DNA from: a virus
Taxonomy: Duplodnaviria; Heunggongvirae; Uroviricota; Caudoviricetes
Direction: 5' to 3' (one strand)
Length of the DNA: 64,000 nucleotides
IMG/VR virus record: IMGVR_UViG_643348549_000020
Both the position numbers and the translations under genes were made by a program. Of this stretch, positions 1 to 64,000 are shown one piece after another (positions within the stretch are counted from its first letter, which is position 1; each line of letters begins with the position of its first letter). Below the pieces are notes generated by a model, which was not told the origin of the DNA, ran no database searches, and saw only the letters and a program-made list of their open reading frames with translations.

Positions 1-221
1 ACCCGCAAACCACACATCCCTTTAAAACGCGTAACATACATTGCCTGCGTTTAACTTTCTTTGAACTCTTGCAGAAAAATGAGAATTCGTGAGTACGATC
101 ACTCAAAATCGCCTGGCAAAAATAAAATCACCCTATAAATGCACAAAAAACGGGCAAAACTACCTGGTTCGCAAAACTGCGTCTAAAGTTAAACCGGGAC
201 CTCGCGAGCAAGGGTGAGACG

Positions 222-290
222 ATGGCGCTTTACACAATTGGTGAAGTGGCGTTGCTTTGTGATATTAACCCTGTCACGTTACGCGCGTGA
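222..290 (+). pseudogene. mlrA: 5' fragment of mlrA/yehV-like MerR-family regulator (22 codons then in-frame TGA); host gene interrupted near the prophage boundary
   Basis: Translation of 222-287 is MALYTIGEVALLCDINPVTLRA, matching the MlrA N-terminus as I recall it; the frame stops at 288-290. Confidence 0.45.
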
Positions 291-514
291 CGCAACATTT
301 TTAAAAATCGACGAAGATCGTCCAGGAGCGCCGTTTTTCAAGGGTTGGATAGATGATTCGTTTACCATGTCGATGAACTTCGACGAATTTCGCCGATAAA
401 AAGTGTCCCATACATGCCCCATTGATGCCCCATAAACAATATCAGGAATTGACACTGGTTATCCATACAGATAAAAATAACACCTGTACATAACTACAGT
501 TACAGGAGGGTGTT

Positions 515-763
515 ATGCGTGTTGAGATCTGTATCGCTAAAGAAAAAATCACTAAAATGCCAAACGGTGCTGTGGATGCGTTAAAGGAAGAATTAACCCG
601 ACGCATCAGTAAACGTTATGACGATGTAGAGGTGATCGTAAAAGCCACCAGCAACGATGGCCTTTCTGTTACGCGCACCGCCGATAAAGATTCAGCTAAA
701 ACTTTTGTTCAGGAGACGCTGAAAGATACCTGGGAGTCTGCTGACGAGTGGTTTGTTCGCTAA
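515..763 (+). CDS. DinI-family DNA-damage-inducible protein (82 aa)
   Basis: ORF preceded by aggagg RBS; C-terminal [10 protein letters not shown] motif typical of DinI; usual position at the tail-fibre end of lambdoid prophages. Confidence 0.8.
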
Positions 764-1090
764 TAAACACGTAAATCGGTAACGGCTGGAAATCATTCAA
801 TACTCGCACTATCGAAAGTTCACCAGCCAACCGCGACACGCTCTTACATACGAAGTGCCGCGCTTTCCTTAATAATTTTTTAGCAGTACTGTGTAAATAA
901 TGAGCGACCTAATCCATGCATGACGCGTAGTGCCTATTGTGCATCTTTCTGCGTCTCTTTTTACTGGACCCAAGCCAATGATGCTGGCGATACCATTCCC
1001 GCCAGGCCCACTTACAACAGTAAAATTCGGAGCTCTGCCTTTACATACAATACAATCTACCTAACAAATATCCCCCGGACATTGCAACAC

Positions 1091-1116
1091 AAAAACCGGA
1101 GCCGGACTCCGGTTTT
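1091..1116. terminator. GC-rich palindromic hairpin flanked by A-run and T-run (bidirectional intrinsic terminator) at the end of the late operon
   Basis: aaaaaccggagccggactccggtttt seen directly; same element in copy Y at 46661-46686. Confidence 0.55.
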
Positions 1117-1130
1117 GTGAAGCTGTCGGG

Positions 1131-1400
1131 TTACTTCATCCCGCCAATATTTTCCCACGTCCCGTCAGCACGCAGGATTTGCAGCGGTCTTACCACGCAC
1201 TGTATCTGCTTTTTATCCGCATCCAGTATCACCACCTGCGTGATTACCCTGTCCTGCTCCGGGATAATGCCATTCTCATCTGACTCCAGGATGTCTGCCG
1301 GTCCCAGTCGCAGCTGTGCTGTAGGCGACTGCACGTGTTCACGGCCATCATGCTTTCCGCAACCACACAGACACTGCATAAGTTTTTTTAGTATATTCAT
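1131..1400 (-). CDS. Small protein (89 aa from internal ATG at 1400) paralogous to the C-terminal domain of the adjacent tail fibre; possible fibre accessory protein
   Basis: RBS aggaga upstream of ATG; shares the RLGPA-I-E-NG-P motif block with the tail-fibre C-terminus. Confidence 0.5.
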   Translation of the reverse strand: MNILKKLMQCLCGCGKHDGREHVQSPTAQLRLGPADILESDENGIIPEQDRVITQVVILDADKKQIQCVVRPLQILRADGTWENIGGMK

Positions 1401-1401
1401 G

Positions 1402-2715
1402 TCATTCTCCTGTTCTGCCTGTATCACTGCCCACTTCATCCAGCCCCTTAACATCCTGCCACGGCCCGTCACCAAACCTGACCTGCAAATGCCGAAACAG
1501 CCCCTGAACCTGTGTGGCATCTTTGGGGTCAAGAAAGGTCAGTCCGGTGATGAGTGCGCCATCTGTATCCGGGAACCAGCCATTGCTGTTTGTCTCAATA
1601 ATGCTCGCCGGCCCCAGACGAAAACGGATTTGTGCCTCCCCCGGGTCGCCCTTCGGTCCCTGAGGTCCGGTTGCCCCCACCGGGCCAGCCGCACCTGTTT
1701 CTCCTTTCGGTCCCTGTGGGCCTGCCGGGCCTGCCGCACCGGTATCTCCCTTTGGACCCTGTGGACCTGCATTTCCCGTCAGACCGGTCTCTCCCCGCTC
1801 TCCCCTGTCACCTTTCGGCCCCTGCGGGCCTGCCGGACCAGCATCACCTGCCGGTCCCCGTTCGCCGGTTGCCCCGACAGGGCCGGTGTCACCGCGCTCT
1901 CCCTTATCACCCTTCGGCCCCTGAGGACCCGCGGGCCCCTGTTCCCCCTTTGGCCCGGGAGGTCCCACCACGGTGGGGATTCGGTTTACGGCCTCTTCCG
2001 CCGCTATCCTGCTTTGTTCCGCTGACTGTGCGCTTTCTGCTGACTCCCGGGCTTTTTCTGTTGCGGTCGTTGCATCCCTGGCTGCATTACCGGCTGCACT
2101 TTCTGCCGTCTTTCTTGACAATTCAGCTTCTGCTGCACTTTGTGATGACTCACTGGCTTTTTGAGCGGCCGCAGAAGCCGAGGACGAGGACGCATCCTCT
2201 GACTGCTTTGCAGCGGCTGCACTTTCTGCCGCCTGCCGGGCTGACTCCAATGCATCCCCTGCTGAAGTGTCAGCATTTGCCGCGCTCGCTTCCGCCTTAC
2301 TGGATGATATGCCGGCATTCCTCGCTGATGTCTCCGCCTCTCCGGCATTCTTCTTCGCCTCCTCAGCGTGACGCGCCGCTTCTTCCACCATCAGTTCAAA
2401 ACGACGCAGTGCCTCCGGCCGGACGTCATCCTCCGACATGGCACCGAGAAAATCATTCAGCGTCCCCGGTTGAGAATCTTCATACACGGTGATGGTCCCG
2501 GCATGTGACGGCGGGAAGCCCTCCACCAACAGAATGACGCTGTACTGACCGTACTCAACGTCCATGCTGTAACGACCGGCTTCATCCGGATTTTCAGAGG
2601 CCACCGTGTTCACCACCACCGTGGCGCTGTTACGTCTGGCTTTCAGTTGAATGGTGCAGTTCTCTACCGGTTTTCCTGTGCCGTCTTTCAGTACACCTGA
2701 AATCTTTACTGCCAT
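1402..2715 (-). CDS. Phage tail fibre with long collagen-like Gly-X-Y repeat region (437 aa)
   Basis: About 35 consecutive G-x-x triplets ([29 protein letters not shown]...) after an Ala/Glu/Ser-rich coiled-coil segment; position downstream of lom and J. Confidence 0.85.
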
Positions 2716-2779
2716 ATTCCCCCCACAAAAAAGCCCGCCTGAACCGGCGGGCTGTCATAACACTGTGTTACCTGGCTAA

Positions 2780-3379
2780 TCAGAATTTATAACCGACACC
2801 CACGATGAAACCGTCAGTGCGCCAGTCGCCACTGCCGGAGCCTTCATAAGCAATATCAATGGCCACGGATTCGGTCGGGTTAAACTGCACGCCAGCTCCC
2901 CACGCCAGAGACGTGTTGCTGTGGCGACCGTCATCACTTCCGGTCAGCACATCGTGCGTTTTCCCCTTGTTGTCAGTTACGCGGAGATAATCCCCGTAGA
3001 AAGTCGACACACGGCTGTAAGCCACACCCGCCATCGCATACGCGCTGAACCATTCATTCACGCGTACAGACGGCCCCGCCATCACGCTGAACCAGCGGTT
3101 ACGCACGGAATCTTCATGCCAGCGGGTATCGCTGTAGCGCGTTTTTTGCTCATCCTCAGCATTGGCATAACTGAAGGACGTAATCAGCCCCAGCGCGTCC
3201 ATAAACTCATAACGGTATTTCACGTTAATCCCGTTCAGATCATCACTACCGGGAACGTTCGTCGAGGCATGGAGATACCCCGCGCTCAGCGTGGACTGAT
3301 GTTCTGCTGCACTCGCTGGCGTAGCAGCGGCGACCTGCCAGACTACTGCGGACAAAATAACAGCACATAATTTACGCAT
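2780..3379 (-). CDS. lom: Lom-family outer-membrane beta-barrel protein (199 aa)
   Basis: Signal peptide plus C-terminal ...GFIVGVGYKF; near-identical to lambda Lom as recalled. Confidence 0.85.
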   Translation of the reverse strand: MRKLCAVILSAVVWQVAAATPASAAEHQSTLSAGYLHASTNVPGSDDLNGINVKYRYEFMDALGLITSFSYANAEDEQKTRYSDTRWHEDSVRNRWFSVMAGPSVRVNEWFSAYAMAGVAYSRVSTFYGDYLRVTDNKGKTHDVLTGSDDGRHSNTSLAWGAGVQFNPTESVAIDIAYEGSGSGDWRTDGFIVGVGYKF

Positions 3380-3446
3380 AATTACCTCTCGCTTTTCTGC
3401 AATAAAAAAGGCGCCATTTCTGGCGCCCGTATCTGGGTTATAAAAT

Positions 3447-6400
3447 TCAGCTAATCGTGATGCCTGCAGTGGCTTTCTTCATCACCACAACCAGCAAATC
3501 GCTGATACTTGCTGTGGGATACCAGTTATTTACCAGCCATGCTGACACCGAAAACTCCAGTGTCATGTGACCGTGACCGGCAGGCATATCAATAACACCA
3601 CTGTAAATCAGCGTATTATCCAGCGCGGTACGGTTATAAATTTCAGCACCGTTTTTCCGCACTATCAGACGGCATGAGGAGTAAATATCAGTATGCTCTT
3701 TCTCATGTTTAGCGCCGCTGAATGCCACCGCCGGAATAACAATCTGCCGGTCAAACGGCTGATCGTCATAAACCCTGACGGTAATGGTTCCTGATGGCCA
3801 CCGCTCCGGTGCACGGGAGTCCCGGGGGAAAGCTTTGCCCACTGTTTTAACGAGATCGCCTTCAATCTGGTTCGCGGACAATTTTCCCAGAACCCGACAG
3901 TTCTCGTTAATCGTGACGTTGTTGAGCGTCCCGGAGTTCGCATTCACGTTACCGCTGATATCGGCATTTTTCGCCGTCAGCCGCCCGTCCGGTGTCAGGG
4001 AAAATGCCGGAGGATTACCGCCGCTGGTAATGGTGGGAGCCGTCAGATATTTCAGGAACACTTCATTCATAAATATCTGATCGCCCTGACCAACAAACAT
4101 CGGCTTTGTGTTGCCATTCGCAGGATTAATCATCGCAATCCTGTCTGCCGCCAGCAGCACCTGACTCTGCATTCCTGCTGGCGTATTCTCAATACCGGCA
4201 CCGATACCCGCAATATAAAGGCGTCCGTCCTGCATCTGCTGCAGTTTCACGGCCCACATGCTGTTCAGGTTATTATTTGTATCAACCTGAACTTTCTGTA
4301 TCTGCTGGATTGCCGCACTCTGATTTTCCAGTTTTTTATTGACGGTCTGCGTGATTTCATTGCTGACATTCGTAATGGACGTCCTGATTTCAGCCAGGTC
4401 CGGCGCAAGCTGACCGTTATCAATCTGCGTCCACAGCTCCTGGGCCAGATGTGTTTTCCCGATTTCTCCTTTGAAAAAATCCAGGTAACCTTCCGCATCA
4501 TCGCTCGCCCGACCGACAGCCTCCACGAATGCCGATTTGCCAACAGTATTCACACTGCGGATATAAAAATAATAATCATGGCCCGGTTTGATATTGATAC
4601 TGGCAGCTATCCAGTACAGCGCCGAGCCAAGATAGCGGGCTGCGGTTTCAACCTGCCTGATATCCGCAATCCGCTTTTCCGAAAACCAGAACTCAAACTG
4701 TACCGTCGGGTCATAAACGGCAAGATGCGGCGTGGCGGTTATCTGAAAATAGCCCGGCGTCAGCTCAATCCGCGACGGTGCTGCCGGTGCGGCAATCCGG
4801 AAGGTGGTGGTGGCAGGTTCACCCTGCTGGCCATAGCTGTTTATCGCCCGCACCGTCAGGGTGTATTCCCCGAGCGGCAGGCCGCTGAAACGGTGCTCCG
4901 TGTCTGCGGTGATGGCGGTGGTCACCAGTCTGGCATCCGTTCCCTTACCACTGGTCAGGCGCAGACTGAAGCGCACGCCCTTCACCACCCGCGGCGTGTC
5001 CCATTTCGCCTGTGCCAGATACTGACCGTCAGCCGCGCTCACCTCCACCGTCAGGTGCTGCACAGCCGGCGGGATGACGCTGTTCAGCGAACCGGACAGT
5101 GGCTCAAAGCTGGCCCCGTTATCCACAATGGCTTCTTTTTCCGGTACGTGCTGCACTGCCGTGATGGCAAAGGTGCCGTCCGTGTTTTCCCGGATGGAGA
5201 CACAGCGGAACAGGCGACGACGCAGTGACGGCAGGGAGAGTCCCCATACACCGTATGTCTCCACGCCATCCGGCAGGGTGCTGACCTGTATCCGGTCCGG
5301 CGCGGGGTGTGCAGTGATGGCCACGCTCACCGGCTTACCGCTGCCGTTAATCAGGTTCACCGTCGGTGTACCTGTCTCCGGCAGGGTCACCTCACGGTCC
5401 AGTGTCAGGGTGCGGCTGGCGGCATCGATGGACAGGACACGTCCGCCGGTCATGGTCCCGGCATAGTCGTTATCACAGATTTCAATAATGTCACCGGGTG
5501 TGTGACGCAGCCCCTGAGACCCGAGCGTGAAATCCACCGTCTGCGTTTCCAGCAGTCCGGTCTTTATCACCCACAGCCCGGCACGGTGGGCCTGACCGCG
5601 ACTGGTGCAGCCGAACGCATCCATCTTCAGCAGGTTGCGCCCGTAGCGCAGTATGGCTTCCGGGTCTTCCACCAGTTCCGTGGAGGTCTGCCAGCCGTTC
5701 TGCGGGTCGGTGTAATTCACCTCCACCGCCGTGTGGCGGTCCTTCAGGGCGCTGAAGCTGTAGCGAAACCCCACGCCGTTATCATCCACCACCACATCAC
5801 TGCTGGTGTAGGGCCACACCACATCTGACGGACGGTCCTGCACAAACGTCAGCGTCTGCCCGTTCCATACCGGCATACAGCGCATCGCCGAGCAGAAATC
5901 ACTGAGAACGTCCCACGCCTTACGCTGTTGTGACAGGTACGCATTGAAAGTCATCCGCGGCTCTGTGCCCCCGAAACCATCCGGGACCGTCTGGTCGCAG
6001 TACTGCGCAATGGCATACAGCGCCCACTTGTCCACATCCGCCGCCCCCAGGCGTTTTCCCATTCCGTAGCGCGGGTGGGTCAGCATGTCCCACAGGCACC
6101 AGGCAGGGTTGTTGCTGTATGCCGGTTTCAGGCTGCCGTCCCAGATGCCGCTGTACGTGCGTTTTTCCGGGTCATAGTTTGACGGCACCTGGATGATGCG
6201 ACCGCGGATATGGTAGTTCACCGTCATCTGCTGACCGCCAAACTGCTCCGCATCCACCTGCAGCCCCACAATGGCCGTGTTCGGGTAGCACTGTTTCACA
6301 TCGATGATTTCGGTGTATGACGACCACAGCGTTCTGTTCTGCAGCTGGTCCGTGGTGCTGTCCGCCGTCTCCCTGACCATCCGGATGTTAAAGGGCCGGG

Positions 6401-6920
6401 GCGGCAGATTATCCAGAATCACCGACGCCAGGAACTGCGAGGTGGTCTTGCCGTTAATGGTGACATCCTTTTCCGTCACCCAGTTACCGTTACGCTGCAG
6501 CTGAATCAGCAGGCGGACGGATGCCGGGTTACGGTCACCCTGTGAGGTGGTCTGCACCAGTGACTGCACCCCGAAGGTAACCCGCAGGCGGTCAATGTTC
6601 GCGGACGTAATGGTGCGCGTCACCGGCTTTGCCTTCGTCACTTCCACGCCCAGTGCGGTTTCAGAGCCGGATGACTCAAAACCTTCCGGCGGTGTCTGCT
6701 CCTGCTCCCCGGCGCGCCAGACCGCGGTCACACCGTGTATCACGGGATTGCCGTCCGTGTCCGTCAGTGGGGTTTTGTTCACCAGAATACTCTGCAGCCC
6801 CTTCACCGGACCTTCAATCGGCCCTTCACCAATGGCGTCAATCACGCTCATCATCTGCGTGGACTTAAGATTGTCCTTTGCCTCTACCGGCGTGTGCCCC
6901 TTGCCGCCCCCTTTACCCAC
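3447..6920 (-). CDS. J: Tail tip / host-specificity protein J
   Basis: Colinear with lambda J over about 1150 aa; probable GTG start at 6920 ([11 protein letters not shown]...); longest ORF extends to 6971. Confidence 0.9.
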
Positions 6921-7160
6921 TCTGTCCCCCTCTCCTGTCTGATGTCTGAATCTGTTTATGCCAGAAAACAACAGGCACCCCGGAGGGTGCCTGTGTCATG
7001 ACGGAATAAAATTTCTGAAACTCTTCACATTTCCGGCAATTGCCTGTAGCCGCAATAATGACGCTGCATTACTTTTTTGATGCCTGAAAAATAACTCCAT
7101 AACGTTAATCTTCATCGTTCTCTCCCGCAGCTCCGCTAACTCTGCGGGATTTTTTTATTT

Positions 7161-7838
7161 TCATCCCCGCCCGATAACCACCACTTTCCCGTCTCCGCCC
7201 TCATCACGGGTGCTGATGTCCTGGGATATCCGTCGTGAACCAACCAGCATTTCACCATAAGGCACCGGCATCGGGTTCCCCTGGGCAATCATGTTATCCA
7301 GTGACGAAAAATACGTGTTCTGTTTACCGTTATCCGTCGCCCTGTACTCCGGTGTTTTTGCCTTCGGTGCCAGCATCTGGGCCACACCGCCCAGTATCAT
7401 GCTGGCACCCAGTGAGAACAGCATCGTGGTGGCAGTCAGCCCTCCGGCACTCAGGGCTGCGCCCCACAACGCCATCGTTGCGCCGGCGGTGAAGAAAGAG
7501 CCCACGATGGCTGCTGCCCCCAGCACAATCTGCAGTCCGCCCTTTCCGGCTCCGGCCAGTCGCGGCACAATATGGATGACCGCCCCCTCACCCAGAGGTT
7601 CGTGAAGACGGGCGTACACCGCCTCCGGTGCCGTGTCCTCACCGCGAATACGTATCTGGTACCAGCCTTCGTTCATCTGACGGCGGAATCCCGGCATCTG
7701 CAGCGACAGGGCACGGATGGCTTCCGCTGCCGTGTTCACGTACAGGCTGAGGCGGCGGCCAAATCGTTGCAAATCCCCGTGAAGGCAGATGCGTGCCAGT
7801 GGCGGTGACGCCAGACAGAATGCGTTCGTCGTTGCCAT
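7161..7838 (-). CDS. I: Tail assembly protein I
   Basis: MATTNAFCLASP...ARICLHGDLQRFGRR matches the lambda gpI N-terminus; glycine-rich C-terminal half. Confidence 0.85.
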   Translation of the reverse strand: MATTNAFCLASPPLARICLHGDLQRFGRRLSLYVNTAAEAIRALSLQMPGFRRQMNEGWYQIRIRGEDTAPEAVYARLHEPLGEGAVIHIVPRLAGAGKGGLQIVLGAAAIVGSFFTAGATMALWGAALSAGGLTATTMLFSLGASMILGGVAQMLAPKAKTPEYRATDNGKQNTYFSSLDNMIAQGNPMPVPYGEMLVGSRRISQDISTRDEGGDGKVVVIGRG

Positions 7839-8479
7839 TTTTCAGAATACCTCTCCCGTTTACTCAGTTGTTCAGGCAGATGGTGAAGCAGTTCACCGTT
7901 GCCGCAGTATATGGCGGCATGATTGGCCACCGATGCGCCAAAGCAGCACAGCAGGATATCGCCCGCCTGTGCAGAGGACAGGGGCACCCGGTAAAAACCA
8001 GTCGCCGCCATATTGTCCAGGTAAAGGTTCTGACCGTTGCGCCACCAGTCATCCTCACGCTCAAAATCCGGCAGCGTTATCCCCGCCAGATGGTATGCAT
8101 CCCGGAACAGGGTGTAACAGTCCGTCACCCCGTGCTCAAAACGACGCCCGGTCAGGTGCGGCACACAGCGGAATTTATGAATTTCCCCCCGGCAGACCAG
8201 CCACCAGGGCAGGGCACTCTTTATCTGCAGCCGCCGGTCGGCCTCGCTCAGCCAGGGCAGACCACCAGGGTGGCTGTGAACCAGCGCCACAATCTCCCCC
8301 TGCATCTCTGCCTGCAGCCAGTCTTCCGGCGCAATACGAAAATACGCCTCCGGCTCTGCGGAGATATTCACGCAGGGCTGGTACCGTTCGCCCTCCGGGG
8401 TGCCTATCACGAAGCCGCACGACTCCGCAGGCGCACACCGCCGGGCATGCACCAGAATCGCTGATTCAGTCTGTGTCAT
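7736..8479 (-). CDS. K: Tail assembly protein K (NlpC/P60 and JAB-type domains), start at internal ATG 8479
   Basis: MTQTESAILVHARRCAPAESCGFVIG... typical gpK start; gene order between L and I. Confidence 0.8.
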   Translation of the reverse strand: MTQTESAILVHARRCAPAESCGFVIGTPEGERYQPCVNISAEPEAYFRIAPEDWLQAEMQGEIVALVHSHPGGLPWLSEADRRLQIKSALPWWLVCRGEIHKFRCVPHLTGRRFEHGVTDCYTLFRDAYHLAGITLPDFEREDDWWRNGQNLYLDNMAATGFYRVPLSSAQAGDILLCCFGASVANHAAIYCGNGELLHHLPEQLSKRERYSEKWQRRTHSVWRHRHWHASAFTGICNDLAAASACT

Positions 8480-8489
8480 AAAACAGGAT

Positions 8490-9188
8490 TTACTGCGAAA
8501 GTTTATTGATGGAAAGGAAACCGCCAAAATTAGCCACCATGCCGCGCATCTCACACCCGCGCATGCACTTGCTGCATCTGTCCTTACGGATATCCGTGGT
8601 GGGGTTGTCGAACTCATCCGCCACCGCAGGACCGTTATACCCGCATTCATCTCCCCGGTAATCCCACATACAGGTATTCGCCAGCATAATGCGACCGGGA
8701 AACAGCGCTCCGTCCGTCTCCGTCGGTGTTGCCAGCACAAACGAGGCTGTCATGGCCGTCAGCTCTGACATCTGCTCCACCACCCAGCGGTCGCTCAGCT
8801 CCTGCTCCGGGTCCGCTTCCGGATTGCCCGCCACAAAATTCACCGCATCCAGAAAACGGGCATACACCCGGCGGCGGACCACCGTGGCCCCCACCAGGCT
8901 CTGCAGGTCCTCCGCCATTCCGGTGACCAGACCGAACAGATTCGACACCGTCAGCGACGGGCGGGCACTGCTGCCCTTCCCGTTCATCTCAAAACCGCTG
9001 CCGTCAATCGGGTATGCCTGATATTCCCGCCCCTGCCAGGTAACCGCCTCCCCTTTTTCATTCAGCTCATTGCAGAAAAAATACCGCTCACCACCCTGCA
9101 CCGTCAGGTCGATTTCCCAGAGCACCACCCGCGGTGACTGCTCCGATTTAACCGACTCGATCAGGCTTTCCCCGTGAATATCCTGCAT
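8490..9188 (-). CDS. L: Minor tail protein L
   Basis: Position and lambda gpL-like sequence (MQDIHGESLIESVK...). Confidence 0.85.
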   Translation of the reverse strand: MQDIHGESLIESVKSEQSPRVVLWEIDLTVQGGERYFFCNELNEKGEAVTWQGREYQAYPIDGSGFEMNGKGSSARPSLTVSNLFGLVTGMAEDLQSLVGATVVRRRVYARFLDAVNFVAGNPEADPEQELSDRWVVEQMSELTAMTASFVLATPTETDGALFPGRIMLANTCMWDYRGDECGYNGPAVADEFDNPTTDIRKDRCSKCMRGCEMRGMVANFGGFLSINKLSQ

Positions 9189-9517
9189 CAGTTCACCACC
9201 TGCTTAAACTCCGCGCTGAACTCAACGCGCAACATCCCGACCCGCGCAGACCACCCGGCACAGGTCACCTTTATCTGCCGGTATGCATAGGGTGGCTTCC
9301 ACAAAAATGCCTTCCAGCCTCCGTGCTCTGCCAGGAATGCCTCCAGATGTCGGGCCTCCTCCCGGGTCACGGAAAGCGTCACACGGTATGTTTTCAGGTC
9401 AGCATTCAGCCCCGCCGCCATACGCTGCGAATACCCGTCACCAAAACGCACTTCACGCACCGATGGCTGCGAGTTCACCTCCATATCCGGCTTCACTTTC
9501 CAGCGAAATGTTTTCAT
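9188..9517 (-). CDS. M: Minor tail protein M
   Basis: 109-aa ORF between H and L, lambda gpM-like. Confidence 0.85.
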   Translation of the reverse strand: MKTFRWKVKPDMEVNSQPSVREVRFGDGYSQRMAAGLNADLKTYRVTLSVTREEARHLEAFLAEHGGWKAFLWKPPYAYRQIKVTCAGWSARVGMLRVEFSAEFKQVVN

Positions 9518-12168
9518 CGCCTGCTCCCCGATAACATACCGCCATCACGCAACTGCAGCCGGAGCTCATCCTGCGCCCCCTTGCGGGCCATGTCATACAC
9601 CGCCTTCATCAGCTGCGGCCCCGCCTGTCCGTTGGTGCCGTCGTTCTGAATCACCACGTGATTGTTCTGATTAAAATTAATGCCTTCCGTCCGCCGCATC
9701 TGCGCCGGACTTCCGGCACCGCCCACATAACCCCCTTCCGCATAGCCCCGCATCAGGCGGTACAGGTTGCCGACGCCAATCCGGCTGGTTGCCTCCTTCG
9801 TGAAGACAAACTCCCCGCGATGAACAATTCCCGCAGGTTCATATTTACCCCCCGTCCCCGTAAATCCCCCGGTCGCGAAATGGAAGTTCGCCGCCGCAGC
9901 CTGAATGGCCGTCCCCGTGGAGGCAGACGCACCACCACCGAAAGCACCGCCAATGGCGCTGCCGATACGCCCGACAATGCCCACCATGGCCTGTTTAAGC
10001 AGGATTTCTGTCATCATGGACAGCACCGAACGGGTGAATCCCCGCCAGTCTGCCTCTGCACCGGTCAGCATCGCCGCCATATTCTGTGCAATACCGTCAA
10101 AGGTCTGCGTGGCAGCACTTTTAACCTGCGAAAAACTGTCCGTCGCACTTTCCGCCCACTCGCCCCAGCCGGACTTCAGCCCGGCCATCCAGCTTCCACG
10201 AAGCTGCTCCTCCGCAGACCAGGTGTTCTTCAGTGCCGATGTGGCCTTCGCCAGCGCAGCCGGATTATCACCGTACACGTCCCGAAGACGCTGCGCTTCA
10301 GACTCCCGCTGCGCCTGACGGTCAGTGAGACCGCGGGCTTTTGCGCTGATGGCGGCCTGCTTCGCGCTCTGCTGCTCTTCAAACCGCACCGCCTGCTGTG
10401 CCAGCTCATTCAGGCGTTTCTGGTATTCAACCTTGTCGCCCAGCTCAGCCAGCTGGCGTTTGTACTCCAGCGTCTCGTCTTTATGCGCCAGCAGGGATTT
10501 TTCCTGCTCAGATAACTGTCGTTTCGTGGCAGCCTCTTTCAGGACCGCATACTGACTTTCCGCCTTCCATAAATCACGGCGCTGCCGGCTGATTTTCTCA
10601 TTCGCACCGCTGTGTTTTTCCAGCGTCCTGAGCTCAGCTTCAAGGGCAAGCAGAGCCTCTCTTGCCTGCTCCTCTTCCCTCTCCCCGGCAGAGCGCGTTT
10701 TCGGTGATGTATGCTTTTTACCTGTCAGCTCTTCAGCCAGACGGCTGACGGCTTCCTGCTGCCCCGGACCTTTGCTGACGCCTGTTGCACGCGAACGGTT
10801 GATGTACCCCATTTCCCCCTGGCGTATACGCGCATCCCGTTCCGCAATGGATTTTCTCAGCGCCAGTTCATCACGTTTTGTTTTCTCAATAAATACGCGG
10901 TTCTCTTCTGCCAGTTCACCAAACAACGCACCAACGCCGGGCACATTCTTTGTCGTTTCCCAGGCTGACTGAATAAATTCAGCCAGCGCCAGATCCCCCT
11001 GCACAAGCAGCAGCTTCACCTGTTCAACGGTTCCTGCCACCACGTCAGTGATCAGACTGAGTGCCCCCAGTGTATGATCACCTATCCATGCCCATGCGTC
11101 AGAAGTCCAGGTTTTAACATCGTCCCAGATTTTTTCCACCGGCGTGGCCGCTTTATCAAGTTGCTCCAGACGTGCATTCATGACATCCGCAAACAGGGAC
11201 ATCGCCTCCGTCACCGCAGCCTGTTTACCTTTCGTGCGCTCAAGCTCATCAATATGGCGTAACTGGGAAACGCTCAGGAAGTTATACTGCTGATTCAGGG
11301 AGGCCAGCGCCTTCACCGGATCTGCTGCAATCCCTTCAAAGGCTTTTTCCACCTTCCCGGCATCGTCCCCCACCGTCTGCAGCCATCTCTGAGAGGTTTC
11401 CCCCATGATCCGTAGCTGCCCGGCGGTATATTTCCCGCTTTCTGCCAGACGGGCCAGATTTTCTGCCGCCTGTCTGATACCACCACCGGCTTCATCGCTG
11501 ATCACCCCGGCCATTTTCCACAATTCTGCCGTTGTGGTGGCAGCAGCCCCTCCGGTCAGGGTCAGTGAACGCAATAAGGCCCGGTCAGCCTGCTCTGCCT
11601 GCCAGGCGGCGGCAGCAAGCGCGGCCAGTACGGCAACCCCGCCACCTGCCGCCACACGGGCCACCGACATAAATCGTCCCAGCTCACCGGCATTCCGGGC
11701 ATTTTCAGCCAGTGCATTTGCCGTATCTGACAGCGACTCCTCTGATGATTCAGAGGCATCCCTGATCCCGAGAAGTTCCTCCTTCAGCAGGGTAAGCAGG
11801 CTGAGCGGTCCACCGAATGAATCGCTGATCTGCCCCCCCTGCTGCAGCATGATAAGGAAGGGATTCTGACCACCGGCAAGCTGAGTGACAATATCCGTGA
11901 ACTGTGCGGGCAGTGTGCGCATGGCAGCCTTATACTGTCCGACTGATATCCCGGCTTTTTGTGCAGCCAGCGCCTGTCGGCTCAGACTCTGCTCAGCAGC
12001 ATCAGCCTGTTTTCTGAAAGACTGACTGACTTTCCCGGACATCAAATCAGCAAGCGCACTGGTTTCACCCAGCTCTTTTTTTACCCGCGCTGCCTCTTCA
12101 GAAAAACGGGCAGAATCCAGTGTCAGCACGGCTGTCAGATCGGCAAAATTACCTGCCATCGTGGTCAC
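9514..12168 (-). CDS. H: Tail tape-measure protein H (884 aa)
   Basis: Long Ala/Gln/Glu-rich coiled-coil protein with glycine-rich C-terminal region in the tape-measure position. Confidence 0.9.
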   Translation of the reverse strand: MTTMAGNFADLTAVLTLDSARFSEEAARVKKELGETSALADLMSGKVSQSFRKQADAAEQSLSRQALAAQKAGISVGQYKAAMRTLPAQFTDIVTQLAGGQNPFLIMLQQGGQISDSFGGPLSLLTLLKEELLGIRDASESSEESLSDTANALAENARNAGELGRFMSVARVAAGGGVAVLAALAAAAWQAEQADRALLRSLTLTGGAAATTTAELWKMAGVISDEAGGGIRQAAENLARLAESGKYTAGQLRIMGETSQRWLQTVGDDAGKVEKAFEGIAADPVKALASLNQQYNFLSVSQLRHIDELERTKGKQAAVTEAMSLFADVMNARLEQLDKAATPVEKIWDDVKTWTSDAWAWIGDHTLGALSLITDVVAGTVEQVKLLLVQGDLALAEFIQSAWETTKNVPGVGALFGELAEENRVFIEKTKRDELALRKSIAERDARIRQGEMGYINRSRATGVSKGPGQQEAVSRLAEELTGKKHTSPKTRSAGEREEEQAREALLALEAELRTLEKHSGANEKISRQRRDLWKAESQYAVLKEAATKRQLSEQEKSLLAHKDETLEYKRQLAELGDKVEYQKRLNELAQQAVRFEEQQSAKQAAISAKARGLTDRQAQRESEAQRLRDVYGDNPAALAKATSALKNTWSAEEQLRGSWMAGLKSGWGEWAESATDSFSQVKSAATQTFDGIAQNMAAMLTGAEADWRGFTRSVLSMMTEILLKQAMVGIVGRIGSAIGGAFGGGASASTGTAIQAAAANFHFATGGFTGTGGKYEPAGIVHRGEFVFTKEATSRIGVGNLYRLMRGYAEGGYVGGAGSPAQMRRTEGINFNQNNHVVIQNDGTNGQAGPQLMKAVYDMARKGAQDELRLQLRDGGMLSGSRR

Positions 12169-12202
12169 CTCCTGAAATGTCCTCTGATACCATCAATAAC
12201 TG

Positions 12203-12562
12203 TCACAACCTCCTTCCCTCCTCCCCGAAACGGACTCCACCGGCGAGGCCCGCCGCCTTCTGCATCAGTACATCATTTTCGTCCGGCGTCTCCGCCTGTC
12301 CTTCCTCTGCCTCCGGAGCGAACAGGCTGAAATCCGCCGGATGCATATCCGGATCGCAAAAAAACAGGCTGAGTACGGCGTACATCAGCCCGGAAAAATG
12401 CATATCCAGCTGGGTATCCTGAAAATAATGCGTGCAGTAAAAACGTCGCCAGTCGGCATATTCGGTGGATGTCATCCCGGCAAGCATGGCGCGCCAGTCG
12501 GCTCTCTCCATCTCACGCGCCAGTTTCAGGACAAAGTTCAGCTCGCCTTCGAATGCTTTTTT
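12203..12562 (-). CDS. T: T-frame extension of tail assembly chaperone GT, entered by -1 programmed frameshift from G
   Basis: Slippery heptamer A_AAA_AAG (minus strand, 12562-12556) six codons before the G stop; -1 frame is open from there to the stop at 12203. Confidence 0.7.
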   Translation of the reverse strand, partial: KKAFEGELNFVLKLAREMERADWRAMLAGMTSTEYADWRRFYCTHYFQDTQLDMHFSGLMYAVLSLFFCDPDMHPADFSLFAPEAEEGQAETPDENDVLMQKAAGLAGGVRFGEEGRRL

Positions 12563-12960
12563 GATGTTACCGGCTCAGTCGCTTCTGTTTTCCCGGTTGG
12601 TTCAGGATCGGCATCGTGCCGGTTATCCAGCATACCTGAAAGATAAAGCACCCGGTTCGTTGCCTGATTCAGTGCATCAGCAGGCCATCCCAGCATCACT
12701 TCACGGCGGATCTGCTGCATCTCTGTCTCCGGAGAGGCCAGAGTGCCTTTGAGGGAATGGGAATGCCATAGCGACATCGCCACAAGCAGGGATGCCGTTT
12801 CCAGATATCGCTGGTTAATGTGCACGACATCATGCTTCGTTGTCTCCTGTTGTTCTGCGTCTGAAACAAACTTTATATAATCAAACCGCTGCAGCGCAGA
12901 CAATTCGGAAAGCGTGACGGACACACCGTTATATTCAAATTGTTCTGTTTTCAGAAACAT
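12538..12960 (-). CDS. G: Tail assembly chaperone G
   Basis: 140-aa ORF between V and H with the canonical frameshift site near its 3' end. Confidence 0.8.
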   Translation of the reverse strand: MFLKTEQFEYNGVSVTLSELSALQRFDYIKFVSDAEQQETTKHDVVHINQRYLETASLLVAMSLWHSHSLKGTLASPETEMQQIRREVMLGWPADALNQATNRVLYLSGMLDNRHDADPEPTGKTEATEPVTSKKHSKAS

Positions 12961-12973
12961 GTATTACCTCCGT

Positions 12974-13726
12974 TTACCCTGCAGCGCCCGCTTCAGTAAC
13001 GGTGACTTCAGCCACTGCGGCGAACTGACCATTTCCGCTCACCACAGGGATCTGCACCTTACCTGTCGCCACGCCGTTTACCGTAATTGTCATATCTTTC
13101 ACACTAATGGTGGCTTTCGACGGATCGGCGGAAACCGCTCTGAACGTCTTGTCGGTTGCACTTTCCGGCTCAAAAGAAACCGTCAGGGTGGTTGTTTTCC
13201 CTTTTGCCACCGTACCGGATGTCGGTGTCACCTTAATTGCAGTGGCCGGCGTAATTTCGCTGCGTTCTTCCGCCACGGAAGGTTTGCCCACGTTAGTGAC
13301 TTTCACCGTGCGGGTGATCACTTCTTTCGCCGTCACGGCCTTACCGATACTGCTGACCCAGCCACGGAACACATCCACCGTGCCATTTGGGAAACGGATT
13401 TTATAGGCCCGCACATCCCCGCTTTCAAACCAGCCTATAAGCCCTTTCTGACCTTCTTCTCCCGGTTTCCAGGCCAGCGTAAAACTGGTATCTCCTGCAG
13501 ACTTCTGCCCCTGCCCGGTCGCGGTCCAGTCCGCGTCTTCATCATCCAGGTAGTTATCATCGTAGGGTTCTGCCGTCATCTCGCCCGGCGTCAGATCCTT
13601 CACCTTAGCCAGTCGCTGCCAGTCATCGTCTGACAACGGGTTTGCATAAGCATCACCCTTGCCGTTGTAAACCCACAGAGTGGTACCGGCACCTTTTACC
13701 GGCTCAAGGGGATTTGGTGTTGCCAT
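12974..13726 (-). CDS. V: Major tail protein V with C-terminal Ig-like domain
   Basis: 250-aa ORF in gpV position; Thr/Val-rich beta-sandwich-like C-terminus. Confidence 0.85.
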
Positions 13727-13733
13727 ATCGTCC

Positions 13734-14132
13734 TCACATCTCGTAGGTAATTTTCCACAGGAGATCTGCCGATCCCCACATCATAAACTCATCATCCCGG
13801 CGGTAGTCATACCCCTGAAGATTCATCTTCAGCAGTAATGCACTGAGCCCGGGAACTGCCTCCAGCGCAGGAAGAATTTTTTCTTCCATCCACATATCCA
13901 GTGCCGAGTCCGGTTCTTTTGCCCTGAGAAAAACCTCAATATGCAGTGTCGCCTCCCAGGTTCCCTCATCAACGAACTCGTCAGCAGCAGACGCATCTGT
14001 CAGGTAAACAGCAACAGCAGGCAGTTCCTGTTCATCAATAAAAACCGGGCGACCGTCAAACCAGCTCACCCTCTCAGAAATATTTTCTTTCAGGGCAGAC
14101 AGAACTGCCGCCCGTATTTCACGGTGTTTCAT
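13734..14132 (-). CDS. U: Tail terminator protein U
   Basis: [14 protein letters not shown]...GYDYRRDD...ITYEM closely parallels lambda gpU. Confidence 0.85.
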
Positions 14133-14144
14133 ACACCCTCCCAG

Positions 14145-14774
14145 TCATTTTCTTTTCAGCACCAGGCGTAACTGATGCGTCATGGCTTTCATCATCTGCG
14201 CCGGTAATTTTTCCCGGTACATCCGGTCCCGTTCACGTTCAAAGGTTTCTGCCAGCGGTCCGGCAGTCGTAATCTTCACCACTTCGATCGGCAGACGGTG
14301 GCGTTTCGGCCTCCCTTTGCTGTCCGCGCCGGTGGATGATGATGCCCACGGCATACGCTGCATCACATGCCAGCGTCCGTTAGCCAGCCGGGTGATAAAG
14401 GCGTCCGGGATCCGTCTTTTCCCCACAATCAGCACACTGCCGCCCCCTTTCAGGGCCGCACGCTGTCCTTTCTTTCTCCGTTTTCTGCGGGAAAGTCGAA
14501 CGCGGGCCTCCCCCAGTTTGATGGCGGGCAGGTTGCCGGTATTGATGTAAACCTTTGCGTAAACCTTATCCGGTCGTGCCGGACTTAACCGGATGCGGGC
14601 ACGGATAAGACGACGGGGAACGGCCAGCTCCCTGGCAACTGAAGAGGCCGTTTTCGCAATAATGGCCCCCGCCACTCGGTTCAGTGTCGTGGCAGAGGCC
14701 CGGGGAACGGCACGGCGATCAATTGCATCCAGATTTTTCATGGCCTGCGCCAGACCTTTTATTGCCATACTCAT
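14145..14774 (-). CDS. Z: Tail completion protein Z-like
   Basis: Basic 209-aa protein in the gpZ position upstream of U. Confidence 0.6.
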   Translation of the reverse strand: MSMAIKGLAQAMKNLDAIDRRAVPRASATTLNRVAGAIIAKTASSVARELAVPRRLIRARIRLSPARPDKVYAKVYINTGNLPAIKLGEARVRLSRRKRRKKGQRAALKGGGSVLIVGKRRIPDAFITRLANGRWHVMQRMPWASSSTGADSKGRPKRHRLPIEVVKITTAGPLAETFERERDRMYREKLPAQMMKAMTHQLRLVLKRK

Positions 14775-15052
14775 TCCTGTTCGACAAAAATCCGGGGTTT
14801 ACCGTTGTACGTGTCATAACGGGTCACCGTCAGTGTGCGCCCCGCAAACACAACAACATCATGACGGGCCGGACGGTACCGGGCTGAAAACACCACCAGT
14901 GACAACTGGCTGCCCGAAAGCGCCCCCATCTCCGCGGACTCTTCCTCCGGCATCACGTCGTACACGACGCCGTTAATCTCCGCCTGTTTGCCCATCACCC
15001 GAACGGTCGCCACGTCCATCCGGCAACACATTCGCGTAAACAGATCAGACAT
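14771..15052 (-). CDS. Head-tail connector (FII-position) protein
   Basis: Small ORF overlapping Z start; assigned by gene order only. Confidence 0.4.
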   Translation of the reverse strand: MSDLFTRMCCRMDVATVRVMGKQAEINGVVYDVMPEEESAEMGALSGSQLSLVVFSARYRPARHDVVVFAGRTLTVTRYDTYNGKPRIFVEQE

Positions 15053-15371
15053 TGATTTTTACCGCCACAGTGGCGCTGTTTGCAGGGGCATTTTCCCAGG
15101 CTACCCCCGCTGCCACCGCACCGTCTGCAGCCAGCTGCACAACCCCGTCCTTCAGATAAACCACCGCGCCGGACTGAATGTCGTCAGCAGACTGTTTGGG
15201 CAGCAGGAACACGCCTTCGGCAAAACCGTCACCGGCCTCACCGGCAGGAATATCGGTAATGGCCACGGCCACCATACTGCCGACCACCACCGCAGCACCG
15301 CTCAGGATGGTCTGATCTCCGGCATTCACCAGTTCAATGGTGGTACCGTCCTGTACAAAATTTTTCGCCAT
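15045..15371 (-). CDS. Small Ala/Gly/Val-rich head protein (DUF2190-like, FI position)
   Basis: 108-aa ORF immediately downstream of the capsid gene; low-complexity beta-rich sequence. Confidence 0.4.
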   Translation of the reverse strand: MAKNFVQDGTTIELVNAGDQTILSGAAVVVGSMVAVAITDIPAGEAGDGFAEGVFLLPKQSADDIQSGAVVYLKDGVVQLAADGAVAAGVAWENAPANSATVAVKINV

Positions 15372-15458
15372 AATGCTGTTTCTCCGGACAGCCCCTGTGG
15401 GGCTGTTTTTCAGGCATAAAAAAAGCCCTTTCGGGCAGTGATTGTGATAACGCGGTTA

Positions 15459-18400
15459 TCAGGCCACCGACGAACGCACCAGCCCGCGCCAGTCAAGTGG
15501 TGCCACTCCGGCATCAATACGGATTTTTGTGGCAATGCCGTCAGTGGTGAAACCTTCCTGCTGATCAATGTATGGCGTGTCCACACCATCCAGCCAGGCC
15601 ACTTCAATGGTGTCAGTGCCCTGTGCCGCCGCCAGATACCAGGTTTTCGGGTCTGCCGCATCAAGACGCGCTTCTGCAATCACCTCAGCAAAGTTCTGGA
15701 TAGGGTTAATGACACCGGCGTTTGCATCCGCCCCTTTCACACTGGCCGATTTGATGGTCTGGTTCGCCACCGTCTCCAGTGCCACCGGTACCAGCATAAA
15801 GGCCGGACGGATATTCAGGGCACGATCGCCTTCTTTCTGCAGGCGCATCATCTGACGGGCCGCATCCAGTCCGGAAACGGAGATCCCCCCGGTGGCAATA
15901 TTTTTGTGATCGGCATGGAACAGCGCCTTACCGTCGGACAGTTTCGGGTTATCCGTCAGCACCTTGTAGACCAGGTCACCAATCGTTGCCTTCGCCGCAC
16001 GCCCCATCTTCATCGGCACGTCCACCAGCATATTCAGATCATCATTGATAATGGCCTGGCGGGTGATGGAGAAAATCTCCCCGTAAGTGGCCAGTGCAAT
16101 GGTCTCCTTGCGATCTGAGGTGGTGATGTATTTATACTCCGCCCCCTCACGAACCTGGCGCAGAGAACCAAAACCGCCCATCCCCACGCGATACGCTGTT
16201 TTGAAGTCTGACAGGCGTCCCTTACGGGTCCACTTCTGGAAGGTTTCTTCTGATTCCTCCCAGCCCTGGATCAGCCCCTTGTTCGACACATCCAGCAGAA
16301 TATTGCCAAAATCAGAGGTGCTGTGCGTCAGCGCCAGCCCGACCATCTGCATGGGGTTATAACTGGCCACCCCAATACCGCGCTCCGTCAGTGACATGCG
16401 AGCCCATTCACGCAGGGTCATCCCGTTATAGGCGTTATCCTTCTCGACATTTTCAAATCCGGCACGGGCCAGCATCGCCTGGCGGATCCCGTCCCCCACA
16501 AAATTGCCGTTTCCGGCATAAATATGGGCCGGTGTATTTTTGTTGGTCGGCGAGGACTCCTTGCCCATTTCATTCAGCAGACGTTCACGGGCCATTTCCA
16601 GCGAACAGTCAGGATCAGCCACGCACTGTGCCTGAAGCGTCTGATAGCGACCGCCGAACATGGCAAACAGATCGTTAATGCCTGACATGCGGGCTTTCTG
16701 CTCAGCCATAACGCGGGCGCGAATGGTCGCCTCATCAGACACTGCCGGTACCGGTGATGGTTCTGTTACCGCCGGTGCAGGGATTGTCACTGTGGTATCA
16801 CGCGGGGCACTGTTGCGTGGCGGAGTAATCATGTTTCGGATGGATTCCGGCATCTTTTTAAATTCCTCTGTACGTTTTGACTGAATACATGCCATTGCCT
16901 CAACAGCGGGTGTCACCTGGTCAGCAAATCCGTGTGCCAGACATTCGGCACCGGACATCCAGGTTTCATCCGCCAGCATGGCGGCAATTTCATCGGTGGT
17001 TTTTCCGGTTTTCTGCGCATAGGCTGGCAACAGTACCGATTCGACTTTATCCAGCAAATCGGCATAACTGCGCATATCCTCAGCATCCCCGCCACTGAAT
17101 CCCCATGGCTTATGGATCATCATGAAGGCATTTTCCGGCATAATGACCGTATCACCGGCCATCGCAATCACAGATGCCATCGAGGCGGCAACGCCATCCA
17201 CATACACGGTAATGGTCGCCCCCTGATTTTTCAGGGCATTAAAAATGGCGATGCCTTCAAAGACATCGCCACCCGGTGAATTGATATGGAGATTAATGTG
17301 GGTGATATCACCCAGTGCATTCAGTTCGCTGACAAACTGCTTCGCGGTAACTCCCCAGAAACCAATCTCGTCATAAATATAAATATCCGCGTCACCCGGC
17401 CCCCCAGCTTGCATCCTGAACCAGGATTTATTCTTCATGCTGGCTTTCGGTGTCGCGCTGATACTGTCGTTCAGTTCCGGCACTGTTGCCTCCTTTGTCG
17501 TTGACGGGGTCAGTATCAAAGACCAGCCCCAGTCTGCTGTTTTCATCAATTTCAGCCTTGCGGCGACGTTTGACCTCATCCCGGATTGCGCCCCCGGCAC
17601 GCACCCAGTCAGATTCTGTCGCTGCACACCCCGGATCTGAATTCTCCAGGCTTCAGCTTCCTTAACCGGGTCGATCCACGGCATCACCGGACCGGAATAC
17701 GTCGCGTTATATAGCGTTTTCATCTCCACATCCGCCGGAATTTTCAGCAGACCTGCCGCAACCACCATATTCAGCCATGTCCGGTACACCGGGCGGGTTA
17801 CCGCGCCAATAAAACAGTCCTGCAGGATCAGGTAACCATCCGTGGACTCGACCAACTCCTGCCGCTGGGCGCTGTAGGTGCCGTTATAGTTACGCGCCGC
17901 ACTGGAAAAACTCAGACGACTGCCTGCTGCCACTGCACGCAACTGGCCGTTGCGGAAAGTTTCAAGGTTGGGATTGGGACGGTCAGATTTGACCATGCCG
18001 ATATCCTCGCCCTTGCGCAAATCGTCATAAATAATACCCGGGGTGATATGGACTTCCCGCTCGGTCTCTTTGCTCCCCGGATCTTCATAGTCCTGTCCGT
18101 CACCTTTACGGATATACAGTCCCAGCGCCGCAGCAATACGCGCCGCTGTCAGTTCCGCATCCTCATACTCCTTAAGGGCACTGATCCGCATCAGCACCCC
18201 CGATAACATGGATGAGCCTCGCGTCTGATGCAGACGACGAGTGAACTTCAGGTGGATCATTTTTCCGGCAGCGATTTCTTTCGTATCACTCTGCCGGCCT
18301 CTGACCGGATAATTTTTATAAACCAGATATTTTTTCGGTCTTCCCCACTCATCAAGAAAAACCCCCTGATTCAGTCCGGCGGATTCATCAGTGCGCATGG

Positions 18401-18929
18401 GAACAAAATCCGGCTCCATCGCCTCAAGCCAGAATGGCACTCCCGCCGTCCGTTCCAGACCGTTTCCCGCACCACTGACCATCTGCGCAAACACTTCACC
18501 ATCCCGCAGCCAGGTCCGCAGCAGTAAACGTTCAAGCACAGGACGGGTATACTGCCCTGTCACATCCGGACTCACGGACCATTCAGCCCACAAACGGCGG
18601 ATATCCGCAGCCAGCTCAGCCGCCATTTCCCCGTTTTTTCGTAATGGCTGAGGCTCCACAATAATTCCCCTGGCACCAATCACCCGCTCTTCCAGCTTGT
18701 CAAACACACCAATCACCAGGTCATGATTGATATCCAGAAAACGGGCCTGCTCCCGCAGGGAAACCGCACCGTATTTACTGAGCTGATCAGCAGAGCGATT
18801 TTCCCGCCGGGCTTTATGTGTCCGGGTCGGTTTCACCGCCTCATAGGCCATGATTAACGCCCTTGAACGCAGTCTGGCTGCTTTCCACCCGGGGGAAAAC
18901 ACGCCGATCACATCATCAATAATTGCCAT
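15459..18929 (-). CDS. Single 1156-aa ORF fusing portal protein (N-terminal about 435 aa) to ClpP-like prohead protease plus HK97-fold major capsid protein; fusion caused by a net 1-nt difference from copy Y at 17581-17630; protease/capsid could still initiate at internal ATG 17438
   Basis: ClpP signature GDITHINLHINSPGGDV; capsid-like C-terminus; copy Y has separate portal and protease/capsid ORFs. Confidence 0.7.
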   Translation of the reverse strand: MAIIDDVIGVFSPGWKAARLRSRALIMAYEAVKPTRTHKARRENRSADQLSKYGAVSLREQARFLDINHDLVIGVFDKLEERVIGARGIIVEPQPLRKNGEMAAELAADIRRLWAEWSVSPDVTGQYTRPVLERLLLRTWLRDGEVFAQMVSGAGNGLERTAGVPFWLEAMEPDFVPMRTDESAGLNQGVFLDEWGRPKKYLVYKNYPVRGRQSDTKEIAAGKMIHLKFTRRLHQTRGSSMLSGVLMRISALKEYEDAELTAARIAAALGLYIRKGDGQDYEDPGSKETEREVHITPGIIYDDLRKGEDIGMVKSDRPNPNLETFRNGQLRAVAAGSRLSFSSAARNYNGTYSAQRQELVESTDGYLILQDCFIGAVTRPVYRTWLNMVVAAGLLKIPADVEMKTLYNATYSGPVMPWIDPVKEAEAWRIQIRGVQRQNLTGCVPGAQSGMRSNVAARLKLMKTADWGWSLILTPSTTKEATVPELNDSISATPKASMKNKSWFRMQAGGPGDADIYIYDEIGFWGVTAKQFVSELNALGDITHINLHINSPGGDVFEGIAIFNALKNQGATITVYVDGVAASMASVIAMAGDTVIMPENAFMMIHKPWGFSGGDAEDMRSYADLLDKVESVLLPAYAQKTGKTTDEIAAMLADETWMSGAECLAHGFADQVTPAVEAMACIQSKRTEEFKKMPESIRNMITPPRNSAPRDTTVTIPAPAVTEPSPVPAVSDEATIRARVMAEQKARMSGINDLFAMFGGRYQTLQAQCVADPDCSLEMARERLLNEMGKESSPTNKNTPAHIYAGNGNFVGDGIRQAMLARAGFENVEKDNAYNGMTLREWARMSLTERGIGVASYNPMQMVGLALTHSTSDFGNILLDVSNKGLIQGWEESEETFQKWTRKGRLSDFKTAYRVGMGGFGSLRQVREGAEYKYITTSDRKETIALATYGEIFSITRQAIINDDLNMLVDVPMKMGRAAKATIGDLVYKVLTDNPKLSDGKALFHADHKNIATGGISVSGLDAARQMMRLQKEGDRALNIRPAFMLVPVALETVANQTIKSASVKGADANAGVINPIQNFAEVIAEARLDAADPKTWYLAAAQGTDTIEVAWLDGVDTPYIDQQEGFTTDGIATKIRIDAGVAPLDWRGLVRSSVA

Positions 18930-19165
18930 TAAAACCTCGCCAGTTTAAATCCCGGTTTTCCCCGCCTGCGGCTCACCATCGCGGCAAGCCTGCGTTCCCA
19001 CTCCTGACGTCCGGCGCGGATCTGAGAAAGGCTTTCCAGCGTCAGTTGCTGCCCGTTGAAGATGACAGACTTTCCCTCCAGTACGGCCATTTCCGCTTCA
19101 CGGTACCGCTGTATCATTTCTCTGGCTTCTTCTGTGCTCACAACCAGCCTCCTGATGTTATCCAT
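18929..19165 (-). CDS. W: Head-tail joining protein W-like
   Basis: 78-aa ORF between terminase and portal; C-terminal RRRGKPGF resembles lambda gpW. Confidence 0.6.
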   Translation of the reverse strand: MDNIRRLVVSTEEAREMIQRYREAEMAVLEGKSVIFNGQQLTLESLSQIRAGRQEWERRLAAMVSRRRGKPGFKLARF

Positions 19166-21261
19166 GGATTATCTTCCGCACGCTCCGTCCGCAGTTTTTT
19201 CTTCCGGCGACGGCGTTTTTCTGCCCCGGCCGTCAGTTCCGGGGATACCGTTTCACCAGAACGCTCCTGCGGGAAGACGAGCCACGTTTCCCGCTGTGCC
19301 CAGTCCGGTGCGGAGGGCCAGCGGATCTTTTCGTAACCATGCAGAACGGCAAGCGCATCCGCATAAACCAGCAGGTCAAACGCTTCGTTAGCGCCCCTGC
19401 CCGGTTTTCGCCATTTTCCGTCACTGCCGCGCTCTTCATAGGTCAGCTCATCGTAAAACCACCGCCCCAGCCAGTCGGGAAAGTGGATATAGTTCGGCCC
19501 TGGTGTGTCACGCCACAGGGCATTATTTACACGATCCTTAAACGCATCCGTCTGAACCAGCCACAGCGCGACATCGCCACTGGCTCTGGCACGGCGGGCA
19601 CTTCTGCCGGTATTATCCGGGAAGGTTCGGTTAATCAGCCTGTCACGGCGAAGTCCATCCCCCTTGAACAGAAACACCCTGTTGCCCAGTCCGTCACTCC
19701 GGCAACGACGCCAGAAACGATAGGCGTTATCTGTCACCCCGGCTTCCCCTCCCGTATCCACCGCCATGGCCATCAGACGCATGCGCACATCCGGATCAGA
19801 AGCCAGCGGCCATGTTTTATGGAACACATCCGTCAGCAACAAATCCCAGTCCTCCGGATATGCCGCCGGATCAACCGGCAGACTTTCACCGTTGGGACTG
19901 CAGCGCAGTGAATGCCGGATGTTGTAGCGATCAACAATCCAGCGTTCCCCCTGCTCTCCGTATCCGGTGATCTGCACAACAAAACGGCGATTTTTACCGC
20001 CCTGTACGTCAACCGTTGCCTCAATAAAACGCACACCATCCGGCACAGATCGCCGGGGAAACGGCTCGGCACGCTGTTCAAGCAGTTCACTTTTACGCTG
20101 TTCCGTGGCTGAACGGGGCAGATAGGGTCGTCCGATATCGGTGTTCACCACCGCTTTCAGGGTCTCTTCACTGCCGGTTCGCTCATACTCTTCTTCTGCC
20201 GCCAGCAGTTTAAAAATCAGTTGTTCCCAGGTCTGAAACGCCGCAGCTGGCCCCTCCATCCAAAATGACGCAATCCGGGAGTTTCGTGGCGTTCCGGTGA
20301 TACTGCCGTCCGCCGCCGCCCGTTCACCTTCACGAAGCCAGATCCCCTGGTTATTCAGTTCGCGTTTCTGCTCAGGGGCAATCAGCCCGCGACAATGCGG
20401 ACACATCAGACGGGCAGCCTGACCGGCAGCCACAAAATCCGGGTTATTCCGGTATCCGGTCATGTTATCCATCACCGGCTGAAAATATTCCCCGCAGTGC
20501 GGACACGGCCAGTACCACCGGCGGCGGTCTCCCCGGTTATACAGTGACAGGATCCCCGTTGTTGGCGGTGCCTCATGTGCGCCACCACAACGCCATTTGG
20601 TATCGGTGATATCCCGCCCCGGTGAACTCTCGACCAGGGTCATCCCCGAGGACATAAAGGTGGTGGTACGCTTTGAGGCCAGCGTGAAGGCATCCCCTTC
20701 CCCGTCCACATTTTCAGGGAAACGGTCATAATCCGTCAGCGCCACACGACGGTAATCCGAAGAGGAAAAGACGGTGATCGACGGCCAGCCAATCTTCAGG
20801 AAGGAGCCGTCAAGAAACATTTTATCGTGGACGTTGTTGTCATTACGGGAAGGACTGAGGCGCTTGCTGACCTCCGGACTGTGGCGAAACGTCCTGGAAA
20901 GACGCGTTCTGGAATGCTCACGCGCCTTCGTCTCAGTCATCTGCACCACCAGCATATCCGCCGGATCACAGATGATGCCGTACACAATCCAGCCATCAAT
21001 CAGCCCTTCGGTTTTCCCGGTTCGCGCAGGTCCCACAAACACCACCGCGTCATATTCACGGGCTGATAATGTATTAATGGGGTCAATCATATAGGGCGTC
21101 AGCGATGACTCCCACGGACCGGAAGTATTGGCTCCCCGTGGAACCCGCATATAACGCCTGATGGCTTCCGCTACTGGTAACCGGCTGGGTGGGCGAAACA
21201 GCGAGGCCACTTCGCGCCAGATATCGGATGCGCGGCTATGGCTCTCGTTCACCTGATTCAC
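19138..21261 (-). CDS. A: Terminase large subunit (lambda gpA-like)
   Basis: 707 aa; ATPase motif FVGPARTGKTE; C-terminal region colinear with lambda A. Confidence 0.9.
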   Translation of the reverse strand: MNQVNESHSRASDIWREVASLFRPPSRLPVAEAIRRYMRVPRGANTSGPWESSLTPYMIDPINTLSAREYDAVVFVGPARTGKTEGLIDGWIVYGIICDPADMLVVQMTETKAREHSRTRLSRTFRHSPEVSKRLSPSRNDNNVHDKMFLDGSFLKIGWPSITVFSSSDYRRVALTDYDRFPENVDGEGDAFTLASKRTTTFMSSGMTLVESSPGRDITDTKWRCGGAHEAPPTTGILSLYNRGDRRRWYWPCPHCGEYFQPVMDNMTGYRNNPDFVAAGQAARLMCPHCRGLIAPEQKRELNNQGIWLREGERAAADGSITGTPRNSRIASFWMEGPAAAFQTWEQLIFKLLAAEEEYERTGSEETLKAVVNTDIGRPYLPRSATEQRKSELLEQRAEPFPRRSVPDGVRFIEATVDVQGGKNRRFVVQITGYGEQGERWIVDRYNIRHSLRCSPNGESLPVDPAAYPEDWDLLLTDVFHKTWPLASDPDVRMRLMAMAVDTGGEAGVTDNAYRFWRRCRSDGLGNRVFLFKGDGLRRDRLINRTFPDNTGRSARRARASGDVALWLVQTDAFKDRVNNALWRDTPGPNYIHFPDWLGRWFYDELTYEERGSDGKWRKPGRGANEAFDLLVYADALAVLHGYEKIRWPSAPDWAQRETWLVFPQERSGETVSPELTAGAEKRRRRKKKLRTERAEDNPWITSGGWL

Positions 21262-21734
21262 ATATCGGCCTCATCACAACAGTCAATGACTGCCTTTTCC
21301 AGTGTGTCGCGGATCTCATCAACCACAATCTGTACTTCATTCAGTTGTGATGCAGTCCACCCCCTGTCCCTCTCCAGCCGGTCAGGCCAGGTTTCCAGTA
21401 CCTGAACTATCGCTTTCACCACGACAGAAAAGGACCGCCTGACATCACTGACTGGCACAAGCTGAACAGTTTCATGCTGAAATTTAAGACGCTCGCGCTC
21501 GGACTGATACCATGCCTTACGAGCGTGAGGATCCATATCCTCATCTTCGGAAGATGGTGGTTTTTCCAGCAACGAAGTTATCAAATCCGTCAGGAGATAC
21601 AGTTTTTTCTTTTCATTACTGCCTGGTGCAAGAGGAACATCCGCCATTCTGGCGGCAACAGTCTGCCGGTGCAGACCTGAAAGGGCTGCCAGTTGATTAA
21701 TATTTAACTTCATATTTTTCAGCTCGCCGTCCAT
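21258..21734 (-). CDS. Terminase small subunit (Nu1-like, N-terminal HTH)
   Basis: Overlaps terminase large start; LNINQLAALSGLHRQTV HTH resembles Nu1. Confidence 0.7.
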   Translation of the reverse strand: MDGELKNMKLNINQLAALSGLHRQTVAARMADVPLAPGSNEKKKLYLLTDLITSLLEKPPSSEDEDMDPHARKAWYQSERERLKFQHETVQLVPVSDVRRSFSVVVKAIVQVLETWPDRLERDRGWTASQLNEVQIVVDEIRDTLEKAVIDCCDEADM

Positions 21735-21759
21735 TTACATCCCTCCACATAAACCGCAG

Positions 21760-21990
21760 AACAGAAGTGACTCTGTTTTTTTGTAAAGAAATGCCGCCAT
21801 ATAAAGATGTCGAACAAAAAACAACCACAATCATCATCTTTTTAATACTAACAGCATTAAAAACAACAAGTTACCATCATGATGATGATGACGATAAAAT
21901 CACAAAAATGCGCCTTTTTCCGCGCCCGCCCGCCCCGTGTTCAGGCCCACCCCACCAGGAGGACCCGCAAAAATGATAATGGTTATCATT
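21760..21990. other. Probable cos region (cohesive-end and terminase binding sites) between Rz and terminase small subunit
   Basis: Noncoding AT-rich segment followed by GC-rich cgcgcccgcccgcccc block, at the position of cos in lambda-like genomes; exact cosN not determined. Confidence 0.35.
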
Positions 21991-22189
21991 TGCAACAAAA
22001 TCCAGTTTCTTCCACCATCGCACCGGACTGGCGACTATGAGGGGACAACACCGCGCTCCGTTAACGCGGTAAACCCCGGTGTGTATCGTTTTTGATTATC
22101 CCCGCACACTCTCGCAGAGGAGTCTCCCTGTCTGGCTGCGGTCTCTGTTAATGCAGGAATACGGTGACGATACGTCGCATCAGCAAAAC

Positions 22190-22657
22190 TTAGTTCAGGC
22201 ACTGAGTGCGGATATAGTCCTGTGCCCCTTCCAGCTGCTTCTGCATTGTCATCAACCGTTCTCTGAGGATGAAATAATCCCGTTCAGCGGTGTCTGCCAG
22301 TCGGGGGCCGGTTGCATTATCCACGCCGGAGGTGCCGGTGGCTTCACGCACGGTACCGGAGCAGGTGGCGTTGATCCGCAGGCGCTTACGACCAGCGGCA
22401 ACATCAGCACGCAGAGTTTCATTTTCAGCTCTCGCATCGGCTAACTCCCTCGAGTATTTTGCATCGAGCGCAGCAACATCACGCTGGCGCACCTGCATGT
22501 CAGTAATGGTGGCATTCGCCTGTTCCAGCTCTCTGGCTTTTTTATCGCGCTGCGCTTTGTAGGTGAGCGCGTTGTCACGGTAATGGTTTGTTGCCAGCCA
22601 CAGCGCACCATAGCCAACCGCCAGGACAATAATCACCACACACAGAACACGGTTCAT
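22190..22657 (-). CDS. Rz: Spanin inner-membrane subunit Rz
   Basis: N-terminal transmembrane segment then coiled-coil; downstream of endolysin. Confidence 0.85.
22252..22437 (-). CDS. Rz1: Spanin outer-membrane lipoprotein Rz1, embedded in Rz in another frame
   Basis: Lipobox LVVSAC followed by a proline-rich mature region; entirely inside Rz. Confidence 0.75.
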
Positions 22658-22810
22658 CTCTCTTTCACCCCACCAGTCCCGATAACGTCAGGACTCGCCA
22701 GGCGGTGGAAAAGAAAATGGCAACCAGCATGACTAAAAATGAAATGCCGACAAGTACACAGAGGCTCTTCACCAGCGTTATGAGTTTATCTGATATCATT
22801 AGCCACCCCA

Positions 22811-23380
22811 TCAATCCGCCTTTGTTATTTTCCCTTTGCCTGTATCAGCCAGGACAAAATCAATCAGCATATTCGCTTCATTTACCAGCGTACGGATTTT
22901 TGATACATGCGCGGCTTTAACCTGTTTCCACTCATTCAGCCCGGTAGCAAACACACTGGCAATGTTTTTATCCCGTTTCATGTCAGCACAAGCCTGGTTG
23001 AGTTCTTCCATCACGCTCATTTTACGGGGATTAACGACAAAACCCTTCGTCCAGTACTCGTAAAGAACATCGTCGCACTCTTCCTGATACCGGATGACCT
23101 TATCGCGGATTTCGGGTTTTACTTTGTTGGGATTAATGGTTTGTAGCCAGCCGGCAAGTTTTCGAAGTGGCATGGACACCATATTGCGTTGTTTCCCATC
23201 CTCAGCAACCATAACGATTTCCGTTATAGTTGACGCAAAACGCTGTCTTAACTTAGCCAACTGTGATTGCCAGGCCAGCCCCATCCCCGCAACGACAGGT
23301 TTCATGGGAACGTATGGTTCGCCATTATGGTTAACTACATAAAGAGAGTTGCCGTGAAACGGCACGGCCATCATATTCAT
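22811..23380 (-). CDS. Phage antirepressor-like protein located between R and Rz
   Basis: N-terminus MNMMAVPFHGNSLYVV... typical of Ant/Bro-N type antirepressors. Confidence 0.55.
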   Translation of the reverse strand: MNMMAVPFHGNSLYVVNHNGEPYVPMKPVVAGMGLAWQSQLAKLRQRFASTITEIVMVAEDGKQRNMVSMPLRKLAGWLQTINPNKVKPEIRDKVIRYQEECDDVLYEYWTKGFVVNPRKMSVMEELNQACADMKRDKNIASVFATGLNEWKQVKAAHVSKIRTLVNEANMLIDFVLADTGKGKITKAD

Positions 23381-23650
23381 CGGTTATTTCCTTTTAGTGA
23401 TGAACCTTGTCTCACAGGAATCCAGCCCACAGAAAGGCACCGACAGCCAAACCGGTATCCTCAAGGGTCATCCTGAAAGGTTCTGTGTTGTGAGATGCGC
23501 GTGAGATGCGCAGAAATGACAAAGGCATCATTACGGTGCCTGAGTGTTAAACAACTGTTTTGACTTTATTCACTTACATTTTGCCAATTTGCAGGATTTC
23601 GTGTTATCCGTCCATGTAAGCAAACCTCATTTTTCAGCAAAATATTCTTC

Positions 23651-24184
23651 TTATCTGTCGATTCCCCAGCACGCCAGCGCGCTCTCCTGGTCACGACGGG
23701 ATACCTGACCGTAACAGTTGTTTGAACGAATACGGCAGTCTCTGCCACCGTCCTTAATCCACCAGCGAATAGCTTCGCAGGCACCTTTTCGATCACCTGC
23801 ATTAATTCGTCTGTAAAACGTCGACGGGAAACACTTACCGGGACCAATGTTGTACGGACAGAATGACGCGATCCCCGCTTTCTGGGGTTCGGTCAGCGGC
23901 ACTTTAATGTTTTTCTCCACCCATGCCAGCGCCTTATCACGCTCAATGGCGTTAACCCGGTCGCATTTTTCCTTCGACAGCTTCATGCCAGGAATAACAG
24001 GCTTACCATCCACCCGGGTGGCTCCACGGCAGATGGTCCAGATACCCGCACCATCACGGTATGCTGTGGTGTGGTTACCTTCCTTTTCATCCAGAAACTG
24101 GTCGAGGATTTCAGGCGCAGAAGCACCTGCGGCAATCAGCGCCAGAACGGCAGCCGATAAACCATAGCGGAGTTTCCTGCTCAT
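23651..24184 (-). CDS. R: Endolysin R (phage lysozyme, T4-lysozyme-like fold with signal-anchor)
   Basis: N-terminal hydrophobic segment then EGNHTTAYRDGAGIWTICRG lysozyme-type motif; follows holin. Confidence 0.85.
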   Translation of the reverse strand: MSRKLRYGLSAAVLALIAAGASAPEILDQFLDEKEGNHTTAYRDGAGIWTICRGATRVDGKPVIPGMKLSKEKCDRVNAIERDKALAWVEKNIKVPLTEPQKAGIASFCPYNIGPGKCFPSTFYRRINAGDRKGACEAIRWWIKDGGRDCRIRSNNCYGQVSRRDQESALACWGIDR

Positions 24185-24188
24185 CAGC

Positions 24189-24404
24189 TTACTCTCCCCG
24201 TGCCGCCTTACGCCGGTCTTCTTTAATCTTGAAATACAGGTTCGTCAGATATGTCAGCAGCCCAAACAGCAGACTCCCCAGCACGCCTATTGCCGCCCAC
24301 TGAGACGGGGAAACCCTGTCCAGCAACTGCAGGAACCAGTAGCCCGTTCCCACCGCTGACGTGGTGTATGACACACCTGTTGTGATTTTTTCCATCTGGT
24401 ACAT
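24189..24404 (-). CDS. S: Holin S with dual-start motif (MYQM...)
   Basis: Two transmembrane segments and basic C-terminus; two Met separated by two codons; ORF is open upstream to 24479. Confidence 0.75.
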
Positions 24405-24481
24405 ACCCCGTCTCCCGCAATCCGGAAGCTCACAACAATAAAAAAGACCACCGGCACACACCGATGGTCCCTGACGCATGC

Positions 24482-24727
24482 TTACATCATCATGTCGCTG
24501 TCCGGTGTGGGGTCACCGCTATCTGAAGCACTCCCCTCACCCGCGATGCCTTCCGGCTCCGGAGCTGCCGGTGCGCCCAGCAGTTCATCCAGAATGGCAT
24601 CCACTTCTGCATCAAGACGCGCTTCCAGGTTATGGCGAAGTTTCTGTTTCAGTGCGCTCCGGACTTCTTCAGAGCGCAGGACTTCCTTCACTGCTTCAGC
24701 AGTGACCAGGGATGTAATTTCTGACAT
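24482..24727 (-). CDS. Small acidic protein of unknown function (81 aa) upstream of the lysis cassette
   Basis: ATG at 24727; conserved position before S in Stx-type prophages. Confidence 0.45.
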
Positions 24728-24767
24728 GGGATTTTCTCGTCGAAAGATGTGATTAAGAAAGTTGCCG

Positions 24768-24947
24768 CTAAATGAGCGGCTCTTCGGGTTTGCTTCCGGC
24801 TGACTGACTGGCGCTGATTTTCTCAGCGGCCCTTTTGTCAATCTGTCTGCGCCAGAAGTCACGCATGGCCCTGTACCCACCCGAAAGGAGATACAGCACA
24901 CAGACCACCGTACAGAAGTACAGCATTAACTGGTTCAGAAATGTCAT
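24768..24947 (-). CDS. 59-aa predicted membrane protein (below the ORF-track threshold)
   Basis: Translated by hand: MTFLNQLMLYFCTVVCVLYLLSGGYRAMRDFWRRQIDKRAAEKISASQSAGSKPEEPLI. Confidence 0.4.
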   Translation of the reverse strand: MTFLNQLMLYFCTVVCVLYLLSGGYRAMRDFWRRQIDKRAAEKISASQSAGSKPEEPLI

Positions 24948-25083
24948 AATTTCTTTCCGTTATTGTTGACAATAAGAACTGTTTTCATTTAAAAAACCAG
25001 AGCACGAAAGTATCGTTCCTTTATTTTTTCTCCATAGGTATTACCACCGCCAGCGTCCATTCCTGTCGCTGGCGGTTTTTTTA

Positions 25084-27030
25084 TCATGCCGCAGTGTCTG
25101 TGCTGTTCACTTCCACCGCAATGCTGTCTATCAGTACCGGGTAAGTCGCACCTCTGGTAATGTCTGTCACATGCAGTTTATCCGCCGCAAAGGCACTGAC
25201 CGGTGACTGCGTCAGCGTGAACGGTGTACCATCCTGACCATCAATAACCGGCGTCACCTGAAGGCTGTTATTCCCGGCAAAGCGGAAAGCCAGCGCATGC
25301 CATTCGTTATCAAATGCGCCAAAGCTTCCCAGTTTCAGGTTGTTTGTCGCCACTTTCGCATTGTGGTACATCACATTCAGGTCTTTTGCATCTGTCTGGA
25401 TGTAGAACGCTGCCAGCAGGTTATTCCCCCCGTCTCCGGTCAGGGCAACGCCCTGTGGCAGTGAAGATACCGGCCAGTAAAACGCCATAACATACTGGTT
25501 CGCAGCCAGCGCTCCCGAAACCTTAAAGCGGCAGCGAATCTGCCCCCCTTTCTGTAACAGAGCCGCACCGTTGCCCGCGGCGTACTCCAGCACCCAGCTG
25601 CTTTTACCGGCTTCCTTGGTCAGCTTCACTGCCTTACCTCCGGTTCCCTCCGCATCGCTGACCACTTCTGCCCTGCCGCCACTGGCTGACCATCCCTGTA
25701 CTTTCAGGCTTCCCTCTGACTCGCTGGCAAGGTAAGAGAGCAGTGTTGTGATGCCTGTGGCTTCTGCACCGGAAGGCGATGACGGGCGCACCTCTGATAC
25801 TGTCGATGATGCCCCCGCGTTTAGCGCCACTCTTCCCGCATGGCGCAAAATCGCCGTTGCCAGACGGTCGGAAATAATCCCACGGCGTGCCCAGGCGCTG
25901 AAATGGCTCGCCCTGTCCTGTGACGTCCAGGTGGCTGAGCTGTCACGCCATTTCGAACCGTAATATCCGATACCCGGAATGTCCGGGTCTTCTTCCGGTT
26001 TGTTCGTCGGCACATTCACCCCGTTCTCATCCGTCATGAACGGTACGAAATGGATATTTTTTTCCGTTTTGTTTTTATAGCTGCCGTACACCGTCTGGTA
26101 CGTGGATTCGTTCTTCTGCTTCCAGAAATACGTCGTATCTCCACATATCCAGGGAACACCGCCAGCAGAGCCACCGACGCACTGACCTGCCATATCCGCC
26201 AGGTCTGCACGGAATTTATCAACCAGCGCACCAAACTGTGCTGCGTGATTTGCCGGCGTACCGCCAAAATCAAATTCCCCCTGCATCCACACCACGGCAA
26301 ACAGCACATTTTTCGGATTCTTCTTCAGTGCTGCTTTTGTTCGACCGATAAGGTCCTTATACAGCGGCTTGTCCACACCCCAGCGGGTTGAATTCTCCGA
26401 GGCACCACTCGCGTCACTGTATGTGCCATCAGCTCCGGTGGTGAACGCTGAACCACCACGACAGCACGGAACCAGCAGAATGCCCGCATTCGCCGGTATA
26501 AACGGCAGCAATTTTTTGGCGATATGCAGCCCCTGCCCCACGGTTCCGTACTGCCCCTTTGACAGGTCCGCTTTCGGATGGTTAAGGCGGCTCATGTCCT
26601 GCACATCATGCAGACAATGGTCCGCCGGAATGATGTCGTTATATTTACAGGCGACACCGCCCGGTGTCACCGTACTGCGACGCGCCAGCTGCTTAATGCG
26701 CGGGTCCGGACGGTCATATGTCTCCGGCAGCGGAAGACCTTCACCATACGACATGCCGTTTGACTGCCCTGCCAGAACCACAACAAAGTAATACCCGGGG
26801 TCGCTGGTGGCGCTGATTACTGCACCTTCTCCACCTGTCGGCTTCACCACAACAGGTGTGCTCACATCACCTTCTGCGACAATCGCCTGAATAAGTGCTG
26901 CGCCATCATCCGTATACGAAGAAAACGGCCCACCATATGGTTGCCATCCTTCACGAATTTTTTGCGCAAGTGCATCAGCAAGGTCTGACGGCGACGCCGC
27001 CCTGACAACATCATAATGTTTAAATGTCAT
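25084..27030 (-). CDS. nanS: Prophage-encoded sialate O-acetylesterase (NanS-p type, 648 aa)
   Basis: SGNH/SASA-type motif VVLAGQSNGMSYGEG; size and position (between Q and S) match NanS-p of EHEC prophages. Confidence 0.7.
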   Translation of the reverse strand: MTFKHYDVVRAASPSDLADALAQKIREGWQPYGGPFSSYTDDGAALIQAIVAEGDVSTPVVVKPTGGEGAVISATSDPGYYFVVVLAGQSNGMSYGEGLPLPETYDRPDPRIKQLARRSTVTPGGVACKYNDIIPADHCLHDVQDMSRLNHPKADLSKGQYGTVGQGLHIAKKLLPFIPANAGILLVPCCRGGSAFTTGADGTYSDASGASENSTRWGVDKPLYKDLIGRTKAALKKNPKNVLFAVVWMQGEFDFGGTPANHAAQFGALVDKFRADLADMAGQCVGGSAGGVPWICGDTTYFWKQKNESTYQTVYGSYKNKTEKNIHFVPFMTDENGVNVPTNKPEEDPDIPGIGYYGSKWRDSSATWTSQDRASHFSAWARRGIISDRLATAILRHAGRVALNAGASSTVSEVRPSSPSGAEATGITTLLSYLASESEGSLKVQGWSASGGRAEVVSDAEGTGGKAVKLTKEAGKSSWVLEYAAGNGAALLQKGGQIRCRFKVSGALAANQYVMAFYWPVSSLPQGVALTGDGGNNLLAAFYIQTDAKDLNVMYHNAKVATNNLKLGSFGAFDNEWHALAFRFAGNNSLQVTPVIDGQDGTPFTLTQSPVSAFAADKLHVTDITRGATYPVLIDSIAVEVNSTDTAA

Positions 27031-27214
27031 TATTCCTCCCGGCCGGGATAGTGTATTAAATCAGATATGGAGTGGGCTGTAGTCCGGAAGCCTGAATGAC
27101 ACACGGGGACTACAGCCCAAGAAATGAAAAAAGGCCACGCAGTTGCGCAGCCTGATAAACCCTGGTTAAAATCCACACGATAACAACACAACAATATCAG
27201 TATCTCATGCTATT

Positions 27215-27240
27215 GCCCGAACCCATTCGGGCATTTTTTT
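27215..27240 (+). terminator. Intrinsic terminator (hairpin gcccgaacccattcgggc plus T8), plus-strand orientation
   Basis: Seen directly in sequence. Confidence 0.5.
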
Positions 27241-27246
27241 ACCCAT

Positions 27247-27270
27247 AAAAAAGCCCCTCCGGAGAGGGGC
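27247..27270 (-). terminator. Intrinsic terminator (hairpin gcccctctccggaggggc plus T6) in late-transcript orientation
   Basis: Seen directly; forms a back-to-back terminator pair with 27215-27240. Confidence 0.5.
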
Positions 27271-27508
27271 ATGTTTGCATGCACATTCTTTTTCTTGCAT
27301 GGTGCCGGGTGCCTCCCGGTGAATTCAGTACCAGCACCTGAATCCGCGATTACCCCATATACCTGGTTGCTGATTGCCCCTCCGCACAGGGGGATTCACC
27401 ATGCCAGTTTCTTTTAACAAACTCCCCGCAAACCAGACAACAGTCAACCGCCTGAATTGTGAGACATTTAAAAAAAGGCCCGCAAAAGCGAGCCAGGGAA
27501 AATAAGTG

Positions 27509-27584
27509 TGGCGCGTTGTACTGGATTCGAACCAGCGACCTGGCGATTATGCGTCGCTCGCTCTCACCACTGAGCTAAAGGGCC
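27509..27584 (-). tRNA. tRNA-like sequence, 76 nt, anticodon CAU (Ile2/Met type body), probably a degenerate or chimeric pseudo-tRNA
   Basis: D-arm GCTCAGTGGTGAGAGC and T-loop GGTTCGAATCC are intact, but the acceptor strands GGCCCTT and ACAACGC cannot pair, position 33 is G, and there is an A27-C43 mismatch. Confidence 0.5.
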
Positions 27585-27624
27585 GGGCGCAGGATAATAA
27601 CGGTACGTAACTAATCCTGCAATA

Positions 27625-28683
27625 TCATCCGTTCTGACTGACTAAATCCTGTACTTCCCTGACCGTCTGCTCAAAACGTTCAGTCTCCAGCTCAACGCCA
27701 GTTGCACGACGCCCCAGCGCCATCGCGGCTTTGACTGTCGAACCCGACCCCATGAAGAAATCTGCAACCAGGTCACCCGGACGACTGCTCGCACTGATTA
27801 TCTGCTGCAGCATTTCTGCCGGTTTTTCGCACGGATGTTTCCCGGGATAGTACTGCACCGGTTTATGCGTCCACACATCCGTGTACGGCACCTGCGCCGT
27901 CACGCCAAAATACCGCCGCAGATGTTTATATTCACTCTGCAGTTCCGCATACTGCCGGTTCAGTGAAGTATACGTCTCCAGCAGCTGGTGGTGGGGCTTT
28001 TCCAGTTCACCGCGCTGATGCTTCTCTTCTGCCACCCGGGCAAACAGCGCCTGTAATTTCAGATAATCGCTTTCGTTCGGTAGCTGCCACTGACTGGCAC
28101 TGAACCAGTGCGACACCATGTTTTTCTTTCCTGTGGCATCCACTATCTGTTTTGCCGTTATCCCCAGGGCAGCACGCGCATCACGAAAGTAAGAAATCAG
28201 CGGAGCCATCACATGCTGTTTCAGTGCCCTGCCCTTCGCCTCATACCCGGCATCTTTCGGACGATACGGCCCCTGATAATGTTCCGCGAACAGAATGCGC
28301 TCTGTGGCGGGGAAATACGCCCTCAGGCTTTCCTTGTTGCACCCGTTCCAGCGTCCGGACGGCTTCGCCCAGATAATATGGTTCAGCACACTGAAGCGTT
28401 CACGCATCATGATTTCAATGTCAGATGCCAGGCGATGGCCACAGAACAGGTAAAGACTTCCGGCAGGTTTCAGCACCCGCCAGAACTGCGCCAGACACTG
28501 GTCCAGCCATTTCAGGTAATCCTCATCACCCGTCCACTGGTTATCCCAGCCCTCAGGCTTCACTTTAAAGTACGGCGGGTCCGTGACTATCAGGTCAACA
28601 GAATTTTCGGGTAACGACCGGATAAATTCCAGGCAGTCGGCGTTGATTAACTCACAACTGGATATTTTTACAGTATTAAACAT
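27625..28683 (-). CDS. DNA methyltransferase, beta-class amino-MTase (N6-adenine or N4-cytosine), no cognate nuclease seen
   Basis: DPPY motif near the N-terminus and FFMGSGST AdoMet motif near the C-terminus. Confidence 0.8.
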   Translation of the reverse strand: MFNTVKISSCELINADCLEFIRSLPENSVDLIVTDPPYFKVKPEGWDNQWTGDEDYLKWLDQCLAQFWRVLKPAGSLYLFCGHRLASDIEIMMRERFSVLNHIIWAKPSGRWNGCNKESLRAYFPATERILFAEHYQGPYRPKDAGYEAKGRALKQHVMAPLISYFRDARAALGITAKQIVDATGKKNMVSHWFSASQWQLPNESDYLKLQALFARVAEEKHQRGELEKPHHQLLETYTSLNRQYAELQSEYKHLRRYFGVTAQVPYTDVWTHKPVQYYPGKHPCEKPAEMLQQIISASSRPGDLVADFFMGSGSTVKAAMALGRRATGVELETERFEQTVREVQDLVSQNG

Positions 28684-28823
28684 GGATCATTAAGCCTGTC
28701 TCTGATAGGCTCATACCGCTTTTGCGCAAAGCAGTGGGCCTGAGGTTTGCTTGTGATCCAGACGCATGAGCAGATGGCTGGTGAGTGCCCCTAACACCCA
28801 CCAGTCGCCCATTTACCACAAAT

Positions 28824-28847
28824 AAAAAAGCCTTCAGGACTGAAGGC
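28824..28847 (-). terminator. Intrinsic terminator (gccttcagtcctgaaggc plus T-run) overlapping the stop of the small ORF
   Basis: Seen directly. Confidence 0.45.
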
Positions 28848-29031
28848 GTCTGTAACAACCGAACTGATAGTCTGCCAGACCCGCCATAACAAGCTGGGTC
28901 AGTATTAACTGGCAGCGTTCGCGTGAAAGGTAAGTATTCTGCGCAATCTCCCCGACTGTCGCCGGTTCGGTGACGCTTAATTCATTAAACACTGCTCTGG
29001 CAGTTTCTGTCATATCCTGCTGTTTCAGCAT
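28834..29031 (-). CDS. Small protein (65 aa from internal ATG) between Q and the methyltransferase, unknown function
   Basis: ORF only; weak HTH-like character. Confidence 0.3.
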   Translation of the reverse strand: MLKQQDMTETARAVFNELSVTEPATVGEIAQNTYLSRERCQLILTQLVMAGLADYQFGCYRRLQS

Positions 29032-29160
29032 GTCTTTTTCCCTTTTTCGGTTAACGTGACACACCAATAACTCTTGTCAAAAAAGCCAGCAAGCTGAAAG
29101 ACCGGTATTCACCGCCACCAGCGCGTTTACTGTACTGACGCGATTTCAGTCATAAAAAAC

Positions 29161-29187
29161 CCGCCAGGCGGCGGGGTGTAAAAAATC
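29161..29187 (-). terminator. Candidate tR'-like intrinsic terminator just downstream of Q (hairpin cccgccgcctggcggg plus T6)
   Basis: Seen directly; a possible promoter TTGATT-16-TAAATT lies about 50 bp upstream on the minus strand. Confidence 0.4.
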
Positions 29188-29194
29188 TTCTAAC

Positions 29195-29257
29195 GTCAGG
29201 CATAAAACGCCCATCGTTTGGGCAAATTTACCACAGATTCGGGAAAAATCAACAAAG
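29195..29257 (-). promoter_or_regulatory. Candidate late promoter pR' / Q-utilisation region
   Basis: Position immediately after Q stop, sigma70-like hexamers followed by the short-transcript terminator. Confidence 0.3.
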
Positions 29258-30079
29258 CTATCTGGTCACCTTTTTCAGTTGTTGTTCTGCCCATGCTTCT
29301 TCAATATCAAACTGCACCACCAGCGTATCGTAAAAACGTTTAACTGTTTTTTTCCATGTATCAAGAGATATGGCATCGGTTACATTACATATGGCATTAA
29401 ATGCCTCCGTTGAAGGTAATCTTTCATAGCCACGCCCACCACAACGCTGACAGTTTCTGAAAACCGGCACACCCTGTTTTTCCGACTCTTCACGATGAAT
29501 GGCAACACCGCGCCCACGACAATCTTTACAGGCAGTGGATACCTCTCCCTTCCCTCCACACTCCGGACAGGCAACTTTTACCACCTCCCTGACTTTTTTC
29601 CATTCCTCCCAGTAAGACGGATACACGCCTTTTGTGCACTTTGCCCACACTGGCGGCTTACCATCCGGATACTGGATCTTGTTTGTAAAAACCTCGCTTT
29701 CAATAAATTTTTTTCCGTGACAGCAGGGGCACTGTTTTTTGCTCGCCGCGCTACGGGCATAATCTTCAAACGCATACGAAGCCATAATACGCATCACTGC
29801 CGGTTTTATTTCTGCCGGGAGTTTTCTTAACGCCGCCACGCGATCACACCGACTGAGTGCATATTCTGTCAGCAATTCTGTTGCCCGCTCTCTGTCATTC
29901 ATACTAATGCCCATTTTCCCAAGGAACGCAGAAAACCCCATCTCAGCCCGATTCTGTGTCATGCCCTGCGCGGCCATCACATCAGTGATACTCAGCGCAT
30001 CTTTTGACGTTGAGGCCGATGCATCGGTCAGGCCAGGGGATTTTGGGGAGTAGTATTTCGGTAAATCTTCCAGTTTCAT
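29258..30079 (-). CDS. Q: Putative late antiterminator Q (273 aa, multiple CxxC zinc-ribbon motifs)
   Basis: Position between rusA and the late region; CPCCHGKK, CPECGGKG, CKDCRGRG, CQRCGGRG motifs. Confidence 0.5.
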   Translation of the reverse strand: MKLEDLPKYYSPKSPGLTDASASTSKDALSITDVMAAQGMTQNRAEMGFSAFLGKMGISMNDRERATELLTEYALSRCDRVAALRKLPAEIKPAVMRIMASYAFEDYARSAASKKQCPCCHGKKFIESEVFTNKIQYPDGKPPVWAKCTKGVYPSYWEEWKKVREVVKVACPECGGKGEVSTACKDCRGRGVAIHREESEKQGVPVFRNCQRCGGRGYERLPSTEAFNAICNVTDAISLDTWKKTVKRFYDTLVVQFDIEEAWAEQQLKKVTR

Positions 30080-30450
30080 TTTTTGACCTGCCCTTCAAGC
30101 ATTATGGGGTAAATCTTCACCCCCAGACGTCCACCAGATACTGGCTTTCCACGTACAATATTGATTTCATCAAACTGCTCATCGTCCATTAACAACCCCG
30201 CGTGCGTCAGCGCATCCAGCGGTGCTTTCAGGATATTGTCCAGGTCGCGGCGGCGCTTATCCGGTGGCTCTGCAATAATTTTTATTGCCAGCCGTCCGGA
30301 CAGGCTTAATTTCAGTCGCTGCTGGCGAACAATAAGCGCCACTGCCCGGCGATAACGCTTCCCGGCTTTTGATACAAAATATGTGCTGCCACGGCGTCGC
30401 CAGTAAGTGTTCACCGTCGGCGGGTAAGGTAAAACCAAATCTATGAGCAT
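30076..30450 (-). CDS. rusA: RusA Holliday-junction resolvase
   Basis: PDKRRRDLDNILKAPLDALTHAG and GGRLGVKI motifs match RusA. Confidence 0.85.
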   Translation of the reverse strand: MLIDLVLPYPPTVNTYWRRRGSTYFVSKAGKRYRRAVALIVRQQRLKLSLSGRLAIKIIAEPPDKRRRDLDNILKAPLDALTHAGLLMDDEQFDEINIVRGKPVSGGRLGVKIYPIMLEGQVKK

Positions 30451-30462
30451 CAGTCACCTCTT

Positions 30463-31512
30463 TTACCCGAGCACGCCGGTTGCAAAGGCGTGATCAAGAA
30501 AACGAAAAATTAAATCAACCTGAGAACCATGCTTTTCTTCGAACGCCAGCGGATCCGCATGAAGCTCGTTGTGATGCTCCCGACACAGCGGTAGCGTGAA
30601 AATATCGTGAGATTTTGTCCCCATTCCGCCCTGACCATGACCAATCAGGTGATGCGGATCGTCGGCTGGCTTACCACAACACGCACACGGCTGTGTCTTT
30701 ACCCAGCGTGTGTATTTCTCATTTACCCAGCGGCGACGTTTAGGTCGTTTCATGAAGGATTCCGGAGACTCCGGATCAACGGCAATGCTGACCACCGTCT
30801 TTTCCTGTGGTGGGTTCTGTTGCTGGTGGGTGTGAGGCGGTAGCGCAATATTTTTTGTGCGCTGCTTCAGTATGCTGGTGGCGGTCTGTTCTCCCGGTAT
30901 GATGTCGCTTTCACGGTATACGGAGCGGATTTTTTCCGCCGGTAATCCCAGAGAACGACGCGCTACTGCCTCAGGTAGTGCATCCACCACCTGATTGCAG
31001 GCCGCCCACCAGGATAATTCAGCCAGAGATAATTCACGCTCCTGTGCGCCATTCATTGCGTGACGGATGATGTCAATCATCCAGGCGGCCAGATTCTGTT
31101 GAGCAAGTTGATCCAGTGAATCAGATGTCTGCTCCCGCAGCTGGTTGTCGCAGTGCCAGCACAACACCATCGCGCCGGTACCGTAACGGTGAATGACGGT
31201 TTCGCTGTGATGATAATCACCGTGTAGCCACTGGCAGGATTTCACGTGACGTAATAACCAGTCAGACAGTGCACCAGCGCCACCCGCAGCACGGATCACC
31301 CGCTCATCGCTGAAAAATGGCAGTAGTGATTTATCTTCCGCCAGCGGCTGGTGAACGGCAGGTACAACCCCGGACGGCAGAGCTCGCATGCTTTTTGGTT
31401 CCGGCTCCACCAGTATTCTGCCGTTATGGAATGCTGACATTGATTCACGGCCTGGCTTAACGATAACCAGACCGAGTTCCGGTACCAGAACAGGTCGAAG
31501 TAATACCCGCAC
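30463..31512 (-). CDS. DUF968-family protein with HNH-like Cys/His motif (YdfU-like)
   Basis: C-terminal CACCGKPADDPHHLIGHGQGG...HDIFTLPLCREHHNELH; same neighbourhood as ydfU in Qin. Confidence 0.6.
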   Translation of the reverse strand: MRVLLRPVLVPELGLVIVKPGRESMSAFHNGRILVEPEPKSMRALPSGVVPAVHQPLAEDKSLLPFFSDERVIRAAGGAGALSDWLLRHVKSCQWLHGDYHHSETVIHRYGTGAMVLCWHCDNQLREQTSDSLDQLAQQNLAAWMIDIIRHAMNGAQERELSLAELSWWAACNQVVDALPEAVARRSLGLPAEKIRSVYRESDIIPGEQTATSILKQRTKNIALPPHTHQQQNPPQEKTVVSIAVDPESPESFMKRPKRRRWVNEKYTRWVKTQPCACCGKPADDPHHLIGHGQGGMGTKSHDIFTLPLCREHHNELHADPLAFEEKHGSQVDLIFRFLDHAFATGVLG

Positions 31513-31513
31513 A

Positions 31514-31792
31514 TTACCTCCAGATCCGTTGCTGGAATGTGCGGGACGGACGCGGTGGCCGTTCGGAGTAAGGGGGCCTGACGGAGATTATCCAGTGACG
31601 GTAGTCGAGGCTAAGGGCTTTTTTAACCTCGCATCCGCGCCTGCGGTAACACTGAATGAGCCATTCGGCCTGTTCTTCAGTGCATGGGGGATGCTGGTAC
31701 CAGTCAGATTTGAATGCGTGAAAACACCGTCCGCGCCTGCTGGCAAAGACGGCAGAATCATCAGAATTGTGTAGTCTGGAATTTTGCGCCAT
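31514..31792 (-). CDS. Hypothetical protein (92 aa), nin-region
   Basis: ORF, tightly packed with neighbours. Confidence 0.4.
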   Translation of the reverse strand: MAQNSRLHNSDDSAVFASRRGRCFHAFKSDWYQHPPCTEEQAEWLIQCYRRRGCEVKKALSLDYRHWIISVRPPYSERPPRPSRTFQQRIWR

Positions 31793-31861
31793 CGGCTTTC
31801 TCCGGTGGCACAGTGTTACTCAACAGGGGTTCAGCCCTGCGCTGAATTGTAGATGAATTCA

Positions 31862-32122
31862 CTAATCTTCAAAAGCAGAAAAACCAGCCTTAATCCCAGC
31901 TTCTTTCAGAGACGGCAACGATGTGACAAATTCATTTGCACGCAAAATAAAACCATCCGTCACAAGCCCATCCACAAAATGAATTAACGCAGCTCCACTC
32001 TTCCTTTGTTGAGACTGTAAACATTTAATACGGCAGTGGCTGACAATAGCGCCCTTCTCAACGCGCACAGTATAGAGGCCATCTTCACTAAAAATTTCAC
32101 GTAATTCTTCGATTCTCATCAA
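31862..32122 (-). CDS. Hypothetical protein (86 aa), Rem-position
   Basis: ORF; position equals rem in Qin. Confidence 0.4.
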   Translation of the reverse strand: MMRIEELREIFSEDGLYTVRVEKGAIVSHCRIKCLQSQQRKSGAALIHFVDGLVTDGFILRANEFVTSLPSLKEAGIKAGFSAFED

Positions 32123-32339
32123 CAGAATCCTTCCAGATAAATAGCACTCCCCTGTTCGGGGTCCATCCCTCTTCTCCCTGCGCGCTACTTAAGTATTTTT
32201 GATTCTATTCCGGCGCCGTCCGGAACTTCAAACGCGTTGAAAATAAAAACAAAAACCCGCCGAAGCGGGTTAAGTGCGGGTGCGTTGAGGATGCCTGACA
32301 CATCAGAGGTGGCGAGGGATTTCTCCCCCGCCTGGTCTC

Positions 32340-32495
32340 TTACTCCTCAGGTTCGTAAGCTGTGAAGACAGCGACCTCCGTCTGGCCGGTTCGGATTCGT
32401 ACCTCGCAGAGGTCTTTCCTCGTTACCAGTGCCGTCACTATGACGGTTAAACAGATGACGATCAGGGCGATTAGCATCGCCTTTTGCTGCTTCAT
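32340..32495 (-). CDS. hok: Hok-family type I toxin (51 aa); overlapping mok-type leader frame extends to 32552
   Basis: MKQQKAMLIALIVICLTVIVTALVTRKDLCEVRIRTGQTEVAVFTAYEPEE corresponds to HokD/RelF as I recall it. Confidence 0.8.
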   Translation of the reverse strand: MKQQKAMLIALIVICLTVIVTALVTRKDLCEVRIRTGQTEVAVFTAYEPEE

Positions 32496-32740
32496 AGCCT
32501 GCTTCTCCTTGCCTTTCGGCACGTAAGAGGCTAACCTACGTGTGTAGAGCATAGATATGGCCTCAGATTAATGTTAAGCGTCTTGCCGGACGCGTAATGT
32601 TAACTGGGGCTTTTCTCTATCTGCCGTTGGTGTTCATGCCCGAGGCAGATAGCCTCAAGCACCCGCAGCAATTCTACTTAACTCTCGCTTTACCGCAAAC
32701 CGTTTTTACCCGATATGGGAATTCCCATATCGTAATGAAT

Positions 32741-32845
32741 TCAGTTCCCTAGTCGATCCATCAAAAACACAACCAGGCAGTAAACGCCCACAACAGCAAT
32801 AACAGCCAGCGCACCTTCCATTGCCAGTGAAATATCATCCGACAT
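32741..32845 (-). CDS. 34-aa hydrophobic peptide (MSDDISLAMEGALAVIAVVGVYCLVVFLMDRLGN) with strong RBS; not in the ORF track
   Basis: ggaggg RBS 6 nt before ATG; single predicted transmembrane helix. Confidence 0.3.
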   Translation of the reverse strand: MSDDISLAMEGALAVIAVVGVYCLVVFLMDRLGN

Positions 32846-32960
32846 ATTCCCTCCTTTGGTGTGAATCCCGGCGAACGTTTTTACCCCCACCGACAAATAA
32901 CATATACTAAAAAATCAATAGCTATAGCAACGCCTGTAATTGCAAAGGCTTCAGGCCAGA

Positions 32961-33323
32961 TCATTGGCGCACCTCCTGCGGCGGTTCTGGTAGCGGCATC
33001 CAGTGTGACGGTTTCCACGACGCACCAGGAATTATCCACCCATCATTAGCGTCAGGATGCCCCGGGATGTAAGTAGCCAATTTCATTCGCCAGTCACCTT
33101 TCCTGTCAAACTCCACGGCAACAAGAACGGCTGTTTTGGTATTCGGCATTCGCTCACTACAGCTTATCCAACCATCCGGAGTTACCGGAGAATTGCCAGC
33201 CTTGCGCATGGCAATCTCCATGATTTCAACCATATCTCCTGGTGGAATTTTACAATGCTGACCAATATGCCTCTGCTGCCTGGCATATTCGAGGATGTGC
33301 TCCAGCTTGATACGATTAATCAT
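32961..33323 (-). CDS. DUF551-family phage protein
   Basis: C-terminal ...WMPLPEPP motif characteristic of DUF551. Confidence 0.55.
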   Translation of the reverse strand: MINRIKLEHILEYARQQRHIGQHCKIPPGDMVEIMEIAMRKAGNSPVTPDGWISCSERMPNTKTAVLVAVEFDRKGDWRMKLATYIPGHPDANDGWIIPGASWKPSHWMPLPEPPQEVRQ

Positions 33324-33691
33324 GATTTATCTCCCTGAAGCATGGCTTCGCGGCAGTCGTTCCAGCCTTCAGCATAATCACTATACGCAAGAGGCCAACC
33401 GTTTCTGTATTCACGCGGCAACTTATCAGGCACTACCAGCGCTGGCGGCGCGGAGAATAGTGGTTTAGGTGATATTTCCGCACGTTTTGCGTATGCTTCA
33501 ACTGTGTCAGGGTTAAACAGGATTATGTTTTCACCGCATTCCCACGCTATCGGTTCTGCTTCCAGCGATGCCAGTGCAATTTTGAATAACTCGCCCTCTA
33601 CCCGTGCCATCCCTGAATTGGGGTAGCATTTCGCAATCGCTATTTTTAATTTGGCTTCTTCGATTAATTTCTCTTTGGTTAATTCAGTCAC
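33320..33691 (-). CDS. Hypothetical early protein (123 aa)
   Basis: ORF with overlapping start/stop with neighbours. Confidence 0.45.
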   Translation of the reverse strand: MTELTKEKLIEEAKLKIAIAKCYPNSGMARVEGELFKIALASLEAEPIAWECGENIILFNPDTVEAYAKRAEISPKPLFSAPPALVVPDKLPREYRNGWPLAYSDYAEGWNDCREAMLQGDKS

Positions 33692-33726
33692 TTTTCATTA
33701 CCGCCCTTTCGGGCGGCCTCCTGACA

Positions 33727-33939
33727 TTAATCGTTGTGATAACTCATAGCTTCATTTGCAGCATCAACTGGATCAACATCCCACCAGCAATAATTTGGGT
33801 CGACACCTTCAGGTGTCCACGGCTCTAATTCATTTTTTGCCGCATTCTCGTCGCCAGTAATTTTAAAAATCTGCTCTGAGAACTTTTTCACCCACTCGTT
33901 ATATTTTTCAGCGTTAATAACTTTCTGTGCGTTTGACAT
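33727..33939 (-). CDS. Hypothetical early protein (70 aa)
   Basis: ORF. Confidence 0.35.
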   Translation of the reverse strand: MSNAQKVINAEKYNEWVKKFSEQIFKITGDENAAKNELEPWTPEGVDPNYCWWDVDPVDAANEAMSYHND

Positions 33940-33987
33940 TGATATACCTCCGGTTAAGGATTAAATTTTTAACAGAGCTAAATTTAA

Positions 33988-34404
33988 TTATTCAGTTCTG
34001 GATTTTGTCACCCTGCGTATCCGCGCTTTCACGTTACGCTCAATCTGAATTAGCTTTTCTATATTTCTCCGCCTTTCCCGTTCCTCCTGGCGCAAGATCC
34101 TTACATCATCTGCCAGTCTGGTTTCTCTTTTCGCCACAGAGAGCATCCAGTCAAATGGCTCCACAACTGCACCGCAGATTTTACAGCGGACCTGACGCTC
34201 TTTTTCGTCAACCCGAACAGAGGCGTGATGACAATATGCTCTTTCCGATGGCTCATAAAGAAAATTAACCTGATTACGTGGGTCATCCTCTTTTACCGGA
34301 AATAAAACGATATTGCTTAACTCATCTTCTGGTTTTATTTCCATGCTCTTCTCCTTTGATGTGAATGCCAGCGACAATTGAAGCCTGATAGCTAATTCAC
34401 TCAC
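33988..34404 (-). CDS. Hypothetical protein with CxxC zinc-ribbon (138 aa)
   Basis: ORF; HH...CKICG motif. Confidence 0.4.
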   Translation of the reverse strand: MSELAIRLQLSLAFTSKEKSMEIKPEDELSNIVLFPVKEDDPRNQVNFLYEPSERAYCHHASVRVDEKERQVRCKICGAVVEPFDWMLSVAKRETRLADDVRILRQEERERRRNIEKLIQIERNVKARIRRVTKSRTE

Positions 34405-34811
34405 AATACCGCCTCCTGAAAATTGCCCTGATAGAACGCCAGTACACGCAGCATAACTTCACTCTTCCGGCACTCGCCACAGATTATGTTCTGTTGTCTG
34501 TCGTAGCGGCGTATTTCTCCGTCTGGTAACTTTCGAATCAATGTCTGGTCGGTTGTTTTCTCCGCTGCCTTACGCCATACGCGATACACCTGTTCTGATG
34601 TAAAAACACCGTATTTACCGGGCATGTATAAATCGCCGCAAGCCAGTACATCCACAAGGCAACGTCTGACTGAATGCCAGCCTGCTCCCGTCGCTCTCTC
34701 CAGTTGTGATATCGTCATGCGTTCATTTTTGCGTACCAGCCCGATAATTCGGGCCTTCAGTTCTTCACGCTGTTCGTGTGTAAAAGGTTTCGCCATAAGC
34801 GCCTCCGGCAA
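34401..34811 (-). CDS. Hypothetical protein, possible HTH regulator (136 aa)
   Basis: ORF; C-terminal CGEC motif. Confidence 0.4.
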   Translation of the reverse strand: MPEALMAKPFTHEQREELKARIIGLVRKNERMTISQLERATGAGWHSVRRCLVDVLACGDLYMPGKYGVFTSEQVYRVWRKAAEKTTDQTLIRKLPDGEIRRYDRQQNIICGECRKSEVMLRVLAFYQGNFQEAVL

Positions 34812-35648
34812 TCACTTTTCCGACACAATACGACCGGATGAATCGACAATCTGCCGAACAATATCCCGGTGCTTGTTCAGCTCCCGCAGCGCGGCGCAGA
34901 CACGCTCCCACTTCTGAACCTGACCTTTTGCCCGGCGCAGCTCGCGGTTAGCCACATGCAGCGATGGTAAAATCAGACCATCCGGATGTTTTCTGGTGAA
35001 CAACGGCTGTGACTGCACTGTGACCGCCACACTTTCAGTTTTTATTTCTTCCTGTGTTTCCGCTTCCCGGACTGGTAACGCAACACCTGTTGGCTGAGGA
35101 AAGGCTTTACCATCGGTTTCCGTTACCGATGCAGCTTCCGGCTCTGCCGGTAAATCAGCGCCCGGTATGCAGTAACGAAATTTACCGTTCTGATTTACGC
35201 GTGCCAGGCTCCCCGTTGCTGTTACGACCGCCAACGTGGAAGCAACCTTGCGAATGCTAACACCGAACTTATCCGCCAGTTCCTCACACGTTTTAGCCCC
35301 ATCCTGACAGATAAACTCAATCATCATGTCCGCAGTAACTTTTTGTTCGACCTCCCCGGTCAGCACATCCGGTACTTCAGACTGTGCTGGCTGTTCTTCG
35401 GTTACCCCGGATTCACCTTCACCAGCCAGAAACCAGGTGTGACCCGTTTTATCAACAACGCCATTTTTTTTGAGTTCCCACAGTTCGTTGAGAACTTCTT
35501 CACGGCTGATATCAAGCCGCGCCGCCAGTTCAACAGAATTGGCTTTACCCATCGCTTTCAGTGCATGCAATACGGTTCCCATTAAAATTTCCTCCGGATA
35601 AAAATTACTTCTCAAATCAGACAAAACCAGCCGCTTTCCGGCGTTCAT
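34812..35648 (-). CDS. Hypothetical protein with two winged-helix-like segments separated by an acidic linker (278 aa)
   Basis: ORF; repeated helix-turn-helix-like segments. Confidence 0.45.
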
Positions 35649-36282
35649 ACTCCTGTTTCAGCAACTCAATTGGCGTTGGTCCCAACGGGCGTTTTGGTGC
35701 CGCCAGTTGTCGCCGTACTGGCGGAACGCTCAGGCCGTTACTAACATGCTTTGCCCATTTCGTCAGCTGCCGTTCTGCAAGCCGTTTTAATTCCCCTTCG
35801 GTCATCTGGCGTTCAATCCCCTTTGAACGCATCTCGAGGCAAATGTGATACAGCACAGGCTGAGGCCACGGATATTTGTCGCTTCCGTTATATCGCCAGG
35901 ACTCATTACGCCAGCGGCGATACTCCTCCATCACAGCATCCACCGTCAGGCCAAATGGATTGGCCCCGCTTTCCGAAATCAGCGCCACAAACTCAGCCAG
36001 GTCCGGAGGCCATGTTTCACCCGCCCGGCAGCGGTCCATGCACTGGCGGCAGACCTGCCGGATTTGCTGCTCAGTCATCGCGCCAATCTGTGCAATCCAG
36101 AGCTTCGAAGGTGCGGCCCCGTTCTTCTGGGTCCAGCGGTTCGAATAAACCTCCCCCATGAGTTCCCACAGCTTCCAGGCCGTTTCCGTCGCTGATAAAT
36201 CCGTTTTCACGTTCCCACTGCTCACGTGCTGCCCGAATTTCCTGAACTGCCCGTGATGCGGTGCCACCTGGTGCTGCTGCAT
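35617..36282 (-). CDS. Replication protein P-like (helicase loader); true start probably internal
   Basis: C-terminal half colinear with lambda P (YPWP...L, ...[11 protein letters not shown]); follows O-like gene. Confidence 0.5.
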
Positions 36283-37111
36283 GGTTTACCCCCTTGCTGA
36301 CTGGTTTAACCTGCGCCCTGACGTGATTTACGTGACGGGCGAATTTCTGCTCCCACTGAATCTGCGTAAACACTTTCCCCTCCGCTGCCCAGTAGTCCCG
36401 GAATGCGGTAAGTTCAGCAGGTGTAAATTCTGTCTCCGGCAAAGCCATCCCCCACAACGCAGCCCGTCGTCGAAAATCCCGTGACGGATACCAGCTATCG
36501 GTCATCGGAAATTTTCCGATGGGTTCGCTCAGGCCATCCAGGAATACATGGGGGGCTGCCTGTAACGACAAAACTTCCTGCTCACTGGTCGGAGCACTCT
36601 CGCGTGCGTTATGTGTGGGGTTTAGATCTTTGGGTTCCTTTGGGTTCCGTGATCCGTTTTTGGGTGTCTTTGATGGAAAATTTGGGTGTCTTTGGTTATT
36701 TTCCATGCAACAAAGAGTTCCGTTTTTGGGGCTCTTTTGTGCTGAAACATAACCGTTTTCGGTACTGTTTTTATTAACAGCACCAATTTTACCCACCTTT
36801 AAAGACACCCGTTTTTGGGTGTATTCAGGCTCGGCAACACTTTCTTCTACACCGATAAGTCGGTACACCACAATTTGCTTTGTTCTGCCTTTTCTCTCAC
36901 CGGTATCAACAATTAACCCAATCTCCATCAGGTGTCGTAAGCTGTCCTGCACAGTCTTTTTGTTCAGTTCCGTTACTTCTGCCAGTGCAGATACAGACGG
37001 GTATGCACACAAATCGGCACCGCACATATCAGCAAGCCAGGTCAATACAGACTTACTGGATGAACTGCCGGTTTTCACCTTTTTAGCCCATCGTAGTGCA
37101 TCGATACTCAT
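36071..37111 (-). CDS. Replication initiator O-like (N-terminal wHTH, repeat-containing linker, DnaT-like C-terminus), start at internal ATG
   Basis: HTH N-terminus; iterons lie inside the gene as in lambda O. Confidence 0.55.
   Translation of the reverse strand: MSIDALRWAKKVKTGSSSSKSVLTWLADMCGADLCAYPSVSALAEVTELNKKTVQDSLRHLMEIGLIVDTGERKGRTKQIVVYRLIGVEESVAEPEYTQKRVSLKVGKIGAVNKNSTENGYVSAQKSPKNGTLCCMENNQRHPNFPSKTPKNGSRNPKEPKDLNPTHNARESAPTSEQEVLSLQAAPHVFLDGLSEPIGKFPMTDSWYPSRDFRRRAALWGMALPETEFTPAELTAFRDYWAAEGKVFTQIQWEQKFARHVNHVRAQVKPVSKGVNHAAAPGGTASRAVQEIRAAREQWERENGFISDGNGLEAVGTHGGGLFEPLDPEERGRTFEALDCTDWRDD
36625..36830. repeat. Iteron array, candidate replication origin inside the O-like gene
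   Basis: At least five copies of a TTTGGGT(G/T)(T/C)C(T)TTG-type motif followed by an AT-rich stretch. Confidence 0.45.
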
Positions 37112-37634
37112 ACGAACCCCTGGCAGATATTTGTTTATCTGCAAAGTAATATTGATACTGCTGACGATACGCATGCTTGAAAGCAATAGCTTTTTCTATA
37201 AGCTCGTCAGTCTCACGTTCCACAACAGCTGGATCCGCAAAAAGCAGCCCGGACTCCACCACATCGCCATATTCTTTGTTTAATCCGGCGATCATGTACG
37301 TAATGCTTTTTCCATCACTGATCTCACGATACAACCTGAAATCACTAATTCGGATAGCCTCCATAATTGCCGGAATCAGCGCCGTGAATTTTTCCCGCTT
37401 ATCCCTGGTGTCGATAGCTTTCCAGCGTTCGAATATCTTCACCCGGTTAACGCCCAGCGCCCGTTGATCAACCTCGCCATCATTAAACGTGACGCGTTGA
37501 ACATCGATGTTCGGGCGTTCTTTCAGAGCCCAGAATGCTTCCGTGATTAATATCGTCGCCTGCTCCTGTGTCATTCCTGGTCGACATACCCAGGCATCCA
37601 GAGCCTCACAAACCTGTTCAGGGGTGATTTTCAT
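37083..37634 (-). CDS. Hypothetical protein (183 aa) in the cII position between cro-like and O-like genes
   Basis: ORF only. Confidence 0.4.
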   Translation of the reverse strand: MKITPEQVCEALDAWVCRPGMTQEQATILITEAFWALKERPNIDVQRVTFNDGEVDQRALGVNRVKIFERWKAIDTRDKREKFTALIPAIMEAIRISDFRLYREISDGKSITYMIAGLNKEYGDVVESGLLFADPAVVERETDELIEKAIAFKHAYRQQYQYYFADKQISARGSYEYRCTTMG

Positions 37635-37845
37635 TGTTCAACCGCCCCGCCCGCTTTGCCTTACGATATTCGTCATAAACTTTGGGGTCGTACTGAAGTT
37701 CCCCGCCGGATGCCTCTTGCAGGCGCATCGCGCGACCTTCAGGAACCAGTTCCCCCCATTGAGAAACAGCAGATGGATCAACACCAGCAGCTTTCGCTAC
37801 TTTGGCTTTCGTCCCATAAAAATTAATTACGTCTGATTTAAACAT
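37618..37845 (-). CDS. dicC: Cro/DicC-like small HTH regulator, divergent from dicA
   Basis: Divergent orientation to the DicA-like repressor; HTH AKAAGVDPSAVSQW. Confidence 0.6.
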   Translation of the reverse strand: MFKSDVINFYGTKAKVAKAAGVDPSAVSQWGELVPEGRAMRLQEASGGELQYDPKVYDEYRKAKRAGRLNNENHP

Positions 37846-37858
37846 CACCCCTCCAAAG

Positions 37859-37873
37859 TTGAGTTTTCTCAAT
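37859..37873. promoter_or_regulatory. Operator-like motif TTGAGTTTTCTCAAT in the dicC-dicA divergent promoter region
   Basis: Same 12-bp core recurs at 38392-38404 and inverted at 38428-38438. Confidence 0.4.
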
Positions 37874-37922
37874 AGTAATCACTCAAGGAATCTCAAGTCA
37901 AGGGTGATTAAGATATCTAAAT

Positions 37923-38330
37923 ATGAACGAGAAAACTTTAGGTCAACGAATTAGAGAAAGACGCAAACAGGTTGGTTTAAGTCAAAACGATTTAAGCAAA
38001 GCCGCTGGCGTATCTGGCTCATCAATTTCACTATGGGAAAGCGACCATACAGCCCCGCGCGGGCAAAATTTGCATCGCCTGGCTGAGGTATTGCAATGTT
38101 CACCAACTTGGATACTGTTTGGTGACGAGGATAAAACACCAGATCCACCAGTTGCACTCAACAGCGCCTTAGACTTATCGGAAGATGAGTTGGAGATGTT
38201 GCGATTGTATCGCGCACTTCCAAAATCAGAGCAGCAAGCACAAATCAGCGAACTCCGTGCCCGCGTTGAGAATTTTAATCGCCTATTCACCGAGCTACTA
38301 GAAGCTCGCAAACGTAACAAACATCAGTAA
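37923..38330 (+). CDS. dicA: DicA-like XRE-family repressor (135 aa)
   Basis: VLQCSPTWILFGDEDK and ELRARVENFNRLFTELL correspond to K-12 DicA as recalled. Confidence 0.65.
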   Translation: MNEKTLGQRIRERRKQVGLSQNDLSKAAGVSGSSISLWESDHTAPRGQNLHRLAEVLQCSPTWILFGDEDKTPDPPVALNSALDLSEDELEMLRLYRALPKSEQQAQISELRARVENFNRLFTELLEARKRNKHQ

Positions 38331-38391
38331 CCCCCTTCACAAATTTTAAAGCCTTACATTTCAATGTATTGGCTTTATTTTGCATTAAATA

Positions 38392-38438
38392 TTGAGTTTT
38401 CTCATTAAAAATACTTGACCAACATTCATGAGAAAACT
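38392..38438. promoter_or_regulatory. Second operator-like pair (direct and inverted copies of GAGTTTTCTCA) with TTGACC -35-like hexamer, upstream of ydfA-like gene
   Basis: Seen directly. Confidence 0.4.
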
Positions 38439-38519
38439 AAATTACCACCCATCAAGACACCGCACGGTGTTCTCAGCAAACAGTTCCGCTACCCGGCGTT
38501 AAGGGGAAATGAGGTCAGC

Positions 38520-38675
38520 ATGGATACTATCGATCTTGGCAACAGCGAATCTCTGGTATGTGGCGTGTTCCCCAACCAGGACGGCACGTTCACCGCGATG
38601 ACGTATACCAAAAGCAAAACGTTTAAAACCGAAAATGGTGCCCGTCGCTGGCTGGAAAGAAACTCAGGTGAGTGA
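38520..38675 (+). CDS. ydfA: YdfA-like small protein (51 aa)
   Basis: RBS aagggg then ATG; position and size match ydfA downstream of dicA. Confidence 0.5.
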   Translation: MDTIDLGNSESLVCGVFPNQDGTFTAMTYTKSKTFKTENGARRWLERNSGE

Positions 38676-49012: not shown

Positions 49013-52000
49013 TCAGCTGATACTGATGCCTGCGGTGGCTTTCTTCATCACCACAACCAGCAAATCGCTGATACTTGCTGTGGGATACCAGTTATTCACC
49101 AGCCATGCTGATACCGAAAACTCCAGCGTCATGTGACCGTGACCGGCAGGCATATCAATAACGCCACTGTAAATCAGCGTATTATCCAGCGCGGTACGGT
49201 TATAAATTTCAGCACCGTTTTTCCGCACTATCAGACGGCATGAGGAGTAAATATCAGTATGCTCTCTCTCATGCTTAGCGCCACTGAATGCCACCGCCGG
49301 AATAACAATCTGCCGGTCAAACGGCTGATCGTCATAAACCCTGACGGTAATGGTCCCTGATGGCCACCGCTCCGGTGCCCGGGAGTCCCGCGGAAAAGCC
49401 TTACCCACTGTTTTGACTATATCGCCTTCAATCTGGTTGGCTGACAGTTTCCCCTTAATCTGACAGTTCTCATTAATTGTGACATTGTTGAGCGTCCCGG
49501 CGTTCGCATTCACACTGCCACTGATATCTGCATTTTTAGCGGTCAGCTTTCCGTCCGGTGTCAGGGAAAATGCCGGAGGATTACCGCCGCTGGTAATGGT
49601 GGGAGCCGTCAGGCGTTTCAGGAACACGTCGTTCATGAATATCTGATCGCCCTGACCAACAAACATCGGCTTTGTGTTGCCATTCGCAGGATTAATCATC
49701 GCAATCCTGTCTGCCGCCAGCAGCACCTGACTCTGCATTCCTGCTGGCGTATTCTCAATACCGGCACCGATACCCGCAATATAAAGGCGTCCGTCCTTCA
49801 TCTGTTGCAGCTTCACAGCCCACATGCTGTTCAGATTATTATTTGTATCAACCTGAACCTTCTGTATCTGCTGGATCGCTGCACTCTGGTCTTCCAGTTT
49901 CTTATTGACGGTCTGCGTGATTTCATTACTGACATCCGTGATGGACGTTCTGATTTCCGCCAGGTCAGGCGCAAGCTGACCGTTATCAATCTGAGTCCAC
50001 AACTCCTGAGCCAGATGGGTTTTCCCTATCTCTCCTTTGAAAAAATCCAGATAGCCGGATGCATCATCACTCGGCTGGCCAACAGCCTCCACAAATGCCG
50101 ATTTGCCAACGGTGTTCACACTGCGGATATAAAAGTAATAATCATGGCCCGGTTTGATATTGATACTGGCGGCTATCCAGTACAGCCCCGTGCCAAGGTA
50201 GCGGGCTGTGGTTTCAACCTGCCTGATATCGGTAATCCGCGTTTCCGAAAACCAGAACTCAAACTGTACCGTCGGGTCATACACCGCAAGACGCGGGACC
50301 GCTGTTATCTGAAAATAGCCCGGTGTCAGCTCAATCTGTGACGGCGCTGCCGGTGCGGCAATCCGGAACGATACCGACGCCGGATCGCCCTGCTGCCCCC
50401 ACGCATTTACCGCCCGGACTGTCAGCCTGTAGTTCCCCGGCGCCAGTTGCGTGAAGCGGTATGTGGTTTCCGTCGTCCGGGCCGTGCTGACCAGCCGCTC
50501 ACTGCCGTCATCCGCGACCACGGTCAGGCGAAGCATAAAGCTCACGCCCTTCACCACCTTCGGCGTGTCCCATTTCGCCTGCGCCAGATACTGACCGTCA
50601 GCTGCGCTCACCTCCACCGTCAGGTGCTGCACTGCCGGAGGGATGACGCTGTTCAGGGTGCCTGACTGCGGCTCAAAGCTGGCCCCGTTATCCACGATGG
50701 CTTCCTTTTCCGGTACGTGCTGCACCGCCGTGATGGCAAAGGTGCCGTCCGTGTTTTCCCGGATGGAGACACAGCGGAACAGGCGACGACGCAGTGACGG
50801 CAGGGAGAGTCCCCATACACCGTATGTCTCCACACCATCAGGCAGGGTGCTGACCTGTATCCGGTCCGGCGCGGGGTGTGCAGTGATGGCCACGCTCACC
50901 GGCTTACCGCTGCCGTTAATCAGGTTCACCGTGGCGGCACCTGTCTCCGGCAGGGTCACCTCACGGTCCAGTGTCAGGGTGCGGCTGGCGGCATCGATGG
51001 ACAGGATACGTCCGCCGGTCATGGTCCCGGCATAGTCGTTATCACAGATTTCAATAATGTCACCGGGTGTGTGACGCAGCCCCTGTGACCCGAGCGTGAA
51101 ATCCACCGTCTGCGTTTCCAGCAGTCCGGTCTTTATCACCCACAGCCCGGCACGGTGGGCCTGACCGCGACTGGTGCAACCGAACGCATCCATCTTCAGC
51201 AGGTTGCGCCCGTAGCGCAGTATGGCTTCCGGGTCTTCCACCAGTTCCGTGGAGGTCTGCCAGCCGTTCTGCGGGTCGGTGTAATTCACCTCCACCGCCG
51301 TGTGGCGGTCCTTCAGGGCGCTGAAGCTGTAGCGAAACCCCACGCCGTTATCATCCACCACCACATCGCTGCTGGTGTACGGCCACACCACATCCGACGG
51401 ACGGTCCTGAACGAACGTCAGCGTCTGGCCGTTCCATACCGGCATACAGCGCATCGCCGAGCAGAAATCACTGAGAACGTCCCACGCCTTACGCTGTTGT
51501 GACAGGTACGCATTAAAGGTCATCCGCGGCTCTGTGCCCCCGAAACCATCCGGGACCGTCTGGTCGCAGTACTGCCCGATGGCATACAGCGCCCACTTGT
51601 CAACATCCGCCGCCACCAGACGTTTTCCCATGCCGTAGCGCGGGTGAGTCAGCATGTCCCACAGGCACCAGGCCGGGTTGTTGCTGTATGCCGGTTTCAG
51701 GCTGCCGTCCCAGATGCCGCTGTACGTGCGTTTTTCCGGGTCATAGTTTGACGGTACCTGGATGATGCGACCGCGGATATGGTAGTTCACCGTCATCTGC
51801 TGACCGCCAAACTGCTCCGCATCCACCTGCAGCCCCACAATCGCCGTGTTCGGGTAGCACTGTTTCACATCGATGATTTCGGTGTATGACGACCAGAGCG
51901 TCTTATTCTGCAGCTGGTCCGTGGTGCTGTCCGCCGTCTCCCGGACCATCCGGATGTTAAAGGGCCGCTCAGGCAGATTCTCCAGAATCACCGACGCCAG

Positions 52001-52489
52001 GTACTGTGAGGTGGTCTTGCCGTTAATGGTGACATCCTTTTCCGTCACCCAGTTACCGTTACGCTGCAACTGAATCAGCAGTCGGACAGAAGAGGGATTA
52101 CGGTCGCCCTTTGAGGTGGTCTCCAACAGTGACTGCACCCCGAAGGTGACCCGCAGGCGGTCAATGTTCGCGGACGTAATGGTGCGCGTCACCGGCTTTG
52201 CTTTCGTCACTTCCACGCCCAGTGCGGTTTCCGCCCCGGAGGACTCAAAGCCTTCAGGTGGTGTCTGCTCCTGCTCCCCGGCGCGCCAGACCGCTGTCAC
52301 ACCATGTATCACAGGATTACCGTCCGTGTCCGTCAGCGGGGTTTTGTTCACCAGGATACTCTGCAGCCCCTTCACCGGACCTTCAATCGGCCCTTCACCA
52401 ATGGCGTCAATCACGCTCATCATCTGCGTGGACTTAAGATTGTCCTTTGCCTCTACCGGCGTGTGCCCCTTGCCGCCCCCTTTACCCAC
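49013..52489 (-). CDS. J: Copy Y: tail tip / host-specificity protein J
   Basis: Colinear with X; a central segment of about 70 aa is strongly diverged. Confidence 0.9.
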
Positions 52490-52729
52490 TCTGTCCCCCT
52501 CTCCTGTCTGATGTCTGAATCTGTTTATGCCAGAAAACAACAGGCACCCCGGAGGGTGCCTGTGTCATGACGGAATAAAATTTCTGAAACTCTTCACATT
52601 TCCGGCAATTGCCTGTAGCCGCAATAATGACGCTGCGTTACTTTTTTGATGCCTGAAAAATAACTCCATAACGTTAATCTTCATCGTTCTCTCCCGCAGC
52701 TCCGCTAACTCTGCGGGATTTTTTTATTT

Positions 52730-53407
52730 TCATCCCCGCCCGATAACCACCACTTTCCCGTCTCCGCCCTCATCACGGGTACTGATGTCCTGGGAGATTC
52801 GCCGGGAGCCAACCAGCATTTCACCGTAAGGCACCGGCATCGGGTTCCCCTGAGCAATCATGTTATCCAGCGAGGAAAAGTACGTGTTCTGTCTGCCGTT
52901 ATCCGTTGCGCGGTAATCCGGTGTTTTTGCCTTCGGGGCCAGCATCTGGGCCACACCGCCCAGAATCATGCTGGCTCCAAGTGAAAACAGCATCGTGGTG
53001 GCAGAAAAACCACCGGCTGCCAGGGCTGAACCCCATAACGCCATTGATGCCCCGGCAGTGAAGAAAGAGCCCACGATGGCTGCCGCCCCCAGCACAATCT
53101 GCAGTCCACCCTTTCCGGCCCCGGCCAGTCGCGGCACAATGTGGATGACCGTTCCCTCACCCAGCTGTTCGTGAAGACGGGCGTACACCGCCTCCGGTGC
53201 CGTGTCCTCACCGCGAATACGTATCTGGTACCAGCCTTCGTTCATCTGACGGCGGAATCTCGGCATCTGCAGCGACAGGGCACGGATGGCTTCCGCTGCC
53301 GTGTTCACGTACAGGCTGAGGCGGCGGCCAAATCGTTGCAAATCCCCGTGAAGGCAGATGCGTGCCAGTGGCGGTGACGCCAGACAGAATGCGTTCGTCG
53401 TTGCCAT
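52730..53407 (-). CDS. I: Copy Y: tail assembly protein I
   Basis: As copy X. Confidence 0.85.
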   Translation of the reverse strand: MATTNAFCLASPPLARICLHGDLQRFGRRLSLYVNTAAEAIRALSLQMPRFRRQMNEGWYQIRIRGEDTAPEAVYARLHEQLGEGTVIHIVPRLAGAGKGGLQIVLGAAAIVGSFFTAGASMALWGSALAAGGFSATTMLFSLGASMILGGVAQMLAPKAKTPDYRATDNGRQNTYFSSLDNMIAQGNPMPVPYGEMLVGSRRISQDISTRDEGGDGKVVVIGRG

Positions 53408-54048
53408 TTTTCAGAATACCTCTCCCGTTTACTCAGTTGTTCAGGCAGATGGTGAAGCAGTTCACCGTTGCCGCAGTATATGGCGGCATGATTGGCCACC
53501 GATGCGCCAAAGCAGCACAGCAGGATATCGCCCGCCTGTGCAGAGGACAGGGGCACCCGGTAAAAACCAGTCGCCGCCATATTGTCCAGGTAAAGGTTCT
53601 GACCGTTGCGCCACCAGTCATCCTCACGCACAAAATCCGGCAGCGTTATCCCCGCCAGATGGTATGCATCCCGGAACAGGGTGTAACAGTCCGTCACCCC
53701 GTGCTCAAAACGACGCCCGGTCAGGTGCGGCACACAGCGGAATTTGTGAATTTCCCCCCGGCAGACCAGCCACCAGGGCAGGGCACTCTTTATCTGCAGC
53801 CGCCGGTCGGCCTCGCTCAGCCAGGGCAGACCACCAGGGTGGCTGTGAACCAGCGCCACAATCTCCCCCTGCATCTCTGCCTGCAGCCAGTCTTCCGGCG
53901 CAATACGAAAATACGCCTCCGGCTCTGCGGAGATATTCACGCAGGGCTGGTACCGTTCGCCCTCCGGGGTGCCTATCACGAAGCCGCACGACTCCGCAGG
54001 CGCACACCGCCGGGCATGCACCAGAATCGCTGATTCAGTCTGTGTCAT
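53305..54048 (-). CDS. K: Copy Y: tail assembly protein K
   Basis: As copy X; internal ATG start. Confidence 0.8.
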   Translation of the reverse strand: MTQTESAILVHARRCAPAESCGFVIGTPEGERYQPCVNISAEPEAYFRIAPEDWLQAEMQGEIVALVHSHPGGLPWLSEADRRLQIKSALPWWLVCRGEIHKFRCVPHLTGRRFEHGVTDCYTLFRDAYHLAGITLPDFVREDDWWRNGQNLYLDNMAATGFYRVPLSSAQAGDILLCCFGASVANHAAIYCGNGELLHHLPEQLSKRERYSEKWQRRTHSVWRHRHWHASAFTGICNDLAAASACT

Positions 54049-54058
54049 AAAACAGGAT

Positions 54059-54757
54059 TTACTGCGAAAGTTTATTGATGGAAAGGAAACCGCCAAAATT
54101 AGCCACCATGCCGCGCATCTCACACCCGCGCATGCACTTGCTGCATCTGTCCTTACGGATATCCGTGGTGGGGTTGTCGAACTCATCCGCCACCGCAGGA
54201 CCGTTATACCCGCATTCATCTCCCCGGTAATCCCACATACAGGTGTTCGCCAGCATGATGCGACCAGGAAACAGCGCCCCGTCCGTCTCCGTCGGTGTTG
54301 CCAGCACAAACGAGGCCGTCATGGCCGTCAGCTCTGACATCTGCTCCACCACCCACCGGTCAGTCAGCTCCTGCTCCGGGTCGGCCTCCGGATTGCCTGC
54401 CACAAAGTTCACCGCATCCAGAAAACGCGCATACACCCGGCGGCGGACCACCGTGGCACCCACCAGGCTCTGCAAATCCTCCGCCATCCCGGTGACAAGA
54501 CCGAACAGATTGGACACCGTCAGCGACGGGCGGGCACTGCTGCCCTTTCCGTTCATCTCAAAGCCGCTGCCCTCAATCGGGTACGCCTGATATTCACGCC
54601 CCTGCCAGGTCACCGGCACCCCTTTTTCATTCAGCTCATTGCAGAAAAAATACCGCTCACCGCCCTGCGCCGTCAGGTCGATTTCCCAGAGTACCACCCG
54701 CGGTGACTGCTCTGATTTAACCGACTCGTTCAGACTTTCTTCGTGAATATCCTGCAT
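54059..54757 (-). CDS. L: Copy Y: minor tail protein L
   Basis: As copy X. Confidence 0.85.
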   Translation of the reverse strand: MQDIHEESLNESVKSEQSPRVVLWEIDLTAQGGERYFFCNELNEKGVPVTWQGREYQAYPIEGSGFEMNGKGSSARPSLTVSNLFGLVTGMAEDLQSLVGATVVRRRVYARFLDAVNFVAGNPEADPEQELTDRWVVEQMSELTAMTASFVLATPTETDGALFPGRIMLANTCMWDYRGDECGYNGPAVADEFDNPTTDIRKDRCSKCMRGCEMRGMVANFGGFLSINKLSQ

Positions 54758-55086
54758 CAGTTCACCACCTGCTTAAACTCCGCGCTGAACTCAACGCGCA
54801 ACATCCCGACCCGCGCAGACCACCCGGCACAGGTCACCTTTATCTGCCGGTATGCATAGGGTGGCTTCCACAAAAATGCCTTCCAGCCTCCGTGCTCTGC
54901 CAGGAACGCTTCCAGATGCCGGGCCTCCTCCCGGGTCACGGAAAGCGTCACACGGTATGTTTTCAGGTCAGCATTCAGCCCTGCCGCCATACGCTGTGAG
55001 TACCCGTCACCAAAACGCACTTCACGCACCGACGGCTGCGAGTTCACCTCCATATCCGGCTTCACTTTCCAGCGAAAGGTTTTCAT
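54757..55086 (-). CDS. M: Copy Y: minor tail protein M
   Basis: As copy X. Confidence 0.85.
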   Translation of the reverse strand: MKTFRWKVKPDMEVNSQPSVREVRFGDGYSQRMAAGLNADLKTYRVTLSVTREEARHLEAFLAEHGGWKAFLWKPPYAYRQIKVTCAGWSARVGMLRVEFSAEFKQVVN

Positions 55087-57737
55087 CGCCCGCTCCCCGA
55101 TAACATACCGCCATCACGCAACTGCAGCCGGAGCTCATCCTGCGCCCCCTTGCGGGCCATGTCATACACCGCCTTCATCAGCTGCGGCCCCGCCTGTCCG
55201 TTGGTGCCGTCGTTCTGAATCACCACGTGATTGTTCTGATTAAAATTAATACCTTCCGCCCGCCGCATCTGCGCCGGACTTCCGGCACCACCCACATAAC
55301 CACCTTCCGCATAGCCGCGCATCAGACGGTAAAGATTCCCCACACCTATCCGGCTGGTTGCCTCTTTCGTGAAAACAAACTCCCCGCGGTGAACTATCCC
55401 CGCAGGCTCATATTTGCCGCCCGTCCCCGTAAATCCTCCGGTCGCGAAATGGAAGTTCGCCGCCGCAGCCTCAATGGCCGTCCCCGAGGAAGCAGATGCA
55501 CCACCACCGAAAGCACCGCCAATGGCGCTGCCGATACTCCCGACTATCCCCACCATCGCCTGCTTCAGAAAAATCTCTGTCAGCATGGAGAGCACAGAAC
55601 GGGTGAAACCACGCCAGTTCTGTTCGCTGCCGGTCAGCATCGCTGCCATATTCTGTGCAATACCGTCAAAGGTCTGCGTGGCCACGCTTTTAACCTGCGA
55701 AAAACTGTCCGTCGCACTTTCTGCCCACTCGCCCCAGCCGGACTTCAGACCGGCCATCCAGCTTCCACGAAGCTGCTCCTCCGCAGACCAGGTGTTCTTC
55801 AGTGCCGATGTGGCCTTCGCCAGCGCATCCGGATTATCACCGTACACGTCACGAAGGCGCTGCTCTTCCGACTCCCGCTGCGCCTGACGGTCGGTGAGGC
55901 CCCGCGCCTGGGCACTGATTGCCGCCTGCTTCGCGCCCTGCTGCTGCTCAAACCGCGCAGCCTGCTGTGCCAGCTCATTCAGCCGTTTCTGGTGTTCAAC
56001 CTTGTCGCCCAGGTCAGCCAGCTGGCGTTTGTACTCCAGCGTCTCTTTCTCATGGGCCAGCAGGGATTTTTCCTGCCAGGATAACTGCCGTTTCGTGGCA
56101 GCCTCTTTCAGGACCGCATACTGACTTTCCGCCTTCCATAAATCACGGCGCTGCCGGCTAATTTTCTCATTCGCACCGCTGTGTTTTTCCAGCGTCCTGA
56201 GCTCAGCTTCAAGGGCAAGCAGAGCCTCTCTTGCCTGCTCCTCTTCCCTCTCCCCGGCAGAGCGCGTTTTCGGTGATGTATGCTTTTTACCTGTCAGCTC
56301 TTCAGCCAGACGGCTGACGGCTTCCTGCTGCCCTGGACCTTTGCTGACGCCTGTTGCACGCGAGCGGTTGATGTACCCTATTTCCCCCTGGCGTATACGC
56401 GCATCCCGTTCCGCAATGGATTTTCTCAGCGCCAGTTCATCGCGTTTTGTTTTCTCAATAAATACGCGGTTCTCTTCTGCCAGTTCACCAAACAACGCAC
56501 CAACGCCGGGCACATTCTTTGTCGTTTCCCAGGCTGACTGAATAAATTCAGCCAGCGCCAGATCCCCCTGCACAAGCAGCAGCTTCACTTGTTCAACGGT
56601 TCCGGCCACCACGTCAGTGATCAGACTGAGTGCCCCCAGTGTATGATCACCTATCCATGCCCATGCGTCAGAAGTCCAGGTTTTAACATCGTCCCAGATT
56701 TTTTCCACCGGCGTGGCCGCTTTATCAAGTTGCTCCAGACGTGCATTCATGACATCCGCAAACAGGGACATCGCCTCCGTCACCGCAGCCTGTTTACCTT
56801 TCGTGCGCTCAAGCTCATCAATATGGCGTAACTGGGAAACGCTCAGGAAGTTATACTGCTGATTCAGGGAGGCCAGCGCCTTCACCGGATCTGCTGCAAT
56901 CCCTTCAAAGGCTTTTTCCACCTTCCCGGCATCGTCCCCCACCGTCTGCAGCCATCTCTGAGAGGTTTCCCCCATGATCCGTAGCTGCCCGGCGGTATAT
57001 TTCCCGCTTTCTGCCAGACGGGCCAGATTTTCTGCCGCCTGTCTGATACCACCACCGGCTTCATCGCTGATCACCCCGGCCATTTTCCACAATTCTGCCG
57101 TTGTGGTGGCAGCCGCCCCTCCGGTCAGGATCAGTGAACGCAATAAGGCCCGATCAGCCTGCTCTGCCTGCCAGGCGGCGGCAGCAAGCGCGGCCAGTAC
57201 GGCAACCCCGCCACCTGCCGCCACACGGGCCACCGACATAAATCGTCCCAGCTCACCGGCATTCCGGGCATTTTCAGCCAGTGCATTTGCCGTATCTGAC
57301 AGCGACTCCTCTGATGATTCAGAGGCATCCCTGATCCCGAGAAGTTCCTCCTTCAGCAGGGTAAGCAGGCTGAGCGGTCCACCGAATGAATCGCTGATCT
57401 GCCCCCCCTGCTGCAGCATGATAAGGAAGGGATTCTGACCACCAGCAAGCTGAGTGACAATATCCGTGAACTGTGCGGGCAGTGTGCGCATGGCAGCCTT
57501 ATACTGTCCGACTGATATCCCGGCTTTTTGTGCAGCCAGCGCCTGTCGGCTCAGACTCTGCTCAGCAGCATCAGCCTGTTTTCTGAAAGACTGACTGACT
57601 TTCCCGGACATCAAATCAGCAAGCGCACTGGTTTCACCCAGCTCTTTTTTTACCCGCGCTGCCTCTTCAGAAAAACGGGCAGAATCCAGTGTCAGCACGG
57701 CTGTCAGATCGGCAAAATTACCTGCCATCGTGGTCAC
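55083..57737 (-). CDS. H: Copy Y: tape-measure protein H
   Basis: As copy X with scattered substitutions. Confidence 0.9.
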   Translation of the reverse strand: MTTMAGNFADLTAVLTLDSARFSEEAARVKKELGETSALADLMSGKVSQSFRKQADAAEQSLSRQALAAQKAGISVGQYKAAMRTLPAQFTDIVTQLAGGQNPFLIMLQQGGQISDSFGGPLSLLTLLKEELLGIRDASESSEESLSDTANALAENARNAGELGRFMSVARVAAGGGVAVLAALAAAAWQAEQADRALLRSLILTGGAAATTTAELWKMAGVISDEAGGGIRQAAENLARLAESGKYTAGQLRIMGETSQRWLQTVGDDAGKVEKAFEGIAADPVKALASLNQQYNFLSVSQLRHIDELERTKGKQAAVTEAMSLFADVMNARLEQLDKAATPVEKIWDDVKTWTSDAWAWIGDHTLGALSLITDVVAGTVEQVKLLLVQGDLALAEFIQSAWETTKNVPGVGALFGELAEENRVFIEKTKRDELALRKSIAERDARIRQGEIGYINRSRATGVSKGPGQQEAVSRLAEELTGKKHTSPKTRSAGEREEEQAREALLALEAELRTLEKHSGANEKISRQRRDLWKAESQYAVLKEAATKRQLSWQEKSLLAHEKETLEYKRQLADLGDKVEHQKRLNELAQQAARFEQQQGAKQAAISAQARGLTDRQAQRESEEQRLRDVYGDNPDALAKATSALKNTWSAEEQLRGSWMAGLKSGWGEWAESATDSFSQVKSVATQTFDGIAQNMAAMLTGSEQNWRGFTRSVLSMLTEIFLKQAMVGIVGSIGSAIGGAFGGGASASSGTAIEAAAANFHFATGGFTGTGGKYEPAGIVHRGEFVFTKEATSRIGVGNLYRLMRGYAEGGYVGGAGSPAQMRRAEGINFNQNNHVVIQNDGTNGQAGPQLMKAVYDMARKGAQDELRLQLRDGGMLSGSGR

Positions 57738-57771
57738 CTCCTGAAATGTCCTCTGATACCATCAATAACTG

Positions 57772-58131
57772 TCACAACCTCCTTCCCTCCTCCCCGAAAC
57801 GGACTCCACCGGCGAGGCCCGCCGCCTTCTGCATCAGTACATCATTTTCGTCCGGCGTCTCCGCCTGTCCTTCCTCTGCCTCCGGAGCGAACAGGCTGAA
57901 ATCCGCCGGATGCATATCCGGATCGCAAAAAAACAGGCTGAGTACGGCGTACATCAGCCCGGAAAAATGCATATCCAGCTGGGTATCCTGAAAATAATGC
58001 GTGCAGTAAAAACGTCGCCAGTCGGCATATTCGGTGGATGTCATCCCGGCAAGCATGGCGCGCCAGTCGGCTCTCCCCATCTCACGCGCCAGTTTCAGGA
58101 CAAAGTTCAGCTCGCCTTCGAATGCTTTTTT
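57772..58131 (-). CDS. T: Copy Y: T-frame part of GT frameshift product
   Basis: Slippery A_AAA_AAG at 58131-58125 on the minus strand. Confidence 0.7.
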   Translation of the reverse strand, partial: KKAFEGELNFVLKLAREMGRADWRAMLAGMTSTEYADWRRFYCTHYFQDTQLDMHFSGLMYAVLSLFFCDPDMHPADFSLFAPEAEEGQAETPDENDVLMQKAAGLAGGVRFGEEGRRL

Positions 58132-58529
58132 GATGTTACCGGCTCAGTCGCTTCTGTTTTCCCGGTTGGTTCAGGATCGGCATCGTGCCGGTTATCCAGC
58201 ATACCTGAAAGATAAAGCACCCGGTTCGTTGCCTGATTCAGTGCATCAGCAGGCCATCCCAGCATCACTTCACGGCGGATCTGCTGCATCTCTGTCTCCG
58301 GAGAGGCCAGAGTGCCTTTGAGGGAATGGGAATGCCATAGCGACATCGCCACAAGCAGGGATGCCGTTTCCAGATATCGCTGGTTAATGCGCACGACATC
58401 ATGCTTCGTTGTCTTCTGTTGTTCTGCGTCTGAAACAAACTTCATATAATCAAACCGCTGCAGCGCAGACAATTCGGAAAGCGTGACGGACACACCGTTA
58501 TATTCAAATTGTTCTGTTTTCAGAAACAT
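58107..58529 (-). CDS. G: Copy Y: tail assembly chaperone G
   Basis: As copy X. Confidence 0.8.
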   Translation of the reverse strand: MFLKTEQFEYNGVSVTLSELSALQRFDYMKFVSDAEQQKTTKHDVVRINQRYLETASLLVAMSLWHSHSLKGTLASPETEMQQIRREVMLGWPADALNQATNRVLYLSGMLDNRHDADPEPTGKTEATEPVTSKKHSKAS

Positions 58530-58542
58530 GTATTACCTCCGT

Positions 58543-59295
58543 TTACCCTGCAGCGCCCGCTTCAGTAACGGTGACTTCAGCCACTGCGGCGAACTGACCA
58601 TTTCCGCTCACCACAGGGATCTGCACCTTACCTGTCGCCACGCCGTTTACCGTAATTGTCATATCTTTCACACTAATGGTGGCTTTCGACGGATCGGCGG
58701 AAACCGCTCTGAACGTCTTGTCGGTTGCACTTTCCGGCTCAAAAGAAACCGTCAGGGTGGTTGTTTTCCCTTTTGCCACCGTACCGGATGTCGGTGTCAC
58801 CTTAATTGCAGTGGCCGGCGTAATTTCGCTGCGTTCTTCCGCCACGGAAGGTTTGCCCACGTTAGTGACTTTCACCGTGCGGGTGATCACTTCTTTCGCC
58901 GTCACGGCCTTACCGATACTGCTGACCCAGCCACGGAACACATCCACCGTGCCATTTGGGAAACGGATTTTATAGGCCCGCACATCCCCGCTTTCAAACC
59001 AGCCTATAAGCCCTTTCTGACCTTCTTCTCCCGGTTTCCAGGCCAGCGTAAAACTGGTATCTCCTGCAGACTTCTGCCCCTGCCCGGTCGCGGTCCAGTC
59101 CGCGTCTTCATCATCCAGGTAGTTATCATCGTAGGGTTCTGCCGTCATCTCGCCCGGCGTCAGATCCTTCACCTTAGCCAGTCGCTGCCAGTCATCGTCT
59201 GACAACGGGTTTGCATAAGCATCACCCTTGCCGTTGTAAACCCACAGAGTGGTACCGGCACCTTTTACCGGCTCAAGGGGATTTGGTGTTGCCAT
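58543..59295 (-). CDS. V: Copy Y: major tail protein V
   Basis: Identical to copy X. Confidence 0.85.
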
Positions 59296-59302
59296 ATCGT
59301 CC

Positions 59303-59701
59303 TCACATCTCGTAGGTAATTTTCCACAGGAGATCTGCCGATCCCCACATCATAAACTCATCATCCCGGCGGTAGTCATACCCCTGAAGATTCATCTTCA
59401 GCAGTAATGCACTGAGCCCGGGAACTGCCTCCAGCGCAGGAAGAATTTTTTCTTCCATCCACATATCCAGTGCCGAGTCCGGTTCTTTTGCCCTGAGAAA
59501 AACCTCAATATGCAGTGTCGCCTCCCAGGTTCCCTCATCAACGAACTCGTCAGCAGCAGACGCATCTGTCAGGTAAACAGCAACAGCAGGCAGTTCCTGT
59601 TCATCAATAAAAACCGGGCGACCGTCAAACCAGCTCACCCTCTCAGAAATATTTTCTTTCAGGGCAGACAGAACTGCCGCCCGTATTTCACGGTGTTTCA
59701 T
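59303..59701 (-). CDS. U: Copy Y: tail terminator U
   Basis: Identical to copy X. Confidence 0.85.
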
Positions 59702-59713
59702 ACACCCTCCCAG

Positions 59714-60343
59714 TCATTTTCTTTTCAGCACCAGGCGTAACTGATGCGTCATGGCTTTCATCATCTGCGCCGGTAATTTTTCCCGGTACATCCGGTCCCG
59801 TTCACGTTCAAAGGTTTCTGCCAGCGGTCCGGCAGTCGTAATCTTCACCACTTCGATCGGCAGACGGTGGCGTTTCGGCCTCCCTTTGCTGTCCGCGCCG
59901 GTGGATGATGATGCCCACGGCATACGCTGCATCACATGCCAGCGTCCGTTAGCCAGCCGGGTGATAAAGGCGTCCGGGATCCGTCTTTTCCCCACAATCA
60001 GCACACTGCCGCCCCCTTTCAGGGCCGCACGCTGTCCTTTCTTTCTCCGTTTTCTGCGGGAAAGTCGAACGCGGGCCTCCCCCAGTTTGATGGCGGGCAG
60101 GTTGCCGGTATTGATGTAAACCTTTGCGTAAACCTTATCCGGTCGTGCCGGACTTAACCGGATGCGGGCACGGATAAGACGACGGGGAACGGCCAGCTCC
60201 CTGGCAACTGAAGAGGCCGTTTTCGCAATAATGGCCCCCGCCACTCGGTTCAGTGTCATGGCAGAGGCCCGGGGAACGGCACGGCGATCAATTGCATCCA
60301 GATTTTTCATGGCCTGCGCCAGACCTTTTATTGCCATACTCAT
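59714..60343 (-). CDS. Z: Copy Y: Z-like tail completion protein
   Basis: As copy X. Confidence 0.6.
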   Translation of the reverse strand: MSMAIKGLAQAMKNLDAIDRRAVPRASAMTLNRVAGAIIAKTASSVARELAVPRRLIRARIRLSPARPDKVYAKVYINTGNLPAIKLGEARVRLSRRKRRKKGQRAALKGGGSVLIVGKRRIPDAFITRLANGRWHVMQRMPWASSSTGADSKGRPKRHRLPIEVVKITTAGPLAETFERERDRMYREKLPAQMMKAMTHQLRLVLKRK

Positions 60344-60621
60344 TCCTGTTCGACAAAAATCCGGGGTTTACCGTTGTACGTGTCATAACGGGTCACCGTC
60401 AGTGTGCGCCCCGCAAACACAACAACATCATGACGGGCCGGACGGTACCGGGCTGAAAACACCACCAGTGACAACTGGCTGCCCGAAAGCGCCCCCATCT
60501 CCGCGGACTCTTCCTCCGGCATCACGTCGTACACGACGCCGTTAATCTCCGCCTGTTTGCCCATCACCCGAACGGTCGCCACGTCCATCCGGCAACACAT
60601 TCGCGTAAACAGATCAGACAT
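60340..60621 (-). CDS. Copy Y: head-tail connector (FII-position) protein
   Basis: As copy X. Confidence 0.4.
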   Translation of the reverse strand: MSDLFTRMCCRMDVATVRVMGKQAEINGVVYDVMPEEESAEMGALSGSQLSLVVFSARYRPARHDVVVFAGRTLTVTRYDTYNGKPRIFVEQE

Positions 60622-60940
60622 TGATTTTTACCGCCACAGTGGCGCTGTTTGCAGGGGCATTTTCCCAGGCTACCCCCGCTGCCACCGCACCGTCTGCAGC
60701 CAGCTGCACAACCCCGTCCTTCAGATAAACCACCGCGCCGGACTGAATGTCGTCAGCAGACTGTTTGGGCAGCAGGAACACGCCTTCGGCAAAACCGTCA
60801 CCGGCCTCACCGGCAGGAATATCGGTAATGGCCACGGCCACCATACTGCCGACCACCACCGCAGCACCGCTCAGGATGGTCTGATCTCCGGCATTCACCA
60901 GTTCAATGGTGGTACCGTCCTGTACAAAATTTTTCGCCAT
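60614..60940 (-). CDS. Copy Y: small head protein (FI position)
   Basis: As copy X. Confidence 0.4.
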   Translation of the reverse strand: MAKNFVQDGTTIELVNAGDQTILSGAAVVVGSMVAVAITDIPAGEAGDGFAEGVFLLPKQSADDIQSGAVVYLKDGVVQLAADGAVAAGVAWENAPANSATVAVKINV

Positions 60941-61027
60941 AATGCTGTTTCTCCGGACAGCCCCTGTGGGGCTGTTTTTCAGGCATAAAAAAAGCCCTTT
61001 CGGGCAGTGATTGTGATAACGCGGTTA

Positions 61028-64000: not shown

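Follow-up and report, generated by a model that had tools for sequence, protein, structure and literature searches.

The 64,000-nucleotide stretch of DNA analysed here (the window) is part of E. coli O157:H7 EC4115 (CP001164.1:2891135-2955134), between btsS and mlrA/yehV, and carries a composite of two lambdoid prophages. An excised circle of EC4115's own ompW prophage most probably entered the resident yehV prophage by a single homologous crossover. The window was 100% identical to CP001164.1 in the three loci covering 15084-58945. Two parent types were distinguished: X, the yehV prophage of TW14359 (Sp15-like, stx-negative), and Y, the separate ompW-site prophage of TW14359. The sequence itself shows which parent each segment comes from, where the two junctions lie, that an attP joint is present and that the donor copy has been kept. 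The composite event is already known from the same locus of the same strain, and no new question is opened by it: according to PMC9997748 (Microb Genom 2023), homologous recombination brought the second prophage of EC4115 into the Sp15-like prophage at yehV, and this second prophage is almost identical to one that TW14359 carries at ompW. Eppinger et al. 2011 had reported this second prophage as an element in the tRNA triplet; it was reinterpreted in PMC9997748. The present composite shows no difference in kind from that description. Added here at base level are a 17-bp interval in nanS-p for the crossover and the junction reciprocal to it, and an attP joint whose core measures 32 bp; the donor is further traced to the ompW copy of EC4115 itself, and the TR01 record is recognised as not independent.

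The late modules and the X-derived segments comprise the following features.

1-1059, no strand assigned: btsS-proximal end of the resident yehV prophage X, with cargo and gene remnants, outside the repeat (RefSeq annotation of TR01 and TW14359)
515-763, plus strand: DinI-like gene (RefSeq annotation)
1060-18430, minus strand: copy 1 of the late module, X type, with tail fibre genes, lom, J, I, K, L, M, H, T/G, V, U and Z (self-BLAST, annotation), the remainder being head-tail genes, a ClpP-protease/capsid fusion and portal (annotation)
15459-18929, minus strand: fused portal-protease-capsid ORF of copy 1, 1156 aa
18930-24947, minus strand: X-type terminase and lysis cassette segment (annotation)
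19138-21261 and 21258-21734, minus strand: X-type large and small terminase, respectively (annotation)
22190-22657, 22811-23380, 23651-24184 and 24189-24404, minus strand: Rz-like, Ant-like, lysozyme and holin genes of the X lysis cassette, which also includes DUF826 and DUF1378 (annotation)
46628-64000, minus strand: copy 2 of the late module, Y type, ending inside the portal gene (self-BLAST)

Self-comparison by BLAST revealed one long direct repeat, 1060-18430 against 46628-64000, with 96.65% identity over 17,385 columns (556 mismatches and 17 gap openings) and a period of 45,568 bp. The first-pass annotation had proposed such a near-repeat, and its starts (1075 and 46640) agree within 15 bp; the end it gave, 17650, is about 780 bp short of 18430. 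Copy 2 is truncated by the window end within the portal gene. In the full genome the homology reaches ~27471 in copy-1 coordinates, about 26.4 kb in total, and the additional part consists of terminase, parts of the lysis region and nanS-p. RefSeq annotation of the identical sequence, together with Pfam families on the called genes, gave the lambdoid late gene order in both copies on one strand: terminase, portal, protease/capsid, head-tail, Z-U-V-G/T-H-M-L-K-I-J-lom-tail fibre. The copy-1 portal is part of a fused ORF, produced by three indels at runs of C (17580 +C, 17593 -A and 17626 -C). TW14359 and copy 2 both have an intact portal gene, and the RefSeq annotation of TR01 labels the copy-1 portal 'frameshifted'.

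The divergence between the copies is strongly uneven. There are 572 differences to the left of ~10529, versus 25 to the right, and the maximum chi-square for patchiness is 411, against a maximum of 17 among 200 permutations. V and U are 100% identical at the nucleotide level and Z is 99.84% identical (one base differs), as the earlier reading had anticipated; the ClpP-capsid gene (99.75%) and K (99.7%) are also close. Lower identities were found for H (96.5%), L (95.0%), the tail-fibre C-terminal gene (94.1%), J (92.8%), I (92.1%) and lom (88.2%). The most divergent patch is located in J (4809-5049), with 76 differences in 241 nt (~68% identity), so that the patchwise divergence claimed for lom and J was also borne out.

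Comparison with TW14359 indicated where these differences come from. At 592 of the 597 sites distinguishing X from Y, copy 1 carries the X allele and copy 2 the Y allele; taken singly, copy 1 is X type at 594 of the 597 informative sites and copy 2 is Y type at 595. Positions 1-1059 are identical to TW14359. The X-type segment 18930-24947 is identical to the TW14359 yehV prophage except at 21933. The regions 24181-44242 and 43994-64000 match the TW14359 ompW prophage at 99.7-99.9%, and the inserted Y unit differs from it by 5 SNPs in ~38 kb, with the X-derived part and the att arms set aside; one SNP (40883) was found over the ~18 kb of the Y early half (26077-43950). The ancestral state is represented by TW14359 and hundreds of other complete O157:H7 genomes, which have a single X prophage at yehV. 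The mosaic divergence of the two late modules thus appears to be an older divergence between two paralogous resident prophages. Divergence after duplication, as implied earlier, is contradicted by the presence of the differences in two separate TW14359 prophages. Tandem duplication of one late module in place, followed by patchy divergence or gene conversion, might have been suggested by the long identical stretches (up to 1,891 bp, with V and U at 100%) beside divergent patches; however, since the differences already existed between separately located prophages, and since the copies are separated by a whole second phage genome rather than by a duplicated spacer, this origin is scarcely credible.

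The left border of the inserted DNA is located in a nanS-p-type gene.

25084-27030, minus strand: chimeric nanS-p-type gene with DUF1737, SASA esterase and DUF6645 domains, containing junction 1 (Pfam families)
26060-26076, no strand assigned: homologous crossover interval of 17 bp (three-way alignment)

In the three-way alignment, all 30 informative sites in 24187-26059 are X type and all sites from 26077 onward are Y type. The reciprocal switch from Y to X (junction 2) falls in the same homologous interval; it lies beyond the window and was read from the TR01 record, not from EC4115. The two junctions are therefore reciprocal at one homologous position, with junction 2 taken from TR01, and the shared sequence is left as a direct repeat, as in a Campbell-type insertion. 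The crossover sits in a 98%-identical stretch and not in the 7.9-kb near-identical block, a placement which does not contradict the insertion model, yet is not predicted by it. Stimulation of the crossover by Chi was considered and rejected: a Y-allele-specific Chi site is found 730 bp away, but its orientation does not fit RecBCD entry from a lambda-type right cos end.

From this junction the Y sequence runs through the early and regulatory half into the integration module and the cargo.

26077-43950, no strand assigned: the half of inserted prophage Y (ompW type) that holds its early and regulatory genes (annotation, Rfam), including RusA, DUF968, hok/sok and DicF/dicB (annotation or Rfam)
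27178-27579: AgvB, STnc100 and a tRNA remnant (Rfam matches)
27625-28683: methyltransferase (annotation)
29258-30079: Q-type antiterminator (annotation)
35617-37111: Y replication genes (annotation)
37618-37845 and 37923-38330: Cro-like gene and repressor-like HTH gene, respectively (annotation)
40085-42529: ExoVIII-type exonuclease (annotation)
42594-42842: xis (annotation)
42820-43950: int (annotation)
43996-44121, minus strand: phage-borne ompW 3'-end surrogate, the P arm and core of attP (OmpW-fragment annotation, PF03922 match)
44087-44118, no strand assigned: att core of 32 bp, GTGGTATCGATATCCATGTACCACACTGGTAG (arm comparison with TW14359)
44122-46627, minus strand: Y cargo region with DUF4376 and transposase remnants (annotation)
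44974-45564: OspG-family effector kinase (annotation)
45740-46437: IS1 (annotation)

No tRNA was found by ARAGORN, and Rfam gave just a partial tRNA match at the RefSeq-annotated tRNA-Met. The methyltransferase gene is specific to Y and the Ant-like gene of the lysis cassette to X; Y also has a 558-nt ORF of its own, located between its holin and lysozyme genes.

The tyrosine integrase adjoins the ompW 3'-end surrogate, which places Y among the ompW-integrating lambdoid prophages (PPompW); the same element occupies ompW in both TW14359 and EC4115. The surrogate (43996-44121) is identical to the int-side arm in TW14359, and the cargo (44122-46627) to the yciE-proximal end of the TW14359 ompW prophage. 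The two arms meet in an attP-type joint, with the int-side arm up to 44086, the cargo-side arm from 44119 and the 32-bp core common to both. TW14359 lacks this joint of int, core and Y cargo; its genome covered no more than 64% of the junction query. No further ompW-type core was found in the window or in the whole 94-kb btsS-mlrA composite. The inserted DNA is thus a complete ompW phage genome in circular permutation: early half, int, P-core-P', cargo and late half.

Prophages in tandem or nested in one another are frequent in O157:H7 and in other STEC, and arrays with the same int/ompW-3'/cargo joint exist at ompW elsewhere, for example in TX 265-1, which has an integrase-type array of three different phages at that site. 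Two independent integrase-mediated lysogenisations, as a classic tandem or as a prophage-in-prophage at an attB of the resident prophage, are nevertheless very improbable for EC4115. The insert has no bounding att cores and its single ompW-type core is internal; int lies mid-segment and not at either end; both borders are in homologous register inside nanS-p; and the genes stand in the order of the prophage at ompW, circularly permuted. Two co-linear lambdoid late modules in the same orientation with mosaic divergence are indeed present, as first described, but the side-by-side prophages which that description implied are replaced by a nested permuted insertion, with reciprocal nanS-p junctions and a single internal attP. 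The array is itself a recombination product, given these junctions, this attP and the prior existence of the differences in separate prophages; the suggestion that such repeats serve as recombination substrates was supported for O157:H7.

The donor is still resident, since EC4115 retains Y at ompW, 1.1 Mb from the composite. The inserted copy and the EC4115 ompW copy show no differences over 44091-58945 (14.9 kb), and share 4 variants missing from TW14359. At least one SNP (40883, in the exonuclease gene) separates the yehV-site copy from the EC4115 ompW copy, and its allele is present in other isolates. In the proposed mechanism, Y at the yciE-proximal side of ompW would have left the chromosome through its own Int/Xis, or would have been packaged and then injected into a cell of the same clone, either route giving a circular 45.6-kb genome with attP. 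This circle would then have inserted by a single reciprocal crossover, Campbell-type and driven by homology rather than by integrase, at the nanS-p/DUF6645 gene common to Y and the resident Sp15-like prophage X. The order that results is X late and X lysis genes, crossover, Y early genes, int, attP and Y cargo, followed by Y late and Y lysis genes, the reciprocal crossover, and X tRNAs, Q, early genes and int. We infer the circular intermediate, the acting recombination system (host RecA or phage-encoded) and the consequences, namely pop-out or unequal exchange across the ~26 kb direct repeat and possibly cos-to-cos packaging of the 45.6-kb recombinant unit.

An assembly artefact in the 2008 EC4115 sequence is improbable, though less so than the two origins weighed above. 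The real genome would then be TW14359-like, with one prophage at yehV, and reads from replicating Y circles that had excised spontaneously (and carry the attP joint) would, along with the near-identical repeats, have been built into the yehV prophage during assembly. The lack of differences between the inserted unit and the EC4115 ompW copy over the 14.9 kb compared would fit such an error, as would the clustered homopolymer indels in copy 1, which are typical of sequence errors. TW14359, which probably belongs to the same 2006 spinach outbreak as EC4115, is without the insertion. Neither the structure nor the chimeric nanS-p protein was found in any independent genome: among 5,426 complete genomes the composite structure was matched by TR01 only, and in the collection searched the exact chimeric protein occurs on two contigs only, from EC4115 and TR01. 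TR01 was rejected as independent confirmation, after clustered differences had been found and its core genes had proved 1.6-2.4% divergent, in contrast to prophage DNA identical to that of EC4115. It looks like an EC4115-templated assembly, which leaves EC4115 as the sole independent genome with the structure. Nine other genomes contain a contiguous int/ompW-3'/cargo joint; none has the X/Y chimera, and they were not accepted as further examples.

On the other side, the junctions are exact reciprocals in one 17-bp interval with many parent-specific flanking sites, which is unexpected from a collapsed repeat or a random false join. SNP 40883 also distinguishes the yehV copy from the ompW copy, and a later comparison of 35 closed genomes took the structure as real (PMC9997748). 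Copy 1 was not copied from copy 2, but the inserted 45.6-kb unit does duplicate the ompW prophage of EC4115. A small misassembly risk remains for the composite, because EC4115 is the only independent genome and TR01 looks templated on it.

Insertion of an excised ompW circle by homology has a classical parallel. In lambda, double lysogens are formed by general recombination between a superinfecting or Int-deficient phage and the resident prophage. There too a circular phage genome recombines with a homologous prophage, and the resulting double lysogen is a permuted tandem in which the cos site is duplicated; in EC4115, however, the partner is a heteroimmune paralogue at a different att site, so both units are hybrid. 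Prophage-in-prophage insertion was reported in STEC and EPEC, along with PPompW prophages (PMC8112680, PLoS Pathog 2021). That system likewise has a lambdoid phage inside another prophage, involves ompW-site prophages, and duplicates whole prophages and their cargo inside a single cell. Its insertion is integrase-mediated into the attB of the host prophage with attL/attR at the borders; whereas the EC4115 borders are homologous crossovers in a shared gene, and attP is intact inside the insert. The Sp11-Sp12 tandem at ydfJ is also similar, as are the compound O157:H7 prophages that gain or lose DNA by recombination (Chen et al. 2013, as cited in PMC9997748; PMC7645076). In these cases, same-orientation lambdoid prophages have long near-identical late regions, and homologous recombination adds or removes ~50 kb units. 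Sp11-Sp12 is described as a tandem integration at a single att locus; the array in EC4115 is nested, a Campbell-type insertion whose source prophage is still resident.

A G+C-rich stretch at ~21900-21950 may be a cos site; an exact search for lambda cosN gave no match, and the cos positions considered here are putative. If a cos lies upstream of the small terminase gene in each late module, the two sites would share one orientation, 45.6 kb apart, and bracket a complete hybrid genome, composed of the structural, cargo and early genes of Y and the lysis genes of X. This unit could be packaged cos-to-cos without excision, and pop-out by crossing over at any point of the 26-kb repeat would set free genomes with new mosaics of J, lom and tail fibre. 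It is a tentative and rather unlikely suggestion that the array may behave in this way, like a lambda tandem double lysogen. As part of the same suggestion, if EC4115 and TW14359 do belong to one outbreak, a copy of a resident prophage would have re-inserted on the outbreak time scale, and the genes for an OspG-family effector kinase and for the sRNAs AgvB and DicF would have been duplicated with it.

For practical purposes, short-read assembly and SNP typing are easily misled at this locus, and the public "complete" genome TR01 appears to have inherited its structure from the reference and not from its own reads. The composite provides a base-resolved example of reshuffling among the near-identical lambdoid prophages of O157:H7, in which a resident prophage can copy itself by homology into a paralogous prophage. 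The outcome is hybrid units, long direct repeats prone to deletion or amplification, and additional copies of genes for effectors and sRNAs.

Hundreds of O157:H7 chromosomes are about 100% identical to the first 20 kb of the window. Positions 15084-58945 are 100% identical to the E. coli O157:H7 strain EC4115 (CP001164.1), over three loci retrieved by exact protein look-up, and the window corresponds to CP001164.1:2891135-2955134. The gene context comes from TR01, a near-identical record annotated in RefSeq; every late gene lies on the minus strand. The features are as follows:

Directly before the window start: btsS (yehU)
1060-18430, minus strand: late module, copy 1, followed by the terminase and the lysis cassette
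25084-27030: nanS-p-type DUF6645/SASA-esterase gene
27178-27239, plus strand: AgvB (anti-GcvB sRNA; Rfam)
27241-27433, minus strand: STnc100 (Rfam)
27519-27578, minus strand: partial tRNA match (Rfam), tRNA-Met in the RefSeq annotation; ARAGORN called no tRNA here
32490-32664, minus strand: sok (Rfam), next to hokD
39395-39446, plus strand: DicF (Rfam)
42820-43950: int, which together with xis ends the complete early region that follows the nanS-p gene
43996-44121: ompW 3' fragment, 126 bp
44974-45564, minus strand: OspG-family effector kinase gene, cargo region
45740-46437: IS1, beside the kinase gene in the cargo region
46628-64000, minus strand: late module, copy 2
Past the window end: terminase, lysis genes, second nanS-p, tRNA triplet, Q, early genes and an integrase abutting mlrA (yehV)

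Self-comparison of the window revealed a single long direct repeat, 1060-18430 versus 46628-64000, with 17,385 aligned columns, 96.65% identity and a period of 45,568 bp; copy 2 is cut off by the window end. The late-module repeat proposed in the first-pass annotation is therefore real and far beyond chance. Its start had been placed within 15 bp, whereas its end, at 17650, was about 780 bp too early. The near identity claimed for V, U and Z holds at the nucleotide level (100%, 100% and 99.84%, respectively), and the ClpP-protease/capsid fusion is 99.75% identical. The patchy divergence described for lom and the central part of J was also recovered (88.2% and 92.8% identity). Within J, 76 differences are concentrated in a 241-nt patch (4809-5049; copy 2: 50375-50618) that is about 68% identical, whereas the rest of the gene is 93-99% identical. 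This patch looks like a replaced cassette, which might plausibly affect receptor specificity. Overall, the differences are very unevenly spread, with 572 left of about 10529 and just 25 to the right; the maximum chi-square was 411, versus a largest permuted value of 17 (200 permutations). The tail-fibre N-terminal genes also contain weak internal repeats (72%; 1700-1839 versus 47374-47504 and 47266-47405).

Strain TW14359, which we take to come, like EC4115, from the 2006 spinach outbreak, has only one prophage (X) between btsS and mlrA. A separate prophage (Y) lies on the yciE-proximal side of ompW, 1.1 Mb from the X locus, in tandem with the nleA/nleH/nleF prophage. The spinach outbreak strain named in PMC4928038 is EC4115 only. 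X and Y of TW14359 differ at 597 sites in a four-way alignment with the two copies; at 592 of these, copy 1 agrees with X and copy 2 with Y. The mosaic divergence is therefore an older divergence between two paralogous resident prophages. Divergence after duplication was ruled out, since the differences pre-exist between X and Y. The observation in the first-pass annotation stands, and its interpretation was right in part.

The exceptions are minor: in copy 1, the portal gene is of Y type at three sites (17855, 18073 and 18300), and in copy 2 the tail-fibre gene is of X type at two, as it is in the ompW copy of EC4115. The three portal sites might mark a short gene-conversion tract, 446 bp or longer. 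The portal region of copy 1 also has three single-base indels (17580, 17593 and 17626), all in C runs and within 46 bp, which join the portal and ClpP-protease/capsid genes into one open reading frame (15459-18929, 1156 aa). These indels may be sequencing errors or a genuine inactivation.

The first junction was located in a three-way alignment (X, Y and window positions 24181-27600). The sequence is of X type at all 30 informative sites to 26059 and of Y type at every site from 26077, so that the type changes once, in a 17-bp interval of nanS-p. The other junction lies outside the window and was read from the TR01 record; in the second nanS-p gene it is the exact reciprocal, Y to the homologue of 26059 and X from the homologue of 26077. 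The DNA between the junctions is Y all through, with one SNP (40883) against TW14359 Y in 26080-44118 and four in 44087-64000. A Chi octamer that Y has and X lacks (26803-26810, plus strand) lies 730 bp from the crossover, with no causal link established; such octamers are commoner than expected across the window (16 matches versus 3.4).

The int-side att arm of TW14359 was matched identically up to 44086, and the yciE-side (cargo) arm from 44119. The 32-bp core between them (44087-44118) is common to the window and both arms. Judged from these matches, the int-cargo joint is a P-core-P' attP, as produced by Int-mediated excision or in the native phage form. A joint of Y int and Y cargo was looked for in TW14359 and not found. 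The core is present as a single copy in the window, and likewise in the 94-kb btsS-mlrA composite as a whole; therefore, the inserted segment has no att sites at its borders.

The nested insertion was already described for EC4115, and our conclusion is the same. PMC9997748, a comparison of 35 closed clade 8 genomes that comments on this locus, cites Eppinger et al. for an element resembling a prophage within the tRNA triplet of EC4115's Sp15-like prophage at yehV. According to PMC9997748, insertion was apparently via homologous recombination with the resident prophage, on the grounds that a suitable attB was lacking and the genes stood in an unusual order; the second prophage is described there as nearly identical to a TW14359 prophage at ompW. 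The crossover interval, its reciprocity, the attP core and the donor identity are added here. The prophage-in-prophage of PMC8112680 is related; however, it is integrase-mediated, and this route was ruled out for EC4115, where the att test fails. Other genomes with the int/ompW-3'/cargo joint have integrase-type arrays at ompW. For example, the O157:H7 strain TX 265-1 (NZ_CP038290.1:2664000-2763999) has at least three different prophages at ompW, with ompW 3' fragments between them, which indicates that different phages have reused this att site serially. The head module of one of these prophages is of HK97 type.

The simplest process for the EC4115 structure would be one homologous crossover of a circular Y genome into resident X, as in Campbell's model but driven by homology and not by integrase. 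This is suggested by the complete circularly permuted phage genome, the intact attP, and the reciprocal junctions in homologous register. Parentage, junction positions, the attP joint and donor retention can be read from the sequence; from them we infer the circular intermediate and the kind of recombinase, which might be phage-encoded or, equally possible, host RecA. X encodes Gam/Bet/Exo, and Y an ExoVIII-type exonuclease. The donor was the Y prophage of EC4115 itself or of a clonal sibling, because Y is still present at ompW in EC4115, the insert does not differ from it in the 14.9 kb that could be compared, and four variants absent from TW14359 are common to both. The IS1-bearing cargo arrangement is the same at ompW in TW14359 and EC4115; being identical at the ompW of EC4115, the whole cargo block is duplicated in that strain. 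The single-prophage state is ancestral, since pure X is found in TW14359 and hundreds of other genomes; to restore it from the array, a crossover would have to fall in the very 17-bp interval of the junctions.

The X/Y composite was found in just one of 5,426 complete E. coli genomes, TR01 (NZ_CP033605.1); in the whole assembly collection, the chimeric nanS-p protein was found only in EC4115 and TR01. The TR01 core genes flanking yehV and ompW differ by 1.6-2.4% from TW14359 or EC4115, which is far above our expectation between O157:H7 strains. In its unique prophage DNA, TR01 matches EC4115 at 100%, and other differences between the two cluster in IS1 and a repeated DUF968 gene. This pattern suggests that TR01 was assembled with EC4115 as template, and TR01 is unfit as independent evidence on prophage structure; the structure therefore has the 2008 EC4115 assembly as its sole source. 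An artefact in that assembly is unlikely. The duplicate Y is otherwise indistinguishable from its source at ompW, and the clustered homopolymer indels in copy 1 resemble sequence errors; however, the two junctions are exact reciprocals, and within EC4115 SNP 40883 is in the yehV copy only, occurring also in unrelated draft assemblies. Moreover, the structure was taken as real in later work by others. The feature is a nested insertion, driven by homology, in which the insert is a copy of a resident prophage and the recipient a paralogous one.

As a result, both units would now be hybrid, one with the Y regulatory region and Q upstream of X lysis/structural genes, the other with X tRNAs and Q upstream of Y lysis/structural genes. 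The direct repeat of about 26 kb might invite pop-out or unequal exchange, which are documented in other compound O157 prophages. X and Y have strongly diverged in the first ~65 codons of the small terminase gene and in the DNA directly before it (window 21540-21900); elsewhere their terminase operons are nearly identical, and there is a conserved G+C-rich stretch at ~21920-21940. This divergence resembles a packaging-specificity (cosB/Nu1-type) module swap. The cos sites were looked for and not identified; if each late module has its own, two cos in the same orientation, 45.6 kb apart, would bracket a packageable hybrid genome, and the remaining 48.4 kb would likewise be of packageable size. 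The insertion also gives the genome one extra copy each of AgvB, STnc100, the tRNA match, sok and DicF, and the nested insertion of EC4115 is an instructive example.

What the first reader, a model, noticed from the sequence alone, without database searches (positions are those of the whole stretch)
17560..17650. Portal gene of prophage X is frame-fused to the protease/capsid gene by three clustered 1-nt indels
Relative to copy Y (63121-63210), copy X has +1, -1, -1 single-base differences and one substitution within 60 bp, all in C-rich runs. The result is a single 1156-aa ORF in X, whereas Y has a portal with its own stop and a separate protease/capsid gene. The portal C-terminus is replaced in X, so X may be assembly-defective; alternatively these are homopolymer sequencing errors.
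Basis: seen in the sequence. Interest (0 to 1): 0.6.

Follow-up and report, generated by a model that had tools for sequence, protein, structure and literature searches.

The report
Frameshifted portal gene, probably sequencing artefact
Three one-base differences that weld a prophage's portal gene onto its protease/capsid gene are really in this sequence, but they occur in only one primary genome assembly (E. coli O157:H7 EC4115) and most likely mark a local sequencing or finishing error, or at best a private pseudogene, so the finding is ordinary.

Summary
Copy X differs from copy Y by +C (17580), -A (17593) and -C (17626), which gives one 1156-aa ORF (15459-18929, minus strand). Only the 17626 deletion (portal codon 435) causes the fusion; the other two indels cancel each other.

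The Y frame is the native one. Its C-terminus is conserved in portals from Escherichia to Synechococcus phages.

The window is E. coli O157:H7 EC4115, at the yehV locus. There a circular copy of the ompW prophage has recombined into the resident Sp15-like prophage; this structure is already published.

Among 5426 complete E. coli genomes (735 copies of this segment), only strain TR01 carries the X state. TR01 looks like a reference-guided copy of EC4115. TW14359, from the same outbreak, and at least 15 other strains have an otherwise identical prophage with an intact 500-aa portal.

The three indels are the only indels in 64 kb relative to a TW14359-derived composite. They sit at the edge of a 0.45-1.5 kb tract of paralogue-type SNPs, about one Sanger read long. 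EC4115 was assembled from Sanger shotgun plus finishing reads.

Best reading: a local assembly or finishing artefact (about 0.75). Rival: a real private pseudogene (about 0.2). It is not a programmed frameshift and not an evolved fusion. PGAP already annotates this gene as "frameshifted".

The parts
17580..17626 (-). The lesion: +C at 17580, -A at 17593 and -C at 17626, relative to Y, to the ompW prophage and to the orthologous prophages of other strains. This corresponds to CP001164.1 2,908,714-2,908,760.
15459..18929 (-). The 1156-aa fused ORF. Residues 1-434 are native portal, 435-497 are out-of-frame linker, and 498-1156 are the complete ClpP-like protease/major capsid protein.
17428..18929 (-). 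Lambda-family portal gene of copy X. PGAP annotates it as a 'frameshifted' pseudogene in the TR01 record.
15459..17438 (-). ClpP-like prohead protease/major capsid fusion gene (659 aa, WP_000792357.1). It is intact and keeps its own ATG at 17438.
17855..18300 (-). Minimum extent (maximum 17597-19061) of a tract inside the X portal where X carries the B/Y-type alleles (17855 A, 18073 C, 18300 T) instead of the alleles of its own orthologues. The indel patch sits at the left edge of this tract.
62997..64000 (-). Copy Y portal gene, cut by the window end, with its native C-terminus and own stop codon.
61028..63007 (-). Copy Y protease/major capsid gene. Its product is identical to that of X.
26060..26076 (.). 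Crossover interval. To its left X is yehV-prophage (A) type and Y is ompW-prophage (B) type; to its right the types are swapped. This is the signature of a single reciprocal homologous crossover.
44087..44118 (.). attP-like core inside a 126-nt ompW fragment. The integrase arm and the cargo/tail-fibre arm of the ompW prophage meet here, so the inserted unit is a circularly permuted phage genome.

Best explanation
The window is the yehV prophage region of E. coli O157:H7 EC4115. The three 1-nt indels most likely arose as a local error of the 2008 Sanger shotgun plus finishing-read assembly. This is a triply repeated, nearly identical portal region (X, Y and the ompW prophage). A misplaced or single low-quality read, or a unitig seam, from a B-type copy could have supplied both the three B-type SNPs (17855-18300) and, at its poor-quality end, the three indels. 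Mechanically, the -1 at 17626 moves the portal frame at codon 435 into the protease frame. That frame is open for about 66 codons upstream of the protease ATG, so any net -1 error in this stretch produces the same kind of giant ORF. What is shown: the lesion itself, its uniqueness, the native frame, the SNP tract and the sequencing chemistry. What is inferred: that the cause is technical.
For: (1) Only one of 522 matching records (735 places, 5426 genomes) has the X state; the rest are Y-type. (2) The exact 1156-aa product is on record only in CP001164.1, which is EC4115. (3) The orthologous prophage in JEONG-1266, TW14359 and at least 14 other strains is identical over window 1-17579 and 18301-26076 and has an intact 500-aa portal. 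TW14359 comes from the same 2006 spinach outbreak (PMC9997748). (4) Against a TW14359-derived composite, the whole 64-kb window shows only these three indels plus 8 SNPs, so the patch is a local anomaly in an otherwise clean sequence. (5) The indels abut a 446-1465-nt tract of B-type alleles inside A-type sequence, which is about one Sanger read long. [quoted passage not shown] (7) TR01 differs from the window by 126 substitutions and no indel, contains isolated Ns, and has no plasmids reported. That pattern fits a reference-guided consensus rather than an independent observation. (8) Fourteen other fused portal-protease-capsid ORFs in E. coli assemblies are all singletons. In the eight whose sequences were read, the junction lies at six different positions, so sporadic frameshifts here are a recurrent trivial event.
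Against: No reads or quality values could be inspected. The rest of the window shows no sign of poor consensus quality. Finished JCVI genomes normally require multi-read coverage. One of the three indels (loss of an A between C runs) is not a simple homopolymer miscount. The DNA fold gives no hairpin that would explain a Sanger compression (z about 0). TR01's dependence on EC4115 is inferred, not documented.
Confidence: 0.75

Rival explanations
1. The lesion is a real, strain-private mutation. A gene-conversion tract from the Y or ompW copy into X, perhaps formed during or after the homologous-recombination insertion of the second prophage, left error-prone repair scars (three 1-nt indels) at its edge. 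This would make the X portal a true pseudogene. X would then depend on the near-identical portals of Y or the ompW prophage for head assembly.
For: The B-type SNP tract next to the indels is what a conversion tract would look like. A recent recombination event did occur in this very prophage pair (PMC9997748). The surrounding consensus is clean. PGAP treats the gene as a frameshifted pseudogene. From general knowledge, break-repair synthesis in E. coli can be mutagenic and biased towards 1-nt indels in G:C runs.
Against: The event would have to be a rare complex one, arising since the split from the same-outbreak isolate TW14359. No independent assembly shows it. Ordinary RecA-mediated conversion leaves clean junctions.
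Confidence: 0.2
2. The site is a programmed ribosomal frameshift, or an evolved portal-protease-capsid polyprotein that is functional in prophage X.
For: Natural in-frame portal-protease-capsid ORFs do exist in distant lambda-like phages, so the architecture as such is not impossible.
Against: No slippery heptamer lies in or near the site, and no structure folds better than shuffled sequence. The state is not conserved: 1 of 735 copies. X replaces the conserved portal C-terminus with out-of-frame residues, whereas the natural fusions keep it in frame.
Confidence: 0.01
3. The patch was imported by recombination from a divergent portal allele.
For: Prophages of O157 are highly mosaic, and four records carry 80-90% variants of this segment.
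Against: Relative to its orthologue, the patch differs only by the three indels, with no accompanying substitutions. No other copy among the 735 places carries any of the X indel states at 99% identity or more.
Confidence: 0.02

Closest known systems
Frameshifted morphogenesis pseudogenes of defective lambdoid prophages in E. coli O157:H7 (the RefSeq/PGAP 'phage portal protein, frameshifted' class)
   Same: A lambda-family portal gene in a yehV (Sp15-like) prophage is interrupted by a net -1 frameshift. PGAP annotates exactly this gene as frameshifted in TR01.
   Different: Known O157 prophage defects are inherited across strains. This one is confined to one primary assembly and consists of three clustered indels, which points to an artefact.
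EC4115 second prophage at yehV (Eppinger et al. 2011; reinterpreted by Miyata et al. 2023, PMC9997748)
   Same: The window reproduces the published structure: an ompW-type prophage inserted by homologous recombination into the Sp15-like prophage. I map the crossover to 26060-26076 and the attP core to 44087-44118.
   Different: The passages of that paper I searched do not mention the portal frameshift or the B-type SNP tract.
Lambda gpB-type portal (Pfam PF05136) followed by a ClpP-like prohead protease/major capsid fusion (PF00574 + PF25209)
   Same: Both domains and the gene order terminase-gpW-portal-protease/MCP-decoration are present. The portal stop overlaps the protease ATG (ATGAAGAATAA) in Y and in all orthologues.
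   Different: In X the last 66 portal residues are lost.
Natural portal-ClpP-capsid single ORFs of high-GC lambda-like metagenomic phages (P0040-P0057; loci L009, L010)
   Same: The domain order is the same in one ORF of 1248-1290 aa, and the neighbouring genes are the same.
   Different: These keep the portal C-terminus in its native frame. They are conserved across lineages only 36-52% identical to each other. In the two loci whose DNA was read (L009, L010) there is an internal SD plus start codon before the protease. X does not share these features.

Membership tests
Lambda-family portal protein (PF05136, gpB-like) | Match to the Phage_portal_2 domain above the gathering score | tested here: met
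   269 bits against a cut-off of 32.9, residues 35-370, in both the X ORF and the intact orthologue.
Lambda-family portal protein (PF05136, gpB-like) | Conserved C-terminal segment (PWIDP..EA.AW....GG..T..D..R.GG....) read in frame | tested here: not met
   X leaves this frame at codon 435. The Y frame is conserved in 79 phage records down to 36% identity and aligns to the solved portal 8vhx_D up to residue 479.
ClpP-like prohead protease/major capsid fusion protein | CLP_protease and Phage_capsid_4 domains in one product with its own start codon | tested here: met
   (126 and 190 bits). The ATG at 17438 is intact, and the product equals WP_000792357.1.
Programmed -1 ribosomal frameshift | Slippery X XXY YYZ heptamer at the shift site | tested here: not met
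   none within nt 1200-1500 of the ORF.
Programmed -1 ribosomal frameshift | Downstream stimulatory structure | tested here: not met
   run with DNA energy parameters (an RNA fold was not run): minimum free energy is no better than shuffled sequence (z from -0.5 to +0.9).
Programmed -1 ribosomal frameshift | Conservation of the shifted arrangement among homologues | tested here: not met
   1 of 522 records.
Natural portal-protease-capsid single-ORF phages | Portal C-terminus retained in its native frame and joined by a linker to the protease | tested here: not met
Sequencing/assembly artefact | Absent from independent assemblies of the same or clonal strains | tested here: met
   TW14359 (same outbreak) and at least 15 orthologous prophages lack it. 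The only other carrier, TR01, shows signs of reference-guided consensus.
Sequencing/assembly artefact | Low coverage or low quality, or misplaced reads, at the site | not testable with these tools
   Traces are in the NCBI Trace Archive (PMC2945939) but cannot be reached from here.

The most novel reading that the evidence does not exclude
The patch is a genuine mutational scar: a cluster of 1-nt indels laid down by error-prone repair synthesis at the edge of a gene-conversion tract. On this reading it was created when a circular copy of the ompW prophage recombined into the yehV prophage, within the time span of a single outbreak clone. That would be a natural example of recombination-associated mutagenesis inactivating a prophage portal.
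Probability: 0.15. Interest if true: 0.3.

Novelty: not a real feature. Interest (0 to 1): 0.07.

Why it matters
It matters little biologically. At most, one prophage of an outbreak strain has a dead portal gene that two near-identical copies in the same cell could complement. The practical value is as a caution in three respects. First, a giant 'portal-protease-capsid' ORF in this phage family is the default outcome of any net -1 error in the last roughly 66 portal codons. Second, EC4115 carries a probable consensus error at CP001164.1 2,908,714-2,908,760. Third, TR01 appears to have inherited that error through reference-guided assembly, so the agreement between the two records is not independent confirmation.

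Tried and rejected
- **Pfam on X versus the intact portal.** The PF05136 model ends at residue 370, before the frameshift, so it cannot tell which frame is native. I replaced this test with tblastn of the C-terminus and a PDB sequence search.
- **TR01 as independent confirmation.** I rejected this after finding that the window is not TR01 (126 substitutions and no indel). TR01 also contains isolated Ns and has no plasmids reported.
- **Documentation for TR01.** I found no paper describing how TR01 or CP033605 was sequenced.
- **EC4115 RefSeq record.** NC_011353 is not in the E. coli collection. The Eppinger 2011 PNAS paper is not held.
- **Hairpin, Sanger compression or frameshift-stimulating structure.** There is no signal.
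- **Slippery heptamer.** None was found.
- **General poor consensus quality of the window.** Rejected, because there are no other indels against the TW14359 composite.
- **Donor allele for the patch.** None was found among 735 copies.
- **GGGAAAG search for the lambda-type G/GT tail-chaperone frameshift site.** There is no match at the gpG end, and I did not pursue it.

Full report
**1. The observation**

The window contains a long direct repeat: 1060-18430 (X) matches 46628-64000 (Y) at 96.7% identity. All the genes concerned lie on the minus strand.

A global alignment shows single-base indels in X at 17580 (+C), 17593 (-A) and 17626 (-C), and a G/A substitution at 17596. The only other indels are at the ragged left edge and a 9-nt/6-nt pair (net 3 nt) at 4929-4945.

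X has a single ORF, 15459..18929, of 1156 aa. Y has a portal ORF ending at 62997 and a separate protease/capsid gene whose ATG (63007) overlaps the portal stop codon (ATGAAGAATAA).

Reading the three frames shows what each indel does:
- The deletion at 17626 (portal codon 435) moves the portal frame into the protease frame. That frame happens to be open for about 66 codons upstream of the protease ATG.
- The next two indels cancel each other. They change RNP to AIR in the native portal frame.

The fused product therefore has three parts: 434 native portal residues, 63 out-of-frame residues, and the complete 659-aa protease/capsid protein.

**2. Which frame is native**

Pfam's lambda-family portal model ends at residue 370, so it cannot decide.

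The Y-frame C-terminus (PWIDPVKEAEAWRIQIRGGAATESDWVRAGGRNPDEV...) is found in 79 phage records. Where the listed records are annotated, the gene under the match is usually called a portal protein. The hosts range from Escherichia, Klebsiella and Salmonella through Pasteurella and Pseudomonas (47% identity) to Synechococcus (36%). This segment also aligns to a solved portal structure, 8vhx_D, up to residue 479.

The Y frame is therefore the real one, and X loses a conserved part of the portal.

**3. Where the window comes from**

The 131-nt X segment matches 522 records (735 places) among 5426 complete E. coli genomes. Only O157:H7 strain TR01 is 100% identical; all the others carry the Y state. 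In TR01, PGAP already annotates the gene as 'phage portal protein, frameshifted'.

The window is not TR01, however. It differs from TR01 by 126 substitutions in three spots, with no indel.

An exact-product look-up finds the 1156-aa ORF in CP001164.1, which is E. coli O157:H7 EC4115. Window 12459-21929 is identical to that record. The lesion maps to CP001164.1 2,908,714-2,908,760.

**4. The context is a published structure**

I aligned five sequences: X; Y; the yehV prophage of JEONG-1266; that of TW14359 (both type A); and the ompW prophage (type B). The pattern is:
- X is type A, with zero differences, over 1-17579 and 18301-26059, and type B from 26077 onward.
- Y is type B up to the equivalent of 26059 and type A beyond it.

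The integrase arm and the cargo arm of the ompW prophage meet at an attP-like core at 44087-44118.

So a circular copy of the ompW prophage entered the Sp15-like yehV prophage by one reciprocal homologous crossover, within 26060-26076. Miyata et al. 2023 concluded the same for EC4115 (PMC9997748).

TW14359 comes from the same 2006 spinach outbreak. It has the single, uninterrupted yehV prophage with an intact 500-aa portal.

**5. Real or artefact**

Relative to a composite built from TW14359's two prophages, the whole 64-kb window differs by:
- the three indels;
- three SNPs in the X portal (17855, 18073, 18300);
- five other SNPs.

TW14359 has one private 1-nt deletion of its own.

The three portal SNPs are B-type alleles inside otherwise A-type sequence. 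They define a tract of 446-1465 nt, and the three indels sit at its left edge.

[quoted passage not shown] It was assembled with Celera Assembler, which places repeat unitigs at several sites (PMC2945939). This region exists in three nearly identical copies in the genome.

A read-sized tract of wrong-copy alleles ending in a burst of indels is what a misplaced or single low-quality read, or a unitig seam, would produce. By contrast, a real event would require a rare complex mutation arising after the split from TW14359.

TR01 is not independent support:
- it shares every EC4115-private feature of the window;
- it differs from the window only by paralogue-like SNP clusters, with no indel;
- it contains isolated Ns;
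- it has no plasmids reported (PMC10731853).

That pattern fits a reference-guided consensus.

I therefore put about 0.75 on an artefact and about 0.2 on a real private pseudogene. Read-level data are needed to settle it.

**6. Other readings rejected**

*Programmed frameshift.* There is no slippery heptamer, no structure better than shuffled sequence, and no conservation.

*Evolved polyprotein.* A search of 5.8 billion proteins returned fourteen fused ORFs of 1080-1159 aa from E. coli assemblies. Every one is a singleton. In the eight whose sequences I read, the junction lies at six different positions: after IDPV, PVKE, EAW, IRGGA, VFDTD and GGSSA. These look like independent sporadic frameshifts. 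Any net -1 error in this roughly 200-nt stretch gives the same kind of ORF.

**7. If the lesion were real**

X would make a portal that lacks its conserved C-terminus and is tethered to protease/capsid. The protease/capsid gene would keep its own start codon.

The Y and ompW copies encode portals that differ from the X orthologue at no more than four nucleotide positions, so they could complement in trans. The biological consequence would be small.

**8. A by-product worth noting**

The same protein search found ORFs of 1248-1290 aa in high-GC metagenomic lambda-like phages (P0040-P0057). Their features are:
- the portal, with its C-terminus in the native frame, continues through a variable Ala/Pro-rich linker into the ClpP protease and capsid protein;
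- the six I aligned are only 36-52% identical between lineages, and all six have a single continuous ORF;
- the two loci I read (L009, L010) have the same neighbouring genes as here;
- those two loci also have an internal Shine-Dalgarno sequence plus start codon just before the protease.

This looks like a natural nested-gene arrangement. A phrase search of the held literature did not turn up a description of it.

Noticed in passing
L009 4001-7798; L010 4001-7762 (metagenome contigs); proteins P0040-P0057: Natural single ORFs of 1248-1290 aa encode portal (C-terminus in its native frame), a variable linker, ClpP-like protease and major capsid protein. Each of the six I aligned is one continuous ORF, and they are only 36-52% identical between lineages. 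The two loci I read have 67-69% GC, the same flanking genes (terminase, gpW-like, decoration) and an internal SD plus GTG/ATG start just before the protease domain. A phrase search of the held literature found no description.
   Followed up: partly
proteins P0001-P0014 (E. coli assemblies, about 75% identical to the X ORF): Fourteen fused portal-protease-capsid ORFs of 1080-1159 aa are all singleton clusters. In the eight I read, the frameshift lies at six different positions within the last roughly 70 portal codons, and two carry further frameshifts. A net -1 error here is a recurrent source of spurious giant ORFs.
   Followed up: yes
window 26060-26076 and 44087-44118: These are the reciprocal A/B crossover interval and the attP-like core. 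Together they show that the 45.5-kb second prophage is a circularly permuted copy of the ompW prophage, inserted by homologous recombination. It differs from TW14359's ompW prophage by only 5 SNPs. This agrees with Miyata et al. 2023.
   Followed up: yes
window 17855, 18073, 18300: Three SNPs in the X portal carry the B/Y-type allele, although the flanking 17.5 kb and 7.8 kb are identical to A-type orthologues. This is a conversion-like or misassembly-like tract of 446-1465 nt.
   Followed up: yes
window 16; 30700-31036; 45699-46519 compared with NZ_CP033605.1 (TR01); L007 3401-3407: TR01 differs from the window only by clustered substitutions (126 substitutions, no indel). It has isolated N characters near an IS1 element in its ompW prophage. 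It looks like a consensus built on EC4115 as reference, so it propagates EC4115-specific features.
   Followed up: partly
window 40883, 47430, 47549, 47559, 48575: These are five isolated SNPs between the EC4115 second prophage and TW14359's ompW prophage. I did not determine their origin, which could be real divergence, EC4115's own ompW copy, or error.
   Followed up: no
window 4929-4945 versus 50496-50519: A 9-nt/6-nt indel pair (net 3 nt) in the tail-tip protein J gene distinguishes the two prophage types. This is ordinary allelic variation.
   Followed up: no
window 21933 (TW14359 locus L005): TW14359 lacks one C that is present in EC4115, JEONG-1266 and the B copies. This is a private 1-nt deletion or sequencing error in that record.
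   Followed up: no
window 12209-12511 and 57778-58080: In the TR01 record of this same region, PGAP annotates 'tail assembly protein T' as an incomplete pseudogene in both copies. This is probably the unannotated G/GT programmed-frameshift product. The lambda GGGAAAG site is not present at the gpG end.
   Followed up: partly

Follow-up and report, generated by a model that had tools for sequence, protein, structure and literature searches.

A hybrid ileZ/argO tRNA remnant and two known sRNA genes at the toxin site of a non-Stx lambdoid prophage

In the Stx phage 933W, the toxin genes follow a cluster of three tRNA genes, ileZ-argN-argO, which also occurs in other Stx and lambdoid phages and which Plunkett et al. 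are said to have described in 1999 along with the phage genome sequence. In the prophage DNA analyzed here, the corresponding interval holds a single 76-nt tRNA-like element, which raises the question of what this element is and whether the toxin site behind it is really empty. The window, that is, the whole 64,000-nt stretch of IMG/VR record IMGVR_UViG_643348549_000020, includes the moron site, where late-region cargo is carried, of a lambdoid, non-Stx prophage of enterohaemorrhagic Escherichia coli (EHEC) O157:H7. The locus is ordered as Q (29258–30079), a methylase gene, the tRNA remnant, an STnc100-family sRNA gene on the minus strand, the AgvB gene on the plus strand, and nanS-p. Pfam domains bear out the two protein-coding neighbors, a methyltransferase and nanS, named in an earlier note on this DNA. 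The methyltransferase gene (27625–28683, minus strand, 352 aa) matches N6_N4_Mtase at 150.9 bits and is labeled 'DNA-methyltransferase' in RefSeq; it is complete here, whereas 933W keeps a remnant of approximately 110 nt. The nanS-p-type sialate O-acetylesterase gene (25084–27030, minus strand, 648 aa) combines DUF1737, the SASA sialate-esterase domain, and DUF6645, which is the NanS-p architecture, and its homologs in phage records are annotated as yjhS or 9-O-acetyl-N-acetylneuraminic acid deacetylase. With a probability of approximately 0.9, we consider the element to be the dead remnant of a 174-bp deletion that joined the first and third genes of the tRNA cluster, at a non-Stx moron site that carries known sRNAs.

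The element lies on the minus strand at 27509–27584 and was characterized by alignment, BLAST, ARAGORN, and Rfam. Three arms of its cloverleaf are kept (D, anticodon, and T), its anticodon is CAT (27551–27549), and the 3′ GCCA is encoded. All four pairs of the D stem and all five of the T stem can form, one of the latter being a G-T pair. Only two of the seven acceptor pairs are possible, G1-C72 and T7-A66, with GGCCCTT as the 5′ strand and ACAACGC as the 3′ strand. The anticodon loop, CGCATAA, carries G33 (window position 27552), where intact ileZ copies have T33. These observations agree with the earlier reading of a tRNA-Ile2(CAU)-like body with an unpaired acceptor stem and G33. The same reading listed a mismatch in the anticodon stem among the traits of a decayed or chimeric tRNA. 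The mismatch, A27.C43, is indeed present and leaves four of five pairs; however, the intact ileZ genes of Nil3, PhiR49_2, and 933W share it, so it is native to ileZ and not a trace of decay.

ARAGORN returned no tRNA call in the whole window, nor in the local sequence with the threshold lowered to 95%, 90%, and 80%, so a confident full tRNA call was not obtained; the program calls all three cluster tRNAs in Nil3 and PhiR49_2. At 70%, its sole call was a nonsensical 90-nt tRNA, which was discarded. Additionally, folding the element with its leader and trailer yielded no alternative acceptor helix. The Rfam tRNA model matches the element at 37.3 bits against a family threshold of 29 (E = 4e-6 locally and 3e-4 over the whole window), and the similarity to tRNA, which the earlier note had made a premise, is thus far beyond chance. 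This match is local, spanning model positions 7–64 of 71 without the acceptor stem, and lies 35 bits below that of intact ileZ, which scores 72.5 bits over positions 1–71.

To place the origin of the element, we compared the window with Nil3 and PhiR49_2, two stx-negative phages with an intact ileZ-argN-argO cluster that served as alignment references; all three tRNA genes are also intact in 933W. Against both references, the two flanks are identical around one clean gap of 174 columns. Nucleotides 1–49 of the element (27584–27536) derive from ileZ and differ from the intact gene at position 33 only, while nucleotides 57–76 (27528–27509) derive from argO. Between them lies the crossover zone CTGGTTC (27535–27529), common to the T-arms of ileZ and argO, with an ileZ-specific G on its 5′ side and the argO-specific TTCGAAT, CCAGT, and ACAACGCGCCA on its 3′ side. 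BLAST against 933W gives the same picture, with segments 27735–27521 and 27540–27471 overlapping by 20 nt inside the T-arm. The gap and its crossover confirm the earlier suggestion of a chimeric tRNA formed by collapse of an ileZ-argN-argO cluster, and the origin of the hybrid, its breakpoints, and its failure in tRNA detection are established at the sequence level. Flank divergence from Nil3 is approximately 1%, and the single U33G change falls within this background, so it is by itself no proof of relaxed constraint.

As we reconstruct it, the ancestral module comprised the promoter pT, ileZ (CAU), argN (UCG), argO (UCU), and a terminator. The T-arms of ileZ and argO are nearly identical, and one deletion of 174 bp, crossing over within their common CTGGTTC, took the 3′ end of ileZ, the entire argN, and three-quarters of argO from its 5′ side. 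The product is one 76-nt hybrid, also bearing U33G, whose ileZ-derived 5′ acceptor strand cannot pair with the argO-derived 3′ strand. In the parental cluster, argN may already have been in decay, as it is in Sakai Sp10; the deleted length would then differ slightly, and the conclusion would stand. Unequal recombination between tandem tRNA genes yields hybrid or lost genes, for example in the tandem tyrT genes of E. coli. The present case resembles that process in its short shared segments, its adjacent genes in direct orientation, and the loss of the intervening DNA. In contrast, the parents here differ in identity (Ile2 and Arg), so the hybrid would be non-functional and no working copy would result.

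The signals around the hybrid are preserved. The putative tRNA promoter pT (27594–27622, minus strand; TTGCAG, a 17-nt spacer, and TATTAT) directly follows the methyltransferase stop codon and is assigned solely through identity to the 933W annotation, as all 29 of its 29 bases equal the 'pT; putative tRNA promoter' of the 933W locus (L005, 2583–2611); a simple sigma-70 scan of 26900–27800 called no promoter, pT included. Downstream, a terminator scan found the intrinsic terminator of the tRNA cluster (27477–27494, minus strand), located in the argO trailer and followed by a T-run, which is collinear with the 933W terminator between argO and stx (L005, 2886–2909). Because pT and the terminator are intact, the hybrid is probably still transcribed. 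The 933W cluster (GenBank AF125520) is alike in its place, after Q/PR′ and ahead of the stx site, in pT, in the homologous terminator, and in an argO that matches the 3′ 20 nt and trailer of the hybrid. The window differs in having one hybrid gene for three, with 174 bp missing, no acceptor stem, and G33. As there is no stack of acceptor and T arms, the transcript should undergo neither RNase P maturation nor aminoacylation; on structure rules and the tRNA-finder failure, we infer that the hybrid is a dead tRNA gene.

The identical 76-mer, always with G33, occurs in approximately 159 of the 5,426 complete E. coli genomes searched; the carriers include serotypes O157:H7, O111, O145, and O121, and strains TW14359 and TR01 are among them. 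A T33 version was sought in these 5,426 genomes and not found; its best full-length matches, at 98.7%, were G33 hybrids. None of 50,697 phage records has the hybrid, and all 280 hits there are intact ileZ. Since all copies found are identical, their variation says nothing for or against selection. RefSeq (PGAP) labels the hybrid "tRNA-Met", a 71-nt call that begins 5 nt short at the 5′ end and carries no pseudogene flag. In the literature collection searched, nothing relevant turned up on ileZ/argN/argO or on tRNA genes upstream of stx.

The RefSeq label implies a functional if unusual tRNA, either tRNA-Met or tRNA-Ile2, and its recurrence in many genomes, the three intact arms with their encoded GCCA, the preserved promoter and terminator, and an Rfam score above threshold are in its favor. 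However, a molecule with two of seven acceptor pairs, no substitute helix from its flanks, and G in place of the near-universal U33 hardly fits this function. ARAGORN rejects it even at 80%, the Rfam match is local and far below that of intact ileZ, and the PGAP call itself is truncated; we therefore hold a working tRNA to be extremely unlikely. The hybrid might instead be kept as a tRNA-like regulatory RNA, either a decoy for tRNA-processing or tRNA-modifying enzymes or an Hfq-bound sponge built on the terminator hairpin and U-tail. The intact pT and terminator, the single allele in approximately 159 genomes of several serotypes, and an adjoining locus rich in Hfq-dependent sRNAs are consistent with such a role. 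However, with z = −0.99 at 125 nt and −0.97 at 76 nt, the predicted transcript shows no excess of structure over its shuffles, and recent common descent explains the identity of the copies. Moreover, argO and ileZ go unmentioned in the supplementary files of Tree et al. 2014 (PMC4104026), including Table S2 of orphan Hfq-binding sites, and Sakai, on which that study was based, lacks the hybrid allele. Retention as a regulatory RNA thus appears quite improbable, and we find it very doubtful indeed that the hybrid persists as a stable tRNA-like RNA of approximately 115–125 nt with a new role, for example as a decoy for tRNA-maturing or tRNA-modifying enzymes such as TilS or RNase P, or as an Hfq-associated sponge; if true, this could explain one identical allele across approximately 159 EHEC genomes of several serotypes.

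A different origin was also weighed. Partial tRNA copies often flank integrated elements, and assemblers can collapse tandem repeats, so the element might be an integration scar, with an att duplication of the 3′ end of a host tRNA, or a collapsed assembly. However, both halves of the element and both flanks are collinear with the internal phage tRNA cluster, from the methylase and pT to the terminator and STnc100, and the site is deep inside the late operon, at a distance from any att site. Recurrence of this 76-mer in approximately 159 independently finished genomes excludes an artifact. On collinearity and recurrence, both readings were rejected, and their probability is practically nil. 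Deletion within the tRNA cluster, leaving a dead hybrid, is the reading that we retain.

We then compared the toxin site itself with that of 933W. Local alignments pair window 27520–27471 with 933W positions 2861–2909 and window 27466–27434 with positions 4245–4277. The stx2AB cassette of 933W (1,335 bp; L005, 2910–4244) consequently falls between 27471 and 27466, two positions 4 nt apart, and this minus-strand junction (27466–27471) is the unoccupied cargo point. The window has no counterpart of the 933W cassette, so its tRNA terminator and STnc100-type sRNA enclose no stxAB operon, and the alignment with Nil3 and PhiR49_2 runs collinearly through the junction. The toxin site therefore holds no protein cargo, and the earlier statement that Stx phages carry their toxin genes exactly here is borne out by 933W. 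Its description of an empty cargo site stands for the stx point and fails for the site as a whole, where two known sRNA genes are present. Terminator-like sites number six, against 1.1 expected in shuffles.

The sRNA on the late strand belongs to the STnc100 family (EcOnc27/EcOnc06/PasD type; 27241–27433, minus strand) and has its own terminator at 27270–27253. It is of a Hfq-binding type, matches the full Rfam model RF02076 (positions 1–206) at 144.5 bits, where the gathering score is 47, and is identical to the Sakai Sp10 and Sp17 copies in 180 of 195–196 aligned columns. Its subtype is that of Sp10 and Sp17, which is linked to AgvB, while its 5′ end, upstream of approximately 27422, is of the Nil3 type. 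A coordinate shift, and not a direct match, points to EcOnc06 as its identity. The family, with the prophage sRNAs EcOnc27 (sRNA103), EcOnc06, and PasD, also occurs downstream of stx2B in 933W, whose copy scores 207.7 bits, and the late-strand place of the window gene between the cargo site and the anti-sRNA is the one seen in 933W, Sp10, and Sp17.

The convergent partner is the anti-sRNA AgvB, a GcvB sponge (27178–27239, plus strand), with a terminator at 27214–27233. It matches the full model RF02702 (positions 1–62) at 96.5 bits, against a gathering score of 56, and all 62 of its nucleotides equal both the consensus and AgvB1 of Sakai prophage Sp10. The criteria for AgvB in the work of Tree et al. 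(PMC4104026) are a 5′ variable region with CACAACA, the target consensus for GcvB R1, and a conserved 3′ region of approximately 42 nt with a terminator; in the window, the GcvB-target motif CACAACA lies at AgvB nucleotides 10–16, and the terminator follows. According to that study, which described convergent sRNA pairs at this moron site, the 5′ region with CACAACA pairs with GcvB, a core sRNA, at its R1 seed and lifts the repression that GcvB exerts on targets such as dppA. Because GcvB antagonism in vivo was shown there for the identical Sakai sequence, the window copy would be predicted to antagonize GcvB as well.

This convergent pair downstream of PR′ has the same layout in Sp10 and Sp17, where AgvB1 and AgvB2 (EcOnc01a/b) share the motif, the terminator, the convergent partner, and the downstream nanS-p. 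The difference lies in the upstream cargo: ileZ4, argN in decayed form, argO4, and a TerB-like gene in Sp10; a membrane-protein gene without tRNAs in Sp17; and, in the window, the hybrid tRNA with no gene as cargo. In Stx phages, the equivalent pair (STnc100/EcOnc27 and AsxR) follows stx, so the pair is no mark of an emptied site. The back-to-back terminators reported earlier do exist, at 27214–27233 (plus) and 27270–27253 (minus), along with two further minus-strand ones at 27494–27477 and 27153–27132. However, the claim that the site holds only these and a stem-loop does not survive, as the two are the 3′ ends of the convergent sRNA genes. The locus is thus an ordinary one, with two already described sRNAs at its toxin site.

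Two hairpins remain upstream of nanS-p. A late-strand terminator-like hairpin (27132–27153, minus strand) with nine pairs followed by TTTTTT lies between the AgvB promoter region and the nanS-p leader, and its core CTGCGCAACTGCG and T-run are kept in Stx1 and Stx2 phages. The stem-loop noted before nanS is present as an inverted repeat (27073–27119, minus strand) whose 13-bp arms (27073–27085 and 27107–27119) are 100% complementary around a 21-nt loop; it ends 43 nt upstream of the nanS-p ATG and appears in the minimum-free-energy fold. Comparison with Stx1 and Stx2 phages shows conserved arms and varying loops, with one T.T mismatch in Stx2 phages, and no compensatory changes were found in the arms among the phages compared. 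Judged by this conservation, both hairpins are features of the nanS-p leader that Stx1 and Stx2 phages share.

The main value of these results is for annotation, and the known picture of these loci is unchanged. The "tRNA-Met" entries in approximately 159 finished E. coli genomes should read ileZ/argO hybrid pseudogene. If the hybrid is dead, as we conclude, the prophage no longer provides three rare-codon tRNAs of its own, namely, those for AUA and two Arg isoacceptors. This loss fits a gradual decay of non-Stx lambdoid prophages, of which the argN decay in Sakai Sp10 is a separate case. In published work, AgvB improves the growth of O157:H7 in bovine rectal mucus. Since the toxin site still encodes AgvB, a stx-negative prophage can still add fitness through its sRNAs.

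The late genes of the prophage lie on the minus strand, where a Q antiterminator ORF (29258..30079, -), an N6/N4 DNA methyltransferase ORF (27625..28683, -) and an ORF of NanS-p (sialate O-acetylesterase) architecture (25084..27030, -; DUF1737, SASA sialate-esterase and DUF6645 domains) follow one another. The stretch flagged in the earlier note, 27031..27624, separates the methylase from nanS-p. Among public sequences, the 20 kb around this locus come closest to lambdoid prophages of E. coli O157:H7, and the best match is strain TR01 (NZ_CP033605.1; 99.8%). In TR01, the intergenic stretch has a perfect match near 1,754,140, and the best 20-kb match lies elsewhere, at 2,909,881-2,929,881. Judging from these separate sites, some strains may hold two prophages with the same module. 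The methylase ORF is absent from the Stx2 phage 933W and from Nil3, despite about 110 nt homologous (94%) to its 3' end directly upstream of the putative tRNA promoter pT (window 27625-27735, -; L005 2470-2580 in 933W and L001 1390-1500 in Nil3). PhiR49_2 carries an annotated methylase fragment of 279 nt. These remnants suggest that the methylase is ancestral and was cut short in 933W, Nil3 and PhiR49_2. Additionally, Rfam places a sok antitoxin RNA at 32490-32664 (-; 111.7 bits), in agreement with the annotation of TW14359, where a type I toxin gene, hokD, occupies the corresponding position (L004 1130-1285), and, elsewhere in the prophage, a DicF sRNA at 39395-39446 (+; 76.7 bits).

The 76-nt tRNA-like element lies at 27584..27509 (-) and reads GGCCCTTTAGCTCAGTGGTGAGAGCGAGCGACGCATAATCGCCAGGTCGCTGGTTCGAATCCAGTACAACGCGCCA. 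In cloverleaf register, the D stem (4/4 pairs) and T stem (5/5) are complete, while only two of the seven acceptor-stem positions pair, as the earlier note had described. The anticodon loop, CGCATAA, likewise contains the G at position 33 reported there, with CAT as the anticodon. Four of the five anticodon-stem positions pair. The mismatch, A27.C43, had been read as a sign of decay; it is present, but intact ileZ genes carry it too, and therefore it does not reflect decay. As to the proposed check with ARAGORN, no tRNA was called anywhere in the window, and none at the element even in a local run with thresholds relaxed to 80%. The Rfam tRNA model matched only positions 7-64 of 71 (37.3 bits) and left out the acceptor stem, compared with 72.5 bits across the whole model for intact ileZ genes.

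To trace the origin of the element, we compared the region with Nil3 and PhiR49_2, stx-negative lambdoid phages that match it with 170-175 bp extra and have three tRNA genes each, an intact ileZ-argN-argO cluster. The alignment has one 174-column gap, and to its left and right the window runs collinear with both phages. At the left edge, ileZ sequence is followed through ...CCAGGTCG; at the right edge, the match picks up again in the T-arm of argO, CTGGTTCGAATCCAGTACAACGCGCCA, and runs on into the trailer and terminator of argO. Directly 5' of CTGGTTC, the window has the G specific to ileZ (A in argO), and directly 3' of it the G specific to argO (ileZ reads TTCAAAT there). These diagnostic bases place the crossover in CTGGTTC itself (7 nt), which is part of a roughly 22-nt T-arm stretch nearly common to ileZ and argO. 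BLAST against 933W agrees with the alignment, giving an ileZ-side and an argO-side segment that have 20 nt of the T-arm in common. Judged from these comparisons, the element is a hybrid that combines the 5' acceptor strand of ileZ with the 3' acceptor strand of argO, and this dual derivation explains the unpaired acceptor stem. Besides the argO-derived part, the element departs from intact ileZ only at position 33, where it has G in place of T. The single gap and the two-segment BLAST match thus bear out the collapse of an ileZ-argN-argO cluster suggested in the earlier note. We found no description of the hybrid in the literature covered, which was incomplete; the pseudogene is a new yet unremarkable case of recombination between tandem tRNA genes.

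Among 5,426 complete E. coli genomes, the exact 76-mer was the best match at at least 99% identity in 159 records. Rows sampled across the 159 were all full-length and single-piece, from O157:H7, O145 and unserotyped strains, and the hybrid also occurs in O111 and O121 strains. Its repeated occurrence in genomes that were finished independently rules out an assembly artefact. When T33 was put back into the query, none of the E. coli genomes gave a perfect full-length match, which shows that G33 is present in every hybrid found. The hybrid occurs in none of the 280 phage records bearing an ileZ-like gene and is absent from Sakai, whose best match is the intact ileZ2 of Sp5. An ileZ variant with a TTCGAAT-type T-loop was seen in 28 records; in E. 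coli O139:H1 W13-16 (H60 / L006), an ileZ-like gene with such a T-loop belongs to another phage tRNA cluster (Ile-Thr-Gly). In many EHEC genomes, RefSeq/PGAP lists the hybrid as a "tRNA-Met" of 71 nt, without marking it as a pseudogene. This call (window 27509-27579, -; L004 6046-6116 in TW14359) starts 5 nt inside the element, and the parental gene is annotated as ileZ (tRNA-Ile, AUA) in 933W and Sakai. Such recurrent misannotation is the sole practical consequence of the hybrid.

The 29-nt "pT; putative tRNA promoter" of 933W is identical in the window (27622..27594), and the tRNA-cluster terminator (27494-27477) is intact, which makes transcription into an RNA of about 115-125 nt plausible. 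A stable tRNA-like regulatory RNA made from this intact promoter is nevertheless very improbable: the predicted transcript is no more structured than shuffled sequence, and its predicted fold contains no replacement acceptor helix formed with the flanks. Recognition by RNase P and aminoacylation both rely on the acceptor/T-arm stack; we therefore infer that the hybrid is a dead tRNA gene.

The 1,335-bp stx2AB cassette of 933W (L005 2910-4244) maps between window 27471 and 27466, directly after the tRNA terminator, and in Nil3 and PhiR49_2 the sequence runs through this point collinearly with the window. The earlier note had called the toxin site empty apart from back-to-back terminators and a stem-loop. 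No protein gene indeed stands at the stx point, but the remaining intergenic region holds the sRNA genes STnc100 (27433..27241, -; Rfam, 144.5 bits against a threshold of 47) and AgvB, an anti-sRNA against GcvB (27178..27239, +; 96.5 bits against 56; 62/62 identical to the consensus). The terminators at 27270-27253 (-) and 27214-27233 (+) are real, but they are the 3' ends of these convergent genes. A 48-aa ORF antisense to STnc100 (27271-27417, +) appears in RefSeq as a pseudogene, an incomplete "hypothetical protein" (L004 6211-6354), and as a hypothetical protein in some phage records; it is probably a spurious call over the sRNA gene. Among prophages, a near-identical STnc100/AgvB/nanS-p block follows differing cargo, namely a TerB-like gene with a plasmid-stabilisation/regulator pair in phage PPyecE_EH1910 (L003 888-2486) and a TerB-like gene alone in Sakai Sp10 (L012 21128-21559). 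This shows that the cargo site has a variable edge, at about window 27422.

933W has the same arrangement, with STnc100 and AsxR, downstream of stx2B, and the Sakai prophages Sp10 and Sp17 have it with STnc100 and AgvB. The window AgvB is identical to the Sp10 copy (62/62), and its nt 10-16 form the CACAACA motif. That pairs of convergent sRNAs lie at the moron insertion site, 3' of PR', was already reported, with AgvB1 in Sp10 and AgvB2 in Sp17 (Tree et al. 2014). AgvB pairs with the GcvB R1 seed, which relieves DppA repression, and it raises competitiveness in bovine terminal rectal mucus (Tree et al. 2014). With coordinates shifted to account for the differing genome versions, the STnc100-type partner in Sp17 and Sp10 is probably EcOnc06, of about 177 nt and listed as "5' ECs1961" (Tree et al. 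2014, Table S2). Its counterpart in Sp5 is EcOnc27 (sRNA103), and the STnc100 family has recently been tied to PasD sRNAs. Collectively, the sRNA content of the locus is already published.

The stem-loop before nanS is also as the earlier note described: the hairpin at 27073-27119 has 13-bp perfect arms and is part of the fold predicted for the nanS leader at minimum free energy. In Stx1 phages, the hairpin is nearly identical to that of the window; in Stx2 phages, the arms are retained with one T.T mismatch and the loop is entirely different. No compensatory changes were seen in the arms across the Stx1 and Stx2 phages compared. The terminator at 27153-27132 (-) is likewise conserved in both. 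The hairpin and this terminator are leader features common to nanS-p genes and are uninformative on cargo loss; one guess at their role is in processing or stability of the leader, or in termination ahead of Q-modified read-through.

Other prophages, too, show decay of this tRNA cluster. In Sakai Sp10, the cluster consists of ileZ4, argN and argO4, and the argN between the other two (L012 20782-20881) has a scrambled central part and no match by ARAGORN or Rfam, an independent decay. Sakai Sp17 has zero tRNAs. Phage-tRNA loss is therefore common in resident O157 prophages, and the ileZ-argO hybrid is one further route to it.

What the first reader, a model, noticed from the sequence alone, without database searches (positions are those of the whole stretch)
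32340..32845. Hok-type toxin plus an unannotated 34-aa hydrophobic peptide ORF immediately upstream
The hok coding sequence with overlapping mok frame is clear. About 250 bp upstream, in the same orientation, a 34-aa single-helix peptide ORF with a strong RBS is missed by the 60-aa ORF threshold. It could be a second small toxin or membrane peptide, or part of the sok-side regulatory region.
Basis: partly seen in the sequence, partly recalled or inferred. Interest (0 to 1): 0.45.

Follow-up and report, generated by a model that had tools for sequence, protein, structure and literature searches.

The report
Prophage hok/sok toxin with neighbouring mini-peptides
This stretch of an E. coli O157:H7 prophage holds a well-known hok/sok toxin-antitoxin locus, and just upstream a real 34-residue membrane-peptide gene that is already annotated and already published as translated, but whose function is unknown.

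Summary
All features lie on the minus strand.

**hok/sok.** 32340-32664 is a complete hok/mok/sok type I toxin-antitoxin locus, annotated hokD in RefSeq. About 95% of aligned positions match the tested hokW-sokW of phage 933W/Sp5. This part is already known.

**The 34-aa ORF (32741-32845).**
- It has a GGAGG ribosome-binding site and one predicted membrane helix.
- All 170 retrieved copies are open; 168 keep the full length.
- Its substitutions favour silent changes (normalised ratio 0.27).
- It is not unannotated: RefSeq lists it as hypothetical protein WP_001278450.1, and Hücker et al. 2017 reported it as the ribosome-profiled gene XECs145.
- It is not part of the sok side. Sok maps to 32544-32614 (+), and the ORF ends 76 nt upstream of the hok mRNA 5' end.
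- It does not look like a type I toxin. It matches no toxin family, has no conserved antisense promoter, and is well translated in growing lysogens.

**New here.**
- A second ORF of 27 aa (32881-32964) has a start codon that overlaps the DUF551 gene's stop.
- A 54%-identical, 29-aa relative sits in the same position in other phages.
- Both peptides almost always sit beside hok, yet hok often occurs without them.

Function is unknown; most likely these are accessory inner-membrane peptides.

The parts
32340..32495 (-). hok (hokD-type) toxin CDS, 51 aa
   Evidence: ORF list. Pfam HOK_GEF E = 1.2e-23. PHROG 251 'MokW-like host killing' E = 2.8e-33. RefSeq names it hokD, WP_000813254.1.
32340..32552 (-). 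mok reading frame: a 70-aa in-frame N-terminal extension of hok
   Evidence: ORF list. Same layout as the annotated mokW/hokW of phage 933W.
32247..32664 (-). Predicted full-length hok mRNA. The 5' tac box GGGUGCUUGAGG is at 32653-32664, the 3' fbi box CCUCAACGCACCC at 32278-32290, and the terminator stem at 32254-32271.
   Evidence: The Rfam RF01794 hit at 32490-32664 starts at model position 1 (111.7 bits). Terminator scan. The minimum-energy and centroid folds both pair the 5' end with the 3' fbi box, z = -7.37. 365 of 385 aligned positions match the hokW locus of 933W.
32544..32614 (+). Sok antisense RNA (antitoxin), complementary to the mok start region
   Evidence: Coordinates transferred from the annotated sokW misc_RNA of 933W through a near-identical alignment. 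It folds into a long hairpin followed by a U-tail, z = -5.26.
32509..32537 (+). Inferred Sok promoter: TTGCCT, 17-nt spacer, TAACCT, ending 6 nt before the Sok 5' end
   Evidence: Read from the sequence. It is positioned relative to the sokW-derived 5' end and falls below the threshold of the consensus scan. This is an inference.
32671..32698 (-). Inferred hok promoter: -35 TTGCGG (32693-32698), 16-nt spacer, -10 TAGAAT (32671-32676)
   Evidence: Read from the sequence. TAGAAT and the following TGCTGC-GGGTGC are kept in nearly all 52 distinct hok upstream contexts while everything further upstream varies. This is an inference.
32711..32732 (.). Perfect 22-bp palindrome CGATATGGGAATTCCCATATCG between the 34-aa ORF and the hok promoter; role unknown
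   Evidence: Unique in the window; 0 of 100 shuffles gave a match. Present in all 85 class-A loci with enough downstream sequence. Kept without the ORF in 4 contexts, one of them with a compensatory change. It has no U-tract on either strand, so it is not a classical terminator.
32741..32845 (-). 34-aa single-helix peptide gene (RefSeq WP_001278450.1; XECs145 of Hücker et al. 2017). Shine-Dalgarno AAGGAGGG at 32849-32856.
   Evidence: Purifying selection. Present in 673 of 5426 complete E. coli genomes, at 1464 places. RIBOseq: LB translatome RPKM 346.1, ribosomal coverage value 4.35, coverage 0.99.
32881..32964 (-). 27-aa hydrophobic peptide ORF MIWPEAFAITGVAIAIDFLVYVICRWG. Its ATG overlaps the TGA of the DUF551 gene (ATGA). 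Shine-Dalgarno GGAGG at 32972-32976.
   Evidence: The ATGA junction is present in 64 of 64 distinct contexts, behind more than one kind of upstream sequence. L003 carries an in-frame 6-nt deletion. 21 haplotypes, median pairwise dN/dS 0.19, variable sites by codon position 13/10/20. Not annotated in RefSeq; annotated in a few GenBank records.
32876..32886 (.). 11-bp direct repeat GGGTAAAAACG (minus-strand reading). The second copy is at 32701-32711. Together they bracket the 34-aa ORF plus the palindrome.
   Evidence: These are the only two copies in the window. Phages of class C, including 933W, read ...TAAAAACGGTTTGCGG with nothing between.
32961..33323 (-). DUF551 gene (context): the nin-region gene to which the 27-aa ORF is coupled
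   Evidence: Pfam DUF551 E = 4.6e-22; RefSeq annotation.

Best explanation
The region is the nin (early-right) segment of a lambdoid prophage of E. coli O157:H7. All its genes point from cro/O/P towards Q.

**1. hok/sok (32247-32664).** This is a complete, ordinary hok/mok/sok type I toxin-antitoxin locus.
- A stable hok mRNA is closed by pairing of its 5' tac box with its 3' fbi box.
- Translation of hok depends on mok.
- An unstable antisense Sok RNA (32544-32614, +) blocks the mok start.

**2. The 34-aa ORF (32741-32845).** This is a separate, genuine protein-coding gene for a small single-pass inner-membrane peptide.
- It ends 76 nt upstream of the hok mRNA 5' end, so it lies outside the hok/sok RNA circuitry.
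- It is preceded by a second tiny membrane-peptide gene of 27 aa, which is translationally coupled to the DUF551 gene.

**3. Inferred steps.**
- Both peptides are made from the early-right transcript after induction, and at a basal level in lysogens.
- They insert in the inner membrane, probably with the acidic N-terminus outside and the Arg-containing C-terminus inside.
- They act as non-lethal accessory ('moron'-type) membrane peptides, not as toxins.
- Their near-constant position next to hok is best explained by mosaic recombination. The highly conserved hok locus acts as a recombination joint, so short genes directly beside it stay linked to it.

Their molecular target is unknown.
For: **hok/sok**
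- Pfam HOK_GEF and Rfam sok at 111.7 bits.
- The terminator and the tac-fbi closure in the fold, z = -7.37.
- Sok mapped from the annotated sokW, with a hairpin and U-tail, z = -5.26.
- About 95% of aligned positions match hokW-sokW, which was shown experimentally to be a type I toxin-antitoxin pair that aids Sp5 release (PMC8621323).

**The 34-aa ORF is a real gene**
- A GGAGG-containing ribosome-binding site about 4 nt before the ATG.
- 168 of 170 copies are full length; 12 synonymous versus 9 conservative non-synonymous variants; ratio 0.27, p = 0.003; variable sites by codon position 3/4/11.
- A 29-aa relative, 54% identical, in mEp460/Tritos/HannyBb-type phages, with dN 0.37 against dS 1.18.
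- RIBOseq in strain Sakai: ribosomal coverage value 4.35, coverage 0.99 in LB; machine-learning verdict 'real'; predicted inner membrane with one helix.

**Separate from hok/sok**
- It lies upstream of the hok promoter.
- hok occurs without it in 36 of 52 distinct upstream contexts.
- It occurs without hok in one sequence context, seen in L002, L246 and L247.

**Not toxin-like**
- No match in Pfam, NCBIfam, PHROG or PADLOC.
- No Rfam family over the ORFs.
- The plus-strand promoter-like hexamers are lost in natural variants.
- Net charge is -3.
- It is strongly translated in growing cells.

**27-aa ORF:**
Against: - No experiment addresses the function of either peptide. 'Accessory, non-toxic' is inferred from expression level and sequence features only.
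- The RIBOseq ORF XECs145 was defined with an upstream start. It spans 162 nt and includes the 3' end of the 27-aa ORF.
- The locus is present in several copies per genome, so read assignment and the exact start codon are not proven.
- The linkage to hok is strikingly tight. 84 of 85 class-A copies with enough downstream sequence have the hok 5' box 74-76 nt after the stop. The linkage persists across a peptide divergence of dS about 1.2. That could reflect a functional tie rather than hitch-hiking.
- The loci analysed are the best 80 per scan and are redundant, so the counts are not an unbiased census.
Confidence: 0.72

Rival explanations
1. The 34-aa peptide, with or without the 27-aa one, is a functional partner of Hok. 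It might be a membrane modulator or immunity factor, or a helper that tunes Hok-assisted lysis after induction. The three small membrane peptides would then form one module.
For: - 84 of 85 class-A copies are followed by hok at a fixed 74-76 nt.
- The diverged 29-aa homologue sits in the same place, about 42 nt before the hok 5' end, in other phage lineages.
- One locus (L035) has the 27-aa ORF, then the 29-aa homologue, then hok.
- The peptides almost never occur without hok, whereas hok occurs without them. That asymmetry is expected for an accessory partner.
- HokW is known to act at prophage induction (PMC8621323).
Against: - hok loci lack the 34/29-aa peptide in 36 of 52 upstream contexts. 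These include clean deletions that leave only its last codons or only the palindrome.
- The 27-aa ORF is disrupted in 3 contexts although hok is intact.
- Per the authors' description, cloned hokW-sokW behaved as a toxin-antitoxin pair without any mention of upstream peptides.
- Plasmid hok/sok systems have no such peptides (established knowledge).
- The linkage can be explained by recombination at the conserved hok sequence.
Confidence: 0.12
2. The 34-aa peptide is a second small membrane toxin, either a type I toxin or an orphan.
For: - It is short, with a single strongly hydrophobic helix: best 17-residue window has a mean Kyte-Doolittle value of 2.95.
- It lies next to a known type I toxin.
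- Two sigma-70-like hexamer pairs lie on the opposite strand at 32821-32848 and 32880-32908.
Against: - No hit to any toxin family in Pfam or NCBIfam at E up to 1-10.
- The antisense hexamers coincide with coding and start-codon bases. They are broken in natural variants (A8V, the GTG start) and are absent in class B and C loci.
- There is no plus-strand terminator and no Rfam match.
- The mRNA has an exposed strong Shine-Dalgarno sequence, and the ORF has a high ribosome load in growing cells. That is the opposite of a silenced toxin.
- The peptide is acidic (net charge -3), not basic.
Confidence: 0.08
3. The ORF is not a gene. The conservation would reflect a non-coding role, such as a hok upstream regulatory element or a leader for read-through hok transcripts, or simply recent common ancestry.
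For: - Most class-A copies are at least 95% identical, so diversity is shallow.
- The palindrome and the hok promoter lie directly downstream.
- ORFs of this length are common by chance.
Against: - There is an excess of synonymous and third-position changes in class A, in class B and between the two classes.
- Start and stop codons change only into other start and stop codons.
- The Shine-Dalgarno sequence is kept in both classes although the surrounding sequence differs.
- There are ribosome footprints with 0.99 coverage.
- hok works without this segment in many phages.
Confidence: 0.05

Closest known systems
hokW-mokW-sokW of Stx2 phages 933W/Sp5, and hokD (relF) of E. coli K-12: the Hok/Gef family of type I toxin-antitoxin systems
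   Same: - A 51-aa Hok with the HOK_GEF domain and an in-frame mok extension.
- Antisense Sok with a hairpin and U-tail.
- A 5' tac / 3' fbi closure of the mRNA and an intrinsic terminator.
- 163 of 170 aligned positions in the leader match 933W.
- The same location in the nin region of a lambdoid prophage.
   Different: - The Hok C-terminus is ...FTAYEPEE (hokD type) rather than ...FVDYESEK (HokW).
- The sequence upstream of the promoter differs. 933W has only the 27-aa ORF abutting the promoter. This window also has the 34-aa ORF and a palindrome between 11-bp repeats.
XECs145 (Hücker et al. 2017, PLoS One 12:e0184119) / RefSeq WP_001278450.1 'hypothetical protein'
   Same: The same 34-residue sequence. 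It was reported as transcribed and translated in O157:H7 Sakai, predicted to be an inner-membrane protein with one helix, and classified 'real' by the authors' classifier.
   Different: - The paper used a longer ORF (54 aa in its tables) from an upstream start codon, and found no Shine-Dalgarno sequence there.
- The conserved GGAGG-ATG, the RefSeq call and the 29-aa homologues all support the 34-aa form.
- No function, hok linkage or 27-aa neighbour is described in the sections and supplementary tables examined.
Small membrane type I toxins (Ldr, Ibs, ShoB, TisB, ZorO, DinQ, Hok)
   Same: Length of about 30 aa with a single hydrophobic helix.
   Different: No sequence match to any family model, no antisense RNA, acidic rather than basic, a strong exposed ribosome-binding site, and translation in growing cells.
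Small regulatory inner-membrane proteins of E. coli (for example AcrZ, MgtS, MgrB; from general knowledge)
   Same: Size, single-pass topology and non-toxic expression. This is the kind of role proposed here.
   Different: No sequence relationship, and no known partner. This peptide is prophage-encoded and restricted to Escherichia/Shigella phages.

Membership tests
[quoted passage not shown] | A toxin of about 50 aa with the Hok/Gef domain | tested here: met
   HOK_GEF scores 82.9 bits against a cut-off of 22, E = 1.2e-23.
[quoted passage not shown] | A mok reading frame that overlaps hok and starts in the Sok target region | tested here: met
   A 70-aa ORF at 32340-32552. Its ATG lies inside the Sok-complementary stretch 32544-32614. 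Same layout as the annotated mokW.
[quoted passage not shown] | A cis-encoded antisense Sok RNA with its own promoter and terminator | tested here: met
   Homology to the annotated sokW. Hairpin plus U-tail, z = -5.26. Rfam sok model at 111.7 bits against a gathering score of 59. The promoter hexamers are inferred from the sequence only.
[quoted passage not shown] | Long-range 5' (tac) to 3' (fbi) pairing that keeps the full-length mRNA inert | tested here: met
   The minimum-energy and centroid folds of 32247-32664 pair GGGUGCUUGAGG with CCUCAACGCACCC; z = -7.37.
[quoted passage not shown] | Hok is toxic and Sok neutralises it | not testable with these tools
   Shown for the closely related hokW-sokW (PMC8621323), not for this copy.
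Type I membrane toxin (candidate status of the 34-aa peptide) | A small hydrophobic single-helix peptide | tested here: met
   Overall mean hydropathy (GRAVY) 1.33; best 17-residue window 2.95. Hücker S8 Table lists inner membrane and one helix.
Type I membrane toxin (candidate status of the 34-aa peptide) | Sequence membership of a described toxin family (Ldr, Ibs, ShoB, TisB, Hok and others) | tested here: not met
   No Pfam or NCBIfam hit at E up to 1-10. BLASTP against Hok gives E = 0.56.
Type I membrane toxin (candidate status of the 34-aa peptide) | A conserved antisense or overlapping RNA antitoxin | tested here: not met
   The plus-strand promoter-like hexamers are not conserved in variants or in class B and C loci. 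There is no plus-strand terminator and no Rfam match. Absence of a transcript cannot be proven from sequence.
Type I membrane toxin (candidate status of the 34-aa peptide) | Translation kept off in growing cells | tested here: not met
   Published RIBOseq: translatome RPKM 346 against transcriptome 79 in LB, a ribosomal coverage value of 4.35. A strong Shine-Dalgarno sequence is present.
Type I membrane toxin (candidate status of the 34-aa peptide) | Toxicity on overexpression | not testable with these tools
   Needs an experiment.
XECs145 / WP_001278450.1 protein cluster | An identical or nearly identical 34-aa sequence in the same prophage context | tested here: met
   An exact match is annotated at the homologous site of TW14359. 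The exact sequence is in the protein collection, seen on 984 contigs. The XECs145 sequence contains it.

The most novel reading that the evidence does not exclude
Prophage hok loci may carry a conserved set of one or two ultra-small membrane peptides: the 27-aa WPEA...CRWG peptide and the 34/29-aa ...YCL..LMDRL peptide. These would work together with Hok, for example as membrane-level modulators or antagonists that set when Hok permeabilises the membrane after induction. That would add a protein layer to what is regarded as a purely RNA-controlled type I system.
Probability: 0.1. Interest if true: 0.6.

Novelty: already known. Interest (0 to 1): 0.25.

Why it matters
The hok/sok part adds nothing new. 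It is one more copy of a well-studied prophage toxin-antitoxin locus.

The 34-aa peptide is a useful confirmed small protein. It has comparative and published ribosome-profiling support and is present in about 12% of complete E. coli genomes, often in several copies. But it is already in RefSeq and in the literature, and nothing here points to an unusual mechanism.

The modest new value is as follows.
- **Start codon.** The true start is fixed, giving 34 aa rather than the longer published form.
- **27-aa ORF.** A second peptide gene is absent from RefSeq in the genomes inspected, and from the 933W record, where a homologous 27-aa ORF sits unannotated directly in front of hokW.
- **Linkage to hok.** Both peptides are almost always physically tied to hok.

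If that linkage proved to be functional, it would change how prophage hok systems are thought to be controlled.

Tried and rejected
- **Homologue search.** I ran no further search on the artificially extended ORF because the exact-sequence cluster look-up already gave the names.
- **Phage collection.**
  - tblastn against deposited phages found no close copy, only four hits at 44-50% identity with E about 0.1. These turned out to be true positional homologues.
  - blastn of the region against phages matched only the flanks.
- **Family libraries.** Pfam, NCBIfam, PHROG and PADLOC gave nothing credible for any of the four small peptides. The weak hits (SecE, Cmr5, DUF883_C, phrog_38566) are far below their cut-offs and look like hydrophobic-composition noise.
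- **RNA families.** An Rfam E-value scan over 32600-33100 found only the sok model.
- **Antisense RNA.** An antisense RNA for the peptide was considered because of two plus-strand promoter-like sites. It was rejected because the hexamers are coding or start-codon bases that vary in natural alleles.
- **Palindrome as terminator.** Rejected: there is no U-tract on either strand.
- **Palindrome as repeated operator.** No second copy exists in the window, even with 3 mismatches allowed.
- **Relationship among the peptides.** Similarity of the 34-aa peptide to Hok, to the 27-aa peptide or to the class-D peptide is not significant.
- **Literature strings.** Searches for the accession and for peptide strings found no main-text mention.
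- **Structure prediction.** Not run, because a single 34-residue helix would not discriminate between the hypotheses.
- **Metagenome scan.** Not run. The species-representative scan found only Escherichia and Shigella genomes plus three short metagenome-bin contigs labelled as other genera.
Full report
**Where the window comes from**

The 901 bases around the finding are 100% identical to E. coli O157:H7 chromosomes such as TW14359. In that record the surrounding genes are all on the window's minus strand. In order they are:
- cro/cI-type regulators;
- YdaT, a DnaT-like O protein and P;
- DUF1627 and DUF977;
- three hypothetical proteins;
- DUF551;
- a 105-nt 'hypothetical protein';
- hokD;
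- two hypothetical proteins;
- DUF968, RusA and the Q antiterminator.

This is the early-right (nin) region of a lambdoid prophage, and every gene discussed below points from cro towards Q.

**The observation**

The hok CDS is 32340-32495 (-), 51 aa. Pfam HOK_GEF scores 82.9 bits against a cut-off of 22. The mok frame is the in-frame 70-aa extension 32340-32552, the same layout as the annotated mokW/hokW of phage 933W.

The 34-aa ORF MSDDISLAMEGALAVIAVVGVYCLVVFLMDRLGN is 32741-32845 (-). AAGGAGGG sits about 4 nt before its ATG, and its stop is 245 nt upstream of the hok ATG. The ORF alone would not be remarkable, since 46 ORFs of at least 20 aa overlap this 2.3-kb stretch.

**The hok/sok locus is complete and known**

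- The Rfam sok model matches 32490-32664 (-) at 111.7 bits and begins at model position 1, at GGGUGCUUGAGG.
- An intrinsic terminator lies at 32254-32271.
- Folding 32247-32664 as RNA pairs the 5' box with CCUCAACGCACCC (32278-32290) in both the minimum-energy and the centroid structure. The z-score is -7.37. This is the tac-fbi closure that defines hok mRNAs.
- Aligned to 933W, 163 of 170 leader positions and 365 of 385 positions overall are identical.
- Transferring the annotated sokW RNA places Sok at 32544-32614 on the plus strand. That stretch folds into a long hairpin with a U-tail, z = -5.26.
- TTGCCT-17-TAACCT ends 6 nt before the Sok 5' end. This promoter is inferred from the sequence only.
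- hokW-sokW has been shown to be a type I toxin-antitoxin pair that promotes Sp5 release after mitomycin C (PMC8621323).
- hok genes are known to be enriched in prophages (bioRxiv 10.1101/2025.08.07.668861).

Nothing about this part is new.

**The 34-aa ORF is a real gene, but neither unannotated nor unreported**

*Annotation and distribution*
- RefSeq annotates it as hypothetical protein WP_001278450.1.
- It occurs in 673 of 5426 complete E. coli genomes at 1464 places. It is annotated as a hypothetical protein in every row listed and in the six further loci fetched.

*Conservation across retrieved copies*
- I collected 170 copies in 67 distinct sequence contexts. All are open; 168 are 105 nt and two are 99 nt.
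- There are 15 nucleotide haplotypes, with 12 synonymous and 9 non-synonymous variants.
- The non-synonymous ones are A8V, M9I, I16V, A17V, G20V, G20S, F27L, D30E and N34S.
- The site-normalised ratio is 0.27 (binomial p = 0.003).
- Variable sites by codon position are 3/4/11.
- The only start and stop changes are ATG to GTG and TGA to TAA.

*Published translation evidence*
- Hücker et al. 2017 list the ORF, with an upstream start, as the novel translated gene XECs145.
- In LB the transcriptome RPKM is 79.1, the translatome RPKM 346.1, the ribosomal coverage value 4.35 and the coverage 0.99.
- In BHI control the values are 121.3 / 150.1 / 1.14 / 0.84. Translation is lost under cold and osmotic stress.
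- Caveats: their ORF spans 162 nt and includes the last 22 nt of the 27-aa ORF, and the locus is multi-copy.

**It is not part of the hok/sok RNA circuitry**

The ORF ends 76 nt upstream of the hok mRNA 5' end. It lies beyond the inferred hok promoter (-35 at 32693-32698, -10 at 32671-32676) and 126 nt beyond the Sok 3' end.

I fetched 80 IMG/VR loci chosen only for encoding the identical Hok protein. The sequence is constant from the -10 hexamer onward and becomes a mosaic immediately upstream. The 52 distinct upstream contexts divide as follows:

| Class | What lies upstream of the hok promoter | Contexts |
|---|---|---|
| A | the 34-aa ORF | 6 |
| B | a 29-aa homologue | 10 |
| C | only the 27-aa ORF | 7 |
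| C, disrupted | a broken 27-aa ORF | 3 |
| D | an unrelated 32-aa hydrophobic ORF (MEKIDV...) | 6 |
| E | only the last codons of the 29-aa ORF | 4 |
| F | only the palindrome | 4 |
| other | unrelated sequence | 11 |
| no tac box | none recognised | 1 |

So hok does not need the peptide. Conversely, one sequence context (seen in L002, L246 and L247) keeps both peptides but lacks hok. In L002 the break falls at the hok -10 hexamer, and IbrB-like and PAPS-reductase genes lie beyond it on the other strand.

**A homologue in the same position**

The only tblastn hits in deposited phages were weak, at 44-50% identity. All of them lie on the hok strand in phages Tritos, Evi, mEp460_ev081 and HannyBb. 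In the three that I fetched, the peptide ORF ends about 42 nt before the hok mRNA 5' end.

The ORF there is MLVLKCALAIAAVMAIYCLAVVLMDRLSD, with a GGAGG site and a GTG start.
- It is 54% identical to residues 7-34 of the window peptide.
- dN is 0.37 and dS is 1.18 between the two classes. Within class B there are 9 synonymous and 9 non-synonymous variants, with variable sites by codon position 4/4/10.
- Three diverged class-B upstream sequences share TTGAA(T/G)-N17-CATATT about 35 nt before the ribosome-binding site. This suggests the ORF has its own promoter.
- A scan of one genome per species found the family in an Escherichia ruysiae and a Shigella flexneri genome. It also found it on three short contigs from metagenome bins labelled Collinsella, 'Scatousia' and Haemophilus.

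**A second, overlooked peptide gene**

Directly upstream lies a 27-aa ORF, MIWPEAFAITGVAIAIDFLVYVICRWG, at 32881-32964 (-).
- Its ATG overlaps the TGA of the DUF551 gene (ATGA), and GGAGG sits 7 nt upstream.
- The ATGA junction is present in 64 of 64 distinct contexts, behind more than one kind of upstream sequence.
- One allele carries an in-frame 6-nt deletion.
- There are 21 haplotypes, with a median pairwise dN/dS of 0.19 and variable sites by codon position 13/10/20.
- In 933W a homologous ORF (MTWPEAFANVGTVMAVVLVVYSICRWR) abuts the hokW promoter and is not annotated.
- RefSeq does not annotate it in the genomes inspected. A few GenBank records do.

**How the 34-aa segment sits in the locus**

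In the window, the 34-aa ORF plus a perfect 22-bp palindrome (32711-32732) is bracketed by the only two copies of GGGTAAAAACG, at 32876-32886 and 32701-32711. Class-C phages look like the same locus without the segment between these repeats.

**Is it a toxin?**

The evidence says no.
- No family model matches in Pfam, NCBIfam, PHROG or PADLOC.
- Similarity to Hok is not significant.
- The two plus-strand promoter-like sites are built from coding and start-codon bases. They are broken in natural alleles and absent in classes B and C.
- There is no plus-strand terminator, and no Rfam match over the ORFs.
- The peptide is acidic, with net charge -3.
- It has an exposed strong Shine-Dalgarno sequence and is heavily ribosome-loaded in growing lysogens.

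A silenced type I toxin would show the opposite of these last features.

**Linkage with hok**

Of 85 class-A copies with enough downstream sequence, 84 carry the hok 5' box 74-76 nt after the stop. L108 has a one-base variant of the box; only L002 lacks hok. Of 95 copies, 94 have an intact 27-aa ORF upstream. One locus, L035, has the 27-aa ORF, then the 29-aa homologue, then hok.

I think the most economical explanation is recombination. The nearly invariant hok locus serves as a recombination joint in mosaic lambdoid genomes, so very short genes next to it remain linked on that side.

A functional partnership with Hok is not excluded, and I give it about 10%. The counts come from redundant best-80 samples and are not a census.

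**Verdict**

The hok/sok locus is known and ordinary. The 34-aa ORF is a genuine, translated, conserved small inner-membrane protein gene. It is already in RefSeq and already published as XECs145; its function is unknown and it is probably not a toxin.

The structural description is right, 'unannotated' and 'sok-side regulatory region' are wrong, and 'second toxin' is unsupported.

The new points are the corrected 34-aa start, the coupled 27-aa gene, the positional homologue in other phages, and the one-sided linkage to hok.

Noticed in passing
window 32881-32964 (-): A 27-aa hydrophobic ORF (MIWPEAFAITGVAIAIDFLVYVICRWG) whose ATG overlaps the stop of the DUF551 gene (ATGA). It is conserved under purifying selection, is not annotated in RefSeq, and a homologous ORF sits unannotated directly in front of hokW in phage 933W.
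   Followed up: yes
window 32711-32732: A perfect 22-bp palindrome, CGATATGGGAATTCCCATATCG, centred about 57 nt upstream of the hok mRNA 5' end. It is kept with hok even where the 34-aa ORF is missing (L028, L089). L016 carries a diverged copy with one compensatory change. It has no U-tract, so it is not a classical terminator. It could be a regulator site or an RNA hairpin.
   Followed up: partly
window 32701-32711 and 32876-32886: The only two copies in the window of the 11-mer GGGTAAAAACG bracket the 34-aa ORF plus the palindrome. Phages with only the 27-aa ORF look like the same locus with this roughly 175-bp segment absent. That suggests gain or loss by recombination between the repeats.
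   Followed up: partly
L022, L012, L018 and others (IMG/VR), about 100-200 nt upstream of the hok 5' end: A fourth, unrelated small hydrophobic ORF (MEKIDVLILMFGHINALFLGVFMAVMCIEYWR, 32 aa) occupies the position before the hok promoter in 6 of 52 contexts. Together with classes A, B and C, 29 of 52 hok upstream contexts hold an intact mini membrane-peptide ORF.
   Followed up: partly
L008-L010, L011, L035, L092 and others, about 35 nt upstream of the class-B peptide ribosome-binding site: TTGAA(T/G)-N17-CATATT is conserved in three otherwise diverged upstream sequences. It is a likely own promoter for the 29-aa peptide gene. With no terminator before hok, its transcripts would read into the hok locus.
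   Followed up: partly
L002 (NZ_AP045173.1), locus 1-1340: In this strain the hok locus is replaced, from the hok -10 hexamer onward, by convergent IbrB-like and PAPS-reductase genes, while both small peptide genes are kept. L246 and L247 show the same peptide alleles, also without hok.
   Followed up: no
window 27178-27578 and 39395-39446: Rfam gathering-score hits elsewhere in the window: AgvB anti-GcvB sRNA (27178-27239, +), STnc100 (27241-27433, -), a tRNA-like hit (27519-27578, -) and DicF (39395-39446, +).
   Followed up: no
L091, L094, L095 (genome contigs): Short contigs (2.6-3.3 kb) carrying the class-B peptide and the hok leader are binned in metagenome-assembled genomes labelled Collinsella, 'Scatousia' and Haemophilus. 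An 'Actinobacillus phage' record also carries a hok locus 94.7% identical to one from E. coli phages (H138). These are probably mis-binned or contaminant E. coli phage sequences.
   Followed up: no
L008 (phage HannyBb) 1908-2197: The deposited annotation places two CDSs on the strand opposite to the peptide and the hok leader. It does not call the 29-aa peptide ORF. This is probably mis-annotation.
   Followed up: no

Follow-up and report, generated by a model that had tools for sequence, protein, structure and literature searches.

A probable mosaic of catalogued accessory genes behind the replication genes of an Escherichia coli O157:H7 prophage

What do the small genes crowded between the replication genes and hok of a lambdoid prophage do, and do they act as one system? 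We took up this question for a window of 64,000 nucleotides (IMG/VR record IMGVR_UViG_643348549_000020), which is a lambdoid prophage of E. coli O157:H7 at ompW, 100% identical to TW14359. An earlier reading of the sequence alone had singled out five ORFs there as a tightly packed block of a nin-like region, a place to look for anti-defence and host-takeover genes. The prophage runs in the order cI, cro, a YdaT-family gene, an O-like gene, P, the five genes (here A to E), a DUF551 gene and hok-sok, with DUF968, RusA and Q further on. We consider it likely that the five genes are not one system and are instead small accessory genes of the delayed-early pR operon, seated in the ren/nin slot and shuffled as cassettes from at least two sources.

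Gene boundaries and family membership

All five ORFs are present, co-directional on the minus strand, and they do lie between P and hokD/sok (Table 1). When called as the longest frames they occupy 34812-35648, 34401-34811, 33988-34404, 33727-33939 and 33320-33691, and the lengths reported for the last two, 70 and 123 aa, hold. In contrast, the 278, 136 and 138 aa reported for A, B and C are products of longest-ORF calling. Internal ATGs at 35582, 34796 and 34344 are each preceded 6-8 nt upstream by a strong Shine-Dalgarno (SD) sequence (GGAGG or AAGGAG), the PHROG, Pfam and family alignments of the three proteins start exactly at the residues of these ATGs, and RefSeq/PGAP uses the same starts, so the true products of A to E are 256, 131, 118, 70 and 123 aa. 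The overlapping stops and starts from which tight packing had been read are therefore mostly an artefact of ORF calling: the corrected starts leave gaps of 34, 15, 56, 48 and 35 nt, and the sole true overlap is an ATGA that E shares with the DUF551 gene. This last gene, which is predicted to be translationally coupled to E, belongs to the same array and had been left out of the block.

Table 1. Coordinates of the five genes, their boundaries and associated features in the window
Feature	Coordinates	Strand	Product (aa)	Basis and remarks
Replication protein P (lambda-type helicase loader)	35617..36078	-		PF06992 E 4.3e-16, phrog_109, RefSeq; upstream boundary of block
Gene A, DUF1627	34812..35582	-	256	PF07789, phrog_630; GGAGG 8 nt before ATG 35582
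Gene B, DUF977/YdaW	34401..34796	-	131	PF06163, phrog_142; GGAGG 6 nt before ATG 34796
Gene C	33988..34344	-	118	phrog_1621 E 8e-54
Gene D, acidic (pI 4.4), Trp-rich orphan	33727..33939	-	70	phrog_4659 E 3.7e-50
Conserved 23-nt element AGGAGGCCGCCCGAAAGGGCGGT	33700..33722	-		SD plus 7-bp GC hairpin, GAAA loop; 8 nt upstream of E GTG
Gene E, GTG start	33320..33691	-	123	phrog_5117 E 2.6e-50
DUF551 gene	32961..33323	-	120	PF04448 E 4.6e-22, RefSeq
hokD/sok	32340-32664			Downstream boundary of five-gene block

To call these ORFs a block without assignable function overstates their novelty, since they fall into five PHROG families (E 1e-43 to 1e-131 across all five genes) and two Pfam families, DUF1627 and DUF977, and the exact proteins are present on roughly 1000 or more contigs. 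All five genes come from catalogued families and are ordinary lambdoid accessory genes, and none of the ORFs matches a biochemically characterised nin protein. Each carries its own strong SD sequence and an intact reading frame, and the pN/pS ratios of A to D against divergent alleles (0.16-0.30; 0.17-0.22 for D) point to purifying selection on these four genes. Searching the PDB with the five single sequences gave no match for any of them, an NCBIfam scan of the five ORFs gave no family-level match, and in the literature we found no experiment on any of the five alleles, searches by protein accession being empty.

Promoter-like and terminator-like sites inside the block are as numerous as shuffling predicts, with none above that expectation; together with the SD sequence before every gene, this suggests a single operon. 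Hidden RNA genes were ruled out, as an Rfam scan of 28-40 kb at E ≤ 0.1 placed every match (sok, DicF, STnc100-like and a weak isrK-like) outside 33320-35648. A defence system was likewise ruled out, as PADLOC-DB returned only weak winged-helix cross-matches to Csa3/CasR-type HTH regions (E 1e-5 or worse); PADLOC covers defence systems, and anti-defence lies outside its coverage.

Genes A and B next to the replication genes

Gene A covers all 155 positions of the PF07789 model at 281.1 bits (cut-off 28.1) and falls into phrog_630 at E 8.5e-131, and RefSeq also annotates it as DUF1627, a small family of 164 clusters among 1.84e9 representatives. Some database records give DUF1627 genes the name ydaW, an annotation muddle with DUF977. 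The protein is laid out as a first winged helix (residues 1-55), a disordered linker, a second winged helix (84-140), another disordered linker and a conserved C-terminal helix (208-255); the AlphaFold2 (AF2) pLDDT exceeds 90 in all three folded parts and is 78.7 for the whole protein. The two winged helices are related to one another (internal-repeat hhalign probability 94%), and in this protein the earlier claim of tandem winged-helix segments is borne out. We picture A as beads on a string, in which two related winged helices are followed by an amphipathic C-terminal helix that would serve for dimerisation. The second winged helix is in turn related to that of B and Ren (hhalign probability 93%, E 2.5e-7). 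We rejected A and B as paralogues throughout, with C-terminal regions that are unrelated (hhalign probability 1.6%) and a whole-protein BLASTP that is not significant.

Structure and profile searches with A led to the fold rather than to a family. Foldseek against the PDB returned tandem-winged-helix and generic wHTH proteins alone, none at E ≤ 0.001, and generic winged helices were the sole matches of the A profile among solved structures. Profile matches also reached the Z-alpha domains of ADAR1, ZBP1 and PKZ (E 1e-4 to 1e-2). Z-alpha domains carry an Asn and a Tyr on the recognition helix (Tyr177 in ADAR1) and a Trp in the wing. Throughout the DUF1627 alignment this Tyr is replaced by Ala, Met or Leu, and A was rejected as a Z-alpha domain, its sequence giving no sign of Z-DNA binding.

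Gene B covers model positions 1-134 of 134 of PF06163 at 241.1 bits (cut-off 22.1). It also matches phrog_142, a family labelled 'Ren-like exclusion protein', at E 2e-43, and lambda Ren matches the same family at E 1.6e-41. A direct BLASTP comparison of B with lambda Ren gives E 2e-6, and the C-terminal motif ECRxSxxMxRVLAxY is invariant in an alignment of six DUF977 alleles and lambda Ren. Judged from these alignments, B is a homologue of lambda Ren, albeit a remote one at 29% identity; lambda Ren searched against Pfam DUF977 stays below significance, not reaching E 0.01.

It is in B alone that the expected anti-defence hotspot finds support, which is real but indirect. Resistance to Rex exclusion is classically traced to Ren, as Toothman and Herskowitz reportedly described in 1980. 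According to the literature, the pR transcript of lambda covers ren as well as O and P, and a two-hybrid assay showed interactions of the Rex proteins with both O and Ren. In a preprint describing a genetic overexpression screen, ydaW of the Rac prophage, a K-12 gene and not the allele of the window, blocked the retron-Sen2 toxin RcaT. By analogy, B would most likely shield the replication phase of the phage from exclusion or abortive infection of the Rex or retron-toxin kind, probably through direct binding. Together, A and B would fill the 'ren slot', both made early from pR with the replication proteins, and their winged helices may bind nucleic acid or protein partners.

The winged helix is a generic fold, however, and would be just as much at home in A and B if these were ordinary transcription regulators. 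We therefore weighed an explanation in which both are DNA-binding proteins that tune lysis-lysogeny, induction or host genes, with no part in counter-defence, and in which C, D and E act like the induction-modulating genes of the exo-xis region, where their homologues are found. The winged helices do resemble those of the ArsR, MarR, DeoR and Lrs14 families, the DUF977 domain also occurs in fusions with Fic toxins, where it is presumed to bind DNA in a regulatory role, and predicted E. coli transcription factors include YdaW. The exo-xis genes of lambda, ea22 among them, are also reported to influence lysogeny and induction. Yet every match to a regulator lies below the family cut-off and is at the level of the fold, A has neither the ligand-binding nor the classical dimerisation domain of the ArsR, MarR, DeoR and Lrs14 families, and the genetic phenotype of lambda Ren is against Rex, not regulatory. 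On balance we regard this explanation as somewhat unlikely.

The position of A is conserved. Wherever the upstream ORF could be checked, A stands directly 3' of the last replication gene, across a range of 21-80% identity, and its start is often less than about 20 nt from the stop of that gene or overlaps it. Such loci occur in Escherichia, Salmonella, Serratia, Citrobacter, Enterobacter and Buttiauxella, and the 17 A loci found in genome contigs are all from Enterobacterales or unclassified isolates. If A were an accessory replication factor, acting physically with the phage initiator or helicase loader, this constant place would be explained, and authors writing on lambda ren call it 'likely involved in DNA replication'. 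In contrast to this expectation, the gene just upstream of A belongs to unrelated families, being a P-type loader, a DnaC/IstB-type loader, an HTH_36 O-like gene or a Phg_2220_C protein. Moreover, A alleles 96-100% identical to that of the window are found behind P-type and DnaC-type loaders alike, which makes a specific, co-adapted contact unlikely, and the ren-nin region of lambda is dispensable for plaque formation. We judge a replication factor to be an improbable identity for A.

A separate consideration, which we counted against our own explanation, is that the place of A by the replication genes could reflect conserved lambdoid gene order alone. A bolder reading of the same position is that the slot downstream of lambdoid replication genes is dedicated to counter-defence, with DUF1627 and Ren/DUF977 as alternative or additive occupants that hide replication complexes or intermediates from sensors of abortive infection, for example RexAB and retron toxin systems. 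We give this only a small chance; if it were true, A would represent a new anti-defence family, spread across the Enterobacterales and recognised from its position alone.

Genes C, D and E and the element before E

Gene C has a disordered N-terminus with a conserved ExELSNVVxFP motif, followed by a putative zinc knuckle (C38-x-H40...C54-x2-C57) and a basic helix of 55 residues (63-117). In an alignment of 27 C homologues down to 46% identity, drawn from Escherichia, Salmonella, Kluyvera, Erwinia, Pluralibacter, Yersinia and Morganella, H40, C54 and C57 do not vary at all and C38 hardly does. The AF2 model (pLDDT 73 overall, 86-95 in the helix) includes a small beta-ribbon. A zinc ribbon, as had been proposed for one protein of the block, is thus plausible in C on account of its conserved Cys and His residues and its modelled ribbon, although the match to Pfam Zn_Ribbon_TF (PF08271, TFIIB-type) reaches 18.2 bits against a cut-off of 29. 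Foldseek likewise gives a weak match to the TFIIB N-terminus (E 0.56), comparison of the structure with the PDB and BFVD gives nothing below E 0.27, and the C profile finds no relatives by sequence among solved structures. At a guess from its shape, C would be a dimeric protein that combines a zinc knuckle with a coiled coil, and its N-terminal short linear motif would dock on a partner; to our knowledge, that motif resembles no beta-clamp, SSB-tail or TonB-box motif convincingly. C often appears in databases in chimeric or truncated form, and in some genomes it is fused to an Ead_Ea22 N-terminus. The apparent fusions of DUF977 and of DUF1627 to C were discarded as Rosetta-stone evidence, these sequences being recombination or deletion chimeras that join half-genes.

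Gene D is represented by 120 database clusters, all at least 70% identical and all 'hypothetical', and those with a named source come from Escherichia, Shigella or Enterobacteriaceae without exception. Its shape and charge suggest the kind of small acidic protein that often serves as a protein inhibitor. No similarity of C or D to lambda Ea22, Ea8.5 or the small exo-xis ORFs was detected by comparing their sequences with the PDB.

Gene E has partial matches to phrog_660, phrog_60 and phrog_3323, and no Pfam family, Ead_Ea22 (PF13935) included, at E ≤ 0.1. Its N-terminal module also occurs on longer proteins of 135 and 277 aa, and residues 31-123 are 93% identical to Stx-phage genes, located at 2.7-4.7 kb of those records, which stand upstream of DUF551. 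E is evidently a chimeric, modular protein, with relatives that databases annotate as Ead/Ea22-like. In Stx phages such as ArgO145, homologues of C, D and E are located within the leftward exo-xis region, on the stretch that separates the recombination genes from the integrase. The earlier description of the region as nin-like is right insofar as it is the P-to-Q interval, the equivalent of ren-nin in lambda, but C, D and E are not specific to nin, as these exo-xis relatives show.

Exact copies of the element just upstream of E are present on at least 120 IMG/VR contigs. Copies precede members of at least four unrelated ORF families, at a distance of 5-10 nt. Its hairpin has a centroid energy of -15.5 kcal/mol, and the surrounding 76 nt have an MFE z-score of -2.6. 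The GC hairpin (33701-33716) is without a U tract and was therefore rejected as an intrinsic terminator. The element may be a portable gene-start or junction cassette, acting either as a shuffling joint or as a translation device.

Assortment of the genes and their place among known phage systems

If the five genes formed one co-functional anti-defence or host-takeover island with interdependent parts, they would be expected to travel together. In favour of such an island, all five share one direction with little space between them, internal terminators are no more frequent than chance predicts, and in Escherichia phage loci a full-length A is always directly followed by a DUF977 gene. However, among 80 IMG/VR loci with A, some three quarters also have B and some two fifths have C, and fewer than one eighth have D or E. 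B alleles that are 48-100% identical are paired with A alleles that are 82-99% identical, and outside Escherichia A is never followed by B, so that A and B were also rejected as an obligate pair. No phage record spans at least 80% of the 3-kb block, and the surrounding 6.5 kb is present at this level in only 33 of 5426 E. coli genomes. Since the genes assort independently, and Stx phages carry C, D and E in another operon, the block is a mosaic and not a system; the co-occurrence data largely refute the island, which we now consider very improbable, and with it the notion of the block as a unit.

Least credible of all is that the ORFs are decaying remnants of a defective prophage with no present function: O157:H7 harbours many defective lambdoid prophages, ydaW of K-12 Rac is a pseudogene and broken versions of C abound, but the five frames here are intact behind strong SD sites, the low pN/pS ratios speak against decay, and homologues occur in isolated phages (ArgO145, Shigella phage 75/02 Stx, POCJ13 and induced vB_Eco phages).

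The explanation that we favour is thus one of accessory genes of mixed origin, in which A and B would occupy the ren slot and C, D, E and the DUF551 gene would be a cassette of the kind found among genes annotated Ead/Ea22-like. What the analysis shows is the gene structure, the families, the folds, the conserved position and the independent assortment, whereas transcription from pR and all molecular targets are inferred. The result is in large part a clean-up, in that three gene starts are corrected and the block becomes a mosaic of catalogued accessory genes, and it narrows the search for anti-defence genes to the A-B pair, chiefly B. It ties DUF977/YdaW/LygF to Ren, so that a gene very common in E. 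coli prophages acquires a phenotype that can be tested, one directed against Rex and retron toxins. For DUF1627, it adds the full architecture, the occurrence only in Enterobacterales among the genomes found and the fixed place after the replication genes, and to these it adds an SD-plus-hairpin element that recurs before unrelated genes. Our understanding of phage biology is unchanged by this unless a counter-defence role is proven experimentally.

Compared with known proteins, A is a full-length member of DUF1627, whereas the Pfam model spans the C-terminal two thirds of the protein alone. It shares a layout of two winged helices with its best Foldseek and profile matches, namely ScpB, ESCRT-II subunits, the SelB C-terminus and Z-alpha domains, and since these matches are weak (E 1e-3 to 1e-2) the resemblance is at the level of the fold. 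The cassette downstream has its counterpart in lambdoid and Stx phages, where Ead/Ea22-like genes are neighbours of the C, D and E homologues and E is followed by DUF551 as it is here; the difference is that the exo-xis cassette of Stx phages is leftward, while in the window it lies in the rightward operon. For B, phage records name its relatives LygF or YdaW family, as in Rac, and these stand in the same place after the replication loader, the LygF proteins of phages being about 50% identical to B. Like B, lambda Ren has an N-terminal winged helix followed by the C-terminal motif, and its gene lies downstream of the replication genes in the pR operon. Unlike the 96 aa Ren, B has an additional N-terminal helix and an insert of 20-30 residues, and while lambda ren overlaps the end of P, B is separated from P by A and is the second gene after it because A intervenes.

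Gene starts and prophage setting

All five ORFs that the sequence-only reading had placed at 33320-35648 were found, co-directional on the minus strand; they are called here A (nearest the replication gene P) to E (nearest hok/sok). We consider them probably to be mosaic accessory genes that form no single system, with B resembling lambda Ren. The lengths originally given for A, B and C (278, 136 and 138 aa) are longest-ORF values and give way to the shorter products listed below, while those of D and E (70 and 123 aa) stand. Strong Shine-Dalgarno (SD) sequences lie 6–8 nt before the internal ATGs on the minus strand, Pfam and PHROG models and family alignments begin exactly at the SD-marked methionines, and the PGAP starts are the same. 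With the corrected starts the intergenic gaps are 34, 15, 56, 48 and 35 nt, and of the overlapping stops and starts described earlier the only true one is an ATGA shared by E and a DUF551 gene, a member of the array that the reading had omitted; the five are otherwise separated by gaps.

Features of the block and its surroundings in the window
Feature	Coordinates	Strand	Description
DicF sRNA, then directly an STnc100-like match	39395-39651	plus	DicF 76.7 bits; STnc100-like 39.8 bits
YdaT-family gene	37083-37634	minus	183 aa; PF06254, E 1.6e-5
A	34812-35582	minus	ATG 35582, GGAGG upstream; 256 aa; full-length DUF1627, 281 bits
B	34401-34796	minus	ATG 34796, GGAGG upstream; 131 aa; full-length DUF977, 241 bits; PHROG 142 "Ren-like exclusion protein", E 2e-43
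C	33988-34344	minus	ATG 34344, AAGGAG upstream; 118 aa; putative zinc-ligand set and long helix; about 119 database clusters
D	33727-33939	minus	ATG 33939, GGAGG upstream; 70 aa; acidic, pI 4.4
23-nt element AGGAGGCCGCCCGAAAGGGCGGT	33700-33722	minus	between D and E; SD and 7-bp GC hairpin, GAAA loop
E	33320-33691	minus	GTG start; PHROG 5117 full match; phrog_660, phrog_60 and phrog_3323 partial
DUF551 gene	32961-33323	minus	ATGA overlap with E
hok/sok type I toxin-antitoxin locus, complete	32340-32664	minus	hokD CDS 32340-32495; sok 32490-32664
isrK-like Rfam match, weak	32250-32331	minus	24.9 bits, E 0.053; directly 3' of hok

By megablast, several E. coli O157:H7 chromosomes, TW14359 among them, match all of 32000-38500 at 100% identity, and RefSeq annotation of the matching stretch places a lambdoid prophage at ompW. 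Read along the minus strand, cro is followed by a YdaT-family gene (annotated 'toxin YdaT family protein') in the position of cII, then by an initiator that resembles O and bears a DnaT domain, and by a lambda-type P. Beyond P lie A–E, DUF551, hokD/sok, a pair of small hypothetical genes, DUF968, RusA and an antiterminator of the Q type. The same order emerges when the window is scanned with Pfam, PHROG and Rfam, and we therefore take the P-to-Q interval as the positional equivalent of lambda ren–nin. The layout of the immunity region is thus of the Rac type, combined here with a P loader of the lambda type and the DnaT-bearing O-like initiator. Promoter-like and terminator-like sites in the block showed no excess over shuffled sequence and Rfam found no RNA family inside 33320-35648, which would fit read-through transcription from the rightward early promoter pR. 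Outside the block, sok scored 111.7 bits against a gathering score of 59. The last part of the isrK-like match is a good terminator-type hairpin that carries a T tract (32254-32271); the match may be an uncatalogued prophage sRNA or simply the hok terminator. The STnc100-like match lies under its gathering score of 47; STnc100 is related to prophage PasD sRNAs, and DUF1627 is among the genes conserved near PasA and PasC (2026 preprint).

Gene A and its position after the replication genes

HMMER, run exhaustively against 1.84 billion representative proteins, returned only 164 DUF1627 clusters at E ≤ 0.001, and a scan of one genome per species gave 17 A-type loci; the named A loci all belong to Enterobacterales (Escherichia, Salmonella, Serratia, Citrobacter, Enterobacter, Buttiauxella and Scandinavium). 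In an alignment of 40 full-length members, 21–79% identical, and the AF2 model built from it, A comprises a winged helix (1–55), a variable disordered linker, a second winged helix (84–140), another variable linker and a helix (208–255) with the conserved pattern IPxFT...EIRRTKxKLxxLEKLR, with pLDDT above 90 in all three folded parts. By hhalign (probability 94%) the first winged helix is related to the second, which bears out the earlier description of tandem winged-helix-like segments. Foldseek and profile searches of the PDB returned nothing beyond tandem winged helices (ScpB, ESCRT-II, SelB) and generic ones (ArsR, MarR, AspA and Z-alpha domains, E 1e-4 to 1e-2). A Z-alpha assignment was rejected, as the recognition tyrosine is not kept in the DUF1627 alignment. 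That A and B are ordinary transcription regulators is more probable than the other alternatives, but still unlikely.

At every locus with a checkable upstream ORF, A directly follows the last replication gene. The type of that replication gene varies (P-type loader, AAA+ loader of the DnaC/IstB type, O-like HTH_36 gene or Phg_2220_C), and alleles of A 96–100% identical to the window's occur behind both P-type and DnaC-type loaders. Such near-identical alleles argue against a co-adapted physical partnership with one loader, and the idea that A is a replication accessory factor is improbable. In the Stx phage ArgO145 (NC_049918), a 125-aa protein annotated as DUF1627-domain-containing is encoded at 1634-2011, beside an excisionase-like HTH gene and the integrase; it lies far from the replication genes, so part of the DUF1627 region can be a separate gene in another slot.

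Assortment of the block and the D–E junction

Every phage record covers less than 80% of the 3-kb block; at least 80% of the surrounding 6.5 kb is present in 33 of 5426 complete E. coli genomes, and some part of it in 5011. The best DNA match in the phage collection was Actinobacillus phage vB_Apl-pPE4 (PP818812.1; 86.5% identity over 39% of the query). Its Actinobacillus pleuropneumoniae label is odd, since block sequences otherwise turned up in Enterobacterales only, and the record may be E. coli-derived or mislabelled. Among 80 IMG/VR loci picked for A, B was present in about three-quarters, C in about two-fifths, and D, E or DUF551 in fewer than one-eighth. In the IMG/VR loci a full-length A is always directly followed by a DUF977 gene, which is 48–100% identical to B while A stays at 82–99%; across 17 genomes of other species, a DUF977 profile match adjoins A in E. 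albertii only, and at ten other loci the downstream neighbours are Rrf2-type or TrmB-type winged-helix genes, a large P-loop ATPase and small unknowns. A–E are not a unit, and their parts assort freely; given the record coverage and the patchiness of B–E beside A, a single five-gene island is very improbable.

Each of A–E is a real gene. PHROG matches range from E 1e-43 to 1e-131, and pN/pS, computed against the most divergent ungapped alleles, is 0.25–0.30 for A, 0.19 for B, 0.16–0.25 for C and 0.17–0.22 for D; that they are decaying remnants is hardly credible.

Three features stand out in an alignment of 27 C sequences: ExELSNVVxFP, a conserved motif at the N-terminus; the ligand set C38-x-H40...C54-x2-C57; and LRQEExxRRxNIEKLIQIERNAKARIRR, a basic segment that is very strongly conserved. 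In its AF2 model (pLDDT 73), C consists of a single helix of 55 residues and a small beta-ribbon, with the N-terminus disordered. Searches of PDB and BFVD by sequence, profile or fold gave no significant match for C. Where a source is named, the C clusters come from Escherichia, Shigella, Salmonella, Kluyvera, Erwinia, Pluralibacter, Yersinia and Morganella. Parts of C also occur joined to other domains (database proteins P0125, P0133, P0153, P0160, P0210 and P0212), the partners being an Ead/Ea22-like N-terminus, DUF977, DUF1627, DUF1133 and unrelated domains; judged from their sequences, these are recombination or deletion chimeras with varied break-points, and show that the cassette recombines freely. 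D has 120 database clusters, all at least 70% identical and all without a product name, and each cluster with a named source is from Escherichia, Shigella or Enterobacteriaceae. E matched no Pfam model, and its relatives are annotated Ead/Ea22-like. Its first 50 residues also occur on proteins of 135 and 277 aa, and residues 31–123 are 93% identical to Stx-phage genes preceding DUF551; E, too, is thus a chimera.

ArgO145 gp17 and gp16 are homologues of C and D (95% and 87% identical) in an early-left operon between the recombination genes and the integrase, flanked by Ead/Ea22-like-annotated genes, and E homologues lie at that same end in many Stx phages. C, D, E and DUF551 are an accessory cassette of the exo-xis type, named for this early-left region, and the block is therefore an A–B "ren-slot" pair joined to such a cassette.

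At the D–E junction, the hairpin of the 23-nt element sits between the SD AGGAGG and the GTG of E, with a centroid energy of -15.5 kcal/mol and an MFE z-score of -2.6 for the surrounding 76-nt region. Twenty of the first 100 loci contain the exact 23-mer, as do at least 120 IMG/VR contigs (among them L101-L179), and a copy also lies in ArgO145 at 7102-7124. In 140 copies it stands 5–10 nt before the start codon of small ORFs from at least four unrelated families, only 20 of these copies having D as the detected upstream ORF, and the element is identical to the base with divergent flanks on both sides. This pattern suggests a portable cassette of gene starts or mosaic junctions, which could be a recombination joint or a hairpin that brings the SD close to the start codon, as described for T4 gene 38. 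An intrinsic terminator was rejected, there being no U tract.

Proposed roles and the likeness of B to lambda Ren

Every one of A–E belongs to a catalogued family, and the exact proteins are annotated in RefSeq and occur on about 1000 or more contigs. The families are uncharacterised rather than well-characterised nin-region proteins, and the earlier suggestion to look here for counter-defence genes therefore survives only as a lead, chiefly for B and A. It is improbable that the slot after the replication genes is reserved for counter-defence, with DUF1627 as a new family of that type.

As mosaic accessory genes with a Ren-like B, A–E would be expressed as delayed-early genes of the pR transcript, together with O and P. 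B would bind components of exclusion or abortive-infection systems and thereby protect the replicating phage, and in the same phase of infection the two winged helices and dimerising helix of A would bind nucleic acid or a protein partner. C may be a dimeric zinc-knuckle/coiled-coil protein with a docking peptide, and D a small acidic inhibitor. The gene structure, family membership, folds, conserved position of A and free assortment are established, whereas the specific molecular targets are much less certain even than the reading as mosaic accessory genes.

The sole functional anchor among A–E is Ren/YdaW, for B. Toothman and Herskowitz are said to have described Ren in 1980 as the lambda function enabling escape from Rex exclusion. 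According to Thomason and colleagues, ren is transcribed from pR with O and P and is "likely involved in DNA replication", and the Rex proteins showed two-hybrid interactions with O and with Ren. Once polarity on Q is relieved, lambda can form plaques without the nin region, ren included. The TIC/TAC screen identified the DUF977 gene of K-12, Rac ydaW, as blocking the retron-Sen2 toxin RcaT. Annotation is muddled here, as phage records H43-H45, H54 and H55-H67 show: ydaW means DUF977 in Pfam and EcoCyc usage, some phage records put 'YdaW family' or 'ydaW' on DUF1627 genes, and DUF977 genes are named 'LygF' in many of the records, with one using 'Ren-like exclusion protein'. Like B, lambda Ren matches PHROG 142 (E 1.6e-41), the two proteins align pairwise at E 2e-6, and the C-terminal motif ECRxSxxMxRVLAxY is invariant in an alignment of six DUF977 alleles and lambda Ren; on these grounds we read B as a remote homologue of Ren.
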